Of a stretch of DNA of 64,000 nucleotides, positions 1 through 64,000 are shown in pieces; positions within the stretch are counted from its first letter, which is position 1, and each line of letters opens with the position of its first letter. The position numbers and the translations under genes are program-made. Origin of the DNA: an uncultured Marinilabiliaceae bacterium (GTDB lineage Bacteria > Bacteroidota > Bacteroidia > Bacteroidales > VadinHA17). The stretch spans positions 2,583 to 66,582 of the forward strand of contig CALOBV010000007.1 of assembly GCA_942491535.1 (NCBI GenBank). The letters run 5' to 3'. Below the pieces are notes generated by a model. The model ran no database searches and was not told where the DNA came from. It was given only the letters and a program-made list of their open reading frames with translations.

Positions 1-680
1 ATATTGTTTTCTAAATGAATATGTCGATGAAGGTCGGTCTCAAAATCCTTTAAGGTTTGATAGGTTACCTGGAAGGTTCCACAGCCATCAGGAGGACAGG
101 TATAAGATGAAGTTAGTTTTGAAATTTTCTCAAACGTTCTCCTTCTGTTTGTATGTTCTTCATGCATTAAATCAATGATTTTTTTTACTTCACCAAATTC
201 ATTTTTGCAATTTAACTTTCTTTTTTATATTTTACCATCTTCCGTATATAAGGGAAACAGGATTAATTCTTCTTTTTTCATATGAGCACTTAAGATTTTC
301 TGCTGCACCATCAAACAATTCTTTTATTTCAAAAAGTTCAGGATGGTTTTCTCCATGCACATCACATAACTTTTGTAAGTTTCTCCTGAAGAAAAGGAAT
401 ATTTTCACTTACATAGGTATGATGTCTTTTTTCAATATAATCGCAAAGCTCATTCAATTCTAGTCCGTCAATATATTTTGAATCGGGATCATTAATTGCA
501 CTAAAGCTTCTAACTCTGGCACTAATTTGATTAATATCTACATTTCGATTTTTTACATGCTTCTTCAAGGCTTATTCCTCCACCACAGCAAAAGTCAATC
601 TTATTTTTATCGAATATTTGTGCTGTTTTAAAATTGGCTTTTACAATTTCTCCTACGCTTGTATTTGTATTTATTTCCAT
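1..680 (-). pseudogene. Iron-sulfur cluster repair di-iron protein (RIC / ScdA / YtfE family), multiply frameshifted; C-terminus runs off the window start
   Basis: Minus-strand ATG at 680-678 opens MEINTNTSVGEIVKANFKTAQIFDKNKIDFCCGGGISLEEACKK, a ScdA_N-type N-terminus. Later pieces sit in other frames: NVDINQISA..LCDYIEKRHHTYVSENIPFLQEKLTKV (ORF 362-568), VHGENHPELFEIKELFDG, HMKKEELILFP, and NEFGEVKKIIDLMHEEH...CPPDGCGTFQVTYQTLKDFETDLHRHIHLENN (hemerythrin-like di-iron motifs). There are at least 5 frame changes, near 549-554 (A6 run), 364, 290, 252 and 230. Confidence 0.8.
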
Positions 681-715
681 AATATATTCATTTAATTGTT
701 TGACAAAGATATAAA

Positions 716-755
716 AATTTTATAAAAGGACATTCGTATGTCCTTTTATAAAATT
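716..755. promoter_or_regulatory. Perfect 18-bp inverted repeat with 4-nt spacer between divergent ric and norB starts; candidate operator
   Basis: AATTTTATAAAAGGACAT tcgt ATGTCCTTTTATAAAATT, arms 716-733 and 738-755, checked base by base. It lies 36 nt from the ric ATG (680) and 42 nt from the norB ATG (797). Confidence 0.45.
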
Positions 756-796
756 ATTATATATTTGTTTTCGAAAATTTTAAAATCATTTCAATT

Positions 797-3050
797 ATGA
801 AGACAAAAAAACTTTGGATTGGATTTATTTTGGTCATGGTTATTTCGTTTGGAATACTAGGTTACTATGGGCGCGAAATATACCGTGAAGCACCACCTAT
901 ACCAGAAAAAGTAGTTACAAGTAATGGAGAACTACTGTTTACAGGTCAAAACATCAAGGATGGTCAAAACATTTGGCAATCTATCGGTGGACAGGAAGTA
1001 GGAACTATTTGGGGGCACGGGGCCTACCAGGCACCTGACTGGACTGCTGATTGGTTGCATCGTGAGGCTGTTTATATTCTTCGATCGATTTGCACAAATC
1101 CGAATTTGAACTGGACGTATGATAAGCTTGATGAAGAAAAACAAGCCATGCTTCAAAAAAGACTGCAAAAAGAAATGAGAACCAACACCTACAATAAAGA
1201 AACGAAGACTTTACATATATCCGAAATTCGCGCTGAAGCTATCAAATTTGTTGGTAGTCATTACCAAGGATTGTTTATGAATGGTGAAGAACAAGAAGGA
1301 TTTACGTGAAGCGTATGCCATTCCTGCAAATAGCATTAAAGATGCAGATAGAATGGCTAAAATGAATAATTTTTTTTTTGGGCCACTTGGGCAACTGTAA
1401 CCGAGCGTCCCGGACAAGAAATTACTTATACAAACAATTGGCCTCCGGAGAAACTGGTTGCAAATGAACCAACAGCGGGTTCTTTTACTTTGGACAGGAT
1501 TTAGTGTTATTGTTCTTATTGGTTGGTATTGGCTTATTGGCATGGTATTATGCCACACGAAAAAAAGAGGATGATGAAGATGTTGATGTTCCTGCAGTAA
1601 ATCCATTATCGGGTATTCAGCAAACTCCTTCCATGAAAGCAACATTAAAATATTTTTGGGTGGTAACTGCACTTATTTTGGTTCAAATAATTATGGGGGT
1701 TGTTACTGCTCATTATGGAGTGGAAGGTAATGGTTTTTATGGATTGCCACTGGCAGACTTCTTACCCTATTCTATATCGAGAACATGGCATATTCAATTG
1801 GCAATTTTTTGGATTGCGACCTCATGGCTTGCCACAGGCTTATTTATTGCTCCTGCTGTTTCAGGAAAAGAACCAAAATTTCAAAAACTTGGTGTAGAAT
1901 TCTTATTTATTGCTTTGCTTAGTTATTGTTGTTGGTTCCTTAGCTGGACAATGGATGGGTGTGATGCAAAAATTAGGATTAGCTGAAAATTTCTGGTTCG
2001 GACACCAGGGATATGAGTACGTAGATCTGGGTCGTTTCTGGCAAATCTTTCTTTTCATAGGATTGTTTATCTGGTTGTTTTTAATGGGCAGAGCATTGCT
2101 TCCAGCATTAAAACAGCGTAATGAAAATCGTCATTTATTGTTGATGTTCTTAATAGCTTCAATAGCGATTGCATCCTTTTATGGTGCTGGTTTAATGTGG
2201 GGGCAACAAACACATCTTTCTATTGCAGAGTATTGGCGGTGGTGGGTAGTACATCTTTGGGTTGAAGGATTCTTTGAAGTATTTGCTACAGTTGCTATTG
2301 CCTTTTTATTTGTACGAATGCAATTATTAAAAGCAAGTATTGCTACATCAAGTGTTCTTTTCTCAACAATTATCTTCTTGTCAGGAGGTATTATCGGAAC
2401 ATTTCACCATTTATATTTTTCTGGAACACCTACAGCGGTACTGGCTCTTGGAGCAACCTTTAGTGCATTGGAAGTTGCACCGCTTGTTTTTATGGGATTT
2501 GAAGCCTATCACAATTTAAAACTTAGTCGTGCTAAAGAATGGGTAAATGCATACAAGTGGCCTATATACTTTTTTATTGCTGTTGCATTTTGGAATTTAT
2601 TGGGTGCAGGTATTTTCGGATTCTTGATTAATCCTCCAATTGCACTTTATTACATGCAAGGTTTAAACACAACACCCTGTTCATGGGCATACAGCCATGT
2701 TTGGAGTTTATGGAATGCTGGGTATGGGCTTAATGCTATTTGTATTAAGAGACATGAACTTAAAAGTTCAATGGAAAGAGAAACCAATTAAAATTGCATT
2801 CTGGTCTCTTAATATTGGCTTATTATTAATGGTATTGATTAGTGTTTTACCTGTTGGTTTAGCACAAACAGTAGCAAGTGTAAAACACGGATTATGGTAT
2901 GCACGTTCAGCCGAATTTTTGGGTACTCCAACAATGGAAACCATACGTTGGCTTCGGGTGATTGGAGATACTATCTTTACTGTTGGAGCATTATTCTTAG
3001 CCTATTTTATCTTTGGATTAAAAGGAGGATGGTCGATTAAGAAGCAGTAA
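797..3050 (+). pseudogene. norB: Quinol-dependent nitric oxide reductase (qNOR, NorB/NorZ large subunit), at least 6 frameshifts
   Basis: ORF fragments 797-1309, 1504-1986, 1910-2791 and 2697-3050, plus unlisted pieces at 1288-1500, concatenate into one qNOR. Recognisable stretches: WGHGAYQAPDWTADWLHREA, LREAYAIPANSI, FFFWATWATVTERPGQEITYTNNWPPEKLV, FWFGHQGYEYVDLGRFWQ, WWVVHLWVEGFFEVF, GTFHHLYFSG. PVHGHTAMFGVYGML is restored by removing one C of CCC at 2676-2678. Frame changes fall near 1285-1300, 1370-1379 (T10 run), 1485, 1503, 1915-1921 and 2676-2678. Confidence 0.85.
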
Positions 3051-3130
3051 TATAAATCAGTTTTAATAAAGATTCCTCGGATTGAATATCTACTGATTCA
3101 ATCCGAGGATATAGTCTCTTACGATGAAAG

Positions 3131-3674
3131 ATGACAGTTTACGATAAAAAGAGTGAATTAAGACAATACGTTCAGGAACTAAAAGAAAAGGTGTCGGTCT
3201 CTGATAGATTAATATTTTCTCAAGCCATTTTTGACAGAATTGAAGACCTGGAAGTATTTCAACAAGCAAAAACTATTTTGCTCTTTTGGTCAATGGAAAA
3301 TGAAGTTCAAACCCATGATTTTATTAGAAAATGGAAAGGCAGGAAATCAATATTCCTTCCGGCAATTCAAAATGATGATTTAGAGATAAAGAAGTATACC
3401 GGCAAAATGAATATGCTAAAGACTTCAAAGCTGACTTTATTTGAACCTCCTGACAGTGCCTTTTGCCGATCCAAAGGACATTGACCTGGTAATAACACCT
3501 GGCTTGGCTTTTGATCATAATAACAACAGGTTGGGTCATGGTAAAGGTTATTACGATAGATTATTAGCAGGAATGCGCGCATTTAAAATTGGCGTTTGTT
3601 TTAATTTTCAATTGTTTAACGAAATTCCTTATACCTTGAACGATGTAAAAATGGATATGGTTATTACAAATTGA
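3131..3674 (+). pseudogene. 5-formyltetrahydrofolate cyclo-ligase, single frameshift
   Basis: ORFs 3131-3484 and 3441-3674 overlap in different frames. The downstream part carries the family hallmark DIDLVITPGLAFDHNNNRLGHGKGYYDRLL. The junction is around 3455-3470. Confidence 0.75.
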
Positions 3675-3744
3675 TATGAATAAATTCCCTGACTTGAGAA
3701 TTTTGACTTATTTTTATGAATAATTGATATTAAAATCATAAATC

Positions 3745-4941
3745 ATGAATAAGCATATTACGAACAATGTTTTTTGGGTAGGGAAAAATGACTGGGAACT
3801 AAGACAATTCCATGGATACGAATACTCAACCAACAGAGGATCAACGTACAATTCATATTTAATCAAGGAAGAAAAAAATGTGTTGATAGATACTGTTTAT
3901 AAACCTTTCTCATCTGAATTCATTGCCAATCTTTCTAATGAGATAGAATTAAATAAGATTGATTATATTATAGCAAATCATGCTGAGCCTGATCATAGTG
4001 GTGCATTACCAGAGTTGATGAGTATTATTCCTGATACTCCCATTTACTGCACCTCCAATGGCATAAAATCTTTGAAAGGTCATTACCACAAAGAATGGAA
4101 TTTCAAAACTATAAAAACAGGTGACAAACTTCCTATTGGAAATGGTAAAGAGCTTGTATTTATTCAGGCTCCAATGTTGCACTGGCCTGATAGTATGTTT
4201 TCTTATTTAACTGGCGATAATATTTTATTTAGCAATGACGCATTTGGACAACATTTCTGTTCAGAATTATTATTTAACGATTTGGTTGATCAACATGAAC
4301 TTTATTCAGAAGCAATAAAATACTATGCCAATATATTAACCCCATTTAGTCATTTAGTAACAAAAAAAATAGAGGAAGTTATTAATCTTCAAGTACCTGT
4401 AGATTATATATGCACAAGTCATGGCGTAGTATGGCGTGATAATCCTTTGCAAATAGTTTCAAAATACAAGGAGTGGGCTAACGACTATCAGGAGAACCAG
4501 ATTACCATAATCTATGACACAATGTATAACGGAACACGATCAATCGCTGAGAGTATGGTAAAAGGTATATATTCAGTTGATAAGAATGTGACCATTAAAC
4601 TTTATAATGCTGCAAGCAATGATAAAAATGACATTATCACTGAGGTTTTTAAATCTAAAGCTATACTGATTGGCTCACCAACTTTGAACAATGGCATTAT
4701 GCATTCAATAGCAGGTCTGCTGGAACTTATAAAGGGACTTAAGTTTAAGAATAAAAAAGCAGCTTCTTTCGGATGCTATGGATGGCACGATAAATCAACA
4801 AAAGTAATATCTGATATTTTGACCGAATCAGGTTTTGAAATTATTTCCGAACCAATAAAATCAATCTGGCATCCGGATAAAGATATGTTAAGCAAGAGTC
4901 ATGAATACGGCAAGCAGCTTGTGGCACTCATAAATGATTAA
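3745..4941 (+). CDS. Flavodiiron protein (FprA / A-type flavoprotein), NorV-like NO reductase core without the rubredoxin domain
   Basis: 398 aa with a metallo-beta-lactamase-like domain (NHAEPDHSG) plus a flavodoxin-like domain. Long stretches match what I recall of E. coli NorV: NNVFWVGKNDWELRQFHG, YNSYLIKEEKNVLIDTV, PMLHWPDSM, LFSNDAFGQH, YYANILTPFS, TSHGVVWRDNP. It ends about 80 aa short of a flavorubredoxin. Confidence 0.88.
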   Translation: MNKHITNNVFWVGKNDWELRQFHGYEYSTNRGSTYNSYLIKEEKNVLIDTVYKPFSSEFIANLSNEIELNKIDYIIANHAEPDHSGALPELMSIIPDTPIYCTSNGIKSLKGHYHKEWNFKTIKTGDKLPIGNGKELVFIQAPMLHWPDSMFSYLTGDNILFSNDAFGQHFCSELLFNDLVDQHELYSEAIKYYANILTPFSHLVTKKIEEVINLQVPVDYICTSHGVVWRDNPLQIVSKYKEWANDYQENQITIIYDTMYNGTRSIAESMVKGIYSVDKNVTIKLYNAASNDKNDIITEVFKSKAILIGSPTLNNGIMHSIAGLLELIKGLKFKNKKAASFGCYGWHDKSTKVISDILTESGFEIISEPIKSIWHPDKDMLSKSHEYGKQLVALIND

Positions 4942-5012
4942 ATAATACTCACCTCCAGTTTGAATACAAGGATCTTTCAATTGTTGACATCTCAATTATT
5001 GATGCTGTTTTA

Positions 5013-5318
5013 TTGATTCTTGCAACTTACAGAATATCAAGAATGATAGTATATGATAAGGTATTTGGCTATTTCAGATACCTGATAAGAGTTAGATCAG
5101 GCAATAGTTTCTTCAATTCTATAAATAATCTTATAACCTGTCCCTGGTGTACCAGTGTTTGGATTGCATTATTCTTTTTTGACATTTACTATATGGTCTC
5201 TTATGGAAATTATTTTATTTATCTGATGGTGATATCAGCTATTGCCAGTCCACTGATATTACTAAGCAACTATTTGTCACTCCAGAATGATATTCTTAAG
5301 AAAAGGAGAGACGGGTGA
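5013..5318 (+). CDS. DUF1360-like small membrane protein
   Basis: LATYRISRMIVYDKVF ... CPWCTSVWIALFFF pattern followed by hydrophobic helices. The start may lie slightly upstream (TTG near 4983). Confidence 0.6.
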   Translation: MILATYRISRMIVYDKVFGYFRYLIRVRSGNSFFNSINNLITCPWCTSVWIALFFFDIYYMVSYGNYFIYLMVISAIASPLILLSNYLSLQNDILKKRRDG

Positions 5319-5319
5319 A

Positions 5320-6400
5320 CAAGTGTATTGCAAGCGTGCAGAGGAAGCGAGTTTGCAAATACTCTTGTAGTGCGAGGACAAAAAAAGGGTAGGGGAAGAA
5401 ATCAAAACGAGAATGGGGGAGAATTGGCAATTGAGCAATAGATGCTTTTGTAAGTTATTATAAGAAAAGGAGATATTGCGAGATTTTGGGTAGGAGAGGG
5501 GCTATTTAATATAGTGCTAATTATAGGCAAAGGACATTCGTCCAGGTACAAGATTCAAGACACCAGACTTAAGGCTTGCAAGATTATAAGATTATGTTGA
5601 AGTATAAATGTTCGCTGCGCTCACGTTAAAAGTTAAAACGATGGAATTCAGATGATTATACTTTAGATCTATAGATTACAAATCTAATAGTCAGGTACTT
5701 ATAAAGTTACGGTTGATATAATTTCTATTTAACATAATGTTAGAAATGCGGCAAACGACGAACGGCTAACGGCTAACGGGAGAGACTAGGTCTTGTATTA
5801 ATCTTGAAGCTTATAACTATAATAATAGCCGCAGGCAAACAGATCTAGAATCTTAAATCGTTAATCTGGCGTCTTAAATCAGAAGCTCTTATTTGTTATA
5901 CAGTCATAGATTTCTCGTCGTTGCACTCGCTCGGAATGACAAACAATTCAACACTTTAACGCTTCAACATTTCAACAATATTCTGATCCATTGTACAGTC
6001 TCTAATCAAATATGCGATTCTAATGAAGTTAAAACCCGTAATCCGGTTTCCGGTCTTCGGTCTCCGTTGTCCGGATCTATTTAGCATAATATCACATTAT
6101 AGCTGCAAATAACCGCATGAGCGAAGGCAAACAAATTGCGAGGGTAAGTTATCCAGGAAACAATATTTGTAAGCGTAGAACAAGCGTACGGTTTATATGA
6201 GCCACAAATTGCTTTATCATAAAATCGGTACCGTTATCGGATCTGGCGTCCGATAACTGATTTTATGCTAAATACTGCGTATGCGCAATTTGTTAGCGGA
6301 TTTGCCTATAATTAATATTATGTTAAATAGGAGATATTCCAAAATACTGCCTTATCACCTATCTGTGGTTTGTTGTCAAAAAACTGTGGAAATCTCTTTA
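5320..6400. repeat. 1.1-kb non-coding, repeat-dense island between convergent genes
   Basis: Only two short low-complexity track ORFs fall here (63 aa; 75 aa running on to 6508). A roughly 30-bp unit CTATTTARYATAnT..AATTATAGGCAAA occurs at 5502-5531(+), 5725-5755(+), 6077-6109(+) and 6301-6330(-). Several micro-tandem arrays are present: AACGGCT x3 at 5761-5781, four GTTGAAAT-type 8-mers in minus orientation at 5945-5976, and a CCGGTYT-like run at 6036-6076. Confidence 0.8.
6218..6267. other. Composite 18-bp hairpin / nested inverted repeat inside the non-coding island
   Basis: CATAAAATC (6218-6226) pairs with GATTTTATG (6259-6267). GTTATCGGA (6233-6241) pairs with TCCGATAAC (6249-6257), with a 7-nt loop TCTGGCG. 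Confidence 0.7.
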
Positions 6401-6401
6401 A

Positions 6402-6431
6402 TAAAAAACGGGACCCTTATCAGGATCCCGT
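6402..6431 (-). terminator. Rho-independent terminator of the TPR gene
   Basis: ACGGGA/TCCCGT stem extended by 3 further pairs, 4-nt loop, followed on the minus strand by a T6 run. It lies 24 nt past the stop at 6455. Confidence 0.7.
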
Positions 6432-6454
6432 ATATATTATTATTGTATGATTTA

Positions 6455-7603
6455 TTATCCTTCCAGCTCTTCTATCCTGGCTTTTACCTCGTCGTACTTT
6501 TCAGTTAACTTAAGACGATAGTAAAGTTCTCTTAAACTGGTAAGTGTTGACATATCGTCCGGACGAAGATCCCTGGCCTTTTCCATAAATGGAAGTGCAT
6601 TTCCAAATATTACCATAGCCTTCTCTATTGCCTTATTGTATTCAGTATTGTCCATAATGTCGTTTGCTGCATCAAACATCGCAGATGCCTTATTATAGTA
6701 GCAAACACCCATATTAAATTGAGTATCAAAAAGATCAGGCTTAATTTCTATTGATTTTCCAAGAGCAGCTATAGCTTCATCATATTTGTCCTGCTTCATA
6801 TACAAAACGCCTTCAGCCCAGTATAATGAGAAATTAGCATCATCCTTCTCTTTGGCCATTGTAATATACTCAAATGCATTATCATCCATCTCGTTAACCA
6901 GGTAAAAATCAATAAGTTGCAGTAATACCTGATCGTCTTCGGGAAATTTCTGGAATGCCTCAATAAGCGTCTTTTCGGCATTTTCAAGGTCACCCATATC
7001 GCTATACGTCATATACTTACGCAAATATGGAGTACCGCCTTCATATTCCATTTCAATACATTTATCATAATACATAATTGCCTTTTCGTAATTCTTGGCG
7101 TTATATGCTGTAAGCCCGGCATTAAAAACTACTGCCGTATCCATCAGGCCCATATATTTATCGCTGGATTGAATTTCGAGAAGGGTTTCAAATGCAATAA
7201 GTGATTTATCGAAATTTTCAGCCTCAAACTCGGTTATTGCCCATTCCAGGAAATCGTTAGATAATGTGGGGTACTGGAGAATGATCAATTTATCAATCTG
7301 TTGTTTATCATCCAGCTCCATGGCCTTTTGATAGCTCTGGTGCGCAATCATCAAGGGGTCAGTATATAAGTTAAGATTCTCATCTTTTGCTTCATAGCTT
7401 GCCTGGGCCAGTCTTCCCTGAACATAATATGTTTTAGGATAACCTACCGTCTTCTCGTGAACCAGTGCTTCGTCAACAGCTTCTTTAGCTTTAGAAAGAT
7501 TATTAGCATCAATCATGTTTAAAGCGGTGTTTACTTTACCCTTCTGGGCAAATCCACCAAGAACAAAGACCGAGATCAATAGTGAAAGAAAAAATCTTTT
7601 CAT
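6455..7603 (-). CDS. Secreted tetratricopeptide-repeat (TPR) protein
   Basis: Signal peptide MKRFFLSLLISVFVLGGFAQ, then repeated 34-residue A/Y/L helical motifs throughout the 382 aa. Confidence 0.75.
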   Translation of the reverse strand: MKRFFLSLLISVFVLGGFAQKGKVNTALNMIDANNLSKAKEAVDEALVHEKTVGYPKTYYVQGRLAQASYEAKDENLNLYTDPLMIAHQSYQKAMELDDKQQIDKLIILQYPTLSNDFLEWAITEFEAENFDKSLIAFETLLEIQSSDKYMGLMDTAVVFNAGLTAYNAKNYEKAIMYYDKCIEMEYEGGTPYLRKYMTYSDMGDLENAEKTLIEAFQKFPEDDQVLLQLIDFYLVNEMDDNAFEYITMAKEKDDANFSLYWAEGVLYMKQDKYDEAIAALGKSIEIKPDLFDTQFNMGVCYYNKASAMFDAANDIMDNTEYNKAIEKAMVIFGNALPFMEKARDLRPDDMSTLTSLRELYYRLKLTEKYDEVKARIEELEG

Positions 7604-7689
7604 AATTCAAGTTTATAAATTGTTTTTAAAAGTTCGTGTCAAATTTAATATATTACAGATTATTCTTCAAATACTTTGCCAAATTACTC

Positions 7690-10188
7690 TTACTGTTCCA
7701 CAGCACCATTTTCAATTTGATCTTCCTCGACTGTATCTTCTTCATTTAGTTTAACTTGCGCCACAGCAGCTATAGAATCATTTTCTCGTAAATGAATAAG
7801 ACGAACACCCTGTGTAGCTCTTCCCATTACTCTAAGTGAAGAGACCGGTAACCTCAATACCGTCCCTACCTCTGTTATAATCATAAGATCAAAATTATCG
7901 GTTACTGCCTTAAGAGCCACCAGTTTACCGGTTTTATCGGTTACATTTATTGTTTTTACTCCCTTGCCACCCCTGTTGGTTATCCTGTAATCATCAGTTT
8001 GCGAGCGCTTACCATATCCTTTTTCAGATACAACAAGTAAATTTTCATCACTGTGCTCAACATCAATTGTTACCATGCCAACTACCCTGTCGTTATCATC
8101 ACGACGGGTAATACCTCTAACTCCTGAAGCCGTTCTGCCCATTGGCCTGACTTTTTCTTCCGGGAATCTTATGGCCCTGCCTGATTCAACAGCTAACATA
8201 ATATGATGTTTACCATTTGTAAGTCTTGCCTCCAGAAGCTCATCTCCGTCTCTGACAGTAATTGCATTTACGCCATTTTGTCTTGGGCGTGAATATGCTT
8301 CCAGAGAGGTTTTCTTAATAATCCCGTTTGTGGTGCATAGGACGATGTAGTTATTATTAATATAGTCTTCATCGTTCAGATTCTTGACATTTATATATGC
8401 CATTACTGCATCATCGGGCTCCAGGTTGATCATATTCTGCATAGCCCTCCCCTTCGATGTACGGGTTCCTTCAGGAATCTGGTAAACCTTAAGCCAGAAA
8501 CATTTCCCCTTTCTTGTAAAGAAGAGCATTGTATTATGCATTGTTGCAATATAGAGATGTGAAATAAAGTCTTCTTCACGCGTTGTACTGCCCTTTGCTC
8601 CGATTCCTCCCCTGTTCTGTACCCTGAAATCTGTCAGAGGGGTTCTTTTTATATAACCCATATGTGAGATAGTAATTACCATCTCTTCGTCGGCATAGAA
8701 ATCTTCGGGATTAAATTCTTCTGCATTGGGAACTATCTCTGTCCTGCGTTCATCAGCATATTTTTCCCTAACCTCAATAAGCTCATCCTTGATAATCTGC
8801 ATCTGCAAATCAACATTCTCAAGAATCTCCTTAAAATGCTCGATCTGCTTCATTATCTCATCAAATTCACTTCGCAGCTTATCCTGCTCGAGTCCGGTTA
8901 ACTGGCGCAGTCTCATCTCAACGATTGCCCTTGACTGAATATCAGAGAGGCTGAACCTCTCTATAAGTCTTTCGCGCGCTTCATCAGGAGTCTTTGATGA
9001 TCTGATAATCTGTATTACCTCATCTATATTATCACTGGCAATAATAAGTCCCTCAAGAATATGAGCTCTTTTTTCAGCCTGATCGAGTTCATAGCGTGTA
9101 CGACGAAGAATTACCTCATGCCTGTGATCAACAAAATACCTTATAAGGTCCTTTATAGCCAGTGTACGAGGACGACCTGCAACAAGTGCAATGTTATTAA
9201 CACTGAATGATGTTTGAAGCTGACTGTACTTAAAAAGGGTATTCAGAACGACATTGGCGGTGGCATCCTTCTTAAGGATAATTACTATCCTCATTCCGTT
9301 CCTGTCAGATTCGTCGTTTATATAAGAAATCCCTTCAATCTTCTTATCATTAATTTGATCTGCTATCTTCCTTATCATTTCGGCCTTATTCACCATGTAA
9401 GGAATTTCCGAAACAATTATCTTTTCCCTGCCACTGTCGGTTGTCTCAATCTCAGTCCTGGCTCTTACAACAACTCTACCCCTGCCGGTCTCAAATGCAT
9501 CGCGTATGCCCTGCTCACCGTAAATAATGCCCCCTGTTGGGAAATCAGGTCCTTTGACGTATTCCATAATTCCGTCCACGTCGATATCATTATCTCCTAT
9601 ATAAGCTATTATAGCATCTACTACCTCACCCAGGTTATGCGGAGGCATATTTGTTGCCATACCAACGGCTATACCTGAGGCTCCGTTTAACAGGAGTGTG
9701 GGTATTCGTGTTGGGAATACTGTAGGTTCCTGAAGAGAATCATCGAAATTAAGCTGGAAATCGACTGTGTCCTTATCCAGATCGGACAGTGTCTCTTCGG
9801 CTATCTTTCTCAGCCTTGCCTCAGTATACCTCATTGCAGCCGGGCTATCACCGTCGACCGAACCAAAGTTTCCCTGTCCATCAACAAGTGGATACCTTAG
9901 CGACCATGACTGTGCCATTCTTACCATCGCTTCATATACCGAAGAATCACCATGAGGGTGATACTTACCCAGAACCTCCCCTACTATCCTGGCAGATTTC
10001 TTATATGAACTGTTTGCTTTTACACCGAGTTCTGACATTCCGTACAGCACACGCCTGTGAACAGGCTTTAATCCATCCCTTACATCAGGAAGTGCGCGTG
10101 ATACAATTACCGACATCGAATAGTCGATATATGCCGACTTCATCTCCTCCTCAATATTGATCTTTATGATCTTCTCATTGTCTGACAT
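7690..10188 (-). CDS. gyrA: DNA gyrase subunit A
   Basis: 832 aa with [48 protein letters not shown] and [10 protein letters not shown] (catalytic Tyr region), a C-terminal beta-pinwheel and an acidic tail. Confidence 0.98.
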
Positions 10189-10454
10189 ATCAGATATTTA
10201 TTTATGAATTTTTTATTAATAATATACTCTGAATTTAGAGAGTACGAAAATAGCTATTTTTTGCCTATTTATCGCATCAGGAGCACTCTATTTTTTAACA
10301 AATACCTGTTAAAATAAGGCATGCTATTTGCACTATTGATTATGCTCTGCTAAATGGAGTATTTAAACCTTTTTTATGTATTTTTGTCGTATAAAATGAC
10401 ACATTGTCTATTTTTTTTATTAATCCGGCCGCAAGCCGTAGTCTGGAGTATATT

Positions 10455-13034
10455 ATGGATTCGAAATTTTCACAAAAAGTAAAAGATATTTTAACCTATA
10501 GCAAGGAAGAAGCTATCAGACTTGGCAATACCCATATAAGTCCTGAGCATCTTTTTCTTGGGATATTAAGGGATGGCGAAGGATTTGCTGTTGATATCCT
10601 TATGAATCAGGGGGTCGACCTTGTTATGTTAAAGGGATCTGTAGAGAAGAATATCCGGGTTGAAGAACCTGCTTCAACAGTTAGTGATAATGATATTCTG
10701 CCACTACTTAAAAGCACAGAGCGTGTATTAAAACTGGTTCATCTTGAGGCCAGGGCACTAAAGAGTGATGTTATTGATACAGAGCATCTTCTGCTGGCAA
10801 TTTTAAAAGAAGAGAATACATTTGTAACACGATATCTATCGGAGCTTAATATTGATTATCAATCAATAAGGCAATTAACAGAAAAAGATTATCCTGCTTC
10901 AAAAGCTGATTTTCCTCATGAGGAAGAGGATGATGACAGTGGCTTTCAGCGTGGCGGACAGGGATCCGGCAAGGGCGGTCAGCAGCTGGGAGGACAGTCA
11001 GGATCAAAATCTTCATCCGATACACCCGTACTCGATAATTTTGGTATCGACCTTACGAGGGCGGCAGAAGAGAATAGGCTCGACCCAATTGTAGGAAGAG
11101 AAAGGGAGATTGAGCGACTGGCACAGATATTATCGCGTCGTAAGAAAAATAACCCGATACTGATTGGTGACCCAGGCGTTGGCAAGTCTGCGATTGCAGA
11201 GGGTCTTGCACTGAGGATAACTCAGAAAAAGGTATCGAGGGTCTTGTTCAATAAACGGGTTGTTACCCTTGATATGGCATCTATTGTTGCCGGAACAAAG
11301 TACCGCGGCCAGTTTGAGGAAAGGATGAAGGCAATACTTAATGAACTGATTAAGAATGAGAACATCATACTCTTTATAGACGAGATTCATACCATTGTTG
11401 GTGCTGGCGGTGCCGCAGGATCGCTCGATGCTGCAAATATGCTTAAACCTGCCCTTGCAAGAGGAGAGATTCAGTGTATAGGTGCTACCACACTGGATGA
11501 ATACAGGCAGCATATTGAGAAAGATGGTGCACTTGAAAGAAGGTTCCAGAAAGTAATGGTAGAACCTACATCAATTGAAGAAACTGTTAATATACTGCAT
11601 AATATAAAGCAACGTTATGAGGATCACCATAATGTAAATTATACTGATGATGCTATTAAGGCATGTGTTAATCTTACAAACAGGTATATCAGCGACAGGC
11701 ACCTGCCAGATAAGGCAATTGATGCTCTGGATGAATCTGGTTCAAGGGTTCATATTTCAAACATTGTTGTTCCTGAAAGGATTCTTAGCCTGGAAGAACA
11801 GCTTGATGAGACCAGAAAGGATAAGATGAGTGCGGTAAAAAACCAGAACTTCGAAAGGGCTGCCAGCTTCAGGGATAAGGAAAAGGAATTACTGGATCAG
11901 ATTGATGCAGAAAAGAAAAAATGGGAGTCTGACCTGTCTCAGAACAGGGAAATAGTTGATGAAGAGAAGGTTGCTGAGGTTGTGGCCATGATGACCGGTG
12001 TGCCAGTTCAGAGAATAGCCCAGACCGAGGGAACAAGGTTGATTCAAATGGGCGATGAGATGAAAAAGAGCCTTATTGGTCAGGATGACGCTATTTCAAA
12101 GATCGTTAAATCCATACAGCGCAACAGGGCCGGACTGAAAGATCCTAATAAACCAATTGGAACTTTTATCTTCCTGGGACCTACCGGTGTGGGTAAAACA
12201 CAGCTTGCAAAGATACTGGCAAAATACCTGTTTGACAGCGGGGAGAACCTTATAAGAGTTGATATGAGTGAGTATATGGAGAAATTCTCTGTATCGAGAC
12301 TTGTCGGAGCTCCTCCCGGGTATGTTGGATATGAGGAAGGTGGCCAGCTTACTGAAAAGGTACGCCGCCGCCCCTATTCTGTCGTATTACTTGATGAGAT
12401 AGAGAAGGCTCATCCGGATGTATTTCATATTTTGCTCCAGGTACTTGACGAAGGTCAACTAACCGATAGTCTTGGACGCAGGGTTGATTTCAGAAATACA
12501 ATTGTAATAATGACATCTAATATCGGAACCCGCCAGTTAAAGGAATTTGGACAGGGAGTGGGATTTGATACTTCGGCCAAGCATGAAGGCAGAAACAAGT
12601 ATGCCAACAGTGTTATTCAAAAAGCCTTGCATAAAACATTTGCTCCTGAGTTTCTGAACAGGATAGATGATGTAATTGTATTTGGTTCCTTATCGAAGGA
12701 AGATATACGCCAGATTATTGATATTGAGTTAAAAGGCCTGTTCGAAAGGGTCTTGTCGCTTGGTTACTTAATTAAGTTATCAGATGCTGCCAAGGATTTT
12801 ATTGCAGAAAAAGGCTTTGATTCACAATATGGAGCAAGACCACTTAAACGGGCAATACAAAAGTACCTTGAGGATCCTATGGCTGAAGTGATTATTAAGT
12901 CAAATCTTAAGATTGGCGATACTGTAGTTGTAGCTATGGATAAGAAGAATGAGGAGATTACTATTAAGGTTAAGAAAAAACCGAAGAAGATAGAAGATTC
13001 TGATACTAAGAAGGAACTACCCCCTGCAGAGTAA
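10455..13034 (+). CDS. clpC: ATP-dependent Clp protease ATP-binding subunit ClpC-type (two AAA+ modules)
   Basis: Clp_N repeats, Walker A motifs [10 protein letters not shown] and [12 protein letters not shown], and a UVR-like middle segment ([17 protein letters not shown]). The track ORF starts at 10404. I prefer M18 (MDSKFSQKV, 10455). Confidence 0.92.
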
Positions 13035-13065
13035 AAGGCATGTAGTCGGTGGGCTAGATGAGTAG

Positions 13066-13095
13066 AGGGTGGATGGGTTGAGGGTGGATGGGTTC
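13066..13095. repeat. 15-bp tandem duplication AGGGTGGATGGGTTG/C with four GGG tracts
   Basis: Read directly. It sits between convergent clpC (stop 13034) and rimO (stop 13122). Confidence 0.8.
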
Positions 13096-13121
13096 CCTGC
13101 CCTAAGGCTTAAGTCTTATGA

Positions 13122-14426
13122 CTAAATTACAATCTCGCCGACCAGGTCAAATTCTGAGGCTGAAGTAATCTTTACAAAAGTAAAATCACCAGGTTTTAGA
13201 TCTGTATCATTTCTGGGGATCATTATTTCCTGGTCAACATCAGGGCTATCGTATTCGCTTCTGCCATAATAATATAGCCCTTCCACCCTATCTATAATTA
13301 CTTCAAGCTCCTTCCCTATTGTATTTATATTTTTCGACAGGGATATATCCTGTTGAAGGCTCATTAACTCCTCCATCCGGGCCTGTTTAATATTATCAGG
13401 AACAGAATCTTCGTATTTCAGCCCTCCGTAAGTATCCTCTTCATGTGAGTAGGTAAACACACCAAGCCTGTCGAACCTGTATTCAAGGATGAATTCCTTC
13501 ATTTCCTCAAAATCCGCATCAGTTTCACCCGGGTGGCCGGCTATAAGCGTGGTACGAACAGCGGCATCGGGCAGCAGATCCCTTATTTTAAGCAGCAAAT
13601 CCCTTGTTTCCTGTCCGCCATGACTCCTCCTCATCTTTTTTAGTATACTGTCTGAGATATGTTGAACAGGCAAATCTATATATTTACATACCTTTGAATT
13701 ACTGATCATTATGTCGATTATATCAAGAGGAAAATTAGCTGGATACAGGTAGTGAAGCCTGATCCATCTTATTTCCTGTATATCTGCTAATCTTTCTACC
13801 AGATATGCCAGCTTTTGCTCTCCATACAGATCAATACCATAATAGCTAAGATCCTGTGCAATAAGTATTAATTCCCTCACTCCTTTCCCCGCCAGTATCC
13901 GGGCTTCATCAAGGATATCCTCAATTGATCTGCTGGTATATGGACCCCTGATCATTGGGATAGCACAGAAAGCGCATGTACGATTACATCCTTCGCTTAT
14001 TTTGAGATAAGCATAGTGAGACGGACCGCTCAGAATGCGCTCATTAACAAGTTCCTCATGATAATCTTTTCCCAGTCCCTGAAGTACTTCCATGGGATTA
14101 TTAACCCCGAAATAATCATCTACTTCAGGAATCTCCACCCTGAGCTTATCAGCATAGCGTTCACTAAGACAGCCCATTACAAATAGTTTATCTATTTTCC
14201 CTTCCCTGCGTGCTTCAATAAATTGCAGTATTGTATCGATAGATTCTTCCTTAGCATCGTTTATAAAGCCACATGTGTTAATTATTACAACGTCTGCATC
14301 AAAACTATAGTCATCATGTACAACATTGTACCCAGCCCTGCTGAATTGGCTCATGAGTTTTTCTGAATCGACTGTGTTTTTGGAGCAGCCAAGTGTAATA
14401 ATATTAAGGCCCGGGGTGTGTGGCAT
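13122..14426 (-). CDS. rimO: Ribosomal protein S12 methylthiotransferase RimO (radical SAM MTTase)
   Basis: N-terminal ITLGCSKNTVDSE, radical-SAM CNRTCAFCAIP, C-terminal TRAM. The 434-aa size and N-terminal motif fit RimO rather than MiaB. Confidence 0.85.
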   Translation of the reverse strand: MPHTPGLNIITLGCSKNTVDSEKLMSQFSRAGYNVVHDDYSFDADVVIINTCGFINDAKEESIDTILQFIEARREGKIDKLFVMGCLSERYADKLRVEIPEVDDYFGVNNPMEVLQGLGKDYHEELVNERILSGPSHYAYLKISEGCNRTCAFCAIPMIRGPYTSRSIEDILDEARILAGKGVRELILIAQDLSYYGIDLYGEQKLAYLVERLADIQEIRWIRLHYLYPANFPLDIIDIMISNSKVCKYIDLPVQHISDSILKKMRRSHGGQETRDLLLKIRDLLPDAAVRTTLIAGHPGETDADFEEMKEFILEYRFDRLGVFTYSHEEDTYGGLKYEDSVPDNIKQARMEELMSLQQDISLSKNINTIGKELEVIIDRVEGLYYYGRSEYDSPDVDQEIMIPRNDTDLKPGDFTFVKITSASEFDLVGEIVI

Positions 14427-14438
14427 GGAAAAGGGAGT

Positions 14439-15392
14439 TTAGCTAGAAAACAGGGAGTCAACAAATTCGTGTCGGTTAAAGATTTGCAGGTGCTCCATCT
14501 TTTCGCCAATACCTATATATTTTACAGGAACCTTAAACTGGTCGGATATACCAATTACAACGCCTCCTTTAGCCGTTCCGTCAAGCTTTGTAATTGCCAT
14601 TGCAGTAACATTTGTTGCAGCTGTAAACTGTTTAGCCTGCTCAAAGGCATTCTGGCCTGTTGAACCATCGAGTATCAGAAGAACTTCGTGGGGAGCATCA
14701 ATTATAACCTTCTCCATAACTCTCTTAATCTTAGAGAGTTCATTCATAAGATTTATCTTATTGTGCAATCTGCCAGCCGTATCAATAATTACAACATCAT
14801 AGTTGCCGGCCACTGCTGATTTCAGTGTATCGAAGGCTACTGATGCCGGATCGGATCCCATGCTCTGTTTGATTAAATCCACTTCTGTTCTATCGGCCCA
14901 TATCTGTAGCTGTTCGATGGCTGCAGCCCTGAATGTATCTGCAGCTCCAAGTAATACTTTCTTTCCGGCCTTCTTGTATTGATAGGCCATTTTAGCTATC
15001 GTAGTAGTCTTGCCAACCCCATTAACCCCAACAACCATAATAACATAGGGTTTTTCAGGCAGGGTCTCATCAAAACCACTTATCTCACCTGACTTATTCT
15101 CTTCGAGCAGGGCCTCAATTTCTTCAATTAATATCTTATTAAGCTCGCCAGTATTGAGGTAGTGATCTGAGGAAACCCTTTTTTCAATTCTTTCGATAAT
15201 CTTGATTGTGGTATCTACCCCGACATCTGATGTAATCAACACCTCTTCCAGCCTGTCAAGAACCTCATCATCAACACTGGACTTACCCACTACAGCACGC
15301 GAGAGTTTCTTAAATACGTTCTCCTTGGTCTTTTCCAGGCCCTTATTTAAATCCTCCTTTTTATCCTTGCTTAGAAATCCGAGTAATGCCAT
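14439..15392 (-). CDS. ftsY: Signal recognition particle receptor FtsY
   Basis: GVNGVGKTTTIAK, DTAGRLHNK and TKLDGTAKGG motifs in 317 aa. Confidence 0.95.
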   Translation of the reverse strand: MALLGFLSKDKKEDLNKGLEKTKENVFKKLSRAVVGKSSVDDEVLDRLEEVLITSDVGVDTTIKIIERIEKRVSSDHYLNTGELNKILIEEIEALLEENKSGEISGFDETLPEKPYVIMVVGVNGVGKTTTIAKMAYQYKKAGKKVLLGAADTFRAAAIEQLQIWADRTEVDLIKQSMGSDPASVAFDTLKSAVAGNYDVVIIDTAGRLHNKINLMNELSKIKRVMEKVIIDAPHEVLLILDGSTGQNAFEQAKQFTAATNVTAMAITKLDGTAKGGVVIGISDQFKVPVKYIGIGEKMEHLQIFNRHEFVDSLFSS

Positions 15393-15401
15393 TCCTTTTA
15401 C

Positions 15402-15441
15402 GTTTAAGCGTTTAAGTGTTTAAGTGTTTAAAGGTTAGAGC
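15402..15441. repeat. 8-mer tandem array GTTTAAGY x4-5
   Basis: GTTTAAGC GTTTAAGT GTTTAAGT GTTTAAAG GTTAGAGC. It begins 10 nt upstream of the ftsY start codon. Confidence 0.8.
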
Positions 15442-15549
15442 TTAGATAATTTGATTAACGAGATAATAAAATTAGCATTTTTTTTCAAGATAGGACTAAT
15501 TGCTACATGCCCTGTGCCCTCTGCTCCTTGCCAAAACAGCCAGGTTTTG

Positions 15550-15583
15550 AAAAAAAAAGCTCTCTTCAAAAAGAAGAAAGCTT
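15550..15583 (-). terminator. Rho-independent terminator of the rpmB-rpmG-DUF4295 operon
   Basis: Minus-strand AGCTTTCTTC-TTTTT-GAAGAGAGCT: a 10-bp stem with one G-U pair, followed by T8. Confidence 0.8.
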
Positions 15584-15607
15584 ATTTTATAGCTTGTTCA
15601 GGTATTT

Positions 15608-15760
15608 CTAGTTTTTAAAGAAATCCTTAATATGGTCATTATGAACAACTTCTTCTTTGAAGATATATGCTCCTGACTTCTCTGACTTAATCATCTTTAT
15701 ACACTTTGTAAATGATCTGCCAGTTCCTGATTTAAGTGTTGCAACAACTTTCTTTGCCAT
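15608..15760 (-). CDS. DUF4295 family small protein
   Basis: Below the ORF-track cutoff. My translation: MAKKVVATLKSGTGRSFTKCIKMIKSEKSGAYIFKEEVVHNDHIKDFFKN. It lies immediately downstream of rpmG, as is usual in Bacteroidota. Confidence 0.75.
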   Translation of the reverse strand: MAKKVVATLKSGTGRSFTKCIKMIKSEKSGAYIFKEEVVHNDHIKDFFKN

Positions 15761-15770
15761 GACTTAATAT

Positions 15771-15959
15771 TTACTTGATTTCTCTATGTAATGTATACTT
15801 CTTCAAAATAGGATTATATTTCATCCTCTCCAGGCGATCAGGTGTATTCTTCCTGTTTTTGGTAGTAATATACCTGGATGTTCCCGGCCGTCCACTATCT
15901 TTGTGTTCTGTGCATTCAAGAATTACCTGAATCCTGTTACCTTTTGATTTCTTTGCCAT
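15771..15959 (-). CDS. rpmG: 50S ribosomal protein L33
   Basis: 62 aa, [20 protein letters not shown]...[33 protein letters not shown]. Confidence 0.95.
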
Positions 15960-15970
15960 TTTATCCAGGT

Positions 15971-16213
15971 TTAATAATTAACAATATATCCTTTTTCCTT
16001 CGCATCTTTGAGGGTTGCGTGTAATCCCTTCTTGTTTATTATTCTGATTCCGGCGGCAGAAATATTTAAAGTTACCCAGCGATCTTCTTCCGGATAATAA
16101 AATTTCTTGGTAAACAGATTTGGATAAAACTTTCTCTTGGTCCTTCTCTTCGAGTGAGATACGTTATTCCCTACTGCCACTTTCTTGCCGGTTATCTGAC
16201 ATATCTTAGACAT
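15971..16213 (-). CDS. rpmB: 50S ribosomal protein L28
   Basis: 80 aa, [33 protein letters not shown]. Confidence 0.95.
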
Positions 16214-16417
16214 CTCTCTGTGTTTTAAATCTCGTTACTTATAAGTGCAAAATTCGAAGCGCAAAATAAGTGATTTTTATTTAATTATGCAAGAATATAA
16301 TATGTATTTTTTAACAATGCTGTATTGTAAGAGAAGGCGGAGTCTGCTACCTGCTAAAATAGCGACCTGTAAACACGGGTTGGGCTTATGATAAATTAAT
16401 CTTTATATATCACAATA

Positions 16418-17668
16418 TCAACTATTTATATCGGCGATAATTTGCTTTCTCAGCATATTAAGTGCGGTCAGTGAAGCACGTCTTATATTATGTTCACGGA
16501 TACTGCCTAAATTGAATCTAAGGGCTATTGAGCCGCTTTCCGAACTTACTGCCACCCAAACTGTACCCACGGGTTTCTCTTTTGTCCCCCCATCCGGACC
16601 GGCAATACCTGTTGTTGACACCGAATAATCGCTCGAAAATCTCTTTCTTATTCCTTCAGCCATTGCAATAGCAACCTCCCTGCTTACTGCCCCCTTATCA
16701 TTAATAATTTCCGGCAAAACACTTAATTCCCTGGTTTTAATATCATTATGATAGGCCACTATTGATCCGATCAGGTATGCTGAGCTTCCTGGTACTCCGG
16801 TTATCATACTCGAGATATTACCTCCTGTACATGATTCAGCTATTGCTATTGTCTTATTACTTACTTTTAGAAGTCTGCCTATGCATTGCTCCAGCAGCTC
16901 ACCGTCATAGCCATAGATAAATTCAGGTATCATCTTCTGCAGCAATTCTATCTGCTGCTCAATTTGCCTGGCTAAAACCGACTCATCCTCACCCCTGGCG
17001 GTTAACCTGAGTTTAATAATCCCTGAAGTAGGCAGGTAGGCAAGTGTAATATTCCCGGGCAGCTGGTTTTCGAAAGGTTCCAGTATCTCAGCAAGCTTTG
17101 CTTCAAAGGTTCCATAAACCATTACCAGACGGTATGTTATTACTCCTTTACTAAAGTTATTATTTAAGTACGGAATAAACTGATTGGTCATGATATCTTT
17201 CATCTCATAGGGCACGCCGGGCATGGCAACCAGTATCTTTTTGTCTTTTTTAAAGAGCATACCCGGGGCAGTACCTCTCCCATTTGGCAGGATTTCGCAC
17301 ACAGAAGGTACCATTGCCTGTCTGCGGTTATTTTCATTCATTTCAAGTCCTCTTACAGAAAGGAGGCTTTGGATATACTCCAGTACTGTGTCATTCACGA
17401 TTAGATCGGAGTCGAAATATTCAGCCAGTGTTTCCTTTGTTATATCATCACTTGTTGGTCCCAGTCCGCCAGTTACAAGAACAATATCAGAACGATTCAT
17501 TGCCAGATCAATAGCTTCAAGTATATGATCTTTATTGTCTGATATTGAGGTAATTTGATAAACCTTAATTCCAAGATTTGTTAACTCCTGTCCCATCCAG
17601 GCCGAGTTAGTATCTACGGTCATTCCGATTAATAATTCATCTCCTATGGTAATAATTTCTGCCTGCAT
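16418..17668 (-). CDS. cinA: CinA family competence/damage-inducible protein (MoCF-binding domain + nicotinamide-nucleotide amidase domain)
   Basis: N-terminal AEIITIGDELLIG..DTNS..VTGGLGPTSDD and C-terminal AESCTGG..STTGIAGP in 416 aa. Confidence 0.9.
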   Translation of the reverse strand: MQAEIITIGDELLIGMTVDTNSAWMGQELTNLGIKVYQITSISDNKDHILEAIDLAMNRSDIVLVTGGLGPTSDDITKETLAEYFDSDLIVNDTVLEYIQSLLSVRGLEMNENNRRQAMVPSVCEILPNGRGTAPGMLFKKDKKILVAMPGVPYEMKDIMTNQFIPYLNNNFSKGVITYRLVMVYGTFEAKLAEILEPFENQLPGNITLAYLPTSGIIKLRLTARGEDESVLARQIEQQIELLQKMIPEFIYGYDGELLEQCIGRLLKVSNKTIAIAESCTGGNISSMITGVPGSSAYLIGSIVAYHNDIKTRELSVLPEIINDKGAVSREVAIAMAEGIRKRFSSDYSVSTTGIAGPDGGTKEKPVGTVWVAVSSESGSIALRFNLGSIREHNIRRASLTALNMLRKQIIADINS

Positions 17669-17677
17669 CTTTAATAT

Positions 17678-17827
17678 GTTGAAGTGTTAAATGGTAAAAC
17701 GTTAAATTGTTAAATGTTGAAATGTTGAAATGTTGAAATGTTGAAATTGTTGTTAAAAAATTGTGTAAGCGTTAAATTGTTGAAATGTTGAAATGTTGAA
17801 GTGTTAAAGTGTTAAATGGTTGAAAGG
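17678..17827. repeat. C-depleted degenerate 8-mer tandem tract (GTTGAAAT family)
   Basis: GTTGAAGT GTTAAATG ... GTTGAAAT x4 ... GTTGAAAT GTTGAAAT GTTGAAGT GTTAAAGT GTTAAATG GTTGAAAG. Only 2 C in about 200 nt when the adjacent heptamer array is included. It starts 10 nt upstream of the cinA ATG. Confidence 0.85.
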
Positions 17828-17876
17828 TTTAGGGTTTAGGGTTTAGGGTTTAGGGTTTAGGGTTTAGGGTTTAGGG
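17828..17876 (+). repeat. (TTTAGGG)x7 perfect heptamer array
   Basis: Counted directly from 17821-17880: tgaaagg + 7 x tttaggg + ttgt. Confidence 0.95.
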
Positions 17877-17979
17877 TTGTGAATCAAGATTTTAAACTAT
17901 CTCAAGCACTTAGACCTATTAATTTTCAAAATACAAAGTTATTTTTTGTATGTTCAATGACCAATAATTTGTCTTAATA

Positions 17980-18630
17980 ATGAATAAAGAATTAATAATT
18001 AAGCAATCAGTTGAATTTGTTAAAAGGTATATGGAGGATAAGGAGGCCGGACATAACTGGTGGCATATTCAAAGGGTTAGGGAAAATGCCAGGTATATTC
18101 TCTCGAAGGAAGGCCGGGGAGATCCATTAATTATCGAACTATCGGCACTTATGCATGATATAGGAGATGACAAAATTGATGCTGAAACAGATGGGATTAA
18201 ACTTGTTGGAGGCTTTCTAAGCAAGCTCGATGCAGATTCCGGGGTAATTGAGGCTGTTACAGAGATAATGGCTAAGATATCATTCAGAGACAGTTTTGAG
18301 GGGTCATATTCACGGAGTACTGAGCTTGATATCGTTCAGGATGCTGACCGCCTTGATGCCATTGGTGCCATAGGTATTGCAAGGGCTTTTGCTTATGGAG
18401 GATCAAAAGGAAATGAGATTTATAATCCTGGAAAAGGGATACGGAGCTATAAAACAAAAAAGGAGTACACTGCTTCAGACTCTTCAACCATAAATCATTT
18501 TTATGAGAAGCTCTTGTTAATTAAAGGTATGATGAATACAGAAACCGGCCGACGTCTGGCATTTGAGCGGCATCAATATATGGAAGAGTTCCTGGAGCAA
18601 TTCAGGAAGGAATGGAGTATCGAGGAATGA
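17980..18630 (+). CDS. HD-domain phosphohydrolase (YedJ-like)
   Basis: HNWWHIQRV, LMHDIGD and DADRLDAIGAIG motifs in 216 aa. Confidence 0.8.
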   Translation: MNKELIIKQSVEFVKRYMEDKEAGHNWWHIQRVRENARYILSKEGRGDPLIIELSALMHDIGDDKIDAETDGIKLVGGFLSKLDADSGVIEAVTEIMAKISFRDSFEGSYSRSTELDIVQDADRLDAIGAIGIARAFAYGGSKGNEIYNPGKGIRSYKTKKEYTASDSSTINHFYEKLLLIKGMMNTETGRRLAFERHQYMEEFLEQFRKEWSIEE

Positions 18631-18698
18631 AGTATGAGTATATAGACCTATTCAGCAAATTTTTCTCCCCTGATTTTTAACTGCCTTAGTGCTTTTAA

Positions 18699-18775
18699 TC
18701 TTTTTACTTTTTATCTTTTTACTTTATCTTTTTACTTTTGTCTTTTTACTTTTGTCTTTTGTCTTTTGTCTTTAT
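18699..18775. repeat. Pyrimidine-rich tandem array (TCTTTTTACTTT x4, then TCTTTTG x3) abutting the tRNA 5' end
   Basis: Units at 18699, 18714, 18727 and 18741. Heptamers at 18755, 18762 and 18769. The array ends 2 nt before the tRNA. Confidence 0.8.
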
Positions 18776-18777
18776 AA

Positions 18778-18849
18778 GCGGGAGTAGCTCAGGGGTAGAG
18801 CATCAGCTTCCCAAGCTGAGGGTCGGGGGTTCGAATCCCCTTTCCCGCT
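18778..18849 (+). tRNA. tRNA-Gly (anticodon CCC)
   Basis: Manual cloverleaf: acceptor GCGGGAG/TTCCCGC, D arm GCTC-AGGGGTA-GAGC, anticodon arm TCAGC-TTCCCAA-GCTGA (CCC), variable loop GGGTC, T arm GGGGG-TTCGAAT-CCCCT. No CCA is encoded. Confidence 0.9.
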
Positions 18850-18868
18850 CAAATATTCTGTTTTAATC

Positions 18869-18920
18869 GTTAAGGCAATTGTTAAGTTGTTGAATTGTTA
18901 AGTTGTTGAGTTGTTGAGCT
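18869..18920. repeat. 8-mer tandem array GTTRARTT x6 downstream of the tRNA
   Basis: GTTAAGGCAATT GTTAAGTT GTTGAATT GTTAAGTT GTTGAGTT GTTGAGCT. Confidence 0.8.
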
Positions 18921-18948
18921 GTTTTGCTCACAACTCACCTTCCTATCA

Positions 18949-19977
18949 CTACCATTCAGTGGGCCACTCTCCTATTCCATCCTTAAAGAACTGAAGGTGC
19001 TCATAATATGGTTTAGCCTTATCTTCGATAGCAAGCAGTTCGTCAGCACTCAGAGGTTTAAATTCCTGAGCGATCTTCATATTTTCTTCTAGCTCAGCGA
19101 TTTCGTCTATTCCAATGATTATTGTACTAACCGGCAGTGTCATAACATAATCCATTGCCTCTTTCATTGTAATAATACCACCCATATCAAAGATTCTGTC
19201 GCGTGCAGGTATTTTCATTCCAACGATACCTATTCCCTGTTCAACAGCGGTAGGCAGGAATTTTTCTATAAATGAGTTATAGTGTTTATCTGCTGCGTTA
19301 ATAGCAACCAGAACATTATCAAATTCGTATCTTTCGGCCATCATATTCAGTACTTCAGGGTCTTCATGACCAGTGAATCCGATATTTTTTACAATTCCTT
19401 CTGCTTTGGCTCTTTCCATAGCCTTCAGTACTCCACCTTCCTGGAAGAAAGTATCGATTATATCTTTTTCCCTGGCTTTTACATTATGCACCTGCCACAG
19501 GTCAAGGTGATCTGTCTGAAGATTTTTAAGACTTTGCTCCAGGAGTCTCATTGATCCGTCGTAAGTACGATCGTGAGTCTTGGAAGAAAGGAACACCTCA
19601 TTTCTTCTGGTCTTCATTACCTGTCCGACATTTCTTTCGCTTGTACCCATTGCTTCACTTCTCGGAATAGTATCTGTTGCTCTACCGTATGCGGCAGCAG
19701 TATCGATATAGTTTATTCCCAGGTCGATTGCTTTATTAACAATTTCAACCGCCAGTTCTTCCTTACCTGGTGTTTCGACACTAGCCTGTGCTCCAAGGCT
19801 ATAGATCCCAACCATATGACCTGTTTTGCCCAGCGGACGCAGAGGCATTCTGGCTACTTTTTCAGTACCTTTACAACCAGCGATAAGGCCCATTGGGCTG
19901 ACAACAGTTGTTACAGCAGCAGCAGCAGCCATCTTCTTTAGAAATTCTCTTCTTGAGTTAGATGAAGTCTTGTCCAT
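18949..19977 (-). CDS. Tat-exported aldo/keto reductase
   Basis: Twin-arginine signal SRREFLKKMAAAAAVTTVV from M68 of the track ORF, followed by an AKR fold (GINYIDTAAAYG, HLDLWQVHN). The 67 upstream codons are translated repeat array, so the start is set at 19977. Confidence 0.82.
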   Translation of the reverse strand: MDKTSSNSRREFLKKMAAAAAVTTVVSPMGLIAGCKGTEKVARMPLRPLGKTGHMVGIYSLGAQASVETPGKEELAVEIVNKAIDLGINYIDTAAAYGRATDTIPRSEAMGTSERNVGQVMKTRRNEVFLSSKTHDRTYDGSMRLLEQSLKNLQTDHLDLWQVHNVKAREKDIIDTFFQEGGVLKAMERAKAEGIVKNIGFTGHEDPEVLNMMAERYEFDNVLVAINAADKHYNSFIEKFLPTAVEQGIGIVGMKIPARDRIFDMGGIITMKEAMDYVMTLPVSTIIIGIDEIAELEENMKIAQEFKPLSADELLAIEDKAKPYYEHLQFFKDGIGEWPTEW

Positions 19978-20013
19978 AGTTATAGTGTTATATGTTTGTT
20001 TGCAATATAATAA

Positions 20014-20157
20014 AGTGCCTAAAGTGCCTAAAGTGCCTAAAGTGCCTAAAGTGCCTAAAGTACTTAGAGTGCCTAAAGTACTTAGAGTGCCTAGAGTGCC
20101 TAGAGTGCCTAGAGTGCCTAGAGTACGTAAAGTGTCAAGAGTGTCTGGAGCGCAAAG
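20014..20157. repeat. 9-mer tandem array x16 (AGTGCCTAA / AGTGCCTAG / AGTACTTAG variants)
   Basis: Phased by hand from 20014. The last four units are degenerate. A short CTTAGCT heptamer run follows at 20171-20207. Confidence 0.9.
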
Positions 20158-20185
20158 TTTAGATTTAACCCTTACCACTTACCCC

Positions 20186-21430
20186 TTAGCTCTTAGCTCT
20201 TAGCTCTTCCAGGGCATTGAGCCTGTCAAGAAGAGGAGGGTGAGAGTAGTAAATTGAAACAAAAGCCGGATGGGGATTCAGATTCGACAGGTTTTTAACT
20301 GAAAGTTTAGTAAGTGCGGAAGAAAGTTCTTTTACACTGTATACTTCAGCACTGAAACCATCGGCAGCAAATTCCTGTTTCCTTGATATATAATTCATTA
20401 TTATACTAAGAACCAGTGATACAGGGCTATATATAAGAATAAAAGCCAGCAGGCTAATGTGAAATGAAGTCTGTTCGGCGCCCAATGCCAGTGCAAGTCC
20501 CTGTCTGCCTGAGAGTAACGAAAATATGTACAGCATAAGTCCTGTTTGTATTATCCCGCAAAACAATATTACAGCATTGTGTTTCTTTTTGTAATGGCCT
20601 ATTTCATGAGCCAGGACGGCTGCTATCTGATTAACACTTAAATCATTTGACAGAGTATCGAAAAGAACAATTCTTTTTCTGGAGCCCAGGCCTGAAAAAT
20701 ATGCATTGGCCTTGGAGCTCCTTTTGGAACCGTCAATAGTGTAAATATTTGCAAGGTTAAATCCTGCTTTATCTGCCATTTTTTCTATTGCATCTCTAAG
20801 CTCTCCCTCTTCAAGTGGTTTTTGTTTGTTAAAAAGAGGAACAATAAGTTCTGAATAGAACATATTCATAAATAATGAAAAGAGAGTTATGACACCCCAG
20901 ATGAGAATCCAGAAATTTGGTCCGGTTTCATTAAATATCCAGGCTATTAATGCCAGGAGTGGTGCACCTATTACAGCTGCAAGAATCCATCCTTTAAGGT
21001 GATCAAAAATAAATGTGCGAGGGGTAGTTCTATTGAAACCGTATTTCTCTTCTATCACAAATGTTCCATACAGGTTAAATGGCATATGCCCTATGTCGGT
21101 AGCCAGACCAATAATCCCGAAAAAAAGGATACTGATAAGTAATTCGTTTCCTGATATTGACCTTGCAATGGAATCGACCCATGCGAATCCGGCAAGAAAA
21201 ATCAGCACCACCACAACCACCAGGTTTATTGTTGATGCAATATTGCTGATATTTTTGTTCTCCCGGTAGTAATTCTGACTGCGGCTGTATTCTTTCTGAT
21301 CAATAATGTCTTTAAGTTTATCGGGAACCTTGTCAGTCCACATCTTTCCATTGAAGTAATCAAGTATCAGCCCAAATATATGACCAATAATCAAAATGGA
21401 AATAATCAGGAAGAAATAAACATTATACAT
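20186..21430 (-). CDS. M48 family zinc metallopeptidase (Ste24/CAAX-protease-like)
   Basis: HEIGHYKKKH zinc motif, polytopic N-terminal half, 414 aa. Confidence 0.85.
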   Translation of the reverse strand: MYNVYFFLIISILIIGHIFGLILDYFNGKMWTDKVPDKLKDIIDQKEYSRSQNYYRENKNISNIASTINLVVVVVLIFLAGFAWVDSIARSISGNELLISILFFGIIGLATDIGHMPFNLYGTFVIEEKYGFNRTTPRTFIFDHLKGWILAAVIGAPLLALIAWIFNETGPNFWILIWGVITLFSLFMNMFYSELIVPLFNKQKPLEEGELRDAIEKMADKAGFNLANIYTIDGSKRSSKANAYFSGLGSRKRIVLFDTLSNDLSVNQIAAVLAHEIGHYKKKHNAVILFCGIIQTGLMLYIFSLLSGRQGLALALGAEQTSFHISLLAFILIYSPVSLVLSIIMNYISRKQEFAADGFSAEVYSVKELSSALTKLSVKNLSNLNPHPAFVSIYYSHPPLLDRLNALEELRAKS

Positions 21431-21587
21431 AGTTGCGGGGATGACATAAAAAAAACAGAGCGCCGAGGATTTGAAGAAAAATGTGGAATAAAATGTCTCG
21501 CTGCATTCCTCGTGCTGTATGCGCTCTGTTGGACTTACAATATCGGAAAAATAACTTTAATACCAAATGATTTTATAATTTTTAACA

Positions 21588-22334
21588 CTAGGTAAGCATG
21601 CCTCCACATACCTGTATTACCTGCCCTGTAATATATGAAGAAAGGTCTGAAGCGAGGAAGAGAGCGGTATCGGCTACATCATTTGGAGTACCACCGCGTT
21701 TTAAAGGTATCTTATCAGTCCATTCAGCCTTGACCTTATCGGGGAGCTTATCAGTCATTTCCGTGATAATAAATCCCGGTGCAATAGCATTAACCCTTAT
21801 ATTCCTGGATCCAACCTCTTTTGCAACACTCTTTGTAAAACCAATCATTCCTGCTTTTGAAGCTGAATAATTGCTCTGACCTGCATTACCAGACACTCCT
21901 ACCACCGAGCTCATATTAATAATTGATCCTGATTTCTGGCTCATCATCGGGAGGAGTACTGCCTTTGTAAGATTAAATACTCCTTTTAGATTTATCTCCA
22001 TAACCAGATCCCATTGTTCTTCTGACATACGCATAAGCAGTGTGTCGCGTGTAATACCTGCATTATTAACAAGTATATCGATAGAACCAAAGTCCTTCTT
22101 AACTTCATCCGCTACTCTCTGTGAATCTTCGTAGTCGGCAACGTTCGACACATATCTTTTTACTTTAACGCCTCGTTTTTCGCATTCATCGCATACCTCG
22201 CAAAATTCGACATCTTCGGTAATATTGGTGAGTGCTATATTTGCTCCCTCATCTGCAAATCTAAGAGCTATTGCCCTGCCAATGCCTCTTGAGGCACCGG
22301 TAATCACAACTGTTTTTCCCTCTAGTAAACCCAT
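21588..22334 (-). CDS. fabG: 3-oxoacyl-[ACP] reductase FabG (SDR)
   Basis: TGASRGIGRAIA and YSASKAG..PG motifs. The start is set at MGLLEGKTVV (M10 of the track ORF). Confidence 0.85.
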   Translation of the reverse strand: MGLLEGKTVVITGASRGIGRAIALRFADEGANIALTNITEDVEFCEVCDECEKRGVKVKRYVSNVADYEDSQRVADEVKKDFGSIDILVNNAGITRDTLLMRMSEEQWDLVMEINLKGVFNLTKAVLLPMMSQKSGSIINMSSVVGVSGNAGQSNYSASKAGMIGFTKSVAKEVGSRNIRVNAIAPGFIITEMTDKLPDKVKAEWTDKIPLKRGGTPNDVADTALFLASDLSSYITGQVIQVCGGMLT

Positions 22335-22421
22335 AGTTGAATTTTTAATTTGTATTCGCAAAGAAAATGATCTCTTGTATAAAAGACAAGATTTATTGGT
22401 TATTTGTTCGCTGTGCTCACG

Positions 22422-22530
22422 TAATTGGTTATTGGTTAATTGTTATTGGCTCGCGAAGCTCGCGTTATTGGTTATTGGTTAATTGATATTGGCTCGCGAA
22501 GCTCGCGTTATTGGTTATTGGTTAATTGTT
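22422..22530. repeat. 43-bp tandem repeat x2.5 with embedded GC hairpin
   Basis: Copies at 22422-22464 and 22465-22507, plus a partial copy at 22508-22530 that overlaps the sucD stop. Each full copy holds TTATTGGTTATTGGTTAATTG plus CGCGA-AGC-TCGCG. Confidence 0.85.
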
Positions 22531-23394
22531 GAGTGCTTCAAAAACTGCTTTTCCGATATCGGCAGGAGATTCTACGACATCTATTCCGCATTCGCGCATT
22601 ATCTCCATTTTTGCTGCGGCAGTGTCTGCCTTACCTCCTATTATAGCTCCTGCATGCCCCATTCTCCTGCCCTTTGGGGCAGTCTGGCCTGCTATAAACC
22701 CAATTACCGGTTTCGATTTGTTATCCTTTATCCATAAAGCAGCATCGGTTTCCATGTTACCACCTATTTCTCCGATAACAATTATGGCCTCCGTATCCTT
22801 ATCTTCCATCATAAGCTTCACAGCATCAAGTGTACTGGTTCCAACAATGGGGTCGCCTCCTATCCCGATGCAGGTAGATTGACCCATTCCCAGTCTTGAT
22901 ACCTGGTCTACTGCTTCGTAGGTTAGTGTTCCCGACCTGCTAATAATTCCCACTCCGCCCTTCTTATGTATAAAACCTGGCATTATACCAACCTTGGCTT
23001 CGCCCGGTGTAATTATACCCGGACAATTTGGTCCTATCAGCCTTGCATCTTTACATGAAAGATATTCTTTAACCTTAACCATATCGCTTACCGGAATACC
23101 TTCCGTAATGGTTACAATAAGAGATATACCGGCATCTGCAGCTTCCATTATAGCATCAGCCGAAAATGCAGGAGGCACAAAAATAACAGAAACATCAGCC
23201 CCTGTTTCTTTCACAGCTTCGCTTACAGTATTAAAAACCGGCAGTCCAAGATGAGTTGAGCCACCCTTTCCTGGAGTTACACCACCTACAACCCGGGTCC
23301 CATATTCAATCATTTGTCCGGCATGGAAAGTACCTTCACTTCCTGTAAATCCCTGTACGATTACCCTTGAGTTTTTATTTAAAAGAATACTCAT
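22522..23394 (-). CDS. sucD: Succinate--CoA ligase subunit alpha
   Basis: [33 protein letters not shown] and GHAGAIIGG (phospho-His loop) in 290 aa. No adjacent sucC. Confidence 0.95.
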
Positions 23395-23644
23395 ATTATC
23401 CTGATGTTTAAAGTTTTATAAATATATTTCAAAGTTATTTGACCAATAAATCATGGCCGTGTCAAAAACAAAAGTACATAAAAATACAGCACTATTTATT
23501 ATCTTTACAACATATGTTTTATCAGGCTGTAGGCTATAGGTGAAGAGATGGATGAACGTATATTCCGGTTTTGGTGCTTCGATTTGACATGGAGTTATGC
23601 AATGCAAAGGATTAATGCACAGAATTAACATTAAATCAAACTGA

Positions 23645-24772
23645 ATGGAAATTATTGAACCCGTAATTTATATCGGTCTGTCGCAAACCTTTTTTGCTGC
23701 CCTGTTAATAGTAACTAAGAAACCTGCCAGTATAGCAAATAAATTAATGAGTACTCTGATGTTTATGCTATTCTTCGACCTGGTATTTGTGATGGTAAAG
23801 ATTAAGATAATTGAGTTCTATTCATTTCCTTTTATTGCTTTCTCCTACGGACCAATACTCTATCTCTATGTGTTATTTATGACAAAGCCGGGTTTAAAAT
23901 TCTCTTATCTTAACTTGCTGCACTTTATTCCATTTTTAGTTTTCTTCGTTGTTTCTGTGATATTCAGGCAGGAAGAGGTCTTTACAAACCTCTCGAATTT
24001 CTTTGTACAGGACAAAATCATTTCCCTGCGAATAGTGTACGGTGCTAGTTTTTTCTTATCAATATCAGTATACAGTATCTTAGCCTTTATTGAAATTAGT
24101 AAACACCAGAAGAACCTCAAGAACCTGGTTTCATACACCTCCGGACAGTTAACCCTTAACTGGCTAAAAATTATATCCATAAGCTTTTACACATCATACA
24201 TTATATTTTTCCTCCTTGGAGGATTGAATATGATAGTTAGCTTTATACCCTTCGACCCGTATTATACCATATTCGTATTTATTGCCCTTTTTTCATTTAT
24301 ATACGGATATTACGTGATAAAGCAGCCAGATCTGCTAAATGCACTGGTATCCAACCAGGATGAATTAGCAGCAGTGGTGAAGGAACCTGTCAAAGGCTAT
24401 TTAAAAAGCGGTTTAAAGAAAGCAGAAGCACAAAAATTACTGAAAAAGCTTATAGAATATACTGAGGAACACAAGCCCTACCTCGACAGGGACCTTAATA
24501 TTAATACCCTCTCCCAGCTTACTGCAATACCACGTCATTACATTACCGAGGTACTGAACGAGTACTACGACAGGAATTTCTTTACCTTTATTAACGAATA
24601 CAGGGTAAATGAAGTTATCGAAAGGCTTACAGACCCCATAAATGATAATTACACCCTGATTGCAATAGCTTATGATTCGGGATTTAATTCCAAGTCAACA
24701 TTTAACTCCATATTTAAGTTAATTACCGGACAAACGCCTACCCAGTACAGGGGTACAATTTTGCGTAAGTAA
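23645..24772 (+). CDS. Membrane-anchored AraC-family transcriptional regulator
   Basis: About 220 aa of polytopic membrane N-terminus, then an AraC HTH (LSQLTAIPRHYITEVLN, IAIAYDSGFNSKSTFNSIFKLITGQTPTQYR). Confidence 0.85.
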   Translation: MEIIEPVIYIGLSQTFFAALLIVTKKPASIANKLMSTLMFMLFFDLVFVMVKIKIIEFYSFPFIAFSYGPILYLYVLFMTKPGLKFSYLNLLHFIPFLVFFVVSVIFRQEEVFTNLSNFFVQDKIISLRIVYGASFFLSISVYSILAFIEISKHQKNLKNLVSYTSGQLTLNWLKIISISFYTSYIIFFLLGGLNMIVSFIPFDPYYTIFVFIALFSFIYGYYVIKQPDLLNALVSNQDELAAVVKEPVKGYLKSGLKKAEAQKLLKKLIEYTEEHKPYLDRDLNINTLSQLTAIPRHYITEVLNEYYDRNFFTFINEYRVNEVIERLTDPINDNYTLIAIAYDSGFNSKSTFNSIFKLITGQTPTQYRGTILRK

Positions 24773-24780
24773 CAGTGCAA

Positions 24781-24826
24781 TCCTGACGGTCAGGACCACA
24801 ACTTGAATTATTTCTGTCCGACAGAA
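24781..24826. promoter_or_regulatory. Two related 15-bp palindromes upstream of the OMP-MMPL operon
   Basis: TCCTGAC-g-GTCAGGA (24781-24795) and TTCTGTC-c-GACAGAA (24812-24826), with centres 31 bp apart. They lie between the AraC stop (24772) and the OMP ATG (24890). Confidence 0.45.
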
Positions 24827-24889
24827 GCGGCTTGGACGATTTATTCATTTTCCTTCTTTTTATTTGTGCTATAGCATACCGGCATAAAT

Positions 24890-26260
24890 ATGAAGTTATA
24901 TATCTGTAGCATAGTCTTCCTGACATTCTCATCCACAGTTTTTACTCAGAGCTTGTTCGATACAGTTGGAAAATCCAACTATTCAGACTCTTACAGGATC
25001 AGGGGCTTTGCACAGTCCGGTTTTTTTGTAAACCATTTAGCTGATAATCCAGAACTTTCGAGCGGATTCTCCGACTTAGCCTTGCAGTTTACTGCAGAGG
25101 ACGGCTCATCATATAAGGCCTATGCGGATATTAGATTCAGATATGGATTGGAATTTGGTAATCCTGCTTCGAATTTAAGTATTAAGGAGGCATATATCAG
25201 CTGGTACAATAAATGGATGGAGATAAGTGCAGGCCAGAAAGTTATTAAATGGAGCAGGTCGGACTTCTTCCCGGTACAAAATCGGATGAATGCCCGTAAC
25301 GAACTGTACAGAACCTTTGATGACTCAGACCGGGATCTGGGGAATATAGTGCTCGGCTTAAATATTTATCCCCTTCCCAAGCTGTCGCTTGAACTATTAT
25401 ACCTGCCTTTTGAAAGGTCTTCAACACTATCAAGCGAAATAATGGATCTACCTGATATAGTAAATATTGTCAAATCTCAGGATTTGAGCCCTGGAATAAA
25501 TAATGGATCATGGGCATTTAATATGGGCTTGAATTTCAAAAATATTGATATAGGTTTTAATTGTTACCTGGGAATAAATCCCATGCCCATGATTTATTAT
25601 GATACACTGATATTGTATCTGGAGGATGGTGATCAGCCAACAGAACTTTTGCTTAATTCGGAATTATACACTATTTCAATGTTTTCAACAAATATTGAGT
25701 TTGTTCTGGGAAAAACTATATTCAGAGGAGATCTAACATACCTTAATACTGACAGGACTGGCTCATTAGCTGATTATATTCCGTTTTCAGAACTGATCTG
25801 GACCGCGGGCATTGAACCATCGCTCGGAAATTTAAGCTTACTTATAGAATACCAGGGGAAAAGTATCCCTGGATTTACCGAAGCAGAGTCAGAACCTGCC
25901 TTTACCAAAGAAATAGTTATTCCGCCAGGTATACCACCAATGATTGTTCAGGATGCTATAGCACAGCAGGTATCTTCATTTAACAGGCTTTACAATTACC
26001 AGTTAAACAAAATGAATCACTCCCTTGCATTACGATTTTCTTATAATAATACCATATCCATTGTGAATCCCGAGCTAAATATTATTTACAATATCACAAC
26101 AGACGATTTATTGATAAACCCGAAAATTATAATCAGTACCACCGATAATTTCCTGTTGATTGTGGGTTCTGATATCTATAGAGGCAGGGATAATTCATTG
26201 TACGAAATGCTTAAACCGGCACTAACAAGTGTTTATGCCGGGCTAAAGGTAAATTTTTAG
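24890..26260 (+). CDS. Putative outer-membrane beta-barrel protein (DUF1302/alginate-export-like)
   Basis: Signal peptide, alternating beta-strand pattern, IKEAYISW...ISAGQKVIKWSRSD motif and a C-terminal aromatic residue (..GLKVNF). Confidence 0.6.
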   Translation: MKLYICSIVFLTFSSTVFTQSLFDTVGKSNYSDSYRIRGFAQSGFFVNHLADNPELSSGFSDLALQFTAEDGSSYKAYADIRFRYGLEFGNPASNLSIKEAYISWYNKWMEISAGQKVIKWSRSDFFPVQNRMNARNELYRTFDDSDRDLGNIVLGLNIYPLPKLSLELLYLPFERSSTLSSEIMDLPDIVNIVKSQDLSPGINNGSWAFNMGLNFKNIDIGFNCYLGINPMPMIYYDTLILYLEDGDQPTELLLNSELYTISMFSTNIEFVLGKTIFRGDLTYLNTDRTGSLADYIPFSELIWTAGIEPSLGNLSLLIEYQGKSIPGFTEAESEPAFTKEIVIPPGIPPMIVQDAIAQQVSSFNRLYNYQLNKMNHSLALRFSYNNTISIVNPELNIIYNITTDDLLINPKIIISTTDNFLLIVGSDIYRGRDNSLYEMLKPALTSVYAGLKVNF

Positions 26261-26261
26261 T

Positions 26262-29200
26262 ATGACAGGACTAATTTTTAAATATCGCTATTTTATTATC
26301 GTTATCTCAGTGCTGATATCAATAGCCGGGCTTTTGTTTATGCCTGGAATGGAGACTGATCCTGATATTAAGAATTACATCCCCGAATCCCTGGAATCAA
26401 AATTCAACACCTCACTAATCGAGGAGGAATTTGGAAACCAGGAAATGGTTATGATAGTTTTCGAAGATAGTTGCATCCTTACACCCGAAAACCTTAGATC
26501 TTTAAAGGAAACAGTCAGGCAGCTTTCGCGACTTGGTTCAGTCGAAAACACAATTTCCTTATTTAGTATCCGTCGAATATATGGTAAAGATGGTATGATG
26601 ATGGTTGACCCTGCCGTTAAAAAGATACCCGAGAACAGTGGCGATATTAATGCATTAAAGTCTGAGCTAACCAGGAACTCACTTGCCATGGGTACAGTTG
26701 TTTCGCGAGACTTCAGGTATGCAGCAATAGCTGCAACACTTGTATACAACAAGCCTGAGAATGAAATTCTTACTGAGATTGAAGATCTTGTTCAGGAAAA
26801 TAAGGGGCCATCAAAAGTATATTATAGCGGACTACCACATTTCAGAAGAAGCATAATGAAAGATGTCAGAAGGGATGGACTGATACTTGTTCCCCTGGCC
26901 CTGATTATTATGCTTATTTTTCTAAGGTTAGTATTCAGGGAGTGGAAAGGTATGGTACTACCCTTCTCTATGGTTGTTCTTGCAATTGCTGTTTCTATGG
27001 GGCTGGCACCCTTATTGGGATGGAAGCTATCGGTTTTAAGCCTTCTTGTGCCGATAATGCTTATTGCCGTGGCCAATGATTACGGTATTCATATGATAGC
27101 CAGGTACCAGGAGCTTAACAGGGAAAACTTTAAAGGAACAAACAAGGATATTATCAGGGAAACTATCAGGAGCCTGCGCCTACCCATCTTCTTTACAGGT
27201 CTTACTACTATTGCCGGCATACTGGGTCTTCTGACACATTCTATTAAACCTGCCAGGCATGTTGGCATCCTGGCTGCAGCAGGTATAGCTTATGCAGTAA
27301 TTCTGACCCTGTTTTTGCTACCGGCATGGCTTTCTCTTCTGAGGAGATCAAGGCCACTGAGCCTTAAAAAATCAGCTAATTCCTTTACAGTTCGCGCCCT
27401 ATCATATATTTCAAAAATAATTACAGGGCAGCCTCGCAGAGTATTGATTATTTCTCTGTCGCTCACTCTTATTTTTGCACTGGGCATCCTTAGAATAACA
27501 GTTGATGGAAATACGGAGAATTACTTCCCTGATAAACATCCAATAAAACAGGCTTCCCATATAGTGAACGATCATTTTGGAGGATCCCAAACCATCTCGG
27601 TTATGATAGATGGTGATATGAAAGATCCCGGCTTGCTTAAGATTATGGATAAGTGGAATATGGAATTCAAAGGTCTACCCGGTGTCGGAGATTCATATTC
27701 GCTAAGCACTGTAATAAAGGAGATGTCGAAAGCCCTTTATAATGAAGATGAGGAAGGTTATAATAGCATCCCTCCTACCCGTGATGCAGTGGCCCAGGTA
27801 CTCGAGCTATATAATATGAGTGGCGATCCTGATGATTTCGATAGGATAGTGGACTTCAGTTATACCAAGGCCAACATAATAATAAGGTTTGATGAACCGG
27901 AAACAAAATATGTAAAGGATGCTATTGCTTATATTGATTATCTGTCTGAAAGAGATGGGGTTCCAGTAGTAAAGGGAGGCTATGCTTACATTGAGCAACA
28001 ATTTGCAGAGAGCATAATAAAGGGTCAGATATGGTCTCTGGTCTTTGCAATAAGTGTTATAATAATTCTATTATCCATAATTTTCAGGTCCGTGAAGGGA
28101 GGTCTCATTTCTACGATACCAATTGTTGCTTCGGTGATATTCTTACTGGGTTTTATGGGCATCACAGGGATCACCCTTAATTCTGCTACTGCCCTGCTTT
28201 CATCAGTAATGATTGGAGTTGGTGTTGATTACACAATACATTTTTTGTGGCGCTATAAAGAAGAATTAAAAACATCCCCTCATAAGGAGGCTGTTCTAAC
28301 TACACTTACTACGACCGGACGAGGAATAGTATTTAATGCCTTCAGTGTAATTGTGGGATTTTCGGTACTTGTATTTTCAGGATTCACAAGTATCAGATTT
28401 TTTGGTTACCTGATAATTATAAGCATAGGAGTATGCCTTATCAGTGCTTTATTTGTAATTCCCTCATTAATGCTGGTATTCAAACCTGACTTTATTGAAC
28501 CTAAACTTAGAATTGAACAATATAAACGAAAAACAAATAAGCATATGAAGAGAGCAGTTATTTTGACATTATTACTTGGAATATCATTCATCCTGTCAGC
28601 CCAGGAAACTGCCGGGAGTATAATGACTAAAAGCAGGGAAATAATGAAGGTTGGGTCGTTTGAAGCAGTTGCAAAACTTACTATCAAAGATTCCAGGGGC
28701 AGAACAAGGGAAAGATCTAATATCACGGCGTCAAAAACCTTTGCGGACGGAACAGAAAAAAGACTTATTAAATTTCTATCCCCTGCTGATGTGGAAGGAA
28801 CCTCAATGCTGATTTACGATTATGACCAGGGGCAGGATGATATGTGGATCTATCTTCCGGCTTTGAAAAGAATCAGGAGGATAGTGAGCTCAGATAAGGG
28901 AAAGAGTTTTATGGGTTCTGAGTTTTCTAATTCAGATATGTCGTCGCCTCCCACAGAAGATTTTAATCATAGTATTCTGGAAGAGAACGATAAGACGTGG
29001 ATAATAGAAAGTGTACCTGTGGATACTGGTCTGGAAGACGAATATGGTTTTATAAGGAAGATCTCCTATATAAATAAAAACACCTACCTGATAAGCAAGA
29101 TGCAGTTTTTTGACTTTGATAATGAGATGTACAAAATAATTGAGATCAGGGATACGAAGGCAATTGGCGATAATAAGTATATAGTTACCCATATGATAGC

Positions 29201-29306
29201 TAACAATACCCTGAAAAGCAGGAGTTCTGAGATTATTATGACTGAAATCAGGACCGGTACAGCAATAAAGGATGAGATATTCTCACTGGCTTACCTGGAA
29301 CGATAA
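26262..29306 (+). CDS. MMPL/RND-superfamily exporter fused in frame to a LolA-like outer-membrane lipoprotein-sorting domain
   Basis: Two 6-TM MMPL bundles (..ANDYGIHMIARY.., ..GVDYTIHFLWRY..). From aa 762 (nt 28545) follows a complete signal-peptide-bearing module, MKRAVILTLLLGISFILSAQE..., with LolA-like hallmarks (LIKFLSPADVEGTSML, MWIYLPALKRIRRI, FMGSEFSNSDM). It starts 1 nt after the OMP stop. Confidence 0.8.
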   Translation: MTGLIFKYRYFIIVISVLISIAGLLFMPGMETDPDIKNYIPESLESKFNTSLIEEEFGNQEMVMIVFEDSCILTPENLRSLKETVRQLSRLGSVENTISLFSIRRIYGKDGMMMVDPAVKKIPENSGDINALKSELTRNSLAMGTVVSRDFRYAAIAATLVYNKPENEILTEIEDLVQENKGPSKVYYSGLPHFRRSIMKDVRRDGLILVPLALIIMLIFLRLVFREWKGMVLPFSMVVLAIAVSMGLAPLLGWKLSVLSLLVPIMLIAVANDYGIHMIARYQELNRENFKGTNKDIIRETIRSLRLPIFFTGLTTIAGILGLLTHSIKPARHVGILAAAGIAYAVILTLFLLPAWLSLLRRSRPLSLKKSANSFTVRALSYISKIITGQPRRVLIISLSLTLIFALGILRITVDGNTENYFPDKHPIKQASHIVNDHFGGSQTISVMIDGDMKDPGLLKIMDKWNMEFKGLPGVGDSYSLSTVIKEMSKALYNEDEEGYNSIPPTRDAVAQVLELYNMSGDPDDFDRIVDFSYTKANIIIRFDEPETKYVKDAIAYIDYLSERDGVPVVKGGYAYIEQQFAESIIKGQIWSLVFAISVIIILLSIIFRSVKGGLISTIPIVASVIFLLGFMGITGITLNSATALLSSVMIGVGVDYTIHFLWRYKEELKTSPHKEAVLTTLTTTGRGIVFNAFSVIVGFSVLVFSGFTSIRFFGYLIIISIGVCLISALFVIPSLMLVFKPDFIEPKLRIEQYKRKTNKHMKRAVILTLLLGISFILSAQETAGSIMTKSREIMKVGSFEAVAKLTIKDSRGRTRERSNITASKTFADGTEKRLIKFLSPADVEGTSMLIYDYDQGQDDMWIYLPALKRIRRIVSSDKGKSFMGSEFSNSDMSSPPTEDFNHSILEENDKTWIIESVPVDTGLEDEYGFIRKISYINKNTYLISKMQFFDFDNEMYKIIEIRDTKAIGDNKYIVTHMIANNTLKSRSSEIIMTEIRTGTAIKDEIFSLAYLER

Positions 29307-29359
29307 TCAGTGCCTGCTAATTGTAAACAATATCTTTTGTGCTATGAGATTCTCATAAA

Positions 29360-32053
29360 TCAGGAATCCAGATGCTTATCAAGAAAGACAGTCGCGCCAC
29401 TTTCCGAATGTGTAATGTCAAAACCACGCTTTCTGAACATTTTAATAATCCGAACATTGTCAGTGTTAGTCTGGGCTACAATCTTATTCAGTCCCCATTT
29501 TTTTGATATATCGAGACAATAGTCAGTAAGCTTACTGCCAAGCTCCATGTTTTGCCATTTATCCGCTACCAGAATGGCATATTCGACTGTTTCGAACTCA
29601 ATATCTGCTATAAGCCTGCCCACTCCTATCAGCTTCTTTTGTCCTTCTTCTTCGATCTCAGCTACAATGGCAATCTCTCTGTCATAATCTATATAGCAAT
29701 ATCTTGTTGCTACCTCGTGAATCGACCATGAGAAAAACGAATTAAATCTTGAATAAATAGATTCTTTAGAGCAACTGGCAAGCAGATCGAACCAGAGTGG
29801 CTCATCTTCGGGGCGGATAGGTCTGAAAACAATATTAGACCCATTTATTTCCATCGGTTCAGAGACATATTCTTCGGGATAGGGTTTGATTGAGAGATGA
29901 TGATACTTTTCCCTGTCTTTGCAGTCTGTATTGTCAATCACCATGCGGGCATCAAGAGCGATTATGTCATTACCTGAAACCATCAATGGATTAATATCCA
30001 GCTCCTTAAGCTCAGGATAATCAGCAGCGAGATATGAAAGTCTTATTATTACTTCTATAAGTCTTTCAATATTGACAGGTTGACTGCCCCTGTAACCCTG
30101 AAGCAAGGGCCATATTCTGAGTTGTTCGAGCATTCTCCTTACCAATCTTTCATTTAAGGGTGGAAATCCAAGACTCCTATCCTTAAATAATTCTGCAGTA
30201 ACACCCCCTGCCCCAACAAGTATAAGCGTACCAAAAGTCCTATCATATTTTATCCCAATAATCAGCTCGATAGAATCTTTTAATTTTATCATTGGCTGTA
30301 TGCTGACTCCATCTATCCTTGCCTCTGGAGTTTTCGCCGTAACATTAGCACTTATATTTTCAAAGGCTGCAATAGCCTCAGTGTTATTATTGATATTTAG
30401 TATTACGCCACCTGAATCACTCTTATGGCTGATATCCGGTGAGCATATTTTAAATACAACCGGGTAAGATATTGTATTTGAAATCTCTATAGCCTCTTCC
30501 ACTGTTTTTGCCAGCCGGGGGACAGTAACGGGTATGCCATAGGCTTTCAGTAAGAGCTTGGACGTTTGCTCATCCAGAATTACACCTTTCTGATTAATAA
30601 TATATTCGAATTCCTTTCTGATACTATCCCTGTCAATAGTGAATTTAAGTGGAATATTTCTGGGGGTTTCGTACAGAGTTTCAAGGTTTCTGGAGTATTC
30701 TACCAGTGTCATAAATGCCCTTACTGCCTGTTCGGGAGTATTATAGTTGGCTATCTTATTATCATTAAGTATTTTGACTCCTTCTCCCATTTGTTCTCCG
30801 CCCAGCCAGGAACCCAGTATTGGTTTTGAAGTGCTGCTCTGAAGTTCAGAAATAGCTTTTGCTGCAGCCATAACATTAGTCATGGCCTGCGGTGTTAGTA
30901 TAACCAGTACTGCATCAACATTCTTATCCTTAATCACAATTTCAGTCGCTTTTACCAGTCTTTTATACCTGTCGTCACCAATTACGTCTACCGGATTGGA
31001 ATGCGACCACATAGGAGGAAGAGCTATATTGAGTTCATCCATTGAGTCAGAACACAATTCTGCTAATTTTCCTCCTGAGGCAATAAGTGCATCGGTAGCC
31101 ATTACTCCCGGACCACCGGCATTTGTAACTATTGCAAGTCTGTCGCCATGTGGCAACTTATTCCTGCCAAGCAACTCAGCACAGTCGAAGATCTCACCTA
31201 TATCATATACACGAGCCGTTCCGGTTCTCTGAAATGCAGCATCATAAATAGAATCCTCAGCAGCCAGAGCCCCTGTATGTGAAGCAGCAGCAGCTGCCGA
31301 TTCAGGGAAACGGCCTGCTTTATAAACAATAAGAGGCTTGGTCCTGGCAAAAGCCCTGGCTGCAGACATAAATTTCCTGGCAAGTGTAATTGATTCGATA
31401 TACAGTATAATAAATCTGGTATTTTCATCTTCGCCCAGGTAGTCAATCAAATGACCGAAGTCAACATCTATGGAATTGCCGAGTGATACGAAAGTTGAAA
31501 AACCAATCTTTTTTTGTTTTGCCCAATCGAGAACCGAAGTGCACAGAGCTCCCGATTGCGAAATAAATGCAATATTGCCTTTCTCGGGCATTGATGGAGC
31601 AAAGCTTATATTAAGGCTCAGGGATGGAATTATTATGCCAAGACAGTTAGGGCCAATAACCCGCATTCCCGGATACTGCTGAATAATTTGTCGTATCTCC
31701 TGCTCTATCATCTCACCTTCTTCACCAGCCTCACGCATTCCTGCAGTCATTATAATTATGCCATTTATACCGAGCCTGCCGCATTCTCTGATTTGCAGGG
31801 GTACTTCGTTTGCCGGTGAACAGATAACAGCCAGATCGGGGATGGCAGGTAATGATTTGAGGTCGGGGAAACACGAGACACCCATAATAGCCTCACTGCT
31901 TTGATTAATAGGGTATACTACCCCTTTGAAGCGGCTGCCAACAATATTTGACAGTACCTTAGCGCTTACACTGTTAGGATTAATTGATATGCCAACAATG
32001 GCAATTCTTTCAGGTTTAAAGATTGAATCTAGGCTTCTGTTACCGGAACTCAT
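29360..32053 (-). CDS. Bifunctional ADP-forming acetyl-CoA synthetase-like / GNAT N-acetyltransferase (Pat-type protein acetyltransferase)
   Basis: 897 aa: CoA-binding and ligase-CoA domains (GPNCLGI, SQSGAL), an ATP-grasp domain and a C-terminal GNAT (..ILVADKWQNMELGSKL..). Confidence 0.85.
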   Translation of the reverse strand: MSSGNRSLDSIFKPERIAIVGISINPNSVSAKVLSNIVGSRFKGVVYPINQSSEAIMGVSCFPDLKSLPAIPDLAVICSPANEVPLQIRECGRLGINGIIIMTAGMREAGEEGEMIEQEIRQIIQQYPGMRVIGPNCLGIIIPSLSLNISFAPSMPEKGNIAFISQSGALCTSVLDWAKQKKIGFSTFVSLGNSIDVDFGHLIDYLGEDENTRFIILYIESITLARKFMSAARAFARTKPLIVYKAGRFPESAAAAASHTGALAAEDSIYDAAFQRTGTARVYDIGEIFDCAELLGRNKLPHGDRLAIVTNAGGPGVMATDALIASGGKLAELCSDSMDELNIALPPMWSHSNPVDVIGDDRYKRLVKATEIVIKDKNVDAVLVILTPQAMTNVMAAAKAISELQSSTSKPILGSWLGGEQMGEGVKILNDNKIANYNTPEQAVRAFMTLVEYSRNLETLYETPRNIPLKFTIDRDSIRKEFEYIINQKGVILDEQTSKLLLKAYGIPVTVPRLAKTVEEAIEISNTISYPVVFKICSPDISHKSDSGGVILNINNNTEAIAAFENISANVTAKTPEARIDGVSIQPMIKLKDSIELIIGIKYDRTFGTLILVGAGGVTAELFKDRSLGFPPLNERLVRRMLEQLRIWPLLQGYRGSQPVNIERLIEVIIRLSYLAADYPELKELDINPLMVSGNDIIALDARMVIDNTDCKDREKYHHLSIKPYPEEYVSEPMEINGSNIVFRPIRPEDEPLWFDLLASCSKESIYSRFNSFFSWSIHEVATRYCYIDYDREIAIVAEIEEEGQKKLIGVGRLIADIEFETVEYAILVADKWQNMELGSKLTDYCLDISKKWGLNKIVAQTNTDNVRIIKMFRKRGFDITHSESGATVFLDKHLDS

Positions 32054-32306
32054 TATAAAATAATTAAAATGCTAAAGGATAAGGAAAAATCTTTTTAAAA
32101 GTAGCTAATATTAAGAGTAAGGTTTATGATATTTGCTTGTTATTAAACATTAATATGTATCATGAAACTTGCCGGAATTGATATCGGATATAAATTCAAT
32201 GATCGGAATTACCTGGCAGAACCTTGCCTGTTTCACTGATTGTTACGTCAATTATTCTTAATTTTGTTGGTATAATTAGTGAGTCTATACTAATGACAAT
32301 TGACAA

Positions 32307-33728
32307 ATGGCAAAAGGAATAATAAGTTTTGATACAACAATAGTTGCGCCGGCCACCGGTACAGGTGGTGCCATATCGGTGATAAGAATCAGCGGAAAAG
32401 ATTCATTTACACTGCTTAATAAAATATTCAGACCTAAGGGAAAGGAGGCTAAGGCTATGGCCATGGCAGAGGCCGAGGGCTTCAGGATAATTTATGGAGA
32501 TATAGTTGAAGGTGAGGAACCTGTTGACGATGTACTTGTCTCATTTTTCAAGAGTCCAAATTCATATACGGGCGAAGACTCCGTAGAAATAAGCTGTCAT
32601 GCTTCCCCGTATATCCTGCAAAAGATTTTGCAGATGCTTGTCAGAACAGGGGCCTCCCCTGCCCGCCCGGGAGAATTTACTCAAAGAGCCTTTCTAAATG
32701 GGAAGATGGACCTTTCACAGGCTGAAGCGGTAGCAGACCTTATTGCAGCCGAAACAGAGGCCTCACACCAGCTGGCATTAAATCAGATGAGAGGAACATA
32801 TTCGGATGAGATAAATAAACTCAGAGAAAAGATGCTTCATTTTGCTTCAATGATTGAACTGGAGCTGGATTTTGGCGAAGAAGATGTTGAATTTGCCGAT
32901 CGGAATGAATTGAAAAGCATGGTTCAGGAAATTAAGACCTATACAGATTCTCTTGCCGATTCGTTCAGGTATGGAAATGTTATTAAGAACGGTGTTCCTG
33001 TTGCTATTGTCGGAAAACCCAACTCAGGTAAATCAACTTTGCTGAATGCTCTTTTGAAAGATGAGCGTGCAATAGTATCGGAAATACCCGGAACCACAAG
33101 GGATGTAATTGAAGATACAATAATAATTGAAGGTGTATTATTCAGGTTTATTGATACTGCCGGACTTCGTGAGACTGCCGATGTTATTGAGAACCTTGGA
33201 ATAAGAAAAACCTACCAGAAGATAGAGCAGGCAGATATTGTTTTACTTATGGCAGATGCCTCAGATACTCCAGAGATAATAAATAAGGCTTACAGGACTA
33301 TAAGCGATCAGCTTAGTGATACTGCAAAGGAATTAGTACTTGTTGTGAACAAGGAAGATCTTATATCCGGAAATCAGATGGAAGCTCTGAAGAACAGCCT
33401 CACCTGCAAGGACTCAAATTGTGTTATAGTCTCAGCACTTGAAGGAACCGGTGTCGATGTCCTGACTTCATACCTTACAAAGTTTATTGCTAATTCAAGT
33501 ATGGGAGACTCTACACTGGTTGTTACCAACCTTCGTCATTATGATGCCCTGAGGCAATGCAGTGAGAGCCTGTCTCGTGTAATTGAAGGCATTGAAAATC
33601 AAATGGCAGAAGATTTTCTTGCTATGGATCTTAGACAGGCAATACATTTTCTGGGGGAAATAACCGGGGAAATTCAGACCGATGAAATACTCGCTAACAT
33701 ATTTAAAAATTTCTGTATCGGTAAATAA
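32307..33728 (+). CDS. mnmE: tRNA modification GTPase MnmE
   Basis: GKPNSGKSTLLNAL, DTAGLRET and NKEDL motifs, with the C-terminal FCIGK tail. Confidence 0.95.
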   Translation: MAKGIISFDTTIVAPATGTGGAISVIRISGKDSFTLLNKIFRPKGKEAKAMAMAEAEGFRIIYGDIVEGEEPVDDVLVSFFKSPNSYTGEDSVEISCHASPYILQKILQMLVRTGASPARPGEFTQRAFLNGKMDLSQAEAVADLIAAETEASHQLALNQMRGTYSDEINKLREKMLHFASMIELELDFGEEDVEFADRNELKSMVQEIKTYTDSLADSFRYGNVIKNGVPVAIVGKPNSGKSTLLNALLKDERAIVSEIPGTTRDVIEDTIIIEGVLFRFIDTAGLRETADVIENLGIRKTYQKIEQADIVLLMADASDTPEIINKAYRTISDQLSDTAKELVLVVNKEDLISGNQMEALKNSLTCKDSNCVIVSALEGTGVDVLTSYLTKFIANSSMGDSTLVVTNLRHYDALRQCSESLSRVIEGIENQMAEDFLAMDLRQAIHFLGEITGEIQTDEILANIFKNFCIGK

Positions 33729-33901
33729 AAAAGATTCCTGATTATCAATTTTGCAGCTAATCATATTTAATTAAAATAAAATCAGCTATTTACGGAACTT
33801 TATCCAATTAAATGTGTTATCTTATAGGGTTCCAAGTAAGGGTGTATCGATAATACCCTTATTATTGTATAAATTGAATACGTCAAAATAAAAATAAATA
33901 G

Positions 33902-34060
33902 ATGATAGATAAGAAACAAAAATCAGTTTTTCCCTCACCAGATTTATCAAAACTACAGGAAGTGTTTATTGATTTCAGAACCAAAATATATATTCCTCTT
34001 GGAAGTGACCCCGAGCAGGCAAGAAAGCGTTACTGGCTTAATATGAAGAATAAGAAATAG
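33902..34060 (+). CDS. Hypothetical 52-aa protein (unsupported beyond an open frame)
   Basis: My translation: MIDKKQKSVFPSPDLSKLQEVFIDFRTKIYIPLGSDPEQARKRYWLNMKNKK. It sits in a 500-bp gap and I recognise no homology. Confidence 0.25.
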   Translation: MIDKKQKSVFPSPDLSKLQEVFIDFRTKIYIPLGSDPEQARKRYWLNMKNKK

Positions 34061-34242
34061 CTTTTCTCATTATAATCAATAAGCTTGTATCGATAGGATT
34101 TAATTCTTAATATTCTCCGCCCCTACCAAAAGCATCAAAATATCAGACGGCAGCTAGACCTGAGTAAAGCTATGCTCCGTATAGGATATATTTTTTTTTG
34201 CTTTTGAGACGCGTGGTTACTAACTTCTTATTATATTTAAAT

Positions 34243-35577
34243 ATGAAGAAAATAGTAGTTGCACTCCAGATTGTTATGCTATCTTTTTTAGGATGTGAAA
34301 AGAAAGCTGAAAAAGTTAAGTATGAGATTCCTAACTACAGGGTTAGCAGCTTTGGAAATACTCACCCTAATGAAGTATCGATATCAATTAATCCTGTAAA
34401 TCCCATAAATATTGTTGTAGGATCAAATCTTAATTTCTATTACTGGTCTTTTACATCGGCAACAACCTGGACCCAGGGAGTACTTACTTCATCGGTCCTT
34501 GGAGTATATGGTGATCCCGTATTGATGTTCGACGATACGGGTGTAATATACTATTGCCACCTTTCAGATCCTGAGGGTGACCCCAGATTCGACCAGATAG
34601 TTGTTCAGCGTTCTTCTGCAGGTGGACAAACATGGGACGATGGAGTTGGAGTAGGACTTAATGGCGTAAAGGTACAGGATAAGGAGTGGATAACTTATGA
34701 CAGAAGTGAATCTGCCTATAGAGGCAACCTCTACCTTAGCTGGACTGAATTTGATGCATACGAAAGTGATAATCCGGATGATAAATCCAGGATAAGGTTC
34801 TCGAGGTCTGAAGACAGGTCAGAAACATGGTCCCCTCCCATTATAATAAGTGATACAGAAGGTGATTGCCTTGATAGCGATGATACTATGGAGGGTGCTG
34901 TTCCGGCGGTAGGTAATAATGGTGAAATATATATTGCATGGGCCGGGCCGGAAGGAATATACTTCGACAGGTCTAATGACGGTGGAATAAGTTTTGGTAC
35001 GGATCAGATAATCAGTGATCAGCCAGGGGGATGGGACTTTGATATTCCAGGTCATTCGCGATGCAATGGGATGCCTTTTACTGTTTGTGATAACAGCGAC
35101 TCTGACTATAGTGGAAATTTATATGTTCTATGGTCAGATCAGAGAAATGGCACTGGTAATACTGATATCTTTTTGCTTAAGTCTGAAGATGGAGGGACAA
35201 CATGGAGTGACAGATTAACGGTCAATACCGACGCTACCGCTACACACCAGTATTTTCCTAATATTGTAGTTGATCCGGTAACAGGTATAATTTACGTTGT
35301 ATATTACGACAGGAGTCAGCATACCGGTAATGAAACAGATGTATGGATGGCCCGGTCGGATGATGGAGGCAATTCTTTTACTAATTTCAAGATAAGCTCT
35401 CTGCCTTTTACTCCTTCTGATCAGATCTTTTTTGGCGATTATATTGATATAGATGCTTATTCAGGAATGATTTATGCCAGCTGGATGAGGATGGACGAAA
35501 GTGAGATGAGCATATTGTGCGCTAAAGTAGATGAATCAGATCTCAAGAATGGTTTACCACCACAATATATTGATTAG
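34243..35577 (+). CDS. BNR/Asp-box repeat (sialidase-fold) lipoprotein
   Basis: Lipobox ..MLSFLGC from M16 of the track ORF. Five Asp-box motifs: SSAGGQTW, SEDRSETW, SNDGGISF, SEDGGTTW, SDDGGNSF. Confidence 0.8.
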   Translation: MKKIVVALQIVMLSFLGCEKKAEKVKYEIPNYRVSSFGNTHPNEVSISINPVNPINIVVGSNLNFYYWSFTSATTWTQGVLTSSVLGVYGDPVLMFDDTGVIYYCHLSDPEGDPRFDQIVVQRSSAGGQTWDDGVGVGLNGVKVQDKEWITYDRSESAYRGNLYLSWTEFDAYESDNPDDKSRIRFSRSEDRSETWSPPIIISDTEGDCLDSDDTMEGAVPAVGNNGEIYIAWAGPEGIYFDRSNDGGISFGTDQIISDQPGGWDFDIPGHSRCNGMPFTVCDNSDSDYSGNLYVLWSDQRNGTGNTDIFLLKSEDGGTTWSDRLTVNTDATATHQYFPNIVVDPVTGIIYVVYYDRSQHTGNETDVWMARSDDGGNSFTNFKISSLPFTPSDQIFFGDYIDIDAYSGMIYASWMRMDESEMSILCAKVDESDLKNGLPPQYID

Positions 35578-37829
35578 AAAGTTACAGCAAACATAACTGA
35601 ATAATACCTCTGAGGCTGGATATCTCCCGGTCGGCCCATATATTCTGTATTTGTAAGATTCTTTATTGTAAATGATATGGTACTATTATTTTTTATCTGG
35701 TAGCCTGCATTTATGTCTATAACAACATAAGCCTTATTGTTATCTTTCCAATAGTCTATAAAACCCGGTAAGATAGATTCGCCAGTGACAGGATCTGGTT
35801 TAAGAAATATATCATCAATTTCCATTAAACCAGATTTATAGAACAGCGAAAAACCTGTGTTAAACTTCCTGTATATAGTATTAAATGACATATTCGCAGA
35901 ATGCTTACGCCTGTACTTAAGGAATTCGCCGGTGTTTCTATTTGTGTAAGAACTATATTGAACAGGATACATATACGTATAACCGATATTTAAGCTGGTA
36001 TTCAGGCCGCTGAAATTTCTATAAAGGCTTAGTTCAGTTTCATACCCATAGACCCTTGAATTTTCAATATTTTCTGGTTTGAACCCTAAATCGTATTCTC
36101 CGGTAAGCGGGTCAATGTAGTTAGAGAATACATATTCAATCATATCACTATTTTGGGAATAGTACAGGGCAATATCAAATTCACCACTTAGCAGATCCCC
36201 CATAATTGATCTCTTTAATCCCAGCTCGGCACTCCACCCTTTCTCTGCTTTGATAGCTTCGTTTGGAAATATTTTAATGGCTCCTACATTAGTATATGCA
36301 TGTTTCTCTGCAATTGAAGGATACCTGTAGCCCTGACCAAAAGATGTTCGAATAAATGTTTTAGAGCCTGCTTTAATATTCAGACCTGCCCTGAAGATAG
36401 GTACCGGATCTTCTGCAATCCCATCAAGTATATATTCCTCGATCCTGAATCCTGAGACTGCGCTTATTTTTTCAGAAAAAGCAAAATCAAACTGAGCATA
36501 GCCCGCAAGGTTAAGGCCATTGTGATCGCCGTAAAAGTTGGAATTGATAACACTGTATTGCTCAAGTAATCCAGAAACAACAGACAGTTTATTACTTATA
36601 TCATAACTATACTGATATTCAAGATAGGCCGAATGTGAATCGCTGTTGTTATTAGTATTGTCGGGCAGGCGGTTAATATTGGATAGCAGTCGGGCCTTAA
36701 TATCGTGTTCTCCTTCTTTCTTTCCCCTGAAAGAGATAAAAGGGTCAATAGCAGCTGATAATCCTCTGTACTCCATAGCAGTGGATTCACTTTGAATTAG
36801 TGCTCCATCTTCTGCATTTTCCCAGAGAAGAAAATCATTCTTGGCATTATAGCTTGTATAAACAGACATTCCGTATATGAGCGATTCATTTTTCTTACTC
36901 TTCTGTTTGATATTAATGCTTAACCTCAGGTTACTGTCATCATTTAACTTACGATAACCATTATCATTCATAGCCCTCAGTCCTAAGCCTATCTCAGTAT
37001 TACCATATTTCTCTGAATGTGAAACGGCAATATTCTGAATCATCCTGGGACTGTCCCACCAGCGCCATTCTTTTCTTGAAGGCACATCATATATGCCCGC
37101 CGATACACTCACCTTTGTTAAAGGTTCTTTTGAAGCGTCCCTGGTGATAAAATTAATAACTCCGTTAAGGGCCGAAGATCCATAAAGTACTGAAGAAGCT
37201 CCTTTAATAACTTCTATCCTTGAAATATTTTCAATTGGCAGGGTTCCCCATTTTACATTACCGGCATCGGTCGAAAGAGCCGGCAGTCCATCAATTAACG
37301 TAATAACCCTGCTCCCCGCACCGTAACTATATCCACTCCCTCCCCTGATCGACACCTGGCCATCCATGATTTCTATACCTGTTGTTTTATGAAGTATTTC
37401 CTCGGCATTAATAATATGAAACCTGGCGATTTGATAGGGCTTAAGCACATTCATAGAGACCGATAAATCAGATACTCTTTGTTCTCTGCGACCTGCACTT
37501 ACAACTACTTCATTTATGCTTGTTATGTCTTCCTTAAGACCAATATCGATGTAAACAGTATCATTGTCTGATACATTTACCTCTTTTACAAGAGTACTAT
37601 AACCCACAAAAGTAAATACAACCTTAATCTTTCCCGGATCGGGCCTGAAACTGAATTGTCCATCCCTGTTGCTTAATACTCCCTTATCTGAATTATATAT
37701 TACATGGACACCAGGTAGAGGAAGACCGGTGTTAATATCATACACCTTCCCTCCTACCAGTGACTGGGCATTAGAGGCAGAACATAGTATTGCCATAAGG
37801 AGCAGGAAAGAAGAATACCTGAACAGCAT
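35574..37829 (-). CDS. TonB-dependent receptor with N-terminal carboxypeptidase-regulatory-like domain
   Basis: Signal peptide, GKVYDINTGLPLPGVHV (CarboxypepD_reg), a plug (VVVSAGRREQRVSDL, ...GASSVLYGSSALNGVINFIT) and a barrel ending in ..MFAVTF. Confidence 0.9.
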   Translation of the reverse strand: MLFRYSSFLLLMAILCSASNAQSLVGGKVYDINTGLPLPGVHVIYNSDKGVLSNRDGQFSFRPDPGKIKVVFTFVGYSTLVKEVNVSDNDTVYIDIGLKEDITSINEVVVSAGRREQRVSDLSVSMNVLKPYQIARFHIINAEEILHKTTGIEIMDGQVSIRGGSGYSYGAGSRVITLIDGLPALSTDAGNVKWGTLPIENISRIEVIKGASSVLYGSSALNGVINFITRDASKEPLTKVSVSAGIYDVPSRKEWRWWDSPRMIQNIAVSHSEKYGNTEIGLGLRAMNDNGYRKLNDDSNLRLSINIKQKSKKNESLIYGMSVYTSYNAKNDFLLWENAEDGALIQSESTAMEYRGLSAAIDPFISFRGKKEGEHDIKARLLSNINRLPDNTNNNSDSHSAYLEYQYSYDISNKLSVVSGLLEQYSVINSNFYGDHNGLNLAGYAQFDFAFSEKISAVSGFRIEEYILDGIAEDPVPIFRAGLNIKAGSKTFIRTSFGQGYRYPSIAEKHAYTNVGAIKIFPNEAIKAEKGWSAELGLKRSIMGDLLSGEFDIALYYSQNSDMIEYVFSNYIDPLTGEYDLGFKPENIENSRVYGYETELSLYRNFSGLNTSLNIGYTYMYPVQYSSYTNRNTGEFLKYRRKHSANMSFNTIYRKFNTGFSLFYKSGLMEIDDIFLKPDPVTGESILPGFIDYWKDNNKAYVVIDINAGYQIKNNSTISFTIKNLTNTEYMGRPGDIQPQRYYSVMFAVTF

Positions 37830-37835
37830 CTTTGT

Positions 37836-38252
37836 CTATTTAGCCTTAAATGTTATTCTGATTGCCAGTTGCCCCAGTATCGGGTCATTAAACGATGTGG
37901 TTATTTTAAAGGATGACGCAGTCAGTTCCACGATATTGCATGTAAGAGGGATTGGGAGATCTTCTGTTGTTATAGTAATAACTGTTTCGTTATTAGTGAA
38001 ATACCAGGCCCCATCATATAAACCAAAAGTACCGGAGCCATCCTTATTAAATGTTGCTTCGCCAACAAACTTTTCAAGAGGCTCCCCTTCTCCACTTGCA
38101 TCTATACCATTAACAAGCAGGCTGTCGCTTAGCCAGGTATTGTCTGTCAGAAAAATAAAATTTTCCGAATTATCATCTTTTTTGCTGCATGCAAGTACGA
38201 GCAATAATACTGTTGCGATTGTTATTACGATATTCCTGCTAACCATGCTCAT
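37836..38252 (-). CDS. Lipocalin-like domain lipoprotein
   Basis: Lipobox LLVLACS. 138 aa with a pattern typical of small lipocalin-like beta-barrels (DNTWLSDSLLV... ASSFKITTSF). Confidence 0.6.
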   Translation of the reverse strand: MSMVSRNIVITIATVLLLVLACSKKDDNSENFIFLTDNTWLSDSLLVNGIDASGEGEPLEKFVGEATFNKDGSGTFGLYDGAWYFTNNETVITITTEDLPIPLTCNIVELTASSFKITTSFNDPILGQLAIRITFKAK

Positions 38253-38300
38253 TTAAGTTAATAATATTTACATATCCGGTGAAAATATACGAATTATTAG

Positions 38301-38867
38301 CTATTTATAAAAAGAAGAGTCCTTTATAAAATTTATATCATGGTGCCCAAGCTCTTTCTCGACCAGCTCATTCTGGACGCTTTTAATATAGTCTATGGAC
38401 GGAAGGTAGGGTTTTATATCAAGCACGGGAGTGCCATCAAATGCGTCTATCCCAGATACATAAAGAACGCCTTTTTGAATTTTCTCCAATTTCACAATGG
38501 CAAAACCTATTGCATTGGGCCTCTTTGGACTCCTTGTTGAAAAAACACCAAATTTATGCTCATGTGATGATCCGGGGGGATCAACACTAACAGCCCAGTT
38601 TTCGACCTTATCAAAATGGTATATAACAATGATATACTCAAATAGTTCGAGTGAAGAAAGTCCTTCATGATATTCAGCGAACAGTTCAATTTCAGCCTTT
38701 CCTTCAGGGATCAATATACCCTGGCGAGGAGCACCGGTTGAAGTAGTATAAGGAGAATGAAAGACTCCAATAGCTTTGTATTCGATAATATTATTCTGTG
38801 AATTCATCGTAACAGATGTGCATATTAAAAAAAATAATGTAAAAAAATAGCGATTCAGGCATCTCAT
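38301..38867 (-). CDS. TsaA/YaeB (TrmO)-family protein, possibly with an N-terminal hydrophobic leader
   Basis: IGVFHSPYTTSTGAPRQG, FEYIIVIYHF, FGVFSTRSPKRPNAIG and GIDAFDGTPVLDIKPY match the TrmO fold signature. Either M1 (4-nt gap to the upstream gene) or M21 could be the start. Confidence 0.8.
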   Translation of the reverse strand: MRCLNRYFFTLFFLICTSVTMNSQNNIIEYKAIGVFHSPYTTSTGAPRQGILIPEGKAEIELFAEYHEGLSSLELFEYIIVIYHFDKVENWAVSVDPPGSSHEHKFGVFSTRSPKRPNAIGFAIVKLEKIQKGVLYVSGIDAFDGTPVLDIKPYLPSIDYIKSVQNELVEKELGHHDINFIKDSSFYK

Positions 38868-38871
38868 AAAT

Positions 38872-39321
38872 CTATAAATTTTTAGATTTTCCAGCTATTT
38901 GAAGCAAGCCGTTTTTGATAATATATGTATTATAAGCTGAAGTCTTATTTTGAAGTTCGTCGGCTAATACATTAATGTTCTGGTAAAGGATTTGAAGAGT
39001 GCTATCCCGATCTTCATCGTAAATTATTACAGGTATAAAGTAATTTTTTATAATCTTAATATTCTTACCAAATTGTTTAGAAACCACAATTGCTGCTTCG
39101 CTATCTCTAAGAAGTATTGCTATTGATTCTCCTTTAGATGCAGATCCATGCGTCGAGGATTCGTCTGCATCTCTGTATTTATTTATTATTTCTTCCTTTT
39201 CAACCAGGCTATTTCCCTTTATTCTGTATATAACAAATTTATGGGTGTCGCCGAAGTGTTTCTCATCGAATTTTCCTTTGATGTTCAGTGCTACTGCAAA
39301 TCTTATATTTTCAATATTCAT
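38872..39321 (-). CDS. NifB/NifX-family (dinitrogenase Fe-Mo cofactor-binding domain) protein
   Basis: FAVALNIKGKFDEKHFGDTHKFVIYRI is the characteristic HFG..F.iY start of the Nitro_FeMo-Co domain. 149 aa. Confidence 0.7.
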   Translation of the reverse strand: MNIENIRFAVALNIKGKFDEKHFGDTHKFVIYRIKGNSLVEKEEIINKYRDADESSTHGSASKGESIAILLRDSEAAIVVSKQFGKNIKIIKNYFIPVIIYDEDRDSTLQILYQNINVLADELQNKTSAYNTYIIKNGLLQIAGKSKNL

Positions 39322-39466
39322 TTACTTTGTTTTATGCATGTTCTGTAATTATATAATATGTTATCTGCATGCGATATGCCAGAAAACGTATAATCTGCAT
39401 TGTACTAACACCCCTGGTTCAGGATTACCTTCTGATGCATATTATTGAAAATATGACATATTTCTG

Positions 39467-40687
39467 TCATTTCTTACAATCTATTTTTATAATAAAGTAC
39501 AATGATGATATGACAATTATACTGAATAGTATAAAGAAACTTGTGTAACCAAAATTTTTAATAAGTAATCCTCCCAACAGGGGGAAAAGGGCGGGTAATA
39601 CATTGCCTGCACCTGCTATCCCCGTATAAATTGTCCTGTTTTCTTTTCCTGATATCTCAAGCAATATCCCATTCATTGAAATGGAATATATCGAAAAGAC
39701 TATACCCCCTATAAGAAAAAAGGCTTCAAATGGGATGGAGTCGCCTCCAAAAACTAAAATAAGAGGCGCCAGCAATGCTGCCAGCACGTTGCCTTTCAAC
39801 ATTAAGCCATATTTAATTTGATCCTTCAAGAAAAAAATTGTCAGACCTGTAAGTACTGTTCCCAATACTTTAAAAATAAGATATACCCCGGTATGACCAG
39901 CACCTGTATTCAGCACTTCTTTGCTATACAGCAGCAGAAATGGCATCATTGTGATAACTATACCCTGGGTATTAACAAAACCCAGAAAATATTTCAACCT
40001 GGGATTTTCTTTTAATTCATTTTTAAAATAATTCAAAAAGTTACGAAAACTCCCGATCTTTAGTGATGAGGGGACTGTTTCCTTAATATTCCAGAATCCC
40101 AGCGAGGCGACAGACAGGGAGATAAACCCAATCATGAACATCAATGCAAAATTATTGGGATATGATGCAGAAACCAGGACTTTTTTTGCAAAAAATGCTG
40201 ACACGAATACGCCAGCTCCCATAATTGCCTGGCGAATTGAAAAAAAGGATTTACGCTGCGAATCAAAAACAGACTTTCCAAATATATCGGTGAAGCTAAC
40301 ATTGGCAAAAGCTCCGCCAAGGGAGAATATGCTTATTAAAATAAATATTAACCATAGGATGTAAGACTCCCCTATACGCTGAGAAAGCAGGAGCAATACA
40401 GAAAGTCCAGCCAATGCCAGAATTCGGGAATTAATGCCAAGAAGAAGAAATCTCTTCTTAAATGAGTGATTACTTATATATGGTGCAAAAATCAATTGAG
40501 TAACACTGGAGCCCCCCATCATGATAGTAGTCAGAATTCCAATGTGTACTGCCCCACCCCCGGCTTCGAGTAACATCGCCGGCAGAATGGTGTCGACATC
40601 CATAAAGTTCTGAGCAAGCGCAAGAAATAGACCATGCCAGATAAATGACAAATAATTATTCCGCGAATGCTCTGATGTTAAAGTCAT
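39467..40687 (-). CDS. MFS transporter
   Basis: 406 aa with about 12 predicted hydrophobic helices arranged as two halves. Confidence 0.75.
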   Translation of the reverse strand: MTLTSEHSRNNYLSFIWHGLFLALAQNFMDVDTILPAMLLEAGGGAVHIGILTTIMMGGSSVTQLIFAPYISNHSFKKRFLLLGINSRILALAGLSVLLLLSQRIGESYILWLIFILISIFSLGGAFANVSFTDIFGKSVFDSQRKSFFSIRQAIMGAGVFVSAFFAKKVLVSASYPNNFALMFMIGFISLSVASLGFWNIKETVPSSLKIGSFRNFLNYFKNELKENPRLKYFLGFVNTQGIVITMMPFLLLYSKEVLNTGAGHTGVYLIFKVLGTVLTGLTIFFLKDQIKYGLMLKGNVLAALLAPLILVFGGDSIPFEAFFLIGGIVFSIYSISMNGILLEISGKENRTIYTGIAGAGNVLPALFPLLGGLLIKNFGYTSFFILFSIIVISSLYFIIKIDCKK

Positions 40688-40830
40688 AGACAGGTGGTAA
40701 TAAACTGCGAATTTGAGAGCCCAAAGATAACCAATAAATCACTATTTTATTAAATTGATAATGTCCTAAATAATTATTTACTTGACACTCAATTCAAATG
40801 CAGAAATTATCCCGATAATTAGATTTATAT

Positions 40831-42249
40831 ATGAAAAAATATAGTATAATATTCATTGTTTTATTCCTGGCATTTTCATCATGTAAGAATGAAAGTCCGC
40901 CTCTTACCGATGATGCCATTGAGCTTACAATATTCTCAATAAACGACCCGCATGCACAGATAAACAATTTCAGCAAAATAAAATATATTATCGACGAAGC
41001 TGAAGTTCTGGGGAATGTAATAGTTGTTAGCGCCGGTGATAATTTCTCCGGCAATCCTGTTGTTGATTACATCGAAGATAAGGGATATCCAATAATCGAC
41101 CTGATGAATCGGTCGGGTTTTGATGTTTCTGTACTCGGTAACCATGAATTTGATTACGGCCAGGAAATACTTTCAGACAGAATTGAGCAGGCTGAGTTTG
41201 ACTTTATTTGTGCTAATGTTGATATGACAGGCTCTATTGTTCCTCAATCTGATCCTTATGTTACGCTGACTGTTGATGGTCTTGATGTTACCTTCCTGGG
41301 AATGGTAGAAACTTCTTATACATCGGGTGCATATATTCCGGCAACACATCCGCTAAAAATAGCAGGAATAACATTTGAGCCGGCTCAGAATATTATCGGC
41401 AGCTACGCTGATCTTAAAGAGACCACCGATGCTGATCTCTTTATTCTTTTGTCTCACCTGGGTACCGGGACTGATTATTATATGGCACAAAATTACCCAT
41501 ATATGGATATAATTATCGGAGGACACAGTCATGCCAGAGTTGATGATTATGTTAACGATGTTTACATATACCAGTGCGGGGGCTACCTTAATTACCTTGG
41601 GAAGATCAGTTTAACAATAAAGGGAAAGGAAATTATCTCCGAAGAATTTGAATTAATAGATCTTAACTCCTATGGAAATTACGACAGTGAAATGGCGACT
41701 CTTATTGATCAATATAACGATGTCCCTGCATTAGAGGAAGTTATAGGGTATAATGAGAACTATATTAATAGTAATAACGGCCTGGGATGTCTGTATACGG
41801 ATGCTTTGCGAGGAGCACTGGGTGCTGATGTTTCATTTCAGAATGGGGGTGGAATTCGTAACGACCTGGATCAGGGAGATATAACTGTCAGGGAGATATT
41901 CGAGATTGATCCATTTAATAATGGGGCACATACCTATACAATGACTGTTGAAATGATTAAGCGATTCTTTGAAGAGACAGGAGCAGGCCTTCACTATTCA
42001 GGGATTATACTGGAAAATGATCCCGCTTCAGGAGTTATTATAAAAGATTTGGATGGAGCTGAATTATCAAACGAGACAATTCTAACGGTTGGTATTAATT
42101 ATTACATCCCATCAGTATATTATTGTTATTTTCCATCAGACCCGATAATAGATGATGATACCACCGCAGAATTAATAGTTGAGTACATAAGGGCAAACAA
42201 TATAGTAAACTATAGTTCCTGCAACAGGTATTTTTACGCTTCAAAGTAG
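40831..42249 (+). CDS. Bifunctional metallophosphatase / 5'-nucleotidase lipoprotein
   Basis: Lipobox LAFSSC, GDNFSGN, GNHEFDYG, GGHSH and a C-terminal 5'-nucleotidase domain. Confidence 0.85.
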   Translation: MKKYSIIFIVLFLAFSSCKNESPPLTDDAIELTIFSINDPHAQINNFSKIKYIIDEAEVLGNVIVVSAGDNFSGNPVVDYIEDKGYPIIDLMNRSGFDVSVLGNHEFDYGQEILSDRIEQAEFDFICANVDMTGSIVPQSDPYVTLTVDGLDVTFLGMVETSYTSGAYIPATHPLKIAGITFEPAQNIIGSYADLKETTDADLFILLSHLGTGTDYYMAQNYPYMDIIIGGHSHARVDDYVNDVYIYQCGGYLNYLGKISLTIKGKEIISEEFELIDLNSYGNYDSEMATLIDQYNDVPALEEVIGYNENYINSNNGLGCLYTDALRGALGADVSFQNGGGIRNDLDQGDITVREIFEIDPFNNGAHTYTMTVEMIKRFFEETGAGLHYSGIILENDPASGVIIKDLDGAELSNETILTVGINYYIPSVYYCYFPSDPIIDDDTTAELIVEYIRANNIVNYSSCNRYFYASK

Positions 42250-42288
42250 CTTTAAAATAAAGTGTTTTACGATAACAATTTTTTACTT

Positions 42289-44677
42289 TCAGGATTTAAT
42301 ATAAACATCTCTCTGAGGGAATGGGATCTCAATACCTGCCTTTTTAAGTGAGTTATTGATTTGCACATTAACCTCACTCTGAACAATAAACCTGTTATCT
42401 GCCCTTGGAATCCAGAAGAGTAATTTAAAATCGAGTGAAGATTCACCAAATCCGGAAAATAATGCAAGGGGCACAGGTTCCTGCAAAATTTCATCATTAG
42501 ATTCAGACACTTCTTTAAGTATCTCCAGTACCTTATCCGGGTCTGTTCCGTATTTAACACCAACAACCACCTCTACCCTTCTGTTCCTATCTGTCAGGGT
42601 CCAGTTAATAAGCTCATTAGATATAAGGTTACCATTGGGAACAATTACTTCAGCTCCATCAAAGGTAAATATTGTAGAGGCCCTGATACCTATCTCTTTA
42701 ACAGTTCCCCATAGCGGTCCTACTTCAATTATGTCGCCCTCCTGTATTGGTCGTTCAAAGGCCAGGATAATACCTGATACAAGGTTATTGAATATGTTCT
42801 GAAGTCCAAAACCTATACCAACTCCGAGAGCACCGATAAGTATAGTTAATTTATCCATACCAAAACCTGCTGCGGCAATGGCAAAAACAAATCCGAGACT
42901 TATTATTATTATGCGAAGAACCAGCGAGAGAGCACCTGGTACGCCCCTCTTCATTTTAACCCTGGGAGCAATCTCGCCCTCAATAACAACCTTGACCATA
43001 CGAGATATCCAGATAGTAAACCAGATAATAATCAGGAAAGAGGATAAGGCTTCCTATGGTTAATTTCACAGTGCCGATATTAAACTCATCTAACAAGAAA
43101 TGTCTGAGGCCACCCGAAACGATATCCCAGGCATTAAAAAGTTTAAGAGTGATCTTTGTCCAGAATAACCAGACCAGTACATTAATGATCTGACTTATCT
43201 TCTTGTATATCGATTCGTGATATTGAGCCACAAGATTCAGTTTCTGAACCATCTTGCTATATACTGAAGTATAAACAATACTGTTTGCTGTAATTCCAAG
43301 AGCAAACATTATCAACCCTAATGCAACACTTCTAACCACTGCATACACCAGATATTCTGATAGCATTACTGCACCGGCTATTGAGGCAAAAAGTGATATA
43401 GAAAGCAGAATAATGCAGGCCAGTGCCATATAGTATAATAATTTGCCAAAGTTGCGCGCCGATTGCATTGATCTGAATGTTTTACGACGAATAATAACAA
43501 TAAATGAAACCAGGCTGAAAACTATAATTGCTAACAGGAATAACCTGCTGAAAAGAGCATCTATGCTTATATAACTGTGGAGTTGAACAAGTATTGAAGC
43601 CAGGGCTGGAAGGAAAATATAGTGACGGGTATTTACTGGTAATATGTGTGTTAATATTATTAGTACGGGAATCATTAGGAATAGAATATTCAGAGCGCCA
43701 ATAAACAGAGGTATATTCCCATAGAGTATATAAGTAAGCAGAAATGTCACCAGCAATGAAGCTGATACTGGTCTTTTTACTATTTTTCTTATTGCTTCGT
43801 CACCAGAGGTTTTGGATTTATCCAGGGCAAGTTGAATATTTTTAAACAGGGATAATAGAGTAAACAGGATTATTACAAAAAATGTAAAATGAATAAAAAT
43901 TCTGAAAGGATTATTAGAAACAAATTCTCTTACCTCCTTATTTATATCTTCCACTAAAGAGCGACGTGCATCAAACTTATTTGAGAATGAATCTTCCCTG
44001 AATAAAGTCCAGAACGGGGCCTGGTTCAGTTCGAAGAATTGTCTTGTTACAATATCTTTCGAGGCATTTACCTTATCTATTATCTCGTTACAAAATATAA
44101 GGCTGTTTGAAATCCGAACCAGGTTTTCCTGTATAAATTCAGAGTCAGATCTTAGTCTTTCACTAACGTCGTTGAGTCGTGAAATAGTAGTTCGGATTTG
44201 TATCACCACAGACTGAGAAACCTGAGAAGCTATTGAGTATTTAAGGGTTGTATCCCATACAGAGAGTGAGGTTGATATCTTTATTCTTCGACTCTCAAGA
44301 TCAACTACTGACGCTGAGTACTCCTCCTGTTTAGCACGAAGCAAGGACCCCAGAAGTTGCCACTCACTCTCCAGGTTAGTGAGACTCCTGAAATTAAGAT
44401 ACTCTATATTTTGTATTTTTGGATCTTCACGCAGAAGATTGAGACGGAAAATCAAAGTATCTGTATTCCTATCTATTATGGATTTCCTGTGGTCTGAAAG
44501 GAGCATTGTCTCAACAGCCATGATGTCGCTATTAATCTTTGTAATCCTCTCAGCTATATTTGGAAGAGGAATAGGCTTAGCTAGAACCTTTGTCGTATCC
44601 TGTGAACAAAGCTCAAGATTGCTGATAAACAGGGCTAATATTATCCAGATAAGCCTATAGTCTTTCATCGCTGTCAT
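42289..44677 (-). pseudogene. Large MscS-family (MscK-like) mechanosensitive channel, single frameshift
   Basis: ORFs 42980-44677 (signal, long coiled periplasmic part, multiple TMs) and 42289-42999 (GALGVGIGFGLQNIFNNLVSG MscS core) overlap. In the other frame the text continues ..LILF|LIIIWFTIWISRMVKVVIEGE across about 43026-43032. Confidence 0.8.
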
Positions 44678-44746
44678 AGGTGTGAAGATTTAGTAATGTA
44701 AATATATAAAAAAGAATGAGGCTGCTATACCTCATTCAATTTCCAT

Positions 44747-46156
44747 TTACCACGCCGGAATAATATAAGAGCAATAATAGTTAACTATTGTTTCTGCTAT
44801 TACAATAGCAATAAATACGCCCTTCTCCTGCATGCCAAAATGTATTGCCAGGATATATGCCAGTGGTATCTCAATAAGCCAGAAAGCAATGAGATTGATT
44901 TTAGTTGGTGTTGAAGTATCTCCTGCTCCGTTAAAGGCATTTACCAGGACCATTCCCAGCCCATAAGCCAGAAAGCCCATACTGATAATCCTTAAACCAA
45001 GAACACCTGATTTAACTACTTCCGGGTCATCAATAAAAAGCATTATGAATTTTTCCGGAAATAATATCATTACAATTCCGAAAACACCAAGAAGCATCAT
45101 ATTTACAGCCCCCGTAATCCATACCGACCGTTCTGCTCTCTCTGGTTTTTTTGCTCCCAGGTTCTGTCCAACCAGGGTCGCTGCAGCATTACTTAATCCC
45201 CATGAAGGCAATAATGCAAAAATAATTATTCGTATAGAGATAGTATAACCAGCCAGTGCTGCACTACCGAATTCAGATATAATTCTCACAAGGATTATCC
45301 AGCTTGATGTAGCAATAATATTCTGTCCTATTCCGCCCATGGATATTTTAAGGATCTTAAGAATCAGCTTGAAATTAACTCTTATATGTTCCTTGAGTAT
45401 TTTTACTCTCTTTTTCCCTGCAAAAAGTATATATAGCTGGTATAGTACTGCTATTCCCCTGCCTATTGTAGTAGCTATTGCGGCACCCTTAATTCCCATT
45501 TCAGGGAAAGGACCTAAGCCAAGAATAAGGCATGGGTCAAGAATAATATTGATAATATTTCCTATCCATAAGACCCTCATTGATATTGCTGCATCACCTG
45601 AGCTTCGGAATACTGCATTTATTATAAAAAGAAGCATAATAACAATATTTCCGCCCAGCATTATCGTGGTATAGGACGAGAGCTCTTCTACAATTTGCCT
45701 ATTTGCTCCCATTGCTCTCAGGAGATCTGATGCGAATATTACACCGGGTATCGCAATAAGAAGAGATGCAAAAAAACCTGTAATAATAGATTGCATTGCT
45801 GTTCTGGCCGCACTGTCTTTATCCTTTTCGCCAATACGTCTCGAGACAACAGATGTTGTAGCCATGCTAAGTCCTATTGCTATGGCATACACTACTGTAA
45901 TCATAGACTCGGTAATACCAACTGTTGCAACGGCGTCGGGACCCAGTTTTGATACAAAAAATATATCAACTATTGCAAATACTGATTCCATCGCCATCTC
46001 CAAAACCATTGGCACGGACAGAAGAAATATTGCCCTGCTCAGCTTCCCTTCAGTGAAATCCTGTTCAGTCCCTGTTATTGACTCAACTATATCTCTCCAG
46101 GTATTATGTAAACGTGTCTTTCTTATTTCTCTATTTAAATTTTGCCTGTGATTCAT
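44747..46156 (-). CDS. MATE family efflux transporter (C-terminal frameshift suspected)
   Basis: 12-TM MATE pattern. The last codons read ..NYYCSYIIPAW*, but the +1 frame gives the canonical tail ALILFRRGKWKLNEV* ending at 44725. Confidence 0.85.
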   Translation of the reverse strand: MNHRQNLNREIRKTRLHNTWRDIVESITGTEQDFTEGKLSRAIFLLSVPMVLEMAMESVFAIVDIFFVSKLGPDAVATVGITESMITVVYAIAIGLSMATTSVVSRRIGEKDKDSAARTAMQSIITGFFASLLIAIPGVIFASDLLRAMGANRQIVEELSSYTTIMLGGNIVIMLLFIINAVFRSSGDAAISMRVLWIGNIINIILDPCLILGLGPFPEMGIKGAAIATTIGRGIAVLYQLYILFAGKKRVKILKEHIRVNFKLILKILKISMGGIGQNIIATSSWIILVRIISEFGSAALAGYTISIRIIIFALLPSWGLSNAAATLVGQNLGAKKPERAERSVWITGAVNMMLLGVFGIVMILFPEKFIMLFIDDPEVVKSGVLGLRIISMGFLAYGLGMVLVNAFNGAGDTSTPTKINLIAFWLIEIPLAYILAIHFGMQEKGVFIAIVIAETIVNYYCSYIIPAW

Positions 46157-46472
46157 TATACTTTTACTGTTTTGCGTGTTTGTCTTTATGTTTTAATGTC
46201 AGTAAGTATTTTTTTAGACATGGTATTTACAAATAATTCTTTCGTAAAGGTCTTCATGGTGTGATCCTCCTGTAGATTAATAATTAGTACGGTAAATAGG
46301 AAATATGAAGGAACCCGTCCGGCACTTAGAATATTGCCGGGTATGTAAACGATATCACAATCAGTGTCTTCATCGGGTATCTCTTTTGTCTTGTAAATAT
46401 ATTAATAAAATCTTAGCCAGCTATAACTTAAGCTCAAAATATTATTATCTTCGACTCCTAAAAATTTGAAAT

Positions 46473-47156
46473 TTGATGAAAAAACACCTTATTCTCTTAA
46501 TTATCTTTTTCGCCTCACTAACTCAACTTAAATCCCAGAACCTGATATTTAATGTAGGCCTGAATGTTTCCAATACTACACTGAAGTTTTTTGATCCTGT
46601 AATAATTACCGACTGGTATCCCATCTTTACGCCTCAATTAATGATTAGTTATGAGTATAAGTTTAACAGGAGTTTTTCATTTCGCCCGGGGATAGCCTAC
46701 AGTCGCCAGGGAAGAAGAACAGTAAGTGATCTTGGCCCAGGTGCTTACGTTGAATACAGGTACATTATAGATTTTATTGATATCCCCTTCCTTTTTACGT
46801 ATAACTTCAATACACGGTCAACAGGAGGTTACAGTCTAAATCTTAATGCAGGAGTATATCTTGGATATGGAATCAACGGGCAGAGGATTGAAGATATTAC
46901 AGCTGTTGTTTCGAAGGATAAGATATTTGAAGGTCCAGATGCCATATACAGGAATGATTATGGATTGATGATATTATCAGGATTTGGTGATACTGAAAAC
47001 CAGCTTGCGGTATATTTCCAGTATGGACTGAGGAATATGGCTACCACAGATAGTGATTTTACCAAATTTAGCCGGGTAGCTGCAGGTTTAAACTATGTAA
47101 GGATAGTAAAATTCGGGCCAAACGCCCGCAGAATGATTAAGAAAAGGTTTTTCTGA
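46473..47156 (+). CDS. Small outer-membrane beta-barrel (porin-family/OmpA-barrel-like) protein
   Basis: Signal peptide and 227 aa of alternating aromatic beta-strand pattern (..GLNVSN.., ..FRPGIAYSRQG.., ..AGLNYV..). Confidence 0.6.
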   Translation: MMKKHLILLIIFFASLTQLKSQNLIFNVGLNVSNTTLKFFDPVIITDWYPIFTPQLMISYEYKFNRSFSFRPGIAYSRQGRRTVSDLGPGAYVEYRYIIDFIDIPFLFTYNFNTRSTGGYSLNLNAGVYLGYGINGQRIEDITAVVSKDKIFEGPDAIYRNDYGLMILSGFGDTENQLAVYFQYGLRNMATTDSDFTKFSRVAAGLNYVRIVKFGPNARRMIKKRFF

Positions 47157-47163
47157 TTAATTA

Positions 47164-47910
47164 TCAGGATATTAACTTTAACACAAATACAAAAGAGTCA
47201 AAAATATCAGGGCTGCTCCACAGTATAGTTGCTTCAACAGCACATATAACAGTTTTTCCTTCATTGTTAATCAGGCGAATCTGATAATTAACAACCTTTA
47301 TCTCTTTCCTGAGTAGTCTGTCAAGTTGTTTTCTTTCTACAAAATAGTCATCCGGATGACAGAGCTGAAAGAAATTCTCGTTAAACAAATCTTTTTCTTC
47401 AATATCTATTATTGAAATAAATCCAGGGTTAGTCCTGATAAATTTTCCATGACCGTCTGTTTGAAGAATTCCCATGGGCAGTATATCGAAAAGCCTCTTA
47501 TAGTTTTTCAGGCTCCTGTCTACATTCATATCTGTCTCAGCAGACCTGAGTATCTTATAGACTCTGAATACAAACTCATTAACCGTAAAGGGGAAAGTAA
47601 TAATATTTATCTGGTAATTAAGGAGTTCTTCTGCGGGGGGGACAGTATTATTATCAACAATAAATAGAATAGGTGTATCTGAATTTTTTGAAGGGTATAA
47701 TTTATCGATCAGGCTAAGGTTTTCAACATCACTTCCTACACCCGAAATAATAAGGAGATCAAATTTATTTCCATCGCACTCTTCAATAAAAAATTCACTG
47801 CTTTTGCTGAAGGTAGTTTCAAATCCGTATTTACCAAGTGATTGTTGAAGATGCCCTAAATCAAGATTGTCTTCATAAAATAGTAAGGATTGTTTTGGCA
47901 CGCTCATCAA
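47164..47910 (-). CDS. Receiver-like domain + PAS domain protein (probable pseudo-receiver)
   Basis: N-terminal CheY-like layout, but the expected phospho-acceptor position reads FDLLIISGVGSD (no Asp after DLLII). The C-terminal half is PAS-like (PMGILQTDGHGKFIRTNPGF...). Confidence 0.6.
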   Translation of the reverse strand: MMSVPKQSLLFYEDNLDLGHLQQSLGKYGFETTFSKSSEFFIEECDGNKFDLLIISGVGSDVENLSLIDKLYPSKNSDTPILFIVDNNTVPPAEELLNYQINIITFPFTVNEFVFRVYKILRSAETDMNVDRSLKNYKRLFDILPMGILQTDGHGKFIRTNPGFISIIDIEEKDLFNENFFQLCHPDDYFVERKQLDRLLRKEIKVVNYQIRLINNEGKTVICAVEATILWSSPDIFDSFVFVLKLIS

Positions 47911-48246
47911 TTATAATTTGAAAATTCCTTATACCTAAACAAAAATAGTTTTTCCCACCATATTTCAACATTAAATTGGATAATTAATTTTCTTATCTCA
48001 GAATATTACATCAGAAATGCAATTCTGATAATCAGCATACTTTACATATAAAATCAGACTAACTACTTATCAATTATTTAAAATAGAATTTATATATAGC
48101 GAAACGTTTCTCAGATCAGAAACTTTTATTTTAACACTAAAACTATTGTGTTTATCATATTCTTAAGCTGTGTTAATGTAAATTAATTGACTTATTTGCT
48201 TATTATTTTTACATTTATCCTTCACTCACGCCTAATATATCTTAAT

Positions 48247-51200
48247 ATGAAAAAGATTTACTTAATGATTTTAATAATCCTGGTGACAGTATTTTCATCA
48301 CCTGGATTATTGGCCCAGGTTCCGGATGGATTTAATTACCAGGCAATAGCCAGGGATGAAACCACGGGCGAACCACTTCAAAACACATTGCTAAACGTCC
48401 GGATTGCAATTTTATCATCTATAAATCCTGACGTTGTTGTCTGGGAAGAAGGACATTCATTATATTCAAATGAATTTGGTCTCTTCACACTTCAGGTTGG
48501 AGATCCTTCTGCATCTTATGTTGACGGATCAGCAGGAAGTTTCGCAGCTATAGACTGGACCAGCGGAAGCTATTACATAAGACCCAGTGTTATGAAATCA
48601 GGAGCTAGCTGGCAGGTAATGACTCCTTCAAAACTGATTGCCGTGCCATTTGCTATGATGGCCAGGGATGTTGAAAACAAACAAGAAATAAGCAAGTCTG
48701 GTGATTTTATACTTCTGACAGAAGGTGGCTCGGTCGACCTGTCGGCTTATGTAGACCCGGATCAGACCATAGAACTTGATGGAACTACCTTATCGATAAG
48801 TGGCAGTGGTAGCTCTGTAGATCTTTCAGCCTTTTTAAATCCCGATCAGACTCTGGGTTTAACTGGTAATAATCTCACAATAAGTGGCAGTGGCAGCTCT
48901 GTAGATCTTTCAGGATTTATTGATCCGAAGCAGAATATATCAAAATCCGGAAATACCGTTACCCTGGATGGTAATGGAGGATCATTCAGCCTCGGGGAGT
49001 ATGTAAACCAGTTTGATGCAGATGCCGATACTTTAACAAAATCAGATGGCAGCCTGGTTTTAGGACCCGACAATGCGCAGGGAAGTATACTGAAGGTGGT
49101 TGGAAGTGAAGTAGATCCTGTTGCTCCCCTGTTTGAGGTAAAAAACCAGGCAGGTCAGCAGGTATTTGCTGTTTACGATAACGGTGTCCAGATTCATGTT
49201 GATGATATATCTACTGAAAAAGGTTCACGGGGTGGCTTTGCAGTTGCCGGTTTTGACAGGGATAAAGCACCCGGAAATTCCCAGGATTTTCTATTAATAA
49301 CCCCTGACAGTGTCAGGATGTTTATACCAGAAACTACTGCCGCTGTAAAAGCACCTGGTAGTCGTGGCGGCTTTGCTGTAGGAGGATTCGATGCCGATAA
49401 AAAGGCTCCTACGTCTCTGTATTTTAATGTATCCGGAAGGAATGAGGTGGATATATATTCTGATGTAGCACAGATGCTATGGTATCCTCAGAAGGAAGCC
49501 TTCCAGGCTGGCAGGATTAATATACCACATTCTGATAGTGTAGGATTGAACTCAACAGCCTTTGGTTACCATCCAATGGCAAAAGGAGCATTTTCACAGG
49601 CATTTGGAAATCAGGCTAAAGCTACAGGAGATAACTCTACAGCGATTGGAAATAAGTCGGTTGCAAGGGGATACGACTCATATGCATTTGGATCGAGCGC
49701 CCAGGCACTTGGAGAAAAAAGTTTTGCCCTTGGATCAATTGGTGTAGACTCCCTTGGTAATCCGATGGGTCAGCCCACTACGGCATCGGGCGATTATTCG
49801 ATGGCTATGGGTATGAGTTCGGTTGCCTCTGAAAGGGGTTCTCTTGCTCTCGGGGTAGACAGTTATTCTTCAGGCTGGTATTCAACTGCATTGGGCTATA
49901 GATCAATAGCCTCAGGCTCATATTCAAATGCATTTGGTCTTAGAGCAAACTCTACCGGATCCTATTCAATGGCACTCGGTATGTATTCCTATGCTAAAGG
50001 TTTATATTCGCTTGCTCTGGGATCCAGGGCAACTGCTGAGGGTCAATATTCAATTGCTGTCGGATACTATTCCCGGGTATTAGGGGATTATGCAGTTGGA
50101 TTGGGATACAATGCACAAGCTGATGCAAATTATTCCTACGCGATGGGCAGGGATGCTCTCTCGGAAGGGCTCTATTCCTTTGCGCTTGGCAACCAGGCCA
50201 ATTCTGTAGGTCAGGCAGCATATGCCCTGGGAAACAGGGCAAGTGCAGATGCAGACTATTCCTACGCCCTTGGTAATTCATCTACCGCAGGGGCTATTTA
50301 TGCCTATGCTCTGGGATATAATGCAACTGCAGGAGGTAGTTCATCCTATGCACTGGGTAATGGTGCCCAGGCTACACAGTCATACTCTTATGCACTGGGC
50401 TACGGTTCAAGTGCCACAAATTCCTATGCTATTGCATTGGGTACTAACTCAACTGCAAGCGGTCAGTACGGAACGGCAATAGGCAGGGCGGCTGCAGCTT
50501 CAAATACAGTATCTACTGCTATCGGATTTTCTGCACTGGCAAGCGGATATGGAGGAACAGCTATTGGTTTGTACTCAAAGGCAATAGGAGATTATTCAAA
50601 TGCCCTCGGCTGGTACGCAGAGGCCCAGAAGCCCTATTCTGTTGCAATAGGTCTGGCAGCCGTTGCTAACGGGGATTATGCTTTTGCAATTGGAAGAGGT
50701 GCTCTGTCTACAGCTAATAATGCTACTTCGCTTGGTTATAATGCAAGGGCGCAGGCTGAGAATGCTTATGCCTTCGGAACTAATGCTTTATCGTCAGGAG
50801 TCGCTTCTGTAACTCTTGGTTATCAGAATACAGCTTCTGTTGCTAATGCTATTGCAATTGGTAATTTAAATACTTCCAACGGACAGAATGCTGTCTCCTT
50901 TGGTAGCAGCAATACATCATCGGGAAATTATTCTATAGCAATAGGATCAAGCTCGACTGCTACCGCTGATTATTCAAATGCACTTGGTTATACGGCAAAC
51001 GCCAGCGGAGCGAGATCAACCGCTATTGGATATGAAACATCTGCCCAGGGATATAAGTCTGTATCAATGGGAGCAAACTACTATAAAAACTTATTAATAT
51101 ATAACCCACCATTCTCATCGTTGACCAAAAGCAGTTATCCGTCTACAGTAAAGGCACCAGATGGCGGAGGAGAAGTAATGCCCGGTGAGGGAGGCGAAGA

Positions 51201-52356
51201 ACCTGCCGGTACGAAGCAATTTATTATTCTACCGCTGATTATTGACCGTGATAATGATGCACTAGATAGTTATTCTGTTGCAATCGGAGGTGGAAACCTT
51301 TCAGACCAGGGTGGTTTTACCTTTGGTGTGTATAATGATGCAACAGAAGAATATGCCACAGCAATAGGTTTTGCGAATAAAGCAACTGGTTTATATTCTA
51401 CAGCCATCGGGTTTGCAAATGCTGCTGAAGGTGTTAACTCCACGGCGCTGGGCAAATATACTACTGCCGAATCGTATAATTCAATAGCACTAGGAACATA
51501 TAATTATTTAAGTCCAAGTTATACAACCGACGAATGGGTAGAAACAGATCCTCTATTACAGGTTGGGAACGGCACATCCTCTAGTCCAAACGACGCATTT
51601 GTAATATACAAAAATGGCAAAGCATACCATGAAGCTCGCGATGCACAGGACGGAGTTTATGTATTTAATGAGGCAACAACCAGAACTTCTTCTACATACG
51701 GACTGAGATCGTATTTATATAATAGAACCAGTGCTACCACTTATGGTGTCTATTCATATGCTTATGGATATTCAACTTCAACAGGTAGTATTTATAGTGG
51801 ATACTTTACCAGTTATAACGCTGGAACAGGTGAAAACAGAGGTTTATATGCAACGCTCAGAACCGGAGCGAAAAGCGACCTGGCGGAATATATTTACGAT
51901 AATAACAGAGAAACAGAGGCTGCTGATGTTGTGGTTGCTGATGAAAACGGTAAAGAGAATATTGTTAAGTCGACAAAACCCTATCAGAGTTCGGTTGTAG
52001 GTATTGTTTCAACTGACCCACATCTACTGATGGGTACGGAACTGGTCCTTGATGAAGAATCAGGAGAAGATATCGAAGGGGTTTCTGCTGCCAAACTTGC
52101 TCTTGCCGGACGTGTGCCATGTAAGGTAACTGATGAGAACGGATCGATTAAACCTGGTGATATGCTAACATCTTCTTCTACTCCAGGGCATGCAATGAAG
52201 TGGACTTTGATTGACGTGACAAAGGCAAAAGACTTCGAAGAGCTAAAAACAATGATGGCCGAGAATGAGAAAAGGAGAAATGCTGTTATTGGAAAGGCAC
52301 TTGAGAGTCATATTTCCGGAACAGGTAAAATAATTGTACTGGTAAGCTTACAGTAA
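48247..52356 (+). CDS. Giant secreted YadA-head-repeat protein with a phage-appendage-like C-terminal domain
   Basis: Signal peptide from M21 (MKKIYLMILIILVTVFSSPGLLAQ). aa 455-962 and 1028-1103 hold dozens of roughly 14-residue YSxAxGxxAxAxGx repeats. Next comes QVGNGTSSSPNDAFVIYKNGKAY. The C-terminus reads DLAEYIY..VVGIVSTDP..LALAGRVPCKVTDENGSIKPGDMLTSSSTPGHAMK. Confidence 0.8.
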   Translation: MKKIYLMILIILVTVFSSPGLLAQVPDGFNYQAIARDETTGEPLQNTLLNVRIAILSSINPDVVVWEEGHSLYSNEFGLFTLQVGDPSASYVDGSAGSFAAIDWTSGSYYIRPSVMKSGASWQVMTPSKLIAVPFAMMARDVENKQEISKSGDFILLTEGGSVDLSAYVDPDQTIELDGTTLSISGSGSSVDLSAFLNPDQTLGLTGNNLTISGSGSSVDLSGFIDPKQNISKSGNTVTLDGNGGSFSLGEYVNQFDADADTLTKSDGSLVLGPDNAQGSILKVVGSEVDPVAPLFEVKNQAGQQVFAVYDNGVQIHVDDISTEKGSRGGFAVAGFDRDKAPGNSQDFLLITPDSVRMFIPETTAAVKAPGSRGGFAVGGFDADKKAPTSLYFNVSGRNEVDIYSDVAQMLWYPQKEAFQAGRINIPHSDSVGLNSTAFGYHPMAKGAFSQAFGNQAKATGDNSTAIGNKSVARGYDSYAFGSSAQALGEKSFALGSIGVDSLGNPMGQPTTASGDYSMAMGMSSVASERGSLALGVDSYSSGWYSTALGYRSIASGSYSNAFGLRANSTGSYSMALGMYSYAKGLYSLALGSRATAEGQYSIAVGYYSRVLGDYAVGLGYNAQADANYSYAMGRDALSEGLYSFALGNQANSVGQAAYALGNRASADADYSYALGNSSTAGAIYAYALGYNATAGGSSSYALGNGAQATQSYSYALGYGSSATNSYAIALGTNSTASGQYGTAIGRAAAASNTVSTAIGFSALASGYGGTAIGLYSKAIGDYSNALGWYAEAQKPYSVAIGLAAVANGDYAFAIGRGALSTANNATSLGYNARAQAENAYAFGTNALSSGVASVTLGYQNTASVANAIAIGNLNTSNGQNAVSFGSSNTSSGNYSIAIGSSSTATADYSNALGYTANASGARSTAIGYETSAQGYKSVSMGANYYKNLLIYNPPFSSLTKSSYPSTVKAPDGGGEVMPGEGGEEPAGTKQFIILPLIIDRDNDALDSYSVAIGGGNLSDQGGFTFGVYNDATEEYATAIGFANKATGLYSTAIGFANAAEGVNSTALGKYTTAESYNSIALGTYNYLSPSYTTDEWVETDPLLQVGNGTSSSPNDAFVIYKNGKAYHEARDAQDGVYVFNEATTRTSSTYGLRSYLYNRTSATTYGVYSYAYGYSTSTGSIYSGYFTSYNAGTGENRGLYATLRTGAKSDLAEYIYDNNRETEAADVVVADENGKENIVKSTKPYQSSVVGIVSTDPHLLMGTELVLDEESGEDIEGVSAAKLALAGRVPCKVTDENGSIKPGDMLTSSSTPGHAMKWTLIDVTKAKDFEELKTMMAENEKRRNAVIGKALESHISGTGKIIVLVSLQ

Positions 52357-52377
52357 GACAGATTAAATATTAGGCGT

Positions 52378-52412
52378 AAAGCGTTCCATGCCTGGCATGG
52401 GGCGCTTTTTTT
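52378..52412 (+). terminator. Rho-independent terminator after the giant repeat protein
   Basis: GCGTTCCATG-cctgg-CATGGGGCGC stem (with G-U pairs) followed by T7. Confidence 0.8.
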
Positions 52413-52495
52413 ATGTTCTATAAGTATTTATATGCTTAAGCCTGTGATAGCATTTTAATTAATTTAGCAGTGTCATCACTTAAAACCATGACCTT

Positions 52496-55024
52496 ATGAA
52501 GAAATTATTACTTATCGCTATCCTGGCACAGACCATAAACCTGGTGGCTCAGGATAACTATTATTTTGACAGGAATGCAAAATTTGATACAAGCATTGAT
52601 TCACCGGCTAAATTTCTTGGCTACGAGATAGGCATTCATCATACCAGGTACGATAAGATAGTCGAGTATATGGAATATCTTGCAGAAAGTAGCGACAGGG
52701 TTACCTTCGAGCAATTTGGCATGTCTGTCGAAAGACGTCCGCAGATAATACTGACAATAACATCACCCGATAATCATAGACAGCTGGATCAGATACAGGA
52801 GCAGCATATGAAGTTATCTGATCCGACATCTTATCCCGATCCGGATCTTTCTGTTCCTCTGATTATTCAGCTTGGTTTTAATGTACATGGAAATGAAGCA
52901 AGCGGCGGTGAGGCCTCGATGCTCTCTGCCTACTATCTTGCTGCAGTGCAGGATAATGAAATAAATAACATTCTCAGTAATTCAGTAATATTTATTGAAC
53001 CGGTTCTTAATCCCGATGGCAGGGCAAGATTCGCCAGCTGGGCAAATATGAACAGGAGCAAGAATGCCTCTCCTGATGGTAACGACCGTGAACATACCGA
53101 GGCATGGCCAGGTGGTCGGACCAACCACTACTGGTACGATCTTAACAGAGACTGGTTGCCACTTACCCAGCCTGAGAGCAAAAACAGGATGACTCGTTTT
53201 CATAAATGGAGGCCTAATGTAATTACAGATCACCATGAGATGGGGACAAACAGCACATTCTTTTTTGAGCCTACCAAACCGGGATCAGAAAATACAATAG
53301 TACCGACTGAGAACTACAACAGGTTAAATACTTTGTTTGCAGATGGTTTTTCCAGGGTGCTTGATGAAGCAGGTCATTATTATGATTCAGGACGATCTTT
53401 TGATAACTCCTACCCTGGCTACGGCAGTTCTTATGCTGATATAAATGGTGGACTGGCTATATTATTTGAGCAAGCTTCTTCAAGGGGACTTGTTCAAACA
53501 ACTGACCTGGGATATAATATGCATTTCTCGCTGGGAATTAAAAACCAGTTTCTCTGCGCTATATCAACGGTCACGACAGCGCATGATAACTCAGAGATGC
53601 TAAACGAATATATGTACAGGTTTTACAAAGATGCTCTTAAAGAAGCTGCATCCGACACTTACAGAGCATATGTTTTCGGCGACAGTAATGACAGAGGCAG
53701 AACATACGACTTTGTAAATTTACTGCTTATGCATGATATTAAGGTTAAGCCACTTACACGCGACATAACAGTGTCGGGAGTAAAATTTCAGGCAGGATCA
53801 TCCTTTGTTGTACCAACAGAACAGGCTCAGTATAAAATGGTAAGAACAATGTTTGAGGCCAACAGAGAGTTTCCTGATTCACTTTTTTATGATGCAAGTG
53901 CCTGGGCTCTTGTCTATTCATATGGTCTGCCTTTTTCAGGACTAACAAAACTTCCATCATGCGGCGACGAAACAGGAATATTAAGTCTTCAGCCCATTGA
54001 ACTAACTAAGAGTTCATATGGCTATATCTTTGAATGGTCTGATTATTACAGTGCTTCAGCCTTGAGTAAAGTAATGCAGAATGGAATAAGAGTCAAAGCA
54101 GCATGGGAGCCTGTCACAATAAATACAGGAGGAATGATTCATACTTTTGGACGAGGTTCTGTATATATCCCGGTTGCCTACCAGGATAAAACCGCAGAGG
54201 AGGTGTTTAAGTTGCTCTCAGAAATCTCTTTAAGCACAGGTATAAGCATCTACCCTATTGAGTCGTCGAAGGTACAGGATGGCCCCTGGATAGGCAACAA
54301 CCTTTTCAAAAGCCTGGAAAAACCAAAGATTCTAATGCTGACGGGTGATGGCATAAGCAGTAGCAGCGCCGGCACAATCTGGGATTTACTGGATACAAGG
54401 GTTGGTATTACCTTTACTAAGATTGATATATCGAGATTTTCGAGGGTTAATCTCTACGATTACAACACTATAATATTGCCTTCCGGTAGCTATTCAGATT
54501 TAGCAAAGACTGCCGGGGAGAATCTCACCAGCTGGGTGAATAATGGAGGAAGGATAATCTCAGTCGGGAGTAGCATGACCTACCTTAAAGGACTAAAACT
54601 GATATCTTACGAAACCAACAGTCTGGACAAGGAAGACCAAAGACTTGACTATAATATATCTGGCCTTGAATCTGGTAAACATTCAATTGGTGGAGTATTT
54701 TGCAGCGTAGACCTCGATAATACACATCCATTAGGATTTGGGTATAATACAAGGAATATTACCGTATATAAAAACAACAGGAGCTTTGTAAATGCAGTTA
54801 AGGGTCCTACATCGAATATTGCAGTATATAATGATGACCCTCTTATAAGCGGGTACGTTTCTGAAGAAAATCTTAATTTGTTTAAAGGATGTGCATCGCT
54901 TGTAAACTTCAGATCCGGTCGTGGAAACATAACAGTATTTATCGACGACCCTGTTTTCAGAGGATGCTGGAGAGGAACCGACAAACTTCTTATAAATGCA
55001 ATATTCTTTGGCCAGGGCATTTAA
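52496..55024 (+). CDS. M14 family zinc carboxypeptidase, long form
   Basis: Signal peptide, HGNEASGGEA (HxxE zinc site) and DHHEMG in 842 aa. Confidence 0.8.
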   Translation: MKKLLLIAILAQTINLVAQDNYYFDRNAKFDTSIDSPAKFLGYEIGIHHTRYDKIVEYMEYLAESSDRVTFEQFGMSVERRPQIILTITSPDNHRQLDQIQEQHMKLSDPTSYPDPDLSVPLIIQLGFNVHGNEASGGEASMLSAYYLAAVQDNEINNILSNSVIFIEPVLNPDGRARFASWANMNRSKNASPDGNDREHTEAWPGGRTNHYWYDLNRDWLPLTQPESKNRMTRFHKWRPNVITDHHEMGTNSTFFFEPTKPGSENTIVPTENYNRLNTLFADGFSRVLDEAGHYYDSGRSFDNSYPGYGSSYADINGGLAILFEQASSRGLVQTTDLGYNMHFSLGIKNQFLCAISTVTTAHDNSEMLNEYMYRFYKDALKEAASDTYRAYVFGDSNDRGRTYDFVNLLLMHDIKVKPLTRDITVSGVKFQAGSSFVVPTEQAQYKMVRTMFEANREFPDSLFYDASAWALVYSYGLPFSGLTKLPSCGDETGILSLQPIELTKSSYGYIFEWSDYYSASALSKVMQNGIRVKAAWEPVTINTGGMIHTFGRGSVYIPVAYQDKTAEEVFKLLSEISLSTGISIYPIESSKVQDGPWIGNNLFKSLEKPKILMLTGDGISSSSAGTIWDLLDTRVGITFTKIDISRFSRVNLYDYNTIILPSGSYSDLAKTAGENLTSWVNNGGRIISVGSSMTYLKGLKLISYETNSLDKEDQRLDYNISGLESGKHSIGGVFCSVDLDNTHPLGFGYNTRNITVYKNNRSFVNAVKGPTSNIAVYNDDPLISGYVSEENLNLFKGCASLVNFRSGRGNITVFIDDPVFRGCWRGTDKLLINAIFFGQGI

Positions 55025-55081
55025 GAAAAAAATTAGTCTCACTAATCATCTTTTATTAACTTTGATTATAGAGGACAGCAA

Positions 55082-55456
55082 ATGAATAAGGTATACAATA
55101 TATTGGTTGCAGAAGACGAGGAATATAACTTTGCCCTGGTTAAATATATTTTCCAGAAGGAAGGTCATAATGTATTATGGGCAAAAAATGGAGAAGAAGC
55201 TGTTAAATTAGCACTTACAGATATTGAGATCGACCTGGTGTTGATGGATATAAAAATGCCAGTAATGGACGGATTTGAAGCCGCCAGGTTAATAAAGGAA
55301 GCCAGGAGCGAGTTACCCATTATGGCTGTTACTGCTTATGCATTTGCAGAAGACAGACAACTATGTCTTGATGCAGGTTGTGATGAATTTATTACAAAGC
55401 CTATAGATAGAAAAGAGCTACTCAACCTTTCATATAAACTTCTTCAAAAAAAATGA
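55082..55456 (+). CDS. Stand-alone response regulator receiver (CheY-like)
   Basis: ILVAEDEEYN, DLVLMDIKMPVMDG and ITKP motifs in 124 aa. Confidence 0.88.
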   Translation: MNKVYNILVAEDEEYNFALVKYIFQKEGHNVLWAKNGEEAVKLALTDIEIDLVLMDIKMPVMDGFEAARLIKEARSELPIMAVTAYAFAEDRQLCLDAGCDEFITKPIDRKELLNLSYKLLQKK

Positions 55457-56118
55457 ATATTGAGATAGAAGAGTCCTGGAAAACTGTCCTGGAGCAAGAA
55501 TTCCATCAAACATATTTTACTGACCTTATCGACTTTGTTAAGGATGAGTATAAAAACGATAAGATATTTCCACCCGGTAAATTAATCTTTAATGCATTCA
55601 ATACATGTCCATTAGACAGTGTGAGGGTAGTGATAATCGGGCAGGACCCCTATCATGGCCCCGGACAGGCTAACGGTCTGTGCTTTTCCGTAAATGATGG
55701 AGTTAAGTTTCCACCCAGCCTTGTTAATATATTTAAGGAGATTCAGAATGACCTTGGACTGGAATATCCTGCCAGTGGCAACCTCGAGCGCTGGGCAAAG
55801 CAGGGAGTGCTATTATTAAATGCCACACTTACTGTTAGAGCACATAATGCCGGATCTCACCAGGGAAAGGGATGGGAAAAATTTACAGATGAGGTAATCA
55901 GAACTTTATCGGAAAGGAAAAATAACCTGGTATTTTTCCTGTGGGGTTCTTACGCTCAGAAGAAGGGTGCTAATATAGACAGGGAAAGGCATTGCGTTCT
56001 GGAATCGGTTCATCCCTCCCCTCTTTCTGCCCACAGGGGCTTCTTTGGAAATAAGCACTTCACTGAATGTAACGAATATCTTATATTTTCCGGGCAGGAT
56101 CCGATTGACTGGAGTTAG
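55453..56118 (+). CDS. ung: Uracil-DNA glycosylase
   Basis: GQDPYHGPGQANGLCFSV and HPSPLSAHRGFFG motifs. ATGA start/stop overlap with the receiver gene. Confidence 0.95.
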   Translation: MNIEIEESWKTVLEQEFHQTYFTDLIDFVKDEYKNDKIFPPGKLIFNAFNTCPLDSVRVVIIGQDPYHGPGQANGLCFSVNDGVKFPPSLVNIFKEIQNDLGLEYPASGNLERWAKQGVLLLNATLTVRAHNAGSHQGKGWEKFTDEVIRTLSERKNNLVFFLWGSYAQKKGANIDRERHCVLESVHPSPLSAHRGFFGNKHFTECNEYLIFSGQDPIDWS

Positions 56119-56136
56119 TATTAAATAAGAATATAT

Positions 56137-56778
56137 ATGAGACCTGTAAAGCCATCGATATTTATCATTATTTTATTTATTCCCCTTCTTATAAATAGTT
56201 GTAAAAGCAATCAAACAAACAGAGCAGATAATAATATTATACTAAGTGATGATATGAAGACACTTGCAGTATCAGAAGTAATTCATTCAAGAAAAAGTGT
56301 GCGAAAGTTTATTGATAAACCAGTGAGTGATAAAGACCTGGGTAAGCTATTGAGGGCTGCAATGGCTGCTCCTACCGGGAAGAATCTTCAGCCCTGGTTC
56401 TTCTATGTAATAAAAGATCGATCGGTACTTAATAAACTGGGTGAAGAGCTACCAACGGCTGCCATGCTCAAAGATGTACACTCAGCAATTATGGTATGCG
56501 GTGATATATCCAAAGCAGATACCACATCTTACAAAAACTATTGGCTTATGGATTGTTCGGCCGCATCAGAGAATATACTTTTAACAGCTGAATCGCTCGG
56601 TCTGGGTGCATGCTGGACGGCTGTTTTCCCCTATGAAAGCAGAATAAGTATAGTTAGAAGTCACATTAATTTACCTGTGCACCATATACCGCTCAATATT
56701 ATTCCTGTTGGCTACGCAAAAGGTTCCGAGAGCCCAAAAGATAAGTGGAATCCTGCCAATATCTCAATAATAGAGTAA
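56137..56778 (+). CDS. Nitroreductase-family flavoprotein with an apparent lipoprotein signal
   Basis: N-terminal MRPVKPSIFIIILFIPLLINSC, then a nitroreductase fold (HSRKSVRKF, APTGKNLQPW). Confidence 0.75.
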   Translation: MRPVKPSIFIIILFIPLLINSCKSNQTNRADNNIILSDDMKTLAVSEVIHSRKSVRKFIDKPVSDKDLGKLLRAAMAAPTGKNLQPWFFYVIKDRSVLNKLGEELPTAAMLKDVHSAIMVCGDISKADTTSYKNYWLMDCSAASENILLTAESLGLGACWTAVFPYESRISIVRSHINLPVHHIPLNIIPVGYAKGSESPKDKWNPANISIIE

Positions 56779-56797
56779 TTCCTTCTTGCACGCTCTA

Positions 56798-57994
56798 TTA
56801 TCTGATAGATTCGAGTGCCTTACTTATAATATCTATCAGGTAATCTGTCTCCTCAAAGCCTACAGATAATCTTATCATACCTGGCTCAGGATACTTATAT
56901 CCCCATACCGGTTCAACGGGCATAATAATTGTATGAGAATCACCCAGTGTAGGAATAAGCAATATCTTATCGCTTAAAATTTCAATAAGTCTATCCCTGT
57001 TTTCTCTCTTTTTATTGCTGTTTTTGCCGACAATATCAAAAGTTATTATTGCTCCATAACCTCGTTCTGAGAATAGCTTTTCTGCAATCTCTCCTGTCGG
57101 GTGAGATTTAATATTCGGGAACCAGACTCTTTCTACCATATCGGATTCCTCAAGTAAAGAAGCAATCTTAATGCTGTTATAAAATTGCTGTTTGACCCTC
57201 AGGGTGAAAGACTCCATCTGAGTGGTAAGCCTGTATGCATCGTCGGCCGACAGCATATGACCAATAAACTTCCTGTAGTTTGTTGCTTCTTTTCTTAACT
57301 CTTCATCATTGCCACATACTACCCCGGCAGTAATATTACCATGACCGCCAAGGTATTTGGTCGCACTGTGGATCACCAGATCGGCCCCCATCTTTAGTGG
57401 ATTTATTAGATAGGGTGTTGCAAAAGTATTGTCTATAATAACTTTAGCCCCATAGTTATGCGATAGATTAATTATCTTCTCTATATCAGCTACAATCAGA
57501 AGGGGGTTGGAAATAAGCTCACAGAATACCAGGTCAGGCCTCTTCTCCTTGAGCATCTCTTCGAAGCTAATCAGATCATACCTTTCTTCAGAGGGTGCAA
57601 AGCTGATAATATCCAGGCCTCTTCTATTAATCAAAACAGAATCAATATAAGAATTGGTTCCACCATATATTTCTGTAAAGAATAGCCATGAGCCTGTTTC
57701 CTTTCCTGTTTGAAATATTGATAATGCAACATCAATAGCCGACATCCCCGATTGCGTAAGCAATGCCCAGGCACATCCTTCAAGCTGAACTATCTTCTTT
57801 TCGGCAGCTATTACAGTAGGATTTCTATAGCGGCTATATATAAACAGATCCGGCTCAACCGGGACATCCTTCTCATCTTCAAATGCCTGCCCCATTGTTG
57901 AGGAATCATATAATTTAAAACCTGCATCCCGATAAACCGGGACTCTTGAACTAATTGGTCTTTGCTTTTTCATATTCGTCAATGTTTTTATCAA
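56798..57994 (-). CDS. Cys/Met-metabolism PLP-dependent enzyme (cystathionine gamma-synthase/lyase family)
   Basis: YSRYRNPT, DNTFATP and HSATKYLGGHG (PLP lysine) in 398 aa. Confidence 0.85.
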   Translation of the reverse strand: MIKTLTNMKKQRPISSRVPVYRDAGFKLYDSSTMGQAFEDEKDVPVEPDLFIYSRYRNPTVIAAEKKIVQLEGCAWALLTQSGMSAIDVALSIFQTGKETGSWLFFTEIYGGTNSYIDSVLINRRGLDIISFAPSEERYDLISFEEMLKEKRPDLVFCELISNPLLIVADIEKIINLSHNYGAKVIIDNTFATPYLINPLKMGADLVIHSATKYLGGHGNITAGVVCGNDEELRKEATNYRKFIGHMLSADDAYRLTTQMESFTLRVKQQFYNSIKIASLLEESDMVERVWFPNIKSHPTGEIAEKLFSERGYGAIITFDIVGKNSNKKRENRDRLIEILSDKILLIPTLGDSHTIIMPVEPVWGYKYPEPGMIRLSVGFEETDYLIDIISKALESIR

Positions 57995-59270
57995 AGAATG
58001 TCTTAAATAAACTTACCGGGTAAAAATGTAAATAATAAAATATCCTTCCTGCCAACTCGGATATCAGTAATAAAATTATCGACACTAAAGTTATATCAAC
58101 AAGTCCGAGTATCGAGCTACTTAAGTATATAAGCACAAGAGTCTGGATAATGGTAAAAATAACAAAACCCTTTTGCCGTCTATTCTTATAAATATAATAG
58201 ATAGCAGCTACTATTTTAATTATTCCAACAAAAATAAAAGGCAAGGGAGTATTCAGAAAATATGATGCCATTAGCAATCCTGACAGAAAGCTTTGCCCGG
58301 GATGTATCTTAAATGAAAATCGACTATCCGAAGATGTGTAAATAGAATCCACAGATACCAGTAGTAAGAATCCTGCAACAAAGGATATTATCCATAATTC
58401 CCTTATATAAAATATATAGGCAGGCACTGAACTAAGAGAAAAAAGCAATAGAGCTGCTATCTCATTACTCAGGGGTGATCTAAATATCCCCGATATCGAC
58501 CTCCATGCCTTTAAGGGCTTACCCAGGTGGAGCAATGGAATAAGAAGGGTTATTCCCATTGCCAGTGAATATACCAGGGGGCTTATTTTTACTATTCCAA
58601 ACCAGTTAGAAATATTAGTAGCGAAGAGAAGCGAAGATAAGTATGTGAATATCATAAGGCTCCATTCGCTTTTCAAAGTAACTTTTCTATCATGAGAAAC
58701 AAATGCCTTTCGAGGATGATGATCATCATCAAAAGGAACAATATCAGGCCTGCCAGTTCCCATAGTATGACACTCAATAACTGACAGCCTTGGCAGTGTA
58801 CCTGAATCTGTAAAGAGATTTTGCTTTCTTCCTGAATCAATATCTGAGAAGCTAAGTGCTCCTGTAGGGCACGCTGTTACACATGCAGGGTCTATTCCTT
58901 CATTTAACCTGTTATAACATAAGTTACACTTCTCAACCTCTTTCTTTTTTGGATTATACCTGGGAGCATCGTAGGGGCAATTCCAGTAGCAGTACTGACA
59001 TCCAATGCATCTCTCGGGCATAATCTGCACCGTGCCATTTGTCTCATCCCTGTAGTAGGCATTAGCAGGACATCCCGTCATGCAAGGAGCATCCTCGCAA
59101 TGATTACATGCCATTGAAATATTATGTACCGGCAGGCCCGGATAAGTATCAGCATTATCTCCCACTACCATCCTCCACGGCATATCCTGTCCGTTCTCAA
59201 GCGAGCAGGCAATAATGCAGGCATGACATGCAACGCATCGGTCGATATTGAAATTAAAGCCCCTTGCCAT
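57951..59270 (-). CDS. Fused 4Fe-4S ferredoxin (DmsB-like) + DmsC-like membrane anchor subunit
   Basis: N-terminal 180 aa with four Cys clusters (CVACHACIIAC, CNHCEDAPC, CIGCQYCYWNCP, CNLC..CVTACP). Then about 8 TM helices with RSPLSNEI, resembling the DmsC SWLSREI motif. Confidence 0.85.
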   Translation of the reverse strand: MARGFNFNIDRCVACHACIIACSLENGQDMPWRMVVGDNADTYPGLPVHNISMACNHCEDAPCMTGCPANAYYRDETNGTVQIMPERCIGCQYCYWNCPYDAPRYNPKKKEVEKCNLCYNRLNEGIDPACVTACPTGALSFSDIDSGRKQNLFTDSGTLPRLSVIECHTMGTGRPDIVPFDDDHHPRKAFVSHDRKVTLKSEWSLMIFTYLSSLLFATNISNWFGIVKISPLVYSLAMGITLLIPLLHLGKPLKAWRSISGIFRSPLSNEIAALLLFSLSSVPAYIFYIRELWIISFVAGFLLLVSVDSIYTSSDSRFSFKIHPGQSFLSGLLMASYFLNTPLPFIFVGIIKIVAAIYYIYKNRRQKGFVIFTIIQTLVLIYLSSSILGLVDITLVSIILLLISELAGRIFYYLHFYPVSLFKTFFDKNIDEYEKAKTN

Positions 59271-61299
59271 TATTTATTTTTTCAATTCTTACAAGATTGT
59301 CATGAAATGCTGTTCCATGTCCCATATCTGTTTCTCGTCCTTCCGACAGGAAGTTTCCACCACCACTTTCGCTTATCCACCATCCATTAGGCATTGCAAC
59401 ACAGCCAGGCATTATACGGCTTGTAATATCTGTTTTTACAATTATCTCGCCCCTCCTATTATAAACTCTTACAAAGTCATTATTTATTAATCCCAATTTA
59501 TCTGCATCATCAGTGTTTATTTGCAGCAGTGGCTCCGGATCAATTTCCTTAATTACCTTAAGGTTTCCGAACTGGCTATGAATGCGGTTTTTAGTATTAG
59601 GCGAAAGAAATATATAGGTATTATCCCCTCCTTCTTCATCTTCAAAAGCCTTTTTATAGCCGGGCAGAATATTGCATTTCCAGAGAGATTGAGCATCCTC
59701 TGAGAGTATTTCTATCTTTTTTGATTTCGTTTTAAATATAAGATCATGGTAAGCTACCTCTTCGGTATCATCTACAATCCTTTTACTTTCTTTGAAATCG
59801 TCAAGACTAAACTCTGTAAATCCCCTTATCCTGTTTTCAAGCCATCTGTCCATATTATCACTACCTGGTTCAGGTATCTCATCCTCAGTAAAGCTGAGTT
59901 TAAGTCTTTTTGCCAGTTCGTAAAAAATCTCCGACTCCGGCTTTATAGTCGCTAAGGGATTAATTATCTTAGGTTTAAAGCAGATATATGGCGACCAGTA
60001 TGAGCTGATAATATCCTGTTGCTCGAACATGTTTTTAGCAGGAAGGATAAGGTCTGCAAGGGTAGCGGTATCAGACATAAACTGATCGACTACAACTTTG
60101 AATTCTATTCCGGAGATAGCTTCAATAACAGTATTTGTGTCGGGTGCCTGCGTAACAGGATTGCCTCTTTCAATCCATGCAAATTCTATTTCAGGATTTT
60201 TTATTGACAATAAATCCTTACCCAGCCTGGCCATTGAAACTTCCCGCCTGAAAAGAGGGTTTGTATTTATTTCAGGATAATATGATTGGGGTTCTTTTAC
60301 TTTATCAAACACATATCCCTGGAGGTTGGCATAATTAAAACCTGAGCCTCTGTTCCCAATATTTCCTGTAAGGGCACATAGAGTAAGCAGTGATCTTATT
60401 GTCTGACCTCCATTAGTATATCTTTGCATACCGAAGCCGGCAATTATCGTCATAGGCTTAATTTTGCCAATCATTTCGGAAAGAGATAGTATTATTTCTT
60501 CAGGTACACCACTAATTTTTTCAGCATCGGCAGGTGTAATTGTAAGTGAATCTGAGAATTCCCTGAAGCCATGAACATGATTTTGAATAAAATCACTGTT
60601 TATATAATTCTTTTCGATAATAGTTTTTGCAATTGCAAGAGCAATAACTGCATCAGTTCCCGGAACCGGGCGAATAAGCAGATCGGCTTTATCTGCCGTA
60701 GCTGTACGCCTGGGGTCGATAACAACTACCTTCGCCCCTTTCTTCGATGCCCTATCAATAAACACAGTCTCCTGGATATTTGTTTCCGCAGGGTTCTTAC
60801 CCCAAATTATTATAAGCGAAGCATCCTCAAGGAGCCAGGGTGCATTATGTTTTATTTCCCCGAATGACAATCTGCTTGCCTCAAGTCCGGCAGGCCAGCA
60901 AAAGTTACCGTAGCAGGTAGTTGCCCCACCGAAGGAACTAAAGAAATTATAACCTATCTCATTAGTAAGGCCTGCCATACCACTTCCGGTATAGTACAGA
61001 ACAGATTTCTGATTATTTTTATCACGGATTGTTTTTAACTTATCTGCTATTACATCCAGGGCATCATTATAAGCAATTGGCTCGAACTGACCGTCTGGAA
61101 GTCGGATAAGTGGTTCCGTTATTCTGTTTTCTGAATGTGCCCTCTCGATATAAGCCAGGCCTTTGAGGCATGGACCTTCTGAAACTGCCCTGTTTGATTC
61201 GTCGGGTAGAATACGAACAATTTTATTGTTTTCAGTAAAAACTCTGAAGCTACATGTACTGTAACAGTTTCGCGGGCAGACTGTGGTATATTCTTTCAT
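59254..61299 (-). CDS. Molybdopterin (DMSO-reductase family) oxidoreductase catalytic subunit, no Tat signal
   Basis: It starts directly with the FS0 motif (MKEYTTVCPRNCYSTCSF...GPCLKG) and has MopB and C-terminal molydop-binding regions. An in-frame TAG 15 nt upstream of the ATG excludes an N-terminal extension. Confidence 0.88.
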   Translation of the reverse strand: MKEYTTVCPRNCYSTCSFRVFTENNKIVRILPDESNRAVSEGPCLKGLAYIERAHSENRITEPLIRLPDGQFEPIAYNDALDVIADKLKTIRDKNNQKSVLYYTGSGMAGLTNEIGYNFFSSFGGATTCYGNFCWPAGLEASRLSFGEIKHNAPWLLEDASLIIIWGKNPAETNIQETVFIDRASKKGAKVVVIDPRRTATADKADLLIRPVPGTDAVIALAIAKTIIEKNYINSDFIQNHVHGFREFSDSLTITPADAEKISGVPEEIILSLSEMIGKIKPMTIIAGFGMQRYTNGGQTIRSLLTLCALTGNIGNRGSGFNYANLQGYVFDKVKEPQSYYPEINTNPLFRREVSMARLGKDLLSIKNPEIEFAWIERGNPVTQAPDTNTVIEAISGIEFKVVVDQFMSDTATLADLILPAKNMFEQQDIISSYWSPYICFKPKIINPLATIKPESEIFYELAKRLKLSFTEDEIPEPGSDNMDRWLENRIRGFTEFSLDDFKESKRIVDDTEEVAYHDLIFKTKSKKIEILSEDAQSLWKCNILPGYKKAFEDEEGGDNTYIFLSPNTKNRIHSQFGNLKVIKEIDPEPLLQINTDDADKLGLINNDFVRVYNRRGEIIVKTDITSRIMPGCVAMPNGWWISESGGGNFLSEGRETDMGHGTAFHDNLVRIEKINNGKGL

Positions 61300-61335
61300 A
61301 ATCAGAATCTGCTACAAATCTAATCAAAAAGAAAA

Positions 61336-61357
61336 GTCCCGGCACCTCTGCCGGGAC
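61336..61357 (-). terminator. Hairpin terminator of the lipoprotein gene, immediately upstream of the Mo-enzyme operon
   Basis: GTCCCGGCA-cctc-TGCCGGGAC: a 9-bp stem followed on the minus strand by TTTTCTTTTT. Confidence 0.7.
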
Positions 61358-61478
61358 AAAAACCAACCAACCTAACCAAAAAACCTAATTTTTGGATAAC
61401 TAATATGGATAGAATATCTATTAGTCAATTATATAACCAACAGGAATAAAAAAGGTTCAATAAAAAGATATAAATATA

Positions 61479-61883
61479 TTAGAGGTCTGTTATGGGACCG
61501 TCTAATGGGTAGACTATATTAACAACAAGAATACCTGAACCAATTGATGTAGGATATACTTCGTAGGTAACTTTATCAGGTCCTATATACGTTGCATAGG
61601 TATTATCGGGCTCTCCATTTGTATAAACCATACCATCGATGGTCAGACTTACTTCAATTTCCGGATAAGATATTTCGAACCTGTGATAATCAGATAAAGT
61701 AGCGGCATCGATATTACCAAAATTAAATTCTCCTTTCCCGGTATCAACAATTACATTTTCGAAAACCACATCCCCGGTAACATTCTTTATTCTTACATCA
61801 GTTGGACCTTCCGGGGTGATCTTTTCTTTTGAACATCCTGCTATGGCAAGGACGAGAGCAATAAGGATAGTAAGCTTCTTCAT
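61479..61883 (-). CDS. Small lipoprotein, unknown function
   Basis: Lipobox LAIAGCS, 134 aa, beta-rich. Confidence 0.55.
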   Translation of the reverse strand: MKKLTILIALVLAIAGCSKEKITPEGPTDVRIKNVTGDVVFENVIVDTGKGEFNFGNIDAATLSDYHRFEISYPEIEVSLTIDGMVYTNGEPDNTYATYIGPDKVTYEVYPTSIGSGILVVNIVYPLDGPITDL

Positions 61884-61945
61884 TATTTAATATTATAGGT
61901 TCAACACATTTAAGACTGGATGCGCAGGCGAAAAGTTGCGTCTGT

Positions 61946-62725
61946 TTATACTTTTGTAAGTGCTTCGCCGGGAATCCATCCCACATTTCCATCAGATAAC
62001 CTTACCTCATACCATCCTCCCAGTTCGTCCTCAATTCTTACTTTTGTACCTTCATGGATAAGAAACAGGTCTTTACCGCTCTCGTCGGGCGAACTTTTGC
62101 CAGTTACAGCCGGTGCAAATATTATCGCGTTTTGCTTTTTAATTGTCAGGATAGTATTCTGATATGAAAGAGAAATTGCAAAAACAGAAATAACAAGCAT
62201 AAGTAAGCCCGCCAGGAAACTGATCTTTTTTATTCCAATACGAATGGAGAAGAGGTAAATAAGAATTAGCGACAGGGATGCAACAAAGGCTACAAGACTT
62301 ATTATTGACCATACATTGGAATGAAATATCAGTGATACCATTTTATACCACCTGACCAGGAATAGTTCGGGAAGTGACTCAAAACTATCTGTAATATAGC
62401 TCCTTGCTATTTCTAGGTTATACTTTACATCCTCGTTGAATGGTCTCATTAACAAGGCCTTTTCGTAGTATAAAATAGCCCCGGGCATACTGCCGCTCTT
62501 AAAGTTTGCATTACCCAGATTATAAAACAAATCATAAGAGGTGTAACCGGAATATACAAGTTTATCCCATTCCTCAATTGCTTCCTTATAATTTCCATCT
62601 GTATAAAGACTTATGCCCTTATCAAAAATAGCTTCAGGATCCTGGGGTGAACTCAGTAAAGTGAGCCCTGTACTTACTGATAATATAAGTAATGCTACTA
62701 CCCTGTATATTATTTTAGATCTCAT
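61946..62725 (-). CDS. BatE-like TPR + SH3 aerotolerance protein
   Basis: N-terminal TPR (AIEEWDKLV, YNLGNANFK), TM helices and a C-terminal SH3b (GGWYEVRLSDGNVGWIPGEAL). Confidence 0.75.
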   Translation of the reverse strand: MRSKIIYRVVALLILSVSTGLTLLSSPQDPEAIFDKGISLYTDGNYKEAIEEWDKLVYSGYTSYDLFYNLGNANFKSGSMPGAILYYEKALLMRPFNEDVKYNLEIARSYITDSFESLPELFLVRWYKMVSLIFHSNVWSIISLVAFVASLSLILIYLFSIRIGIKKISFLAGLLMLVISVFAISLSYQNTILTIKKQNAIIFAPAVTGKSSPDESGKDLFLIHEGTKVRIEDELGGWYEVRLSDGNVGWIPGEALTKV

Positions 62726-64000
62726 TTTCTATTGCTTTGATAACTTCCTCCGCCGATCTGTAGATATCTTTCCTATCCTGTACTGACCCTGTAGGTGAAA
62801 ACCTTGAGTACTCGCACGACTCGATAATATTGATGATTTTATTTATCGACATACTATCAATTCCCTTCTTAGCTAAAATTCCGGTGGCTGCCTGTATATT
62901 GAGATGGGAATAAGGTATGCTCAGTTTATCACTGAGATATCCCCACATCGCTTTCAGTAATTCTGAGAAAAACTCTTCATCATTATCTTCTTTAAGGAAT
63001 TTACCTGCGGTTTTAAGTCTCGCGGATGCAACTTTTGCAGCCTTCCTGTTCCTTACCTTTGCCAGGTCTGAATTTCTCTTAAGATGCTCTCTTCTCCATA
63101 TAATAATAATTATAAACAGTAATAGAGCCGACAGGTACATTATTATAAATGAGGATCTTGAGACAAGAACCATATTCTGCTTCTTCAGACTTTTATTATT
63201 AGAGTGTATATACCTGATATCCCTTCCCAGGTAGGTTATGCTTTCTTTATTAACTGATCCGAATACCTGGGTCTCAGCATCTGCATCATTTCCTTTTCTA
63301 ACATAGAAGCTCTTTACTTTGGTTGATAAGACTTTATACCTTCCTGCATCGGGATCATAATAAGAATACTCAATTGGGGGTATCTCGAACAAACCATGAT
63401 GTCTCGGAATCAGAACATATTCAAAGGTCCGGCTGCCTTCAGTGCCAGATGATGTATAATTAAGATTTGATTCAATCTTGGGATCGTATATTTCAATGTC
63501 AGGTGAAAGAATAAACTCAGGTGGCATTGACAGTTGCAGATTACCATTTCCCGAAATTTTTACTTTAAGGGTAAGAGCTTCATTTACAGATATAGTATCC
63601 GCATTAATATCTGCACTTAATGATATTGATCCTACAGTACCCTGGAAAGAACCTGGTTTGCCCGAAGGCAATGGTTTTACTTCGATATCAACAGGCATAG
63701 TAGCTATTACCTTGGGCACCGTGCTGAATGAGGAAAAGAAATCACCGAAGAAAGGATCATTTGACCGGGCACGTTCCTGTAATAAAACAGTAAGTGTTGA
63801 TGGCTCAATCCTGAGAGTACCAGATTTTTGAGGATATATTAAGAAACGTTGCAGTACTCCGGTATTATATATAGTACCATTTACATTCTCTGGTTCAAGA
63901 GTCCTGAGAGGTACAGTTTCCAGATCGGTTTTTAAGAATCCATTAAAATCAGGATAATTAAGCTCCTGGATCCCACTCAGGTTTACCCTTGAGTATATTT
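62715..64000 (-). CDS. BatD-like oxygen-tolerance protein, N-terminus beyond the window end
   Basis: I checked that the frame stays open from 63719 to 64000 (..NYPDFNGFLKTDLETVPLRTLEPENVNGTIYNTGVLQRFLIYPQKSGTLRIEPSTLTV..). It has a TM helix plus a C-terminal helical part and overlaps BatE by 11 nt. Confidence 0.75.
   Translation of the reverse strand, partial: IYSRVNLSGIQELNYPDFNGFLKTDLETVPLRTLEPENVNGTIYNTGVLQRFLIYPQKSGTLRIEPSTLTVLLQERARSNDPFFGDFFSSFSTVPKVIATMPVDIEVKPLPSGKPGSFQGTVGSISLSADINADTISVNEALTLKVKISGNGNLQLSMPPEFILSPDIEIYDPKIESNLNYTSSGTEGSRTFEYVLIPRHHGLFEIPPIEYSYYDPDAGRYKVLSTKVKSFYVRKGNDADAETQVFGSVNKESITYLGRDIRYIHSNNKSLKKQNMVLVSRSSFIIMYLSALLLFIIIIIWRREHLKRNSDLAKVRNRKAAKVASARLKTAGKFLKEDNDEEFFSELLKAMWGYLSDKLSIPYSHLNIQAATGILAKKGIDSMSINKIINIIESCEYSRFSPTGSVQDRKDIYRSAEEVIKAIENEI

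Follow-up and report, generated by a model that had tools for sequence, protein, structure and literature searches.

A probable dif locus with an array of dif-like sites in a gene-poor island of a Bacteroidales chromosome

Site-specific recombination by XerC and XerD at the plasmid sites cer and psi involves the accessory proteins PepA with ArgR or ArcA, and is independent of FtsK. Accessory DNA has so far been tied to such plasmid sites and to phage attachment sites. The occurrence of several dif-like sites at one locus is the classical signature of integrated elements that exploit the Xer system. At chromosomal dif sites, the switch in polarity of the FtsK-guiding motifs (KOPS) is an accepted hallmark (PMC13342612). 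XerD-binding sites have been described as unloading SMC complexes at the terminus of Bacillus subtilis (Karaboja et al., 2021, as summarised in PMC12479847 and PMC13342612). In contrast to the chromosomal dif of Escherichia coli and Vibrio cholerae, the sites of Bacteroidota are biochemically uncharacterised in the phylum, where chromosome dimer resolution is apparently without experimental study in the literature (PMC3091885). The Bacteroidetes dif sites used here for comparison are the predictions of Kono et al. (2011; PMC3025954). The dif predictions published for Bacteroides and Porphyromonas look unreliable.

The window, i.e. the whole 64-kb stretch of DNA that was analysed, contains a gene-poor island between convergent genes (Table 1). 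A first-pass annotation had described it as a gene-free island of about 1.1 kb, and this description held: no ORF longer than 75 aa is present between the gene ends at 5318 (+) and 6455 (-), and none of the six longest ORFs of the island gave a Pfam match. The other convergent gaps of the window, measured with ORFs of at least 150 aa, span 7-87 bp (13034/13122, 29306/29360, 38256/38301, 42249/42289, 47156/47164 and 56778/56798), in line with the earlier estimate of less than 100 bp. As a whole, the island is best explained as a Bacteroidales dif locus situated where chromosome replication terminates, a reading to which a probability of roughly 0.85 is given.

Table 1. Coordinates of the island, its parts and the flanking genes in the window.
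Feature	Position	Strand	Description or evidence
DUF1360 gene	end 5318	+	left flank
Gene-poor island	5319-6454		no ORF >75 aa
R block	5319..5501	+	conserved, purine/G-rich, ~180 bp; XerD side of dif-C; contains H1 (5319-5368), KOPS-type motif GGGTAGGG (5387-5394), GAGAATGGGGGAGAAT, a second hairpin and ATATTGCGAGATTT
dif-C, dif-like	5502..5531	+	XerD arm ATTTAATATAG (two mismatches), centre TGCTAA, XerC arm TTATAGGCAAA (perfect)
B', XerD half-site	5725..5755	+	perfect XerD arm ATTTAACATAA (5727-5737), centre TGTTAG
CGGCTAA x4.4	5749-5779		7-bp micro-repeat
Variable spacer	5756..6076		tandem micro-repeats (TRF)
Two ..TCTTAAATC units	5843-5880
8-bp unit x4.5	5942-5977		micro-repeat
TCCGGTC x4.7	6042-6074		7-bp micro-repeat
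dif-B, inverted relative to dif-A	6077..6109	+	unit pattern match; XerD arm ATTTAGCATAA (6079-6089), 7-bp centre TATCACA, XerC arm TTATAGCTGCAAA
Box GCAAACAAATTGCG	6127-6140		after dif-B
Core, hairpin element on XerC side of dif-A	6198..6300	-	covariation, covariance model R1
Core P1			GCAAATTGC pairs with GCAATTTGY
Core P2			variable hairpin
Core P3	6263-6273, 6212-6222		XerD-arm-like duplex of TTATGCTAAAT with CTTTATCATAA, then asymmetric internal loop
Core P4	6233-6257		resembles XerC arm
dif-A, canonical dif	6301..6330	-	dif similarity, KOPS convergence, homologous integration in L085; read on + strand: XerC arm TTTGCCTATAA (6301-6311), centre TTAATA (6312-6317), XerD arm TTATGTTAAAT (6318-6328), then AG
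Intrinsic terminator of TPR gene (gyrA-TPR operon)	6408..6431	-	10-bp stem, then TTTTTT
TPR gene	6455-7603	-	Pfam TPR; right flank, XerD side of dif-A
gyrA	7690-10188	-	Pfam DNA_topoisoIV (2e-170); same strand as TPR gene, conserved neighbour

The repeat unit of about 30 bp, of which the first-pass annotation had listed four copies, was searched as the pattern CTATTTNNYATART-N4-6-ATTATAG-N0-3-GCAAA. Matches were obtained at 5502(+), 6077(+) and 6301-6330(-), while none is expected from 100 shuffles, and the window holds no match outside the island. Three of the listed copies (5502, 6077 and 6330) are thus full ones; the fourth, at 5725, is partial, its agreement with the unit being limited to ~13 nt at the start and the terminal GCAAA. 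An extra half-copy at 6264-6275(-) was absent from the list. The window contains three to four dif-like sites, all of them inside the island.

From its similarity to known and predicted sites, the unit is very probably a Bacteroidota dif site, made of a 28-bp XerC/XerD site and two flanking bases. dif-A is identical to E. coli dif at 22 of 28 positions, including the complete XerD arm (11/11), and to the predicted dif of Robiginitalea at 25 of 28. A Flavobacteriia-type variant of the unit, found during the scan, reaches 27/28 with the predicted dif of Gramella. dif-A shows the 28-bp layout expected for dif, in which 11-bp arms of partial dyad symmetry flank a 6-bp centre; the centre is also 6 bp long in dif-C, and 7 bp in dif-B. 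The search for copies in other genomes, which the first-pass annotation had proposed, was productive: more than 120 metagenome contigs contain the unit in nearly unchanged form between variable flanks, and the exact 30-mer of dif-A is found in dozens of them. A literature search with the unit sequence as search string returned nothing relevant. A function of the unit as promoter (Bacteroidetes -33/-7 type, or T7-like ending in TATAGG) was considered as well; no properly spaced TAnnTTTG box was found on either strand, and this reading was dropped, as the match with dif accounts for all 28 bp.

The orientation of the FtsK-guiding motif GGGNAGGG switches at the island. In the window, 11 of the 12 motifs are oriented toward it, with 2/2 on the + strand to the left and 9/10 on the - strand to the right. 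The pooled flanks gave 74 motifs toward and 7 away (p=3e-15), or 84 vs 8 when the window was added, while the control motifs were unskewed (GGGNTGGG 16:12, GGGNCGGG 13:13, GGGGGG 17:17). The local GC skew also changes sign at the island, on which the genes converge; over the 64-kb window the skew is noisy beyond ~10 kb. The island was also considered as a replication origin and rejected, since KOPS converge on it and do not diverge, and no cluster of DnaA boxes was seen. When the pooled flanks were screened without bias for skewed 8-mers, CRISPR repeats from four loci dominated the result. The first-pass annotation had correctly singled out the island as special and partly structured, but it missed that the unit is a XerC/XerD dif site at the terminus.

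The position of the locus is shared by many lineages. The dif unit has the gyrA-TPR pair as its neighbour in at least 30 loci (GyrA identity 57-87%), and every locus carrying this pair has the unit beside it. The terminator of the TPR gene stands between the gyrA-TPR operon and dif-A. The genome collection provided a single relative (L001), the sequence of which stops 686 nt past the TPR gene, and an exact-sequence lookup of the TPR protein returned no record.

By homology with the E. coli system, XerC and XerD would bind the two 11-bp arms of dif-A (6301-6328), and the GGGNAGGG motifs, pointing at the island from both replichores, would steer FtsK. At dif-A, FtsK would then activate strand exchange, by which chromosome dimers would be resolved. 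The site identity, the convergence of KOPS and the recombination products at dif-A and B' can be read directly in the sequences.

These apparent natural recombination products were found in related contigs. In L085, a 4.4-kb ssDNA-phage-like element with a gene for a rolling-circle Rep (PF23343, 2e-11) has the canonical dif as its exact integration site, which is empty in L044, L045 and L086. The element is flanked by an intact dif and by a hybrid site abutting the host core; in the hybrid junction the XerD arm is degenerate, the XerC arm perfect and the centre 7 nt long. Since the element lies between the intact dif and the core, the latter is not required in cis beside an intact site, at least transiently. 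At B', L114 and L109 are 100% identical over 3419 nt and diverge right after the central region; past this breakpoint, L114 carries another module, B*-core*-A*, and then a Vsr gene. In the lineage of L013, dif-C is split by an insertion and the A-type site is degenerate, so that dif-A as active site fails for this lineage. Strain-level differences were counted in 9 pairs on the XerC side and 11 pairs on the XerD side, a comparison made uninformative by the conserved core, which inflates one class.

Several dif-like sites per locus are atypical for a chromosomal dif. Six aligned islands share the collinear order A / core / B / B' / C / R, which makes the XerD arms face outward at both island edges. 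This array architecture is conserved across lineages, and it is unusual in having several dif-like sites. The B-type sequence ...ATTATAGCTGCAAA is kept at the same place in L001, L005, L013, L029, L061 and L079. The XerC arm of B' is not conserved, whereas TTATGTTAAATAGAAA (minus strand) is invariant in the six aligned islands. In 12 lineages, ..GAGCGG/GGGG and the R block invariably stand before the C-type site. In the pooled loci, extra XerD-arm-like 11-mers show an enrichment of about 7-fold in the 500 bp around dif and favour its XerC side (92 vs 15 within 400 bp).

The purine-rich character noted earlier for the 5' third of the island was confirmed, with a GC skew of +0.60 at 5300-5499. 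The R block is 78-88% identical over ~130-220 nt in L005, L013, L029, L036/L041, L079 and L090, despite different genes beyond it. The outer stem of its hairpin H1 covaries (ACAAG/CTTGT, GCATA/TATGC, GCAAA/TTTGC). The tandem 7-8-bp arrays were recovered by TRF, so the micro-repeats of the first-pass annotation are real. In the homologous islands, 7-8-bp periodic runs occupy the same places with differing sequence and length, and such repeats also occur at other intergenic sites of the window. They are a genome-wide habit of the clade. The earlier idea that the island is a source or sink of intergenic repeats is not supported, given the single occurrence of the core in the window and the synteny of the locus beside gyrA-TPR in at least 30 lineages.

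The core is 103 nt long, and its covariance model (R1) scores 86.7 bits at this place, as single copy in the window. Over 30 distinct homologues, 97.1% of the cells are paired and 16 of the 28 pairs change on both sides, a level reached by 0/500 shuffles, while slid controls pair at 33-42%. The conserved secondary structure anticipated for part of the island was thus found at 6198-6300, with helices supported by compensatory changes. Folding gave z-scores of -4.6 for RNA and -5.4 for DNA. In the model, the folded core mimics a dif site. dif-A and dif-B could in addition base-pair with each other and so close a hairpin of 254 nt (z = -4.9). The core is ~90% identical to that of L001, though the neighbouring TPR protein is only 61% identical, and its identity declines roughly with that of GyrA (GyrA/core: L001 87%/90%, L029 81%/77%, L044 75%/77%, L025 74%/72%). 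It is present in ~35 of 122 dif loci, and many lineages have dif without it.

For the extra sites and the core, three roles are conceivable: accessory architecture of the host, remnants of integrated elements, or RNA. An accessory architecture for Xer/FtsK maintained by the host is favoured over mere debris, at about even odds; the array may serve as a platform for binding several XerD and as a folded-DNA element.

That the extra sites and modules are relics of integrated Xer-exploiting elements (IMEX) such as ssDNA phages is possible but doubtful. Entry at dif would leave hybrid dif-like junctions, only dif-A would have a host function, and the inverted dif-B / core / dif-A would be the leftover of a CTX-phage-type attachment region. 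The element of L085 shows that the site is used by IMEX, and its hybrid junction resembles the C-type and B-type sites. Bacteroidales microvirus proviruses have dif-like flanks, in some cases together with an additional inverted site (PMC3091885). Like attL and attR, the sites B, B' and C are direct repeats, and the breakpoint at B' with the different module of L114 suggests module exchange. On the other hand, element genes are absent from the island, which has no ORF >75 aa and no Pfam match, while L085 has Rep between its sites, and the core of L085 lies on the host side of the junction, outside the element. Order and sequence of the array are kept and co-diverge with the host genes at GyrA identities of ~75-87%, whereas neutral relics should have decayed. 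The core pattern gave 0 matches in 2.9 million viral contigs vs 19 in host loci, and a BLAST search of the A-B segment against phages and plasmids gave none. Thus, neither variable presence nor phage or plasmid relatives were found, with one module replacement, at B'.

A rather unlikely reading, though the first one offered in the first-pass annotation, is that the core (6198-6300, minus strand) encodes a structured non-coding RNA, as the R block may do too, and merely lies beside dif. The strong covariation in three helices and the stable fold would be expected from an RNA. The asymmetric internal loop is conserved, a recurrent G-A mismatch was seen by eye at one position of the aligned P4 stems, and in several lineages a run of T comes after H1 of the R block on the minus strand. 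G-U-type mismatches exceed A-C-type ones on the minus strand (16 to 7), but this bias is weak (binomial p about 0.09) and folded ssDNA would produce it equally. P3 is held to the XerD-arm sequence ATTTARCATAA / TTATGTYAAAG with the exact dif spacing (11 + 6 + TAT) on one side, which points to recognition of the DNA by a protein. No conserved promoter was found upstream of the core, where the stretch of 20-60 nt preceding dif-A is variable and the terminator of the TPR gene comes just ahead. The P4 hairpin is terminator-like on the + strand. A search against Rfam 15 gave no match in the island, at gathering thresholds and at E<=10, nor in seven homologous loci, in agreement with the first-pass annotation, which had recognised no known RNA family. 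As candidate families, IS128, with only 22.7 bits where gathering requires 80, and RefA9, placed on the TPR terminator, were dismissed as sub-threshold noise.

A DNA switch (inverton) flipped by Xer between the inverted dif-A and dif-B is very improbable. The two 30-bp sites are indeed inverted and 194 bp apart, A and B share the 6-bp centre TATTAA in the lineage of L037, and in L036 the core lies beside the C-type site, oriented to it as to dif-A here, which a past inversion would explain. In the window, however, the centres differ (TATTAA vs TATCACA, 6 vs 7 bp) and complete exchange should be blocked; moreover, there is no gene or recognisable Bacteroidetes promoter to control, and both orientations were never found within one lineage. 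A cluster of MITEs or insertion-sequence remnants, close to the decayed miniature elements proposed in the first-pass annotation, is hardly credible: homologous islands do contain real insertions (IS110 in L061, a MITE in L036) and arms resembling inverted terminal repeats are present, but these arms are the dif sequence itself, the island and its core are single-copy in the 64 kb with no dispersed copies, and the locus is fixed beside gyrA-TPR across at least 30 lineages.

Within the preferred reading of the island as dif locus, a more specific proposal is that many Bacteroidota maintain a composite dif locus, in which two or more dif sites with XerD arms turned outward to each replichore, a folded dif mimic between them and a fixed KOPS block on one edge would form a device for FtsK landing and XerD loading. 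This proposal is speculative and considered less likely than its negation. The mimic, as ssDNA or cruciform, would combine a XerD-arm duplex with an unpaired centre and a XerC-like arm. If true, the composite locus would govern how dimers are resolved, how SMC is unloaded or how phages that exploit Xer enter. To our knowledge, accessory architecture of this kind is undescribed for any chromosomal dif.

The analysis fixes a dif consensus for Bacteroidota, identifies GGGNAGGG as a polar, dif-convergent motif in this phylum and supplies natural evidence for Xer-mediated integration at its dif. It also offers a practical terminus marker for metagenome-assembled genomes. The multi-site architecture with its dif-mimicking hairpin raises the question of whether a chromosomal dif needs, or uses, accessory DNA.

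Compared with the chromosomal dif/XerC-XerD/FtsK-KOPS systems of E. coli and V. cholerae, the locus has the same 28-bp site with a XerD arm identical to that of E. coli, the same location between convergent genes and the same switch of GGGNAGGG polarity at the site. It differs by several dif-like sites in 830 bp, by the structured core on the XerC side and by the G-rich block at the far edge. With IMEX (CTX-phi, VGJ-phi and TLC-phi of Vibrio, the gonococcal genetic island and the Bacteroidales microvirus proviruses, PMC3091885) it shares dif-like direct repeats, and as in attP(+) of CTX-phi the inverted dif-like pair could fold into a forked hairpin with paired arms and unpaired centre. Unlike IMEX, the island is free of cargo genes; it is conserved, diverging together with the host, and its core is absent from viral contigs. 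The Acinetobacter pdif modules are likewise short, bounded by inverted Xer sites with the XerC arms inward, and subject to module replacement at a Xer site, as seen between L114 and L109; they are plasmid-borne and carry genes, whereas the module of the island is non-coding, chromosomal and conserved.

As in plasmid cer and psi, where ~180 bp of accessory DNA lie at the XerC arm, ~100-190 bp of conserved DNA abut the XerC arm here (core and box fill 6110-6300), and the extra sites include variants with a 7-bp centre. In contrast to cer and psi, the locus is chromosomal and placed at the convergence of KOPS, its accessory DNA is palindromic, hairpin-forming and contains copies of the XerD arm, and no sites for PepA, ArgR or ArcA are known at the island. 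The XerD sites of B. subtilis resemble B' and the inner sites of the core, with an intact XerD arm, a degenerate XerC arm and a location in the terminus region. Those of B. subtilis are reportedly dispersed, while in the island six XerD-arm-like sequences are packed within 830 bp, and binding of XerD and unloading of SMC remain putative by analogy. Finally, the recombinase family context differs from that of integron attC, but the folding model of the core is similar in that a site for a tyrosine recombinase may form by intrastrand pairing, with conserved unpaired bases.

The island separates the convergent genes of a DUF1360 protein and a TPR protein (see the table). As the first-pass annotation had claimed, it is an unusually large gene-free gap: no ORF above 75 aa was found within its 1136 bp, Pfam gave no match for its six longest ORFs, and the remaining convergent gaps of the window measure 7-87 bp. 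The description of the micro-repeats and of a left third rich in purines was likewise confirmed, and the statement that no known RNA family is present agrees with an Rfam search, which returned no family match anywhere in the island. The pattern CTATTTNNYATART-N4-6-ATTATAG-N0-3-GCAAA, derived from the repeated unit of ~30 bp, was matched at 5502(+), 6077(+) and 6301-6330(-), with no match elsewhere in the 64 kb and none expected by chance. Three of the four copies reported earlier were thus recovered; at 5725, the likeness to the unit is limited to the ~13 nt at its beginning and GCAAA at its end. An extra half-copy lies at 6264-6275(-).

The + strand of copy A (dif-A) reads TTTGCCTATAA-TTAATA-TTATGTTAAAT. 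It is identical to the dif site of E. coli (GGTGCGCATAA-TGTATA-TTATGTTAAAT; string confirmed in PMC3025954) at 22 of 28 positions, including all 11 of the XerD arm. Predictions of dif are available for 19 Bacteroidetes genomes (Kono et al., 2011; PMC3025954). From the supplement of that study, the site of Robiginitalea (TTGTCCTATAATTTATATTATGTTAAAT) matches copy A at 25/28 positions, and that of Gramella (TTGTACTATAATTTATATTATGTAAAAT) matches a metagenome-recovered variant (...TAGTGCAAA) at 27/28. Scanning of soil, marine, sludge and freshwater metagenomes delivered more than 120 contigs, as a lower bound. Among the matches listed, the 30-mer is nearly invariant with variable flanks on both sides, and most contigs harbour one site or one tight cluster. 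In at least 30 loci the site is located directly downstream of gyrA-TPR, with GyrA identities of 57%-87%. Sequence comparison shows in this way that the repeated unit is a dif site; taken alone, it is an already known object. The sole viral contig with a dif-pattern match (L002, IMG/VR, 5.1 kb) carries an intergenic Flavobacteriia-type dif-like site at 4501-4531, which may be a phage attachment site mimicking dif.

A switch of KOPS, the FtsK-orienting motif, at dif is an accepted hallmark of the system (PMC13342612). Twelve copies of this motif, GGGNAGGG, are present in the window: 2/2 left of the island are on the + strand and 9/10 right of it on the - strand; therefore, 11/12 copies are directed at the island. 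Several are found in genes, opposite to the coding strand. The count was extended to 122 non-redundant homologous loci (681 kb of flanks, the 300 nt adjoining the sites left out), where 74 copies are directed at the unit and 7 have the reverse orientation (p=3e-15; 84 vs 8 with the window included). Control motifs were flat (GGGNTGGG 16:12, GGGNCGGG 13:13, GGGGGG 17:17) and the 'toward' strand as a whole has a GC skew of only 0.04. The sign of the GC skew flips locally at the island and becomes noisy past ~10 kb. The island is thus located at the replication terminus. The strong dif-convergent polarity of GGGNAGGG across Bacteroidota contigs helps to find termini in fragmentary assemblies. Two further words are also skewed toward dif in the pooled loci and the window (GGGAGGG 47:6, GGGNGGGG 24:3). 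Left of the island, two ORFs are split, one of the COX1 family (1910-2791 and 2697-3050) and one for 5-formyltetrahydrofolate cyclo-ligase (3131-3484 and 3441-3674); frameshifts, pseudogenes or assembly errors close to the terminus may account for this.

Features of the island and its neighbours (window coordinates, + strand) and two natural junctions
Feature	Position	Strand	Remarks
DUF1360 gene	5013-5318	+	left neighbour, convergent with TPR gene
R block	5319-5501		
dif-C	5502-5531		XerD arm with 2 mismatches, XerC arm perfect
variable DNA	between dif-C and B'		
B'	5725-5755		XerD arm perfect, no conserved XerC arm
variable DNA	between B' and dif-B		with 7-8-bp micro-repeats
dif-B	6077-6109		7-bp centre; XerC arm with 2-nt insertion
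CAAATTGCG box	between dif-B and core		
core	6198-6300		
dif-A	6301-6330		
TPR terminator	6408-6431		
TPR gene	6455-7603	-	right neighbour
gyrA	7690-10188	-	next after TPR gene
L085 element	136-4637 (reverse-complement coordinates)		4.4 kb, inserted exactly at canonical dif
breakpoint	L114 3401-3425 vs L109 4881-4905		at B' half-site

The XerD arm is on the left in dif-C, B' and dif-B and on the right in dif-A, so that an outward-facing XerD arm is found at either edge of the island. The same order was found in L005, L013, L029, L061 and L079, and L001, from the genome collection, has the A-core-B part in common with the window until the contig ends. L036 and L041 display a shorter form consisting, in this order, of the R block, a C-type dif, the core and an inverted dif-like site; in L104 an inverted partner is only 40 nt from dif. 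Among the non-redundant loci, XerD-arm-like 11-mers (≤1 mismatch) have a density of 1.18/kb up to 500 bp from the canonical site and of ~0.17/kb farther away, and within 400 bp they favour the XerC side (92 vs 15).

Several individual variants were also observed. L006 (821-1925) is a palindromic 'double dif' form: downstream of a fragment of a TPR gene, two dif+core modules stand face to face at a distance of ~0.8 kb. The homologous island of L061 contains, at 12972-14434, an IS110-family transposase and a small ORF which we take to be a GIY-YIG nuclease, and the R block of L036/L041 a MITE of ~130 bp with ends GGCCCCGTGAAATAA and TTATTTCACCGGGC. Large CRISPR arrays in L050 (190-3000; 37-nt repeat GTTTCAATCCTTGTTATAGTGGAAGTAACTCTAAAAT) start ~100 nt from the dif site, and their repeat words occur 32-99 times in the dif-bearing L010, L056 and L060. 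Tandem arrays of 7-9 bp are present in many intergenic regions of the window (13057-13094, 15401-15431, 17676-17878, 18692-18773, 18879-18923, 20011-20208, 22415-22530), with units such as ATGTTGAA (x18.6), GGTTTAG (x7.6), TAAAGTGCC (x13.8) and CGTTTAAG (x3.9); a tRNA at 18778-18849 is flanked by them on either side. Homologous dif islands on other contigs carry the same kind of array with other sequences, which looks like a clade habit.

The core is a hairpin element. Between L001 and the window, the TPR proteins share only 61% identity, whereas the ~133 nt spanning dif-A and the core share 90%. A covariance model built on 19 homologues detected the core in ~35 of 122 loci, including the Flavobacteriia-type L059 and L094, and once in the window. 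Across 30 distinct sequences, 97.1% of cells were paired, with changes on both sides in 16 of 28 pairs; none of 500 shuffles was as high and slid controls were paired at 33-42%. A stable fold was obtained for the RNA (z = -4.6) as well as for the DNA form (z = -5.4). Helix P3 is a duplex of the XerD-arm-like ATTTARCATAA and TTATGTYAAAG. Exactly 6 nt, the spacing of dif, separate it on the 5' side from the next helix (ATATRG/TTATCG, XerC-arm-like), and a conserved bulge of CGG plus 3-4 nt lies between the helices on the 3' side. Once folded, the core is predicted to resemble a dif site whose centre is unpaired. The attP(+) hairpin of the CTX phage has the same design, dif-like with its centre unpaired. 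An analogy to this type of attachment site has been drawn for Bacteroidales (PMC3091885).

The conserved, covarying fold agrees with the earlier suggestion of a structured non-coding RNA, no Rfam family was matched, and it is rather improbable that the core acts as RNA. Mismatches on its minus strand are of G-U type in 16 cases vs 7 of A-C type, a weak lean that is compatible with RNA or folded single-stranded DNA alike. No conserved promoter was found upstream of the core, where the 20-60 nt preceding dif-A differ among loci, and the window sequence yielded no Bacteroidetes -33/-7 box. Core identity declines roughly along with GyrA identity, and no match was obtained in 2.9 million viral contigs, phages or plasmids; accordingly, the core seems to be passed on together with its host.

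The R block is 78-88% identical across ~130-220 nt among lineages with unlike neighbouring genes (two-component system, defence-like genes, transposase). It opens with hairpin H1, whose outer stem covaries (ACAAG/CTTGT, GCATA/TATGC, GCAAA/TTTGC) around an invariant inner stem. A KOPS-type word (GGGTAGGG in the window, G(G/C)GNAGGG-like in the L037 lineage) lies ~115 nt from dif-C and is directed at its XerD arm. It may serve as a fixed landing pad of FtsK; a minus-strand RNA with its end at H1 is an alternative.

Products of recombination were identified among the homologous loci. In L044, L045 and L086 the TPR-side flank is followed by canonical dif and core, with no insert at dif. L085 has an identical flank followed by an intact dif, a 4.4 kb insert, the hybrid site CTATTTAACAATAGTATTAATTATAGGCAAA with a degenerate XerD arm, and the host core. 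The insert encodes a rolling-circle replication protein (PF23343 REP_ORF2-G2P, 2e-11; phrog_3584) and a glucosaminidase. This layout is that of a Xer-integrated element, and the insert seems to be an ssDNA-phage-like element that exploits Xer in Bacteroidales. The layout also shows that the core is part of the host, not of the insert. L114 and L109 are 100% identical across 3419 nt ending in ...CTATTTAACATAA-TGTTAG-A, i.e. with the XerD arm and central region of B', and are unrelated thereafter; B' is therefore also a recombination junction. Past this point, L114 carries a different B-core-A-type module, in which the centre of the A-like site is 9 nt, and a Vsr endonuclease gene. Judged from these junctions, recombination at the sites is shown to occur in nature; by homology, it would involve XerC, XerD and FtsK.

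Two main readings of the extra sites were weighed. A host-maintained accessory architecture is slightly favoured, as suggested by the colinearity of the island and its co-divergence with the host, purifying selection far stronger than on neighbouring proteins, the position of the core on the host side of the IMEX (Xer-exploiting element) junction, its absence from viral collections and the phylum-wide enrichment of XerD arms on the XerC side. The slightly less favoured reading, relics of integrated elements, draws on the direct dif-like repeats that these sites form, on 7-nt centres resembling the hybrid site of L085 and on the module swap at B'. It is also plausible that the history is mixed, old integration products having been co-opted later. 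Interpretation of the island as a MITE, an inverton or a replication origin is unlikely.

The dif, KOPS and IMEX systems are well established. Microvirus proviruses of Bacteroidales at dif-like sites were described in 2011, some with an extra inverted dif-like site (PMC3091885); according to the present data, this extra site may partly be host architecture. Literature search revealed no dif locus in which several conserved sites are combined with a covarying hairpin that mimics dif and with a block containing KOPS. While dif itself is known, this combination appears to be new.

Follow-up and report, generated by a model that had tools for sequence, protein, structure and literature searches.

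Membrane-bound complexes that face the cytoplasm have already been described. NarGHI is one of them, and SoeABC, the sulfite:quinone oxidoreductase of Allochromatium vinosum, Ruegeria pomeroyi and Aquifex aeolicus, is another. Orientation alone is therefore not new in the complex reported here, although the original prediction had set it against the Tat-exported classical DmsABC, Psr and Phs enzymes. The sulfite dehydrogenase SoeABC has a DmsC-type subunit in inverted orientation, SoeC (PMC8076601, PMC6335251, PMC10100899), which faces the N-side and whose quinone site is made of His65, Ser82, Ser85 and Glu87 (PMC8076601). Soe is also among the Cys-ligated MopB enzymes, together with Psr, Phs, Ttr and bacterial Sre (PMC10100899). 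Like our complex, the polysulfide, thiosulfate and tetrathionate reductases (PsrABC, PhsABC and TtrABC) combine a Cys-ligated MopB, a four-cluster B subunit and a quinol-oxidising anchor. They are however Tat-exported and use other types of anchor, NrfD/PsrC (PF03916) or haem-b PhsC, whereas ours is of the DmsC type. The next relatives of our MopB, with 30-38 % identity, are the soluble cytoplasmic YoaE/YyaE-like proteins of Firmicutes, assigned to an 'unknown' branch by Ravcheev and Thiele 2014 (PMC4257093). These share its length (~650-680 aa) and its start directly at the FS0 motif, and partly keep the CW/YANLQ signature, but their genes stand alone, with no FeS or anchor partner.

We analysed a window of 64,000 nucleotides, i.e. 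the whole stretch of DNA from an uncultured Marinilabiliaceae bacterium. As predicted, three overlapping genes were found on the minus strand, at 59254-61299 (681 aa), 57951-59270 (439 aa) and 56798-57994 (398 aa from a TTG start). They encode a MopB catalytic subunit, an FeS-anchor protein and a PLP enzyme (Table 1), and form one self-contained operon.

Table 1. Features of the three-gene locus, in coordinates of the window.
Feature	Position	Strand	Details
Intrinsic terminator of the upstream lipoprotein gene	61336..61357	-	9-bp stem, 7 G-C pairs, then TTTTCTTTTT
Bacteroidetes-type -7 promoter box TAGATTTG (TAnnTTTG)	61315..61322	-	15 nt 5' of the MopB ATG
MopB catalytic subunit, 681 aa, Tat-less	59254..61299	-	PF04879, PF00384, PF01568
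MopB-stop / FeS-anchor-start overlap	59254..59270	-	17 nt
DmsB-like ferredoxin domain, residues 1-150	58821..59270	-	Pfam Fer4_11, 88.8 bits
DmsC/SoeC-type eight-helix anchor domain, residues 200-439	57951..58673	-	Pfam DmsC, 26.1 bits (cut-off 22.3)
FeS-anchor-stop / PLP-ATG overlap	57951..57973	-	23 nt (44 nt with TTG 57994)
PF01053 Cys/Met-metabolism PLP enzyme, 391 aa	56798..57973	-	257.5 bits

The terminator of the lipoprotein gene sets the upstream boundary of this unit. It is followed by a TAnnTTTG box, a consensus known from Bacteroides promoters. Of the 55 PLP-linked relatives, 26 have the same motif 16-19 nt 5' of the start of their MopB gene. The succession of terminator and box, the conserved distance and the absence of a comparable box ahead of the PLP gene indicate that the triad is a transcription unit of its own. 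No position-specific promoter box of the PLP gene's own is conserved among the PLP-linked relatives. A TAnnTTTG sequence does occur inside the anchor gene, 263 nt 5' of the PLP start, and was regarded as due to chance. The MopB/FeS-anchor overlap has the same length in the closest relative (L088, another assembly), and across relatives the median gap at this junction is +1 nt (at most 10 nt in 71 out of 79). The second overlap, found in about 46 of the 55 relatives with 20 nt as its commonest length, shows that the PLP gene is translationally coupled to the anchor gene. Its extent in the window had probably been overestimated at 44 nt: a public protein 100 % identical to the PLP enzyme is 391 aa long, with ATG 57973 as its start, and homologues share its N-terminus (MKK...). 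Judged from these N-termini, ATG 57973 is a more likely start than TTG 57994, which makes 23 nt the most likely overlap.

The MopB protein starts 7 residues ahead of the first FS0 cysteine (C8-x3-C12-x3-C16...C44; C8/C12/C16 at 61252-61278, C44 at 61168-61170). Because an in-frame TAG (61312-61314) stands upstream of the ATG, separated from it by 12 nt, an N-terminal leader is impossible, and the start position is identical in 15 out of 15 aligned homologues. The predicted absence of a Tat leader is thus borne out; aligned with it, E. coli DmsA is longer by 55 residues at the N-terminus. By alignment, the metal ligand is Cys134 (60898-60900), the candidate cysteine originally proposed in GNFCWPAG, which matches SeCys140 of FdhH and Ser205 of DmsA (Ser176 in the old numbering). 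The best NCBIfam model was dmsA_ynfE (289 bits, cut-off 777.7); scores were also obtained with Fdh-alpha (288 vs 666), NasC (220 vs 1100) and PhsA (174 vs 694), and no match reached a curated-family cut-off.

The Fdh-alpha and NasC scores are sizeable, formate dehydrogenases head the PDB sequence matches (E 4e-57 to 7e-51) and the generic database name is 'anaerobic selenocysteine-containing dehydrogenase' (JGI names), all of which would suit a formate dehydrogenase or an assimilatory nitrate reductase. We consider this identity very improbable: both scores are far under their cut-offs, the catalytic His beside the ligand of formate dehydrogenases is replaced by Trp135, the position of their Arg333 falls in GFNYANLQ, where Arg is absent, and the FS0 spacing is C-x3-C-x3-C instead of the C-x2-C-x3-C of Fdh and Nap.

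The second gene encodes, as predicted, a DmsB-type ferredoxin and a DmsC/SoeC-type anchor in one polypeptide. The ferredoxin domain carries four [4Fe-4S] motifs (C12/15/18/22, C55/58/63/67, C88/91/94/98 and C115/118/130/134), with 16 of 16 cysteines invariant across 29 homologues; against the NCBIfam model DMSO_dmsB, the FeS-anchor protein scores 135 bits, under the cut-off of 214. In a profile alignment with E. coli DmsC, the quinol-site residues of the anchor H248 (58527-58529), S265, S268 and E270 (58461-58463) correspond to H65, S82, S85 and E87, respectively. The AF2 model of the anchor domain has a pLDDT above 90 over most of its length, and its fold resembles PsrC in Foldseek (TM 0.55). 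With 14 Lys and Arg residues inside vs 1 outside, the quinol site and the iron-sulfur domain are placed on the cytoplasmic side. The complex is thus a membrane-bound Mo/W-bisPGD oxidoreductase with its catalytic side toward the cytoplasm, and in this the quinol-linked, cytoplasm-facing complex of the original prediction is supported.

Compared by published description, SoeABC is similar: a MopB without Tat leader, with a Cys ligand and on the cytoplasmic side (PMC10100899), an FeS subunit with four clusters, and a haem-less, eight-helix inverted anchor whose quinone-site pattern is that of H248, S265, S268 and E270 (PMC8076601). In SoeABC, however, the B and C subunits are separate and no PLP partner has been described, and SoeC has been reported from Proteobacteria, Aquificae and a few Clostridia but not from Bacteroidota, whereas the present anchor is from Bacteroidales. 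With E. coli DmsABC and YnfEFGH (DMSO and selenate reductases), the complex shares the best-scoring NCBIfam models of both subunits, the FS0 spacing, the 16-Cys DmsB pattern and a DmsC-family anchor with equivalents of H65 and E87. It differs from them in its Cys ligand instead of Ser, its B-C fusion, a MopB ~130 residues shorter, scores far under the family cut-offs and, since the Tat leader is absent, the opposite orientation.

The third protein has, as predicted, the SATK lysine (K206 in the 391-aa numbering; 57356-57358) and, more broadly, the fold and catalytic set of PF01053 enzymes (methionine gamma-lyase or MGL, cystathionine gamma-synthase/lyase, O-succinyl- and O-acetyl-homoserine sulfhydrylases), with Y46, R48, Y103, D181, S203, K206 and R368 all present. 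Its best PDB matches are MGL and CGS (E ~1e-46). It nevertheless scores far too low for any NCBIfam cut-off (232 bits vs 477 with the best model, PRK08574 'CGS family') and lacks the 8-residue HPASMTHS segment found in MGL, and is therefore unlike a standard housekeeping enzyme. No characterised member of the triad combination and no paper on it was found in the literature, in agreement with the original prediction.

Conservation was assessed on the 80 loci most similar to the query. The full triad, with the PLP gene directly downstream, was present in 55 of 80 species genomes, which form one clade in an NJ tree (without support values). Such a recurrence in dozens of species genomes places the arrangement beyond chance, and the PLP gene was recruited once, then kept in one Bacteroidales clade. 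The pair of MopB and fused anchor is older and wider than the triad: it occurs in many PLP-less lineages with an unchanged active-site signature, and in the nearest outgroup the A, B and C subunits are separate. The predicted linkage is therefore tight and conserved within the triad clade, but the PLP enzyme is a lineage-specific addition to the pair and not what defines its substrate.

These data also bear on the reading of the PLP gene as a passenger, i.e. an ordinary Met/Cys biosynthesis gene fixed downstream of a general quinone-linked cytoplasmic oxidoreductase whose substrate is not a sulfur compound but, for instance, arsenate, selenate, tellurite, nitrate, chlorate or an organic compound. 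The linkage is confined to one monophyletic clade whose neighbourhood is syntenic as a whole (Bat operon, lipoprotein, UDG), the numerous PLP-less lineages have unrelated neighbours, the signature is equal in both groups, and the TAnnTTTG sequence of the anchor gene could be added to this side. We nevertheless hold it to be rather unlikely, because the overlap is retained down to 52 % MopB identity while the gene 3' of the PLP gene varies (nitroreductase, UDG or insertions), no conserved promoter box precedes the PLP gene, its product belongs to a divergent subfamily, and sulfur-related neighbours occur independently in other clades.

A sulfur theme appears in three separate clades, the PF01053 enzyme of the triad being the first. 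The second is the L085 locus, where the neighbours include a sulfotransferase gene and, by convergence, a cysteine-desulfurase-like gene (348.5 bits, cut-off 352). In the third, genes of a sulfate/thiosulfate importer lie 5' of the A-B-C genes of the nearest outgroup (L141, L132 and L126); these are cysP, cysT and cysA, with scores that exceed the NCBIfam cut-offs at subfamily/equivalog level. As these contigs are closely related, the cysPTWA link effectively comes from one lineage, and it might equally mean the supply of an oxyanion (molybdate, selenate). TupA-like tungstate transporters, ordinary for Mo/W enzymes, are found downstream in six outgroup loci. At most PLP-less loci, neighbours vary and show no sulfur link (AI-2E transporter, Band-7, Lrp/AsnC regulator, aminotransferase with M20 peptidase), which counts against a sulfur or selenium substrate.

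The original prediction went further and proposed that a membrane-quinol-linked reductase in the cytoplasm may act on a derivative of a sulfur or selenium amino acid, such as an S-oxide, which the PLP enzyme then makes or cleaves. With an S-/Se-oxide such as free methionine sulfoxide as substrate, this would be a system for repair or salvage. The C-terminal half of MopB indeed scores best against S-/N-oxide reductases (bisC_fam, TorA, DorA), which also counts against our own explanation. The DmsA-like FS0 spacing, the Cys/Met-metabolism partner, the Bat aerotolerance operon that always precedes the triad in its clade (an oxidative-stress context), and the Lrp/AsnC, aminotransferase and M20 peptidase genes at some PLP-less loci, hinting at amino-acid chemistry, point the same way. 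DmsA, DorA, TorA and BisC, however, have a Ser ligand, so that Cys134 argues by analogy against an S-oxide-type substrate. Moreover, the signature is the same in lineages without a PLP partner, the Bat linkage is restricted to one syntenic clade, and DorA came first in Foldseek but scored almost equally with FdhH and Nap. The neighbours in other clades point instead to inorganic or sulfane sulfur. This substrate thus appears improbable: the architecture, orientation and coupling originally proposed stand, while an amino-acid S-oxide and a substrate-defining role of the PLP enzyme are not supported.

Taken as a whole, we tentatively favour an inward-facing Mo/W oxidoreductase with a coupled PLP enzyme, acting on a small sulfur or selenium compound, as the best explanation. 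Such a compound agrees better than an amino-acid S-oxide with the Cys ligand and with the sulfur-related neighbours of three clades. Against this explanation counts the size of SoeA, which is reportedly ~109 kDa, much larger than the 681-aa MopB, and which we take to be ~300 residues longer. So does the only moderate quality of the AF2 models (pLDDT 72.6 and 67.5). Five clusters would carry electrons between the Mo site and the menaquinone pool and, both half-reactions being on one membrane side, the step itself would not be electrogenic. The substrate, the least secure part, would be linked to Cys/Met metabolism. Thiosulfate reduction by menaquinol is thermodynamically unfavourable without an input of proton-motive force, which a haem-less, same-side architecture cannot supply; this counts against it. 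Either a sulfane species or an oxyanion would be reduced, for instance polysulfide, persulfide, thiosulfate or a selenium oxyanion, and the PLP enzyme would consume the sulfide or selenide product as a sulfhydrylase, or sulfite would be oxidised in a SoeABC-like manner, with menaquinone as acceptor.

The three minus-strand genes that the original prediction had described, encoding a MopB catalytic subunit, an iron-sulfur protein fused to a membrane anchor (FeS-anchor) and a PLP enzyme of the PF01053 family, form a real arrangement (hereafter the triad) that is conserved in relatives. One boundary had to be revised. A public protein 100% identical to the PLP enzyme is 391 aa long and begins at ATG 57973, and the consensus of homologues agrees with this start; the overlap between the anchor and PLP genes is therefore 23 nt and not 44 nt as first proposed. 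Between the strong terminator that closes the upstream lipoprotein gene and the MopB start lies a box that fits the -7 promoter consensus of Bacteroides, TAnnTTTG. A sigma-70 promoter scan, whose model is ill-suited to Bacteroidota, did not exceed expectation (27 vs. 20.2 ± 4.8 for shuffled sequence). At Rfam gathering thresholds, the sole match in the whole window was a tRNA, so that neither a riboswitch nor another structured RNA was found ahead of the operon, and an E-value scan of 61250-61520 returned chance matches only. On the downstream side, 19 nt separate the PLP stop from the end of a convergent nitroreductase gene. The GC content of the triad is the same as that of the remainder of the window.

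Positions of the triad, its signals, other genes in the window and genes in related loci (window positions unless a locus is named)
Feature	Position	Strand	Remark
MopB gene, 681 aa	59254-61299	-	ORF
FeS-anchor gene, 439 aa	57951-59270	-	ORF
PLP-enzyme ORF at its longest	56798-57994	-	ORF; start revised to ATG 57973
Strong intrinsic terminator	61357-61336	-	closes upstream lipoprotein gene
Promoter-like box TAGATTTG	61322-61315	-	between terminator and MopB ATG
In-frame TAG before MopB	61314-61312	-	15 nt upstream of ATG
Predicted lipoprotein, 134 aa	61479-61883	-	
Bat genes	61946-63719 and past window end	-	
Quinol-type nitric-oxide reductase, broken	797-3050	+	four ORFs, different frames
NorB cytochrome-c-like domain	797-1309	+	broken NO reductase
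COX1 profile pieces 2-100, 87-344, 351-436	1504-1986, 1910-2791, 2697-3050	+	broken NO reductase
Flavodiiron protein	3745-4941	+	
YadA-head repeat protein, 1389 aa	48187-52356	+	
MopB and FeS-anchor as one ORF	L052:2875-6279		1134 aa
MopB and FeS as one ORF, outgroup	L156:330-3128		932 aa
Pair with aminotransferase and peptidase	L084:2852-9450		Rhodothermaceae MAG
Outgroup cysP/cysT/cysA and transporter region	L141:679-4418; L132:482-1861 and 5521-7876		

Elsewhere in the window, the gene for a quinol-type nitric-oxide reductase is split and represents either a pseudogene or assembly frameshifts. It adjoins a gene for a flavodiiron protein (metallo-beta-lactamase-like domain and flavodoxin), and a protein farther along the window carries eight YadA-head repeat matches.

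The MopB ATG sits 7 residues before FS0, the N-terminal cluster site, and the in-frame TAG upstream makes a leader impossible, in agreement with the Tat-less subunit initially proposed. In alignment, E. coli DmsA has 55 extra N-terminal residues. MopB and DmsA have the same FS0 spacing, C-x3-C-x3-C. Pfam recognizes Fe4S4, molybdopterin and dinucleotide-binding domains, the FS0 domain being PF04879. MopB stays below the cut-off of every NCBIfam model: the highest scores are those of dmsA_ynfE (TIGR02166; 289.1 vs. 777.7 bits) and Fdh-alpha (288 vs. 666), and PhsA (174 vs. 694 bits) and bisC_fam (208 vs. 1017 bits) were also scored. Identity to relatives in the PDB is at most about 25%. AF2 gave a model of moderate quality (pLDDT 72.6), and a Foldseek-type fold search with it did not discriminate between DorA, FdhH and Nap, which scored about the same.

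Cys134, in YGNFCWPAGLEA, aligns both to SeCys140 of FdhH and to Ser205 of E. coli DmsA (Ser176 in the old numbering), the Ser ligand of that enzyme, which bears out the cysteine suggested earlier as candidate ligand. The catalytic His found beside the ligand in formate dehydrogenases is Trp135 in MopB, and the Arg333 position carries no Arg; on these residues, we rejected readings of MopB as a formate dehydrogenase or a nitrate reductase. The signature CWPAGLEA, YANLQ and SYWxPY is identical with and without the PLP partner. The S- and N-oxide reductases considered here (DmsA, DorA, TorA, BisC), among which DmsA is the one aligned here, use a Ser ligand. A Cys ligand is used by Psr, Phs, Ttr, Soe and bacterial Sre enzymes (PMC10100899). 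An amino-acid S-oxide, the example of a substrate given in the original prediction, is thus rated lower because the ligand is Cys and not Ser; the inward-facing complex and the coupled PLP enzyme of the same interpretation are retained.

The FeS-anchor protein is indeed a single polypeptide, as previously described, in which a DmsB-type four-cluster ferredoxin domain precedes a DmsC-type anchor recognized by a weak but above-threshold match (PF04976; 26.1 bits, cut-off 22.3). The ferredoxin domain scores 135.3 bits against DMSO_dmsB (TIGR02951), below the cut-off of 214.1, and 29 homologues keep, without exception, all 16 Cys of its four [4Fe-4S] clusters. When the family profile of the C-terminal domain is aligned to E. 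coli DmsC, the WSLxxF motif falls on the DmsC N-terminus, H248 on His65, and S265, S268 and E270 on Ser82, Ser85 and Glu87. H248 and E270 are invariant in 29 sequences, within the pattern H-x16-S-x2-S-x-E at 248-270. DmsC His65 and Glu87 are the residues associated with menaquinol binding. In Aquifex SoeC, the quinone site consists of His65, Ser82, Ser85 and Glu87, and SoeC is inverted since SoeABC faces the N-side (Calisto and Pereira, PMC8076601); our comparison of H248, S265, S268 and E270 with SoeC combines these published residue numbers with the DmsC alignment.

The anchor domain is modelled with eight helices (AF2, pLDDT >90 over most of its length); a fold search with the FeS-anchor gave weak matches owing to the poorly modelled FeS half. 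Neither MopB nor the FeS-anchor carries a Tat or Sec signal. Moreover, with the FeS domain taken as inside (N-in), the anchor loops contain 14 Lys and Arg inside vs. 1 outside. Judging from these sequence features, the complex should therefore face the cytoplasm, its quinol site lying beside the FeS domain. Substrate and quinol would then be turned over on the same side, so that the redox step itself should not be charge-separating.

We compared this complex with known systems. DmsABC and YnfEFGH share the DmsC-family anchor with equivalents of His65 and Glu87, but here the anchor is fused to B, the scores lie under the A and B cut-offs, and MopB lacks both the Tat leader on A and the Ser ligand (DmsA Ser176); the missing leader and ligand separate the complex from Dms. 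SoeABC shares a non-exported catalytic subunit, the SoeC-type quinone-site pattern and a cytoplasm-facing position, which here is predicted. However, it consists of three separate subunits, and the size of SoeA, taken as ~109 kDa vs. 681 aa here, argues against orthology with MopB; the B-C fusion and this size difference thus set the complex apart from Soe. SoeABC, which has been described as cytoplasm-facing (PMC8076601, PMC6335251, PMC10100899), is nevertheless the closest described system in architecture and orientation, whereas DmsABC is the closest by subunit sequence. In Psr and Phs, the A subunit is exported by Tat and the anchor is of the NrfD/PsrC or PhsC type, in contrast with the leaderless subunit and DmsC-type anchor found here. 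Formate dehydrogenases (FdhF/Fdh-alpha) possess a SeCys/Cys-His pair and Arg333 where MopB has Cys134-Trp135 and no Arg, while BisC, TorA and DorA have no FS0 and a Ser ligand. The YoaE/YyaE proteins of Firmicutes are soluble, more distant cousins of unknown function; YoaE-like relatives on megaplasmids are monocistronic with uninformative neighbours. Among 8 million papers, our literature search found no account of the triad, of a DmsB-DmsC fusion or of a molybdoenzyme/cystathionine operon. The triad encodes an as yet uncharacterised version of a known enzyme type.

The PLP enzyme is a clear member of PF01053 (257.5 bits vs. a cut-off of 27). K206 (Schiff base), D181 (PLP-N1), Y103 (stacking) and R368 (carboxylate) were aligned to MGL and are invariant in 24 sequences. 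However, no named equivalog cut-off (MetB, MetC, MetZ, MetY, MGL, CGL) is reached; the best model is PRK08574 (232 vs. 477 bits), all other PF01053 models scoring lower relative to their own cut-offs. The protein belongs to a divergent subfamily with an intact catalytic set but without an 8-residue segment beside the substrate pocket.

In a scan with one genome per species, 291 relatives were identified, and the 80 genome loci most similar to the query were examined. Among these best 80 of 291, the PLP gene is directly downstream in 55 and absent in 18, and the contig is too short to tell in 7. A neighbour-joining (distance) tree, which carries no support values, unites the PLP-linked loci in one clade, with the degraded locus L049 as sole exception. 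This triad clade is syntenic throughout (Bat operon, 134-aa lipoprotein, triad, UDG), so that conservation of the PLP gene is by itself weak evidence of a partnership. Three features are stronger evidence. About 46 of the 55 loci have a PLP start that overlaps the anchor stop, 20 nt being the commonest length (26 loci), and the gene after PLP varies, with insertions at that place. In 26 of the 55, a TAnnTTTG box lies 16-19 nt upstream of the MopB start, and across the 55 loci no comparable position-specific box precedes the PLP gene. The original prediction had named as findings against it an unconserved triad, a PLP gene with its own promoter and unlinked in other genomes, or a MopB subunit inside a characterised clade with a known unrelated substrate; with the retained overlap, the box before MopB only and the divergence of the PLP subfamily, none of these was observed. 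The PLP partnership is unusual and stable.

In the window, the triad follows genes of the Bacteroides aerotolerance (Bat) operon, namely BatD and then a TPR/SH3 protein; BatA/BatB lie farther upstream in relatives. Bat genes were found before the triad in every triad-clade locus examined and are absent among the neighbours of PLP-less loci. The 134-aa predicted lipoprotein, directly upstream of MopB in the triad clade and without any Pfam match, adjoins MopB (6-7 nt) in five loci (L017, L020, L037, L046, L050), while the terminator intervenes in the window; it may be part of the Bat operon or of the triad.

The PLP-less loci, which have MopB and the fused anchor, are paraphyletic and occur in Marinilabiliaceae, Draconibacterium, Salinivirgaceae, Rhodothermaceae, one Gemmatimonadota and one Aminicenantes; except for Draconibacterium, all hosts are uncultured. 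The B-C fusion is present in all PLP-linked and PLP-less loci examined, all of them close relatives. A metagenome scan built from an alignment of the outgroup matched at least 543 contigs. Most of 80 metagenome loci also have the fusion: in 51 the match is of fused length or cut off by the contig, in 11 no FeS-anchor match lies adjacent, and the remaining 18 are outgroup loci. This nearest outgroup is about 37% identical and Tat-less; its B (~200 aa) and C (~275 aa) are separate proteins, and C shares the H-x16-S-x2-S-x-E motif. Separate subunits in the outgroup and fusion in PLP-less and PLP-linked loci suggest a stepwise history, whose likely order would be an inward-facing complex with separate A, B and C, then the fusion of B and C, and finally the acquisition of the PLP gene by a single lineage of Bacteroidales. 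MopB and the FeS-anchor read as one ORF in a relative (L052), and MopB and FeS read as one ORF followed by a separate anchor in an outgroup locus (L156); these are putative further fusions in the wider family, which sequencing errors could mimic. An apparent FeS-anchor/PLP fusion (L036) was ruled out by a stop codon between the two.

Gene neighbours were then considered with regard to the substrate. PF01053 enzymes make or use H2S, methanethiol, homocysteine or cysteine. Beside the pair formed by MopB and the FeS-anchor, one locus (L085) carries a cysteine-desulfurase-like gene and a sulfotransferase. Directly upstream of the outgroup A-B-C genes, cysP, cysT and cysA (sulfate/thiosulfate importer) were found in one lineage on three contigs. 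Six outgroup loci carry downstream a TupA-like tungstate transporter, which probably serves cofactor supply. In a Rhodothermaceae MAG (L084), an IclR regulator, a class-I aminotransferase (a MocR-type aminotransferase domain without HTH) and a PepT-like M20 peptidase flank the pair on the same strand, a second, independent association of the pair with a PLP enzyme. Lrp/AsnC regulators occur at three Marinilabiliales loci, and most other PLP-less loci have no informative neighbour. Clustering of neighbours over 86 loci yielded no universal partner of PLP-less loci, the best being an AI-2E transporter in 5-6 loci.

From the Cys ligand, the PF01053 partner and the sulfur-related neighbours, our preferred substrate is a small compound of sulfur or selenium. 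The complex could provide the PLP enzyme with sulfide or selenide by reduction, or it could oxidize sulfite to menaquinone in the manner of SoeABC. A bolder proposal, which we consider improbable, is that the triad constitutes an unrecognised route of sulfur/selenium assimilation in anaerobic Bacteroidales, from a menaquinol-fed inward Mo enzyme to a dedicated PF01053 sulfhydrylase. The Mo enzyme would reduce imported or intracellular sulfane or oxyanion species, and sulfide or selenide would be passed directly to the translationally coupled sulfhydrylase, whose pull would drive an otherwise unfavourable reduction. A membrane module of respiratory type would thereby be re-purposed for biosynthesis.

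Complex iron-sulfur molybdoenzymes are usually seen as outward-facing respiratory modules, with SoeABC and NarGHI as the usual inward exceptions. To these, the present analysis adds another inward-facing lineage, with members in about 290 species-level genomes and at least 543 metagenome contigs. Should the PLP link be incidental, this would still be an uncharacterised enzyme family with clear candidate catalytic residues (Cys134, H248, E270). If the sulfur/selenium link is true, it would give an annotation handle for thousands of genes called only 'molybdopterin-dependent oxidoreductase', and in the anaerobic Bacteroidales that abound in peat, sediment and digesters, Cys/Met metabolism would have a direct tie to the menaquinone pool.
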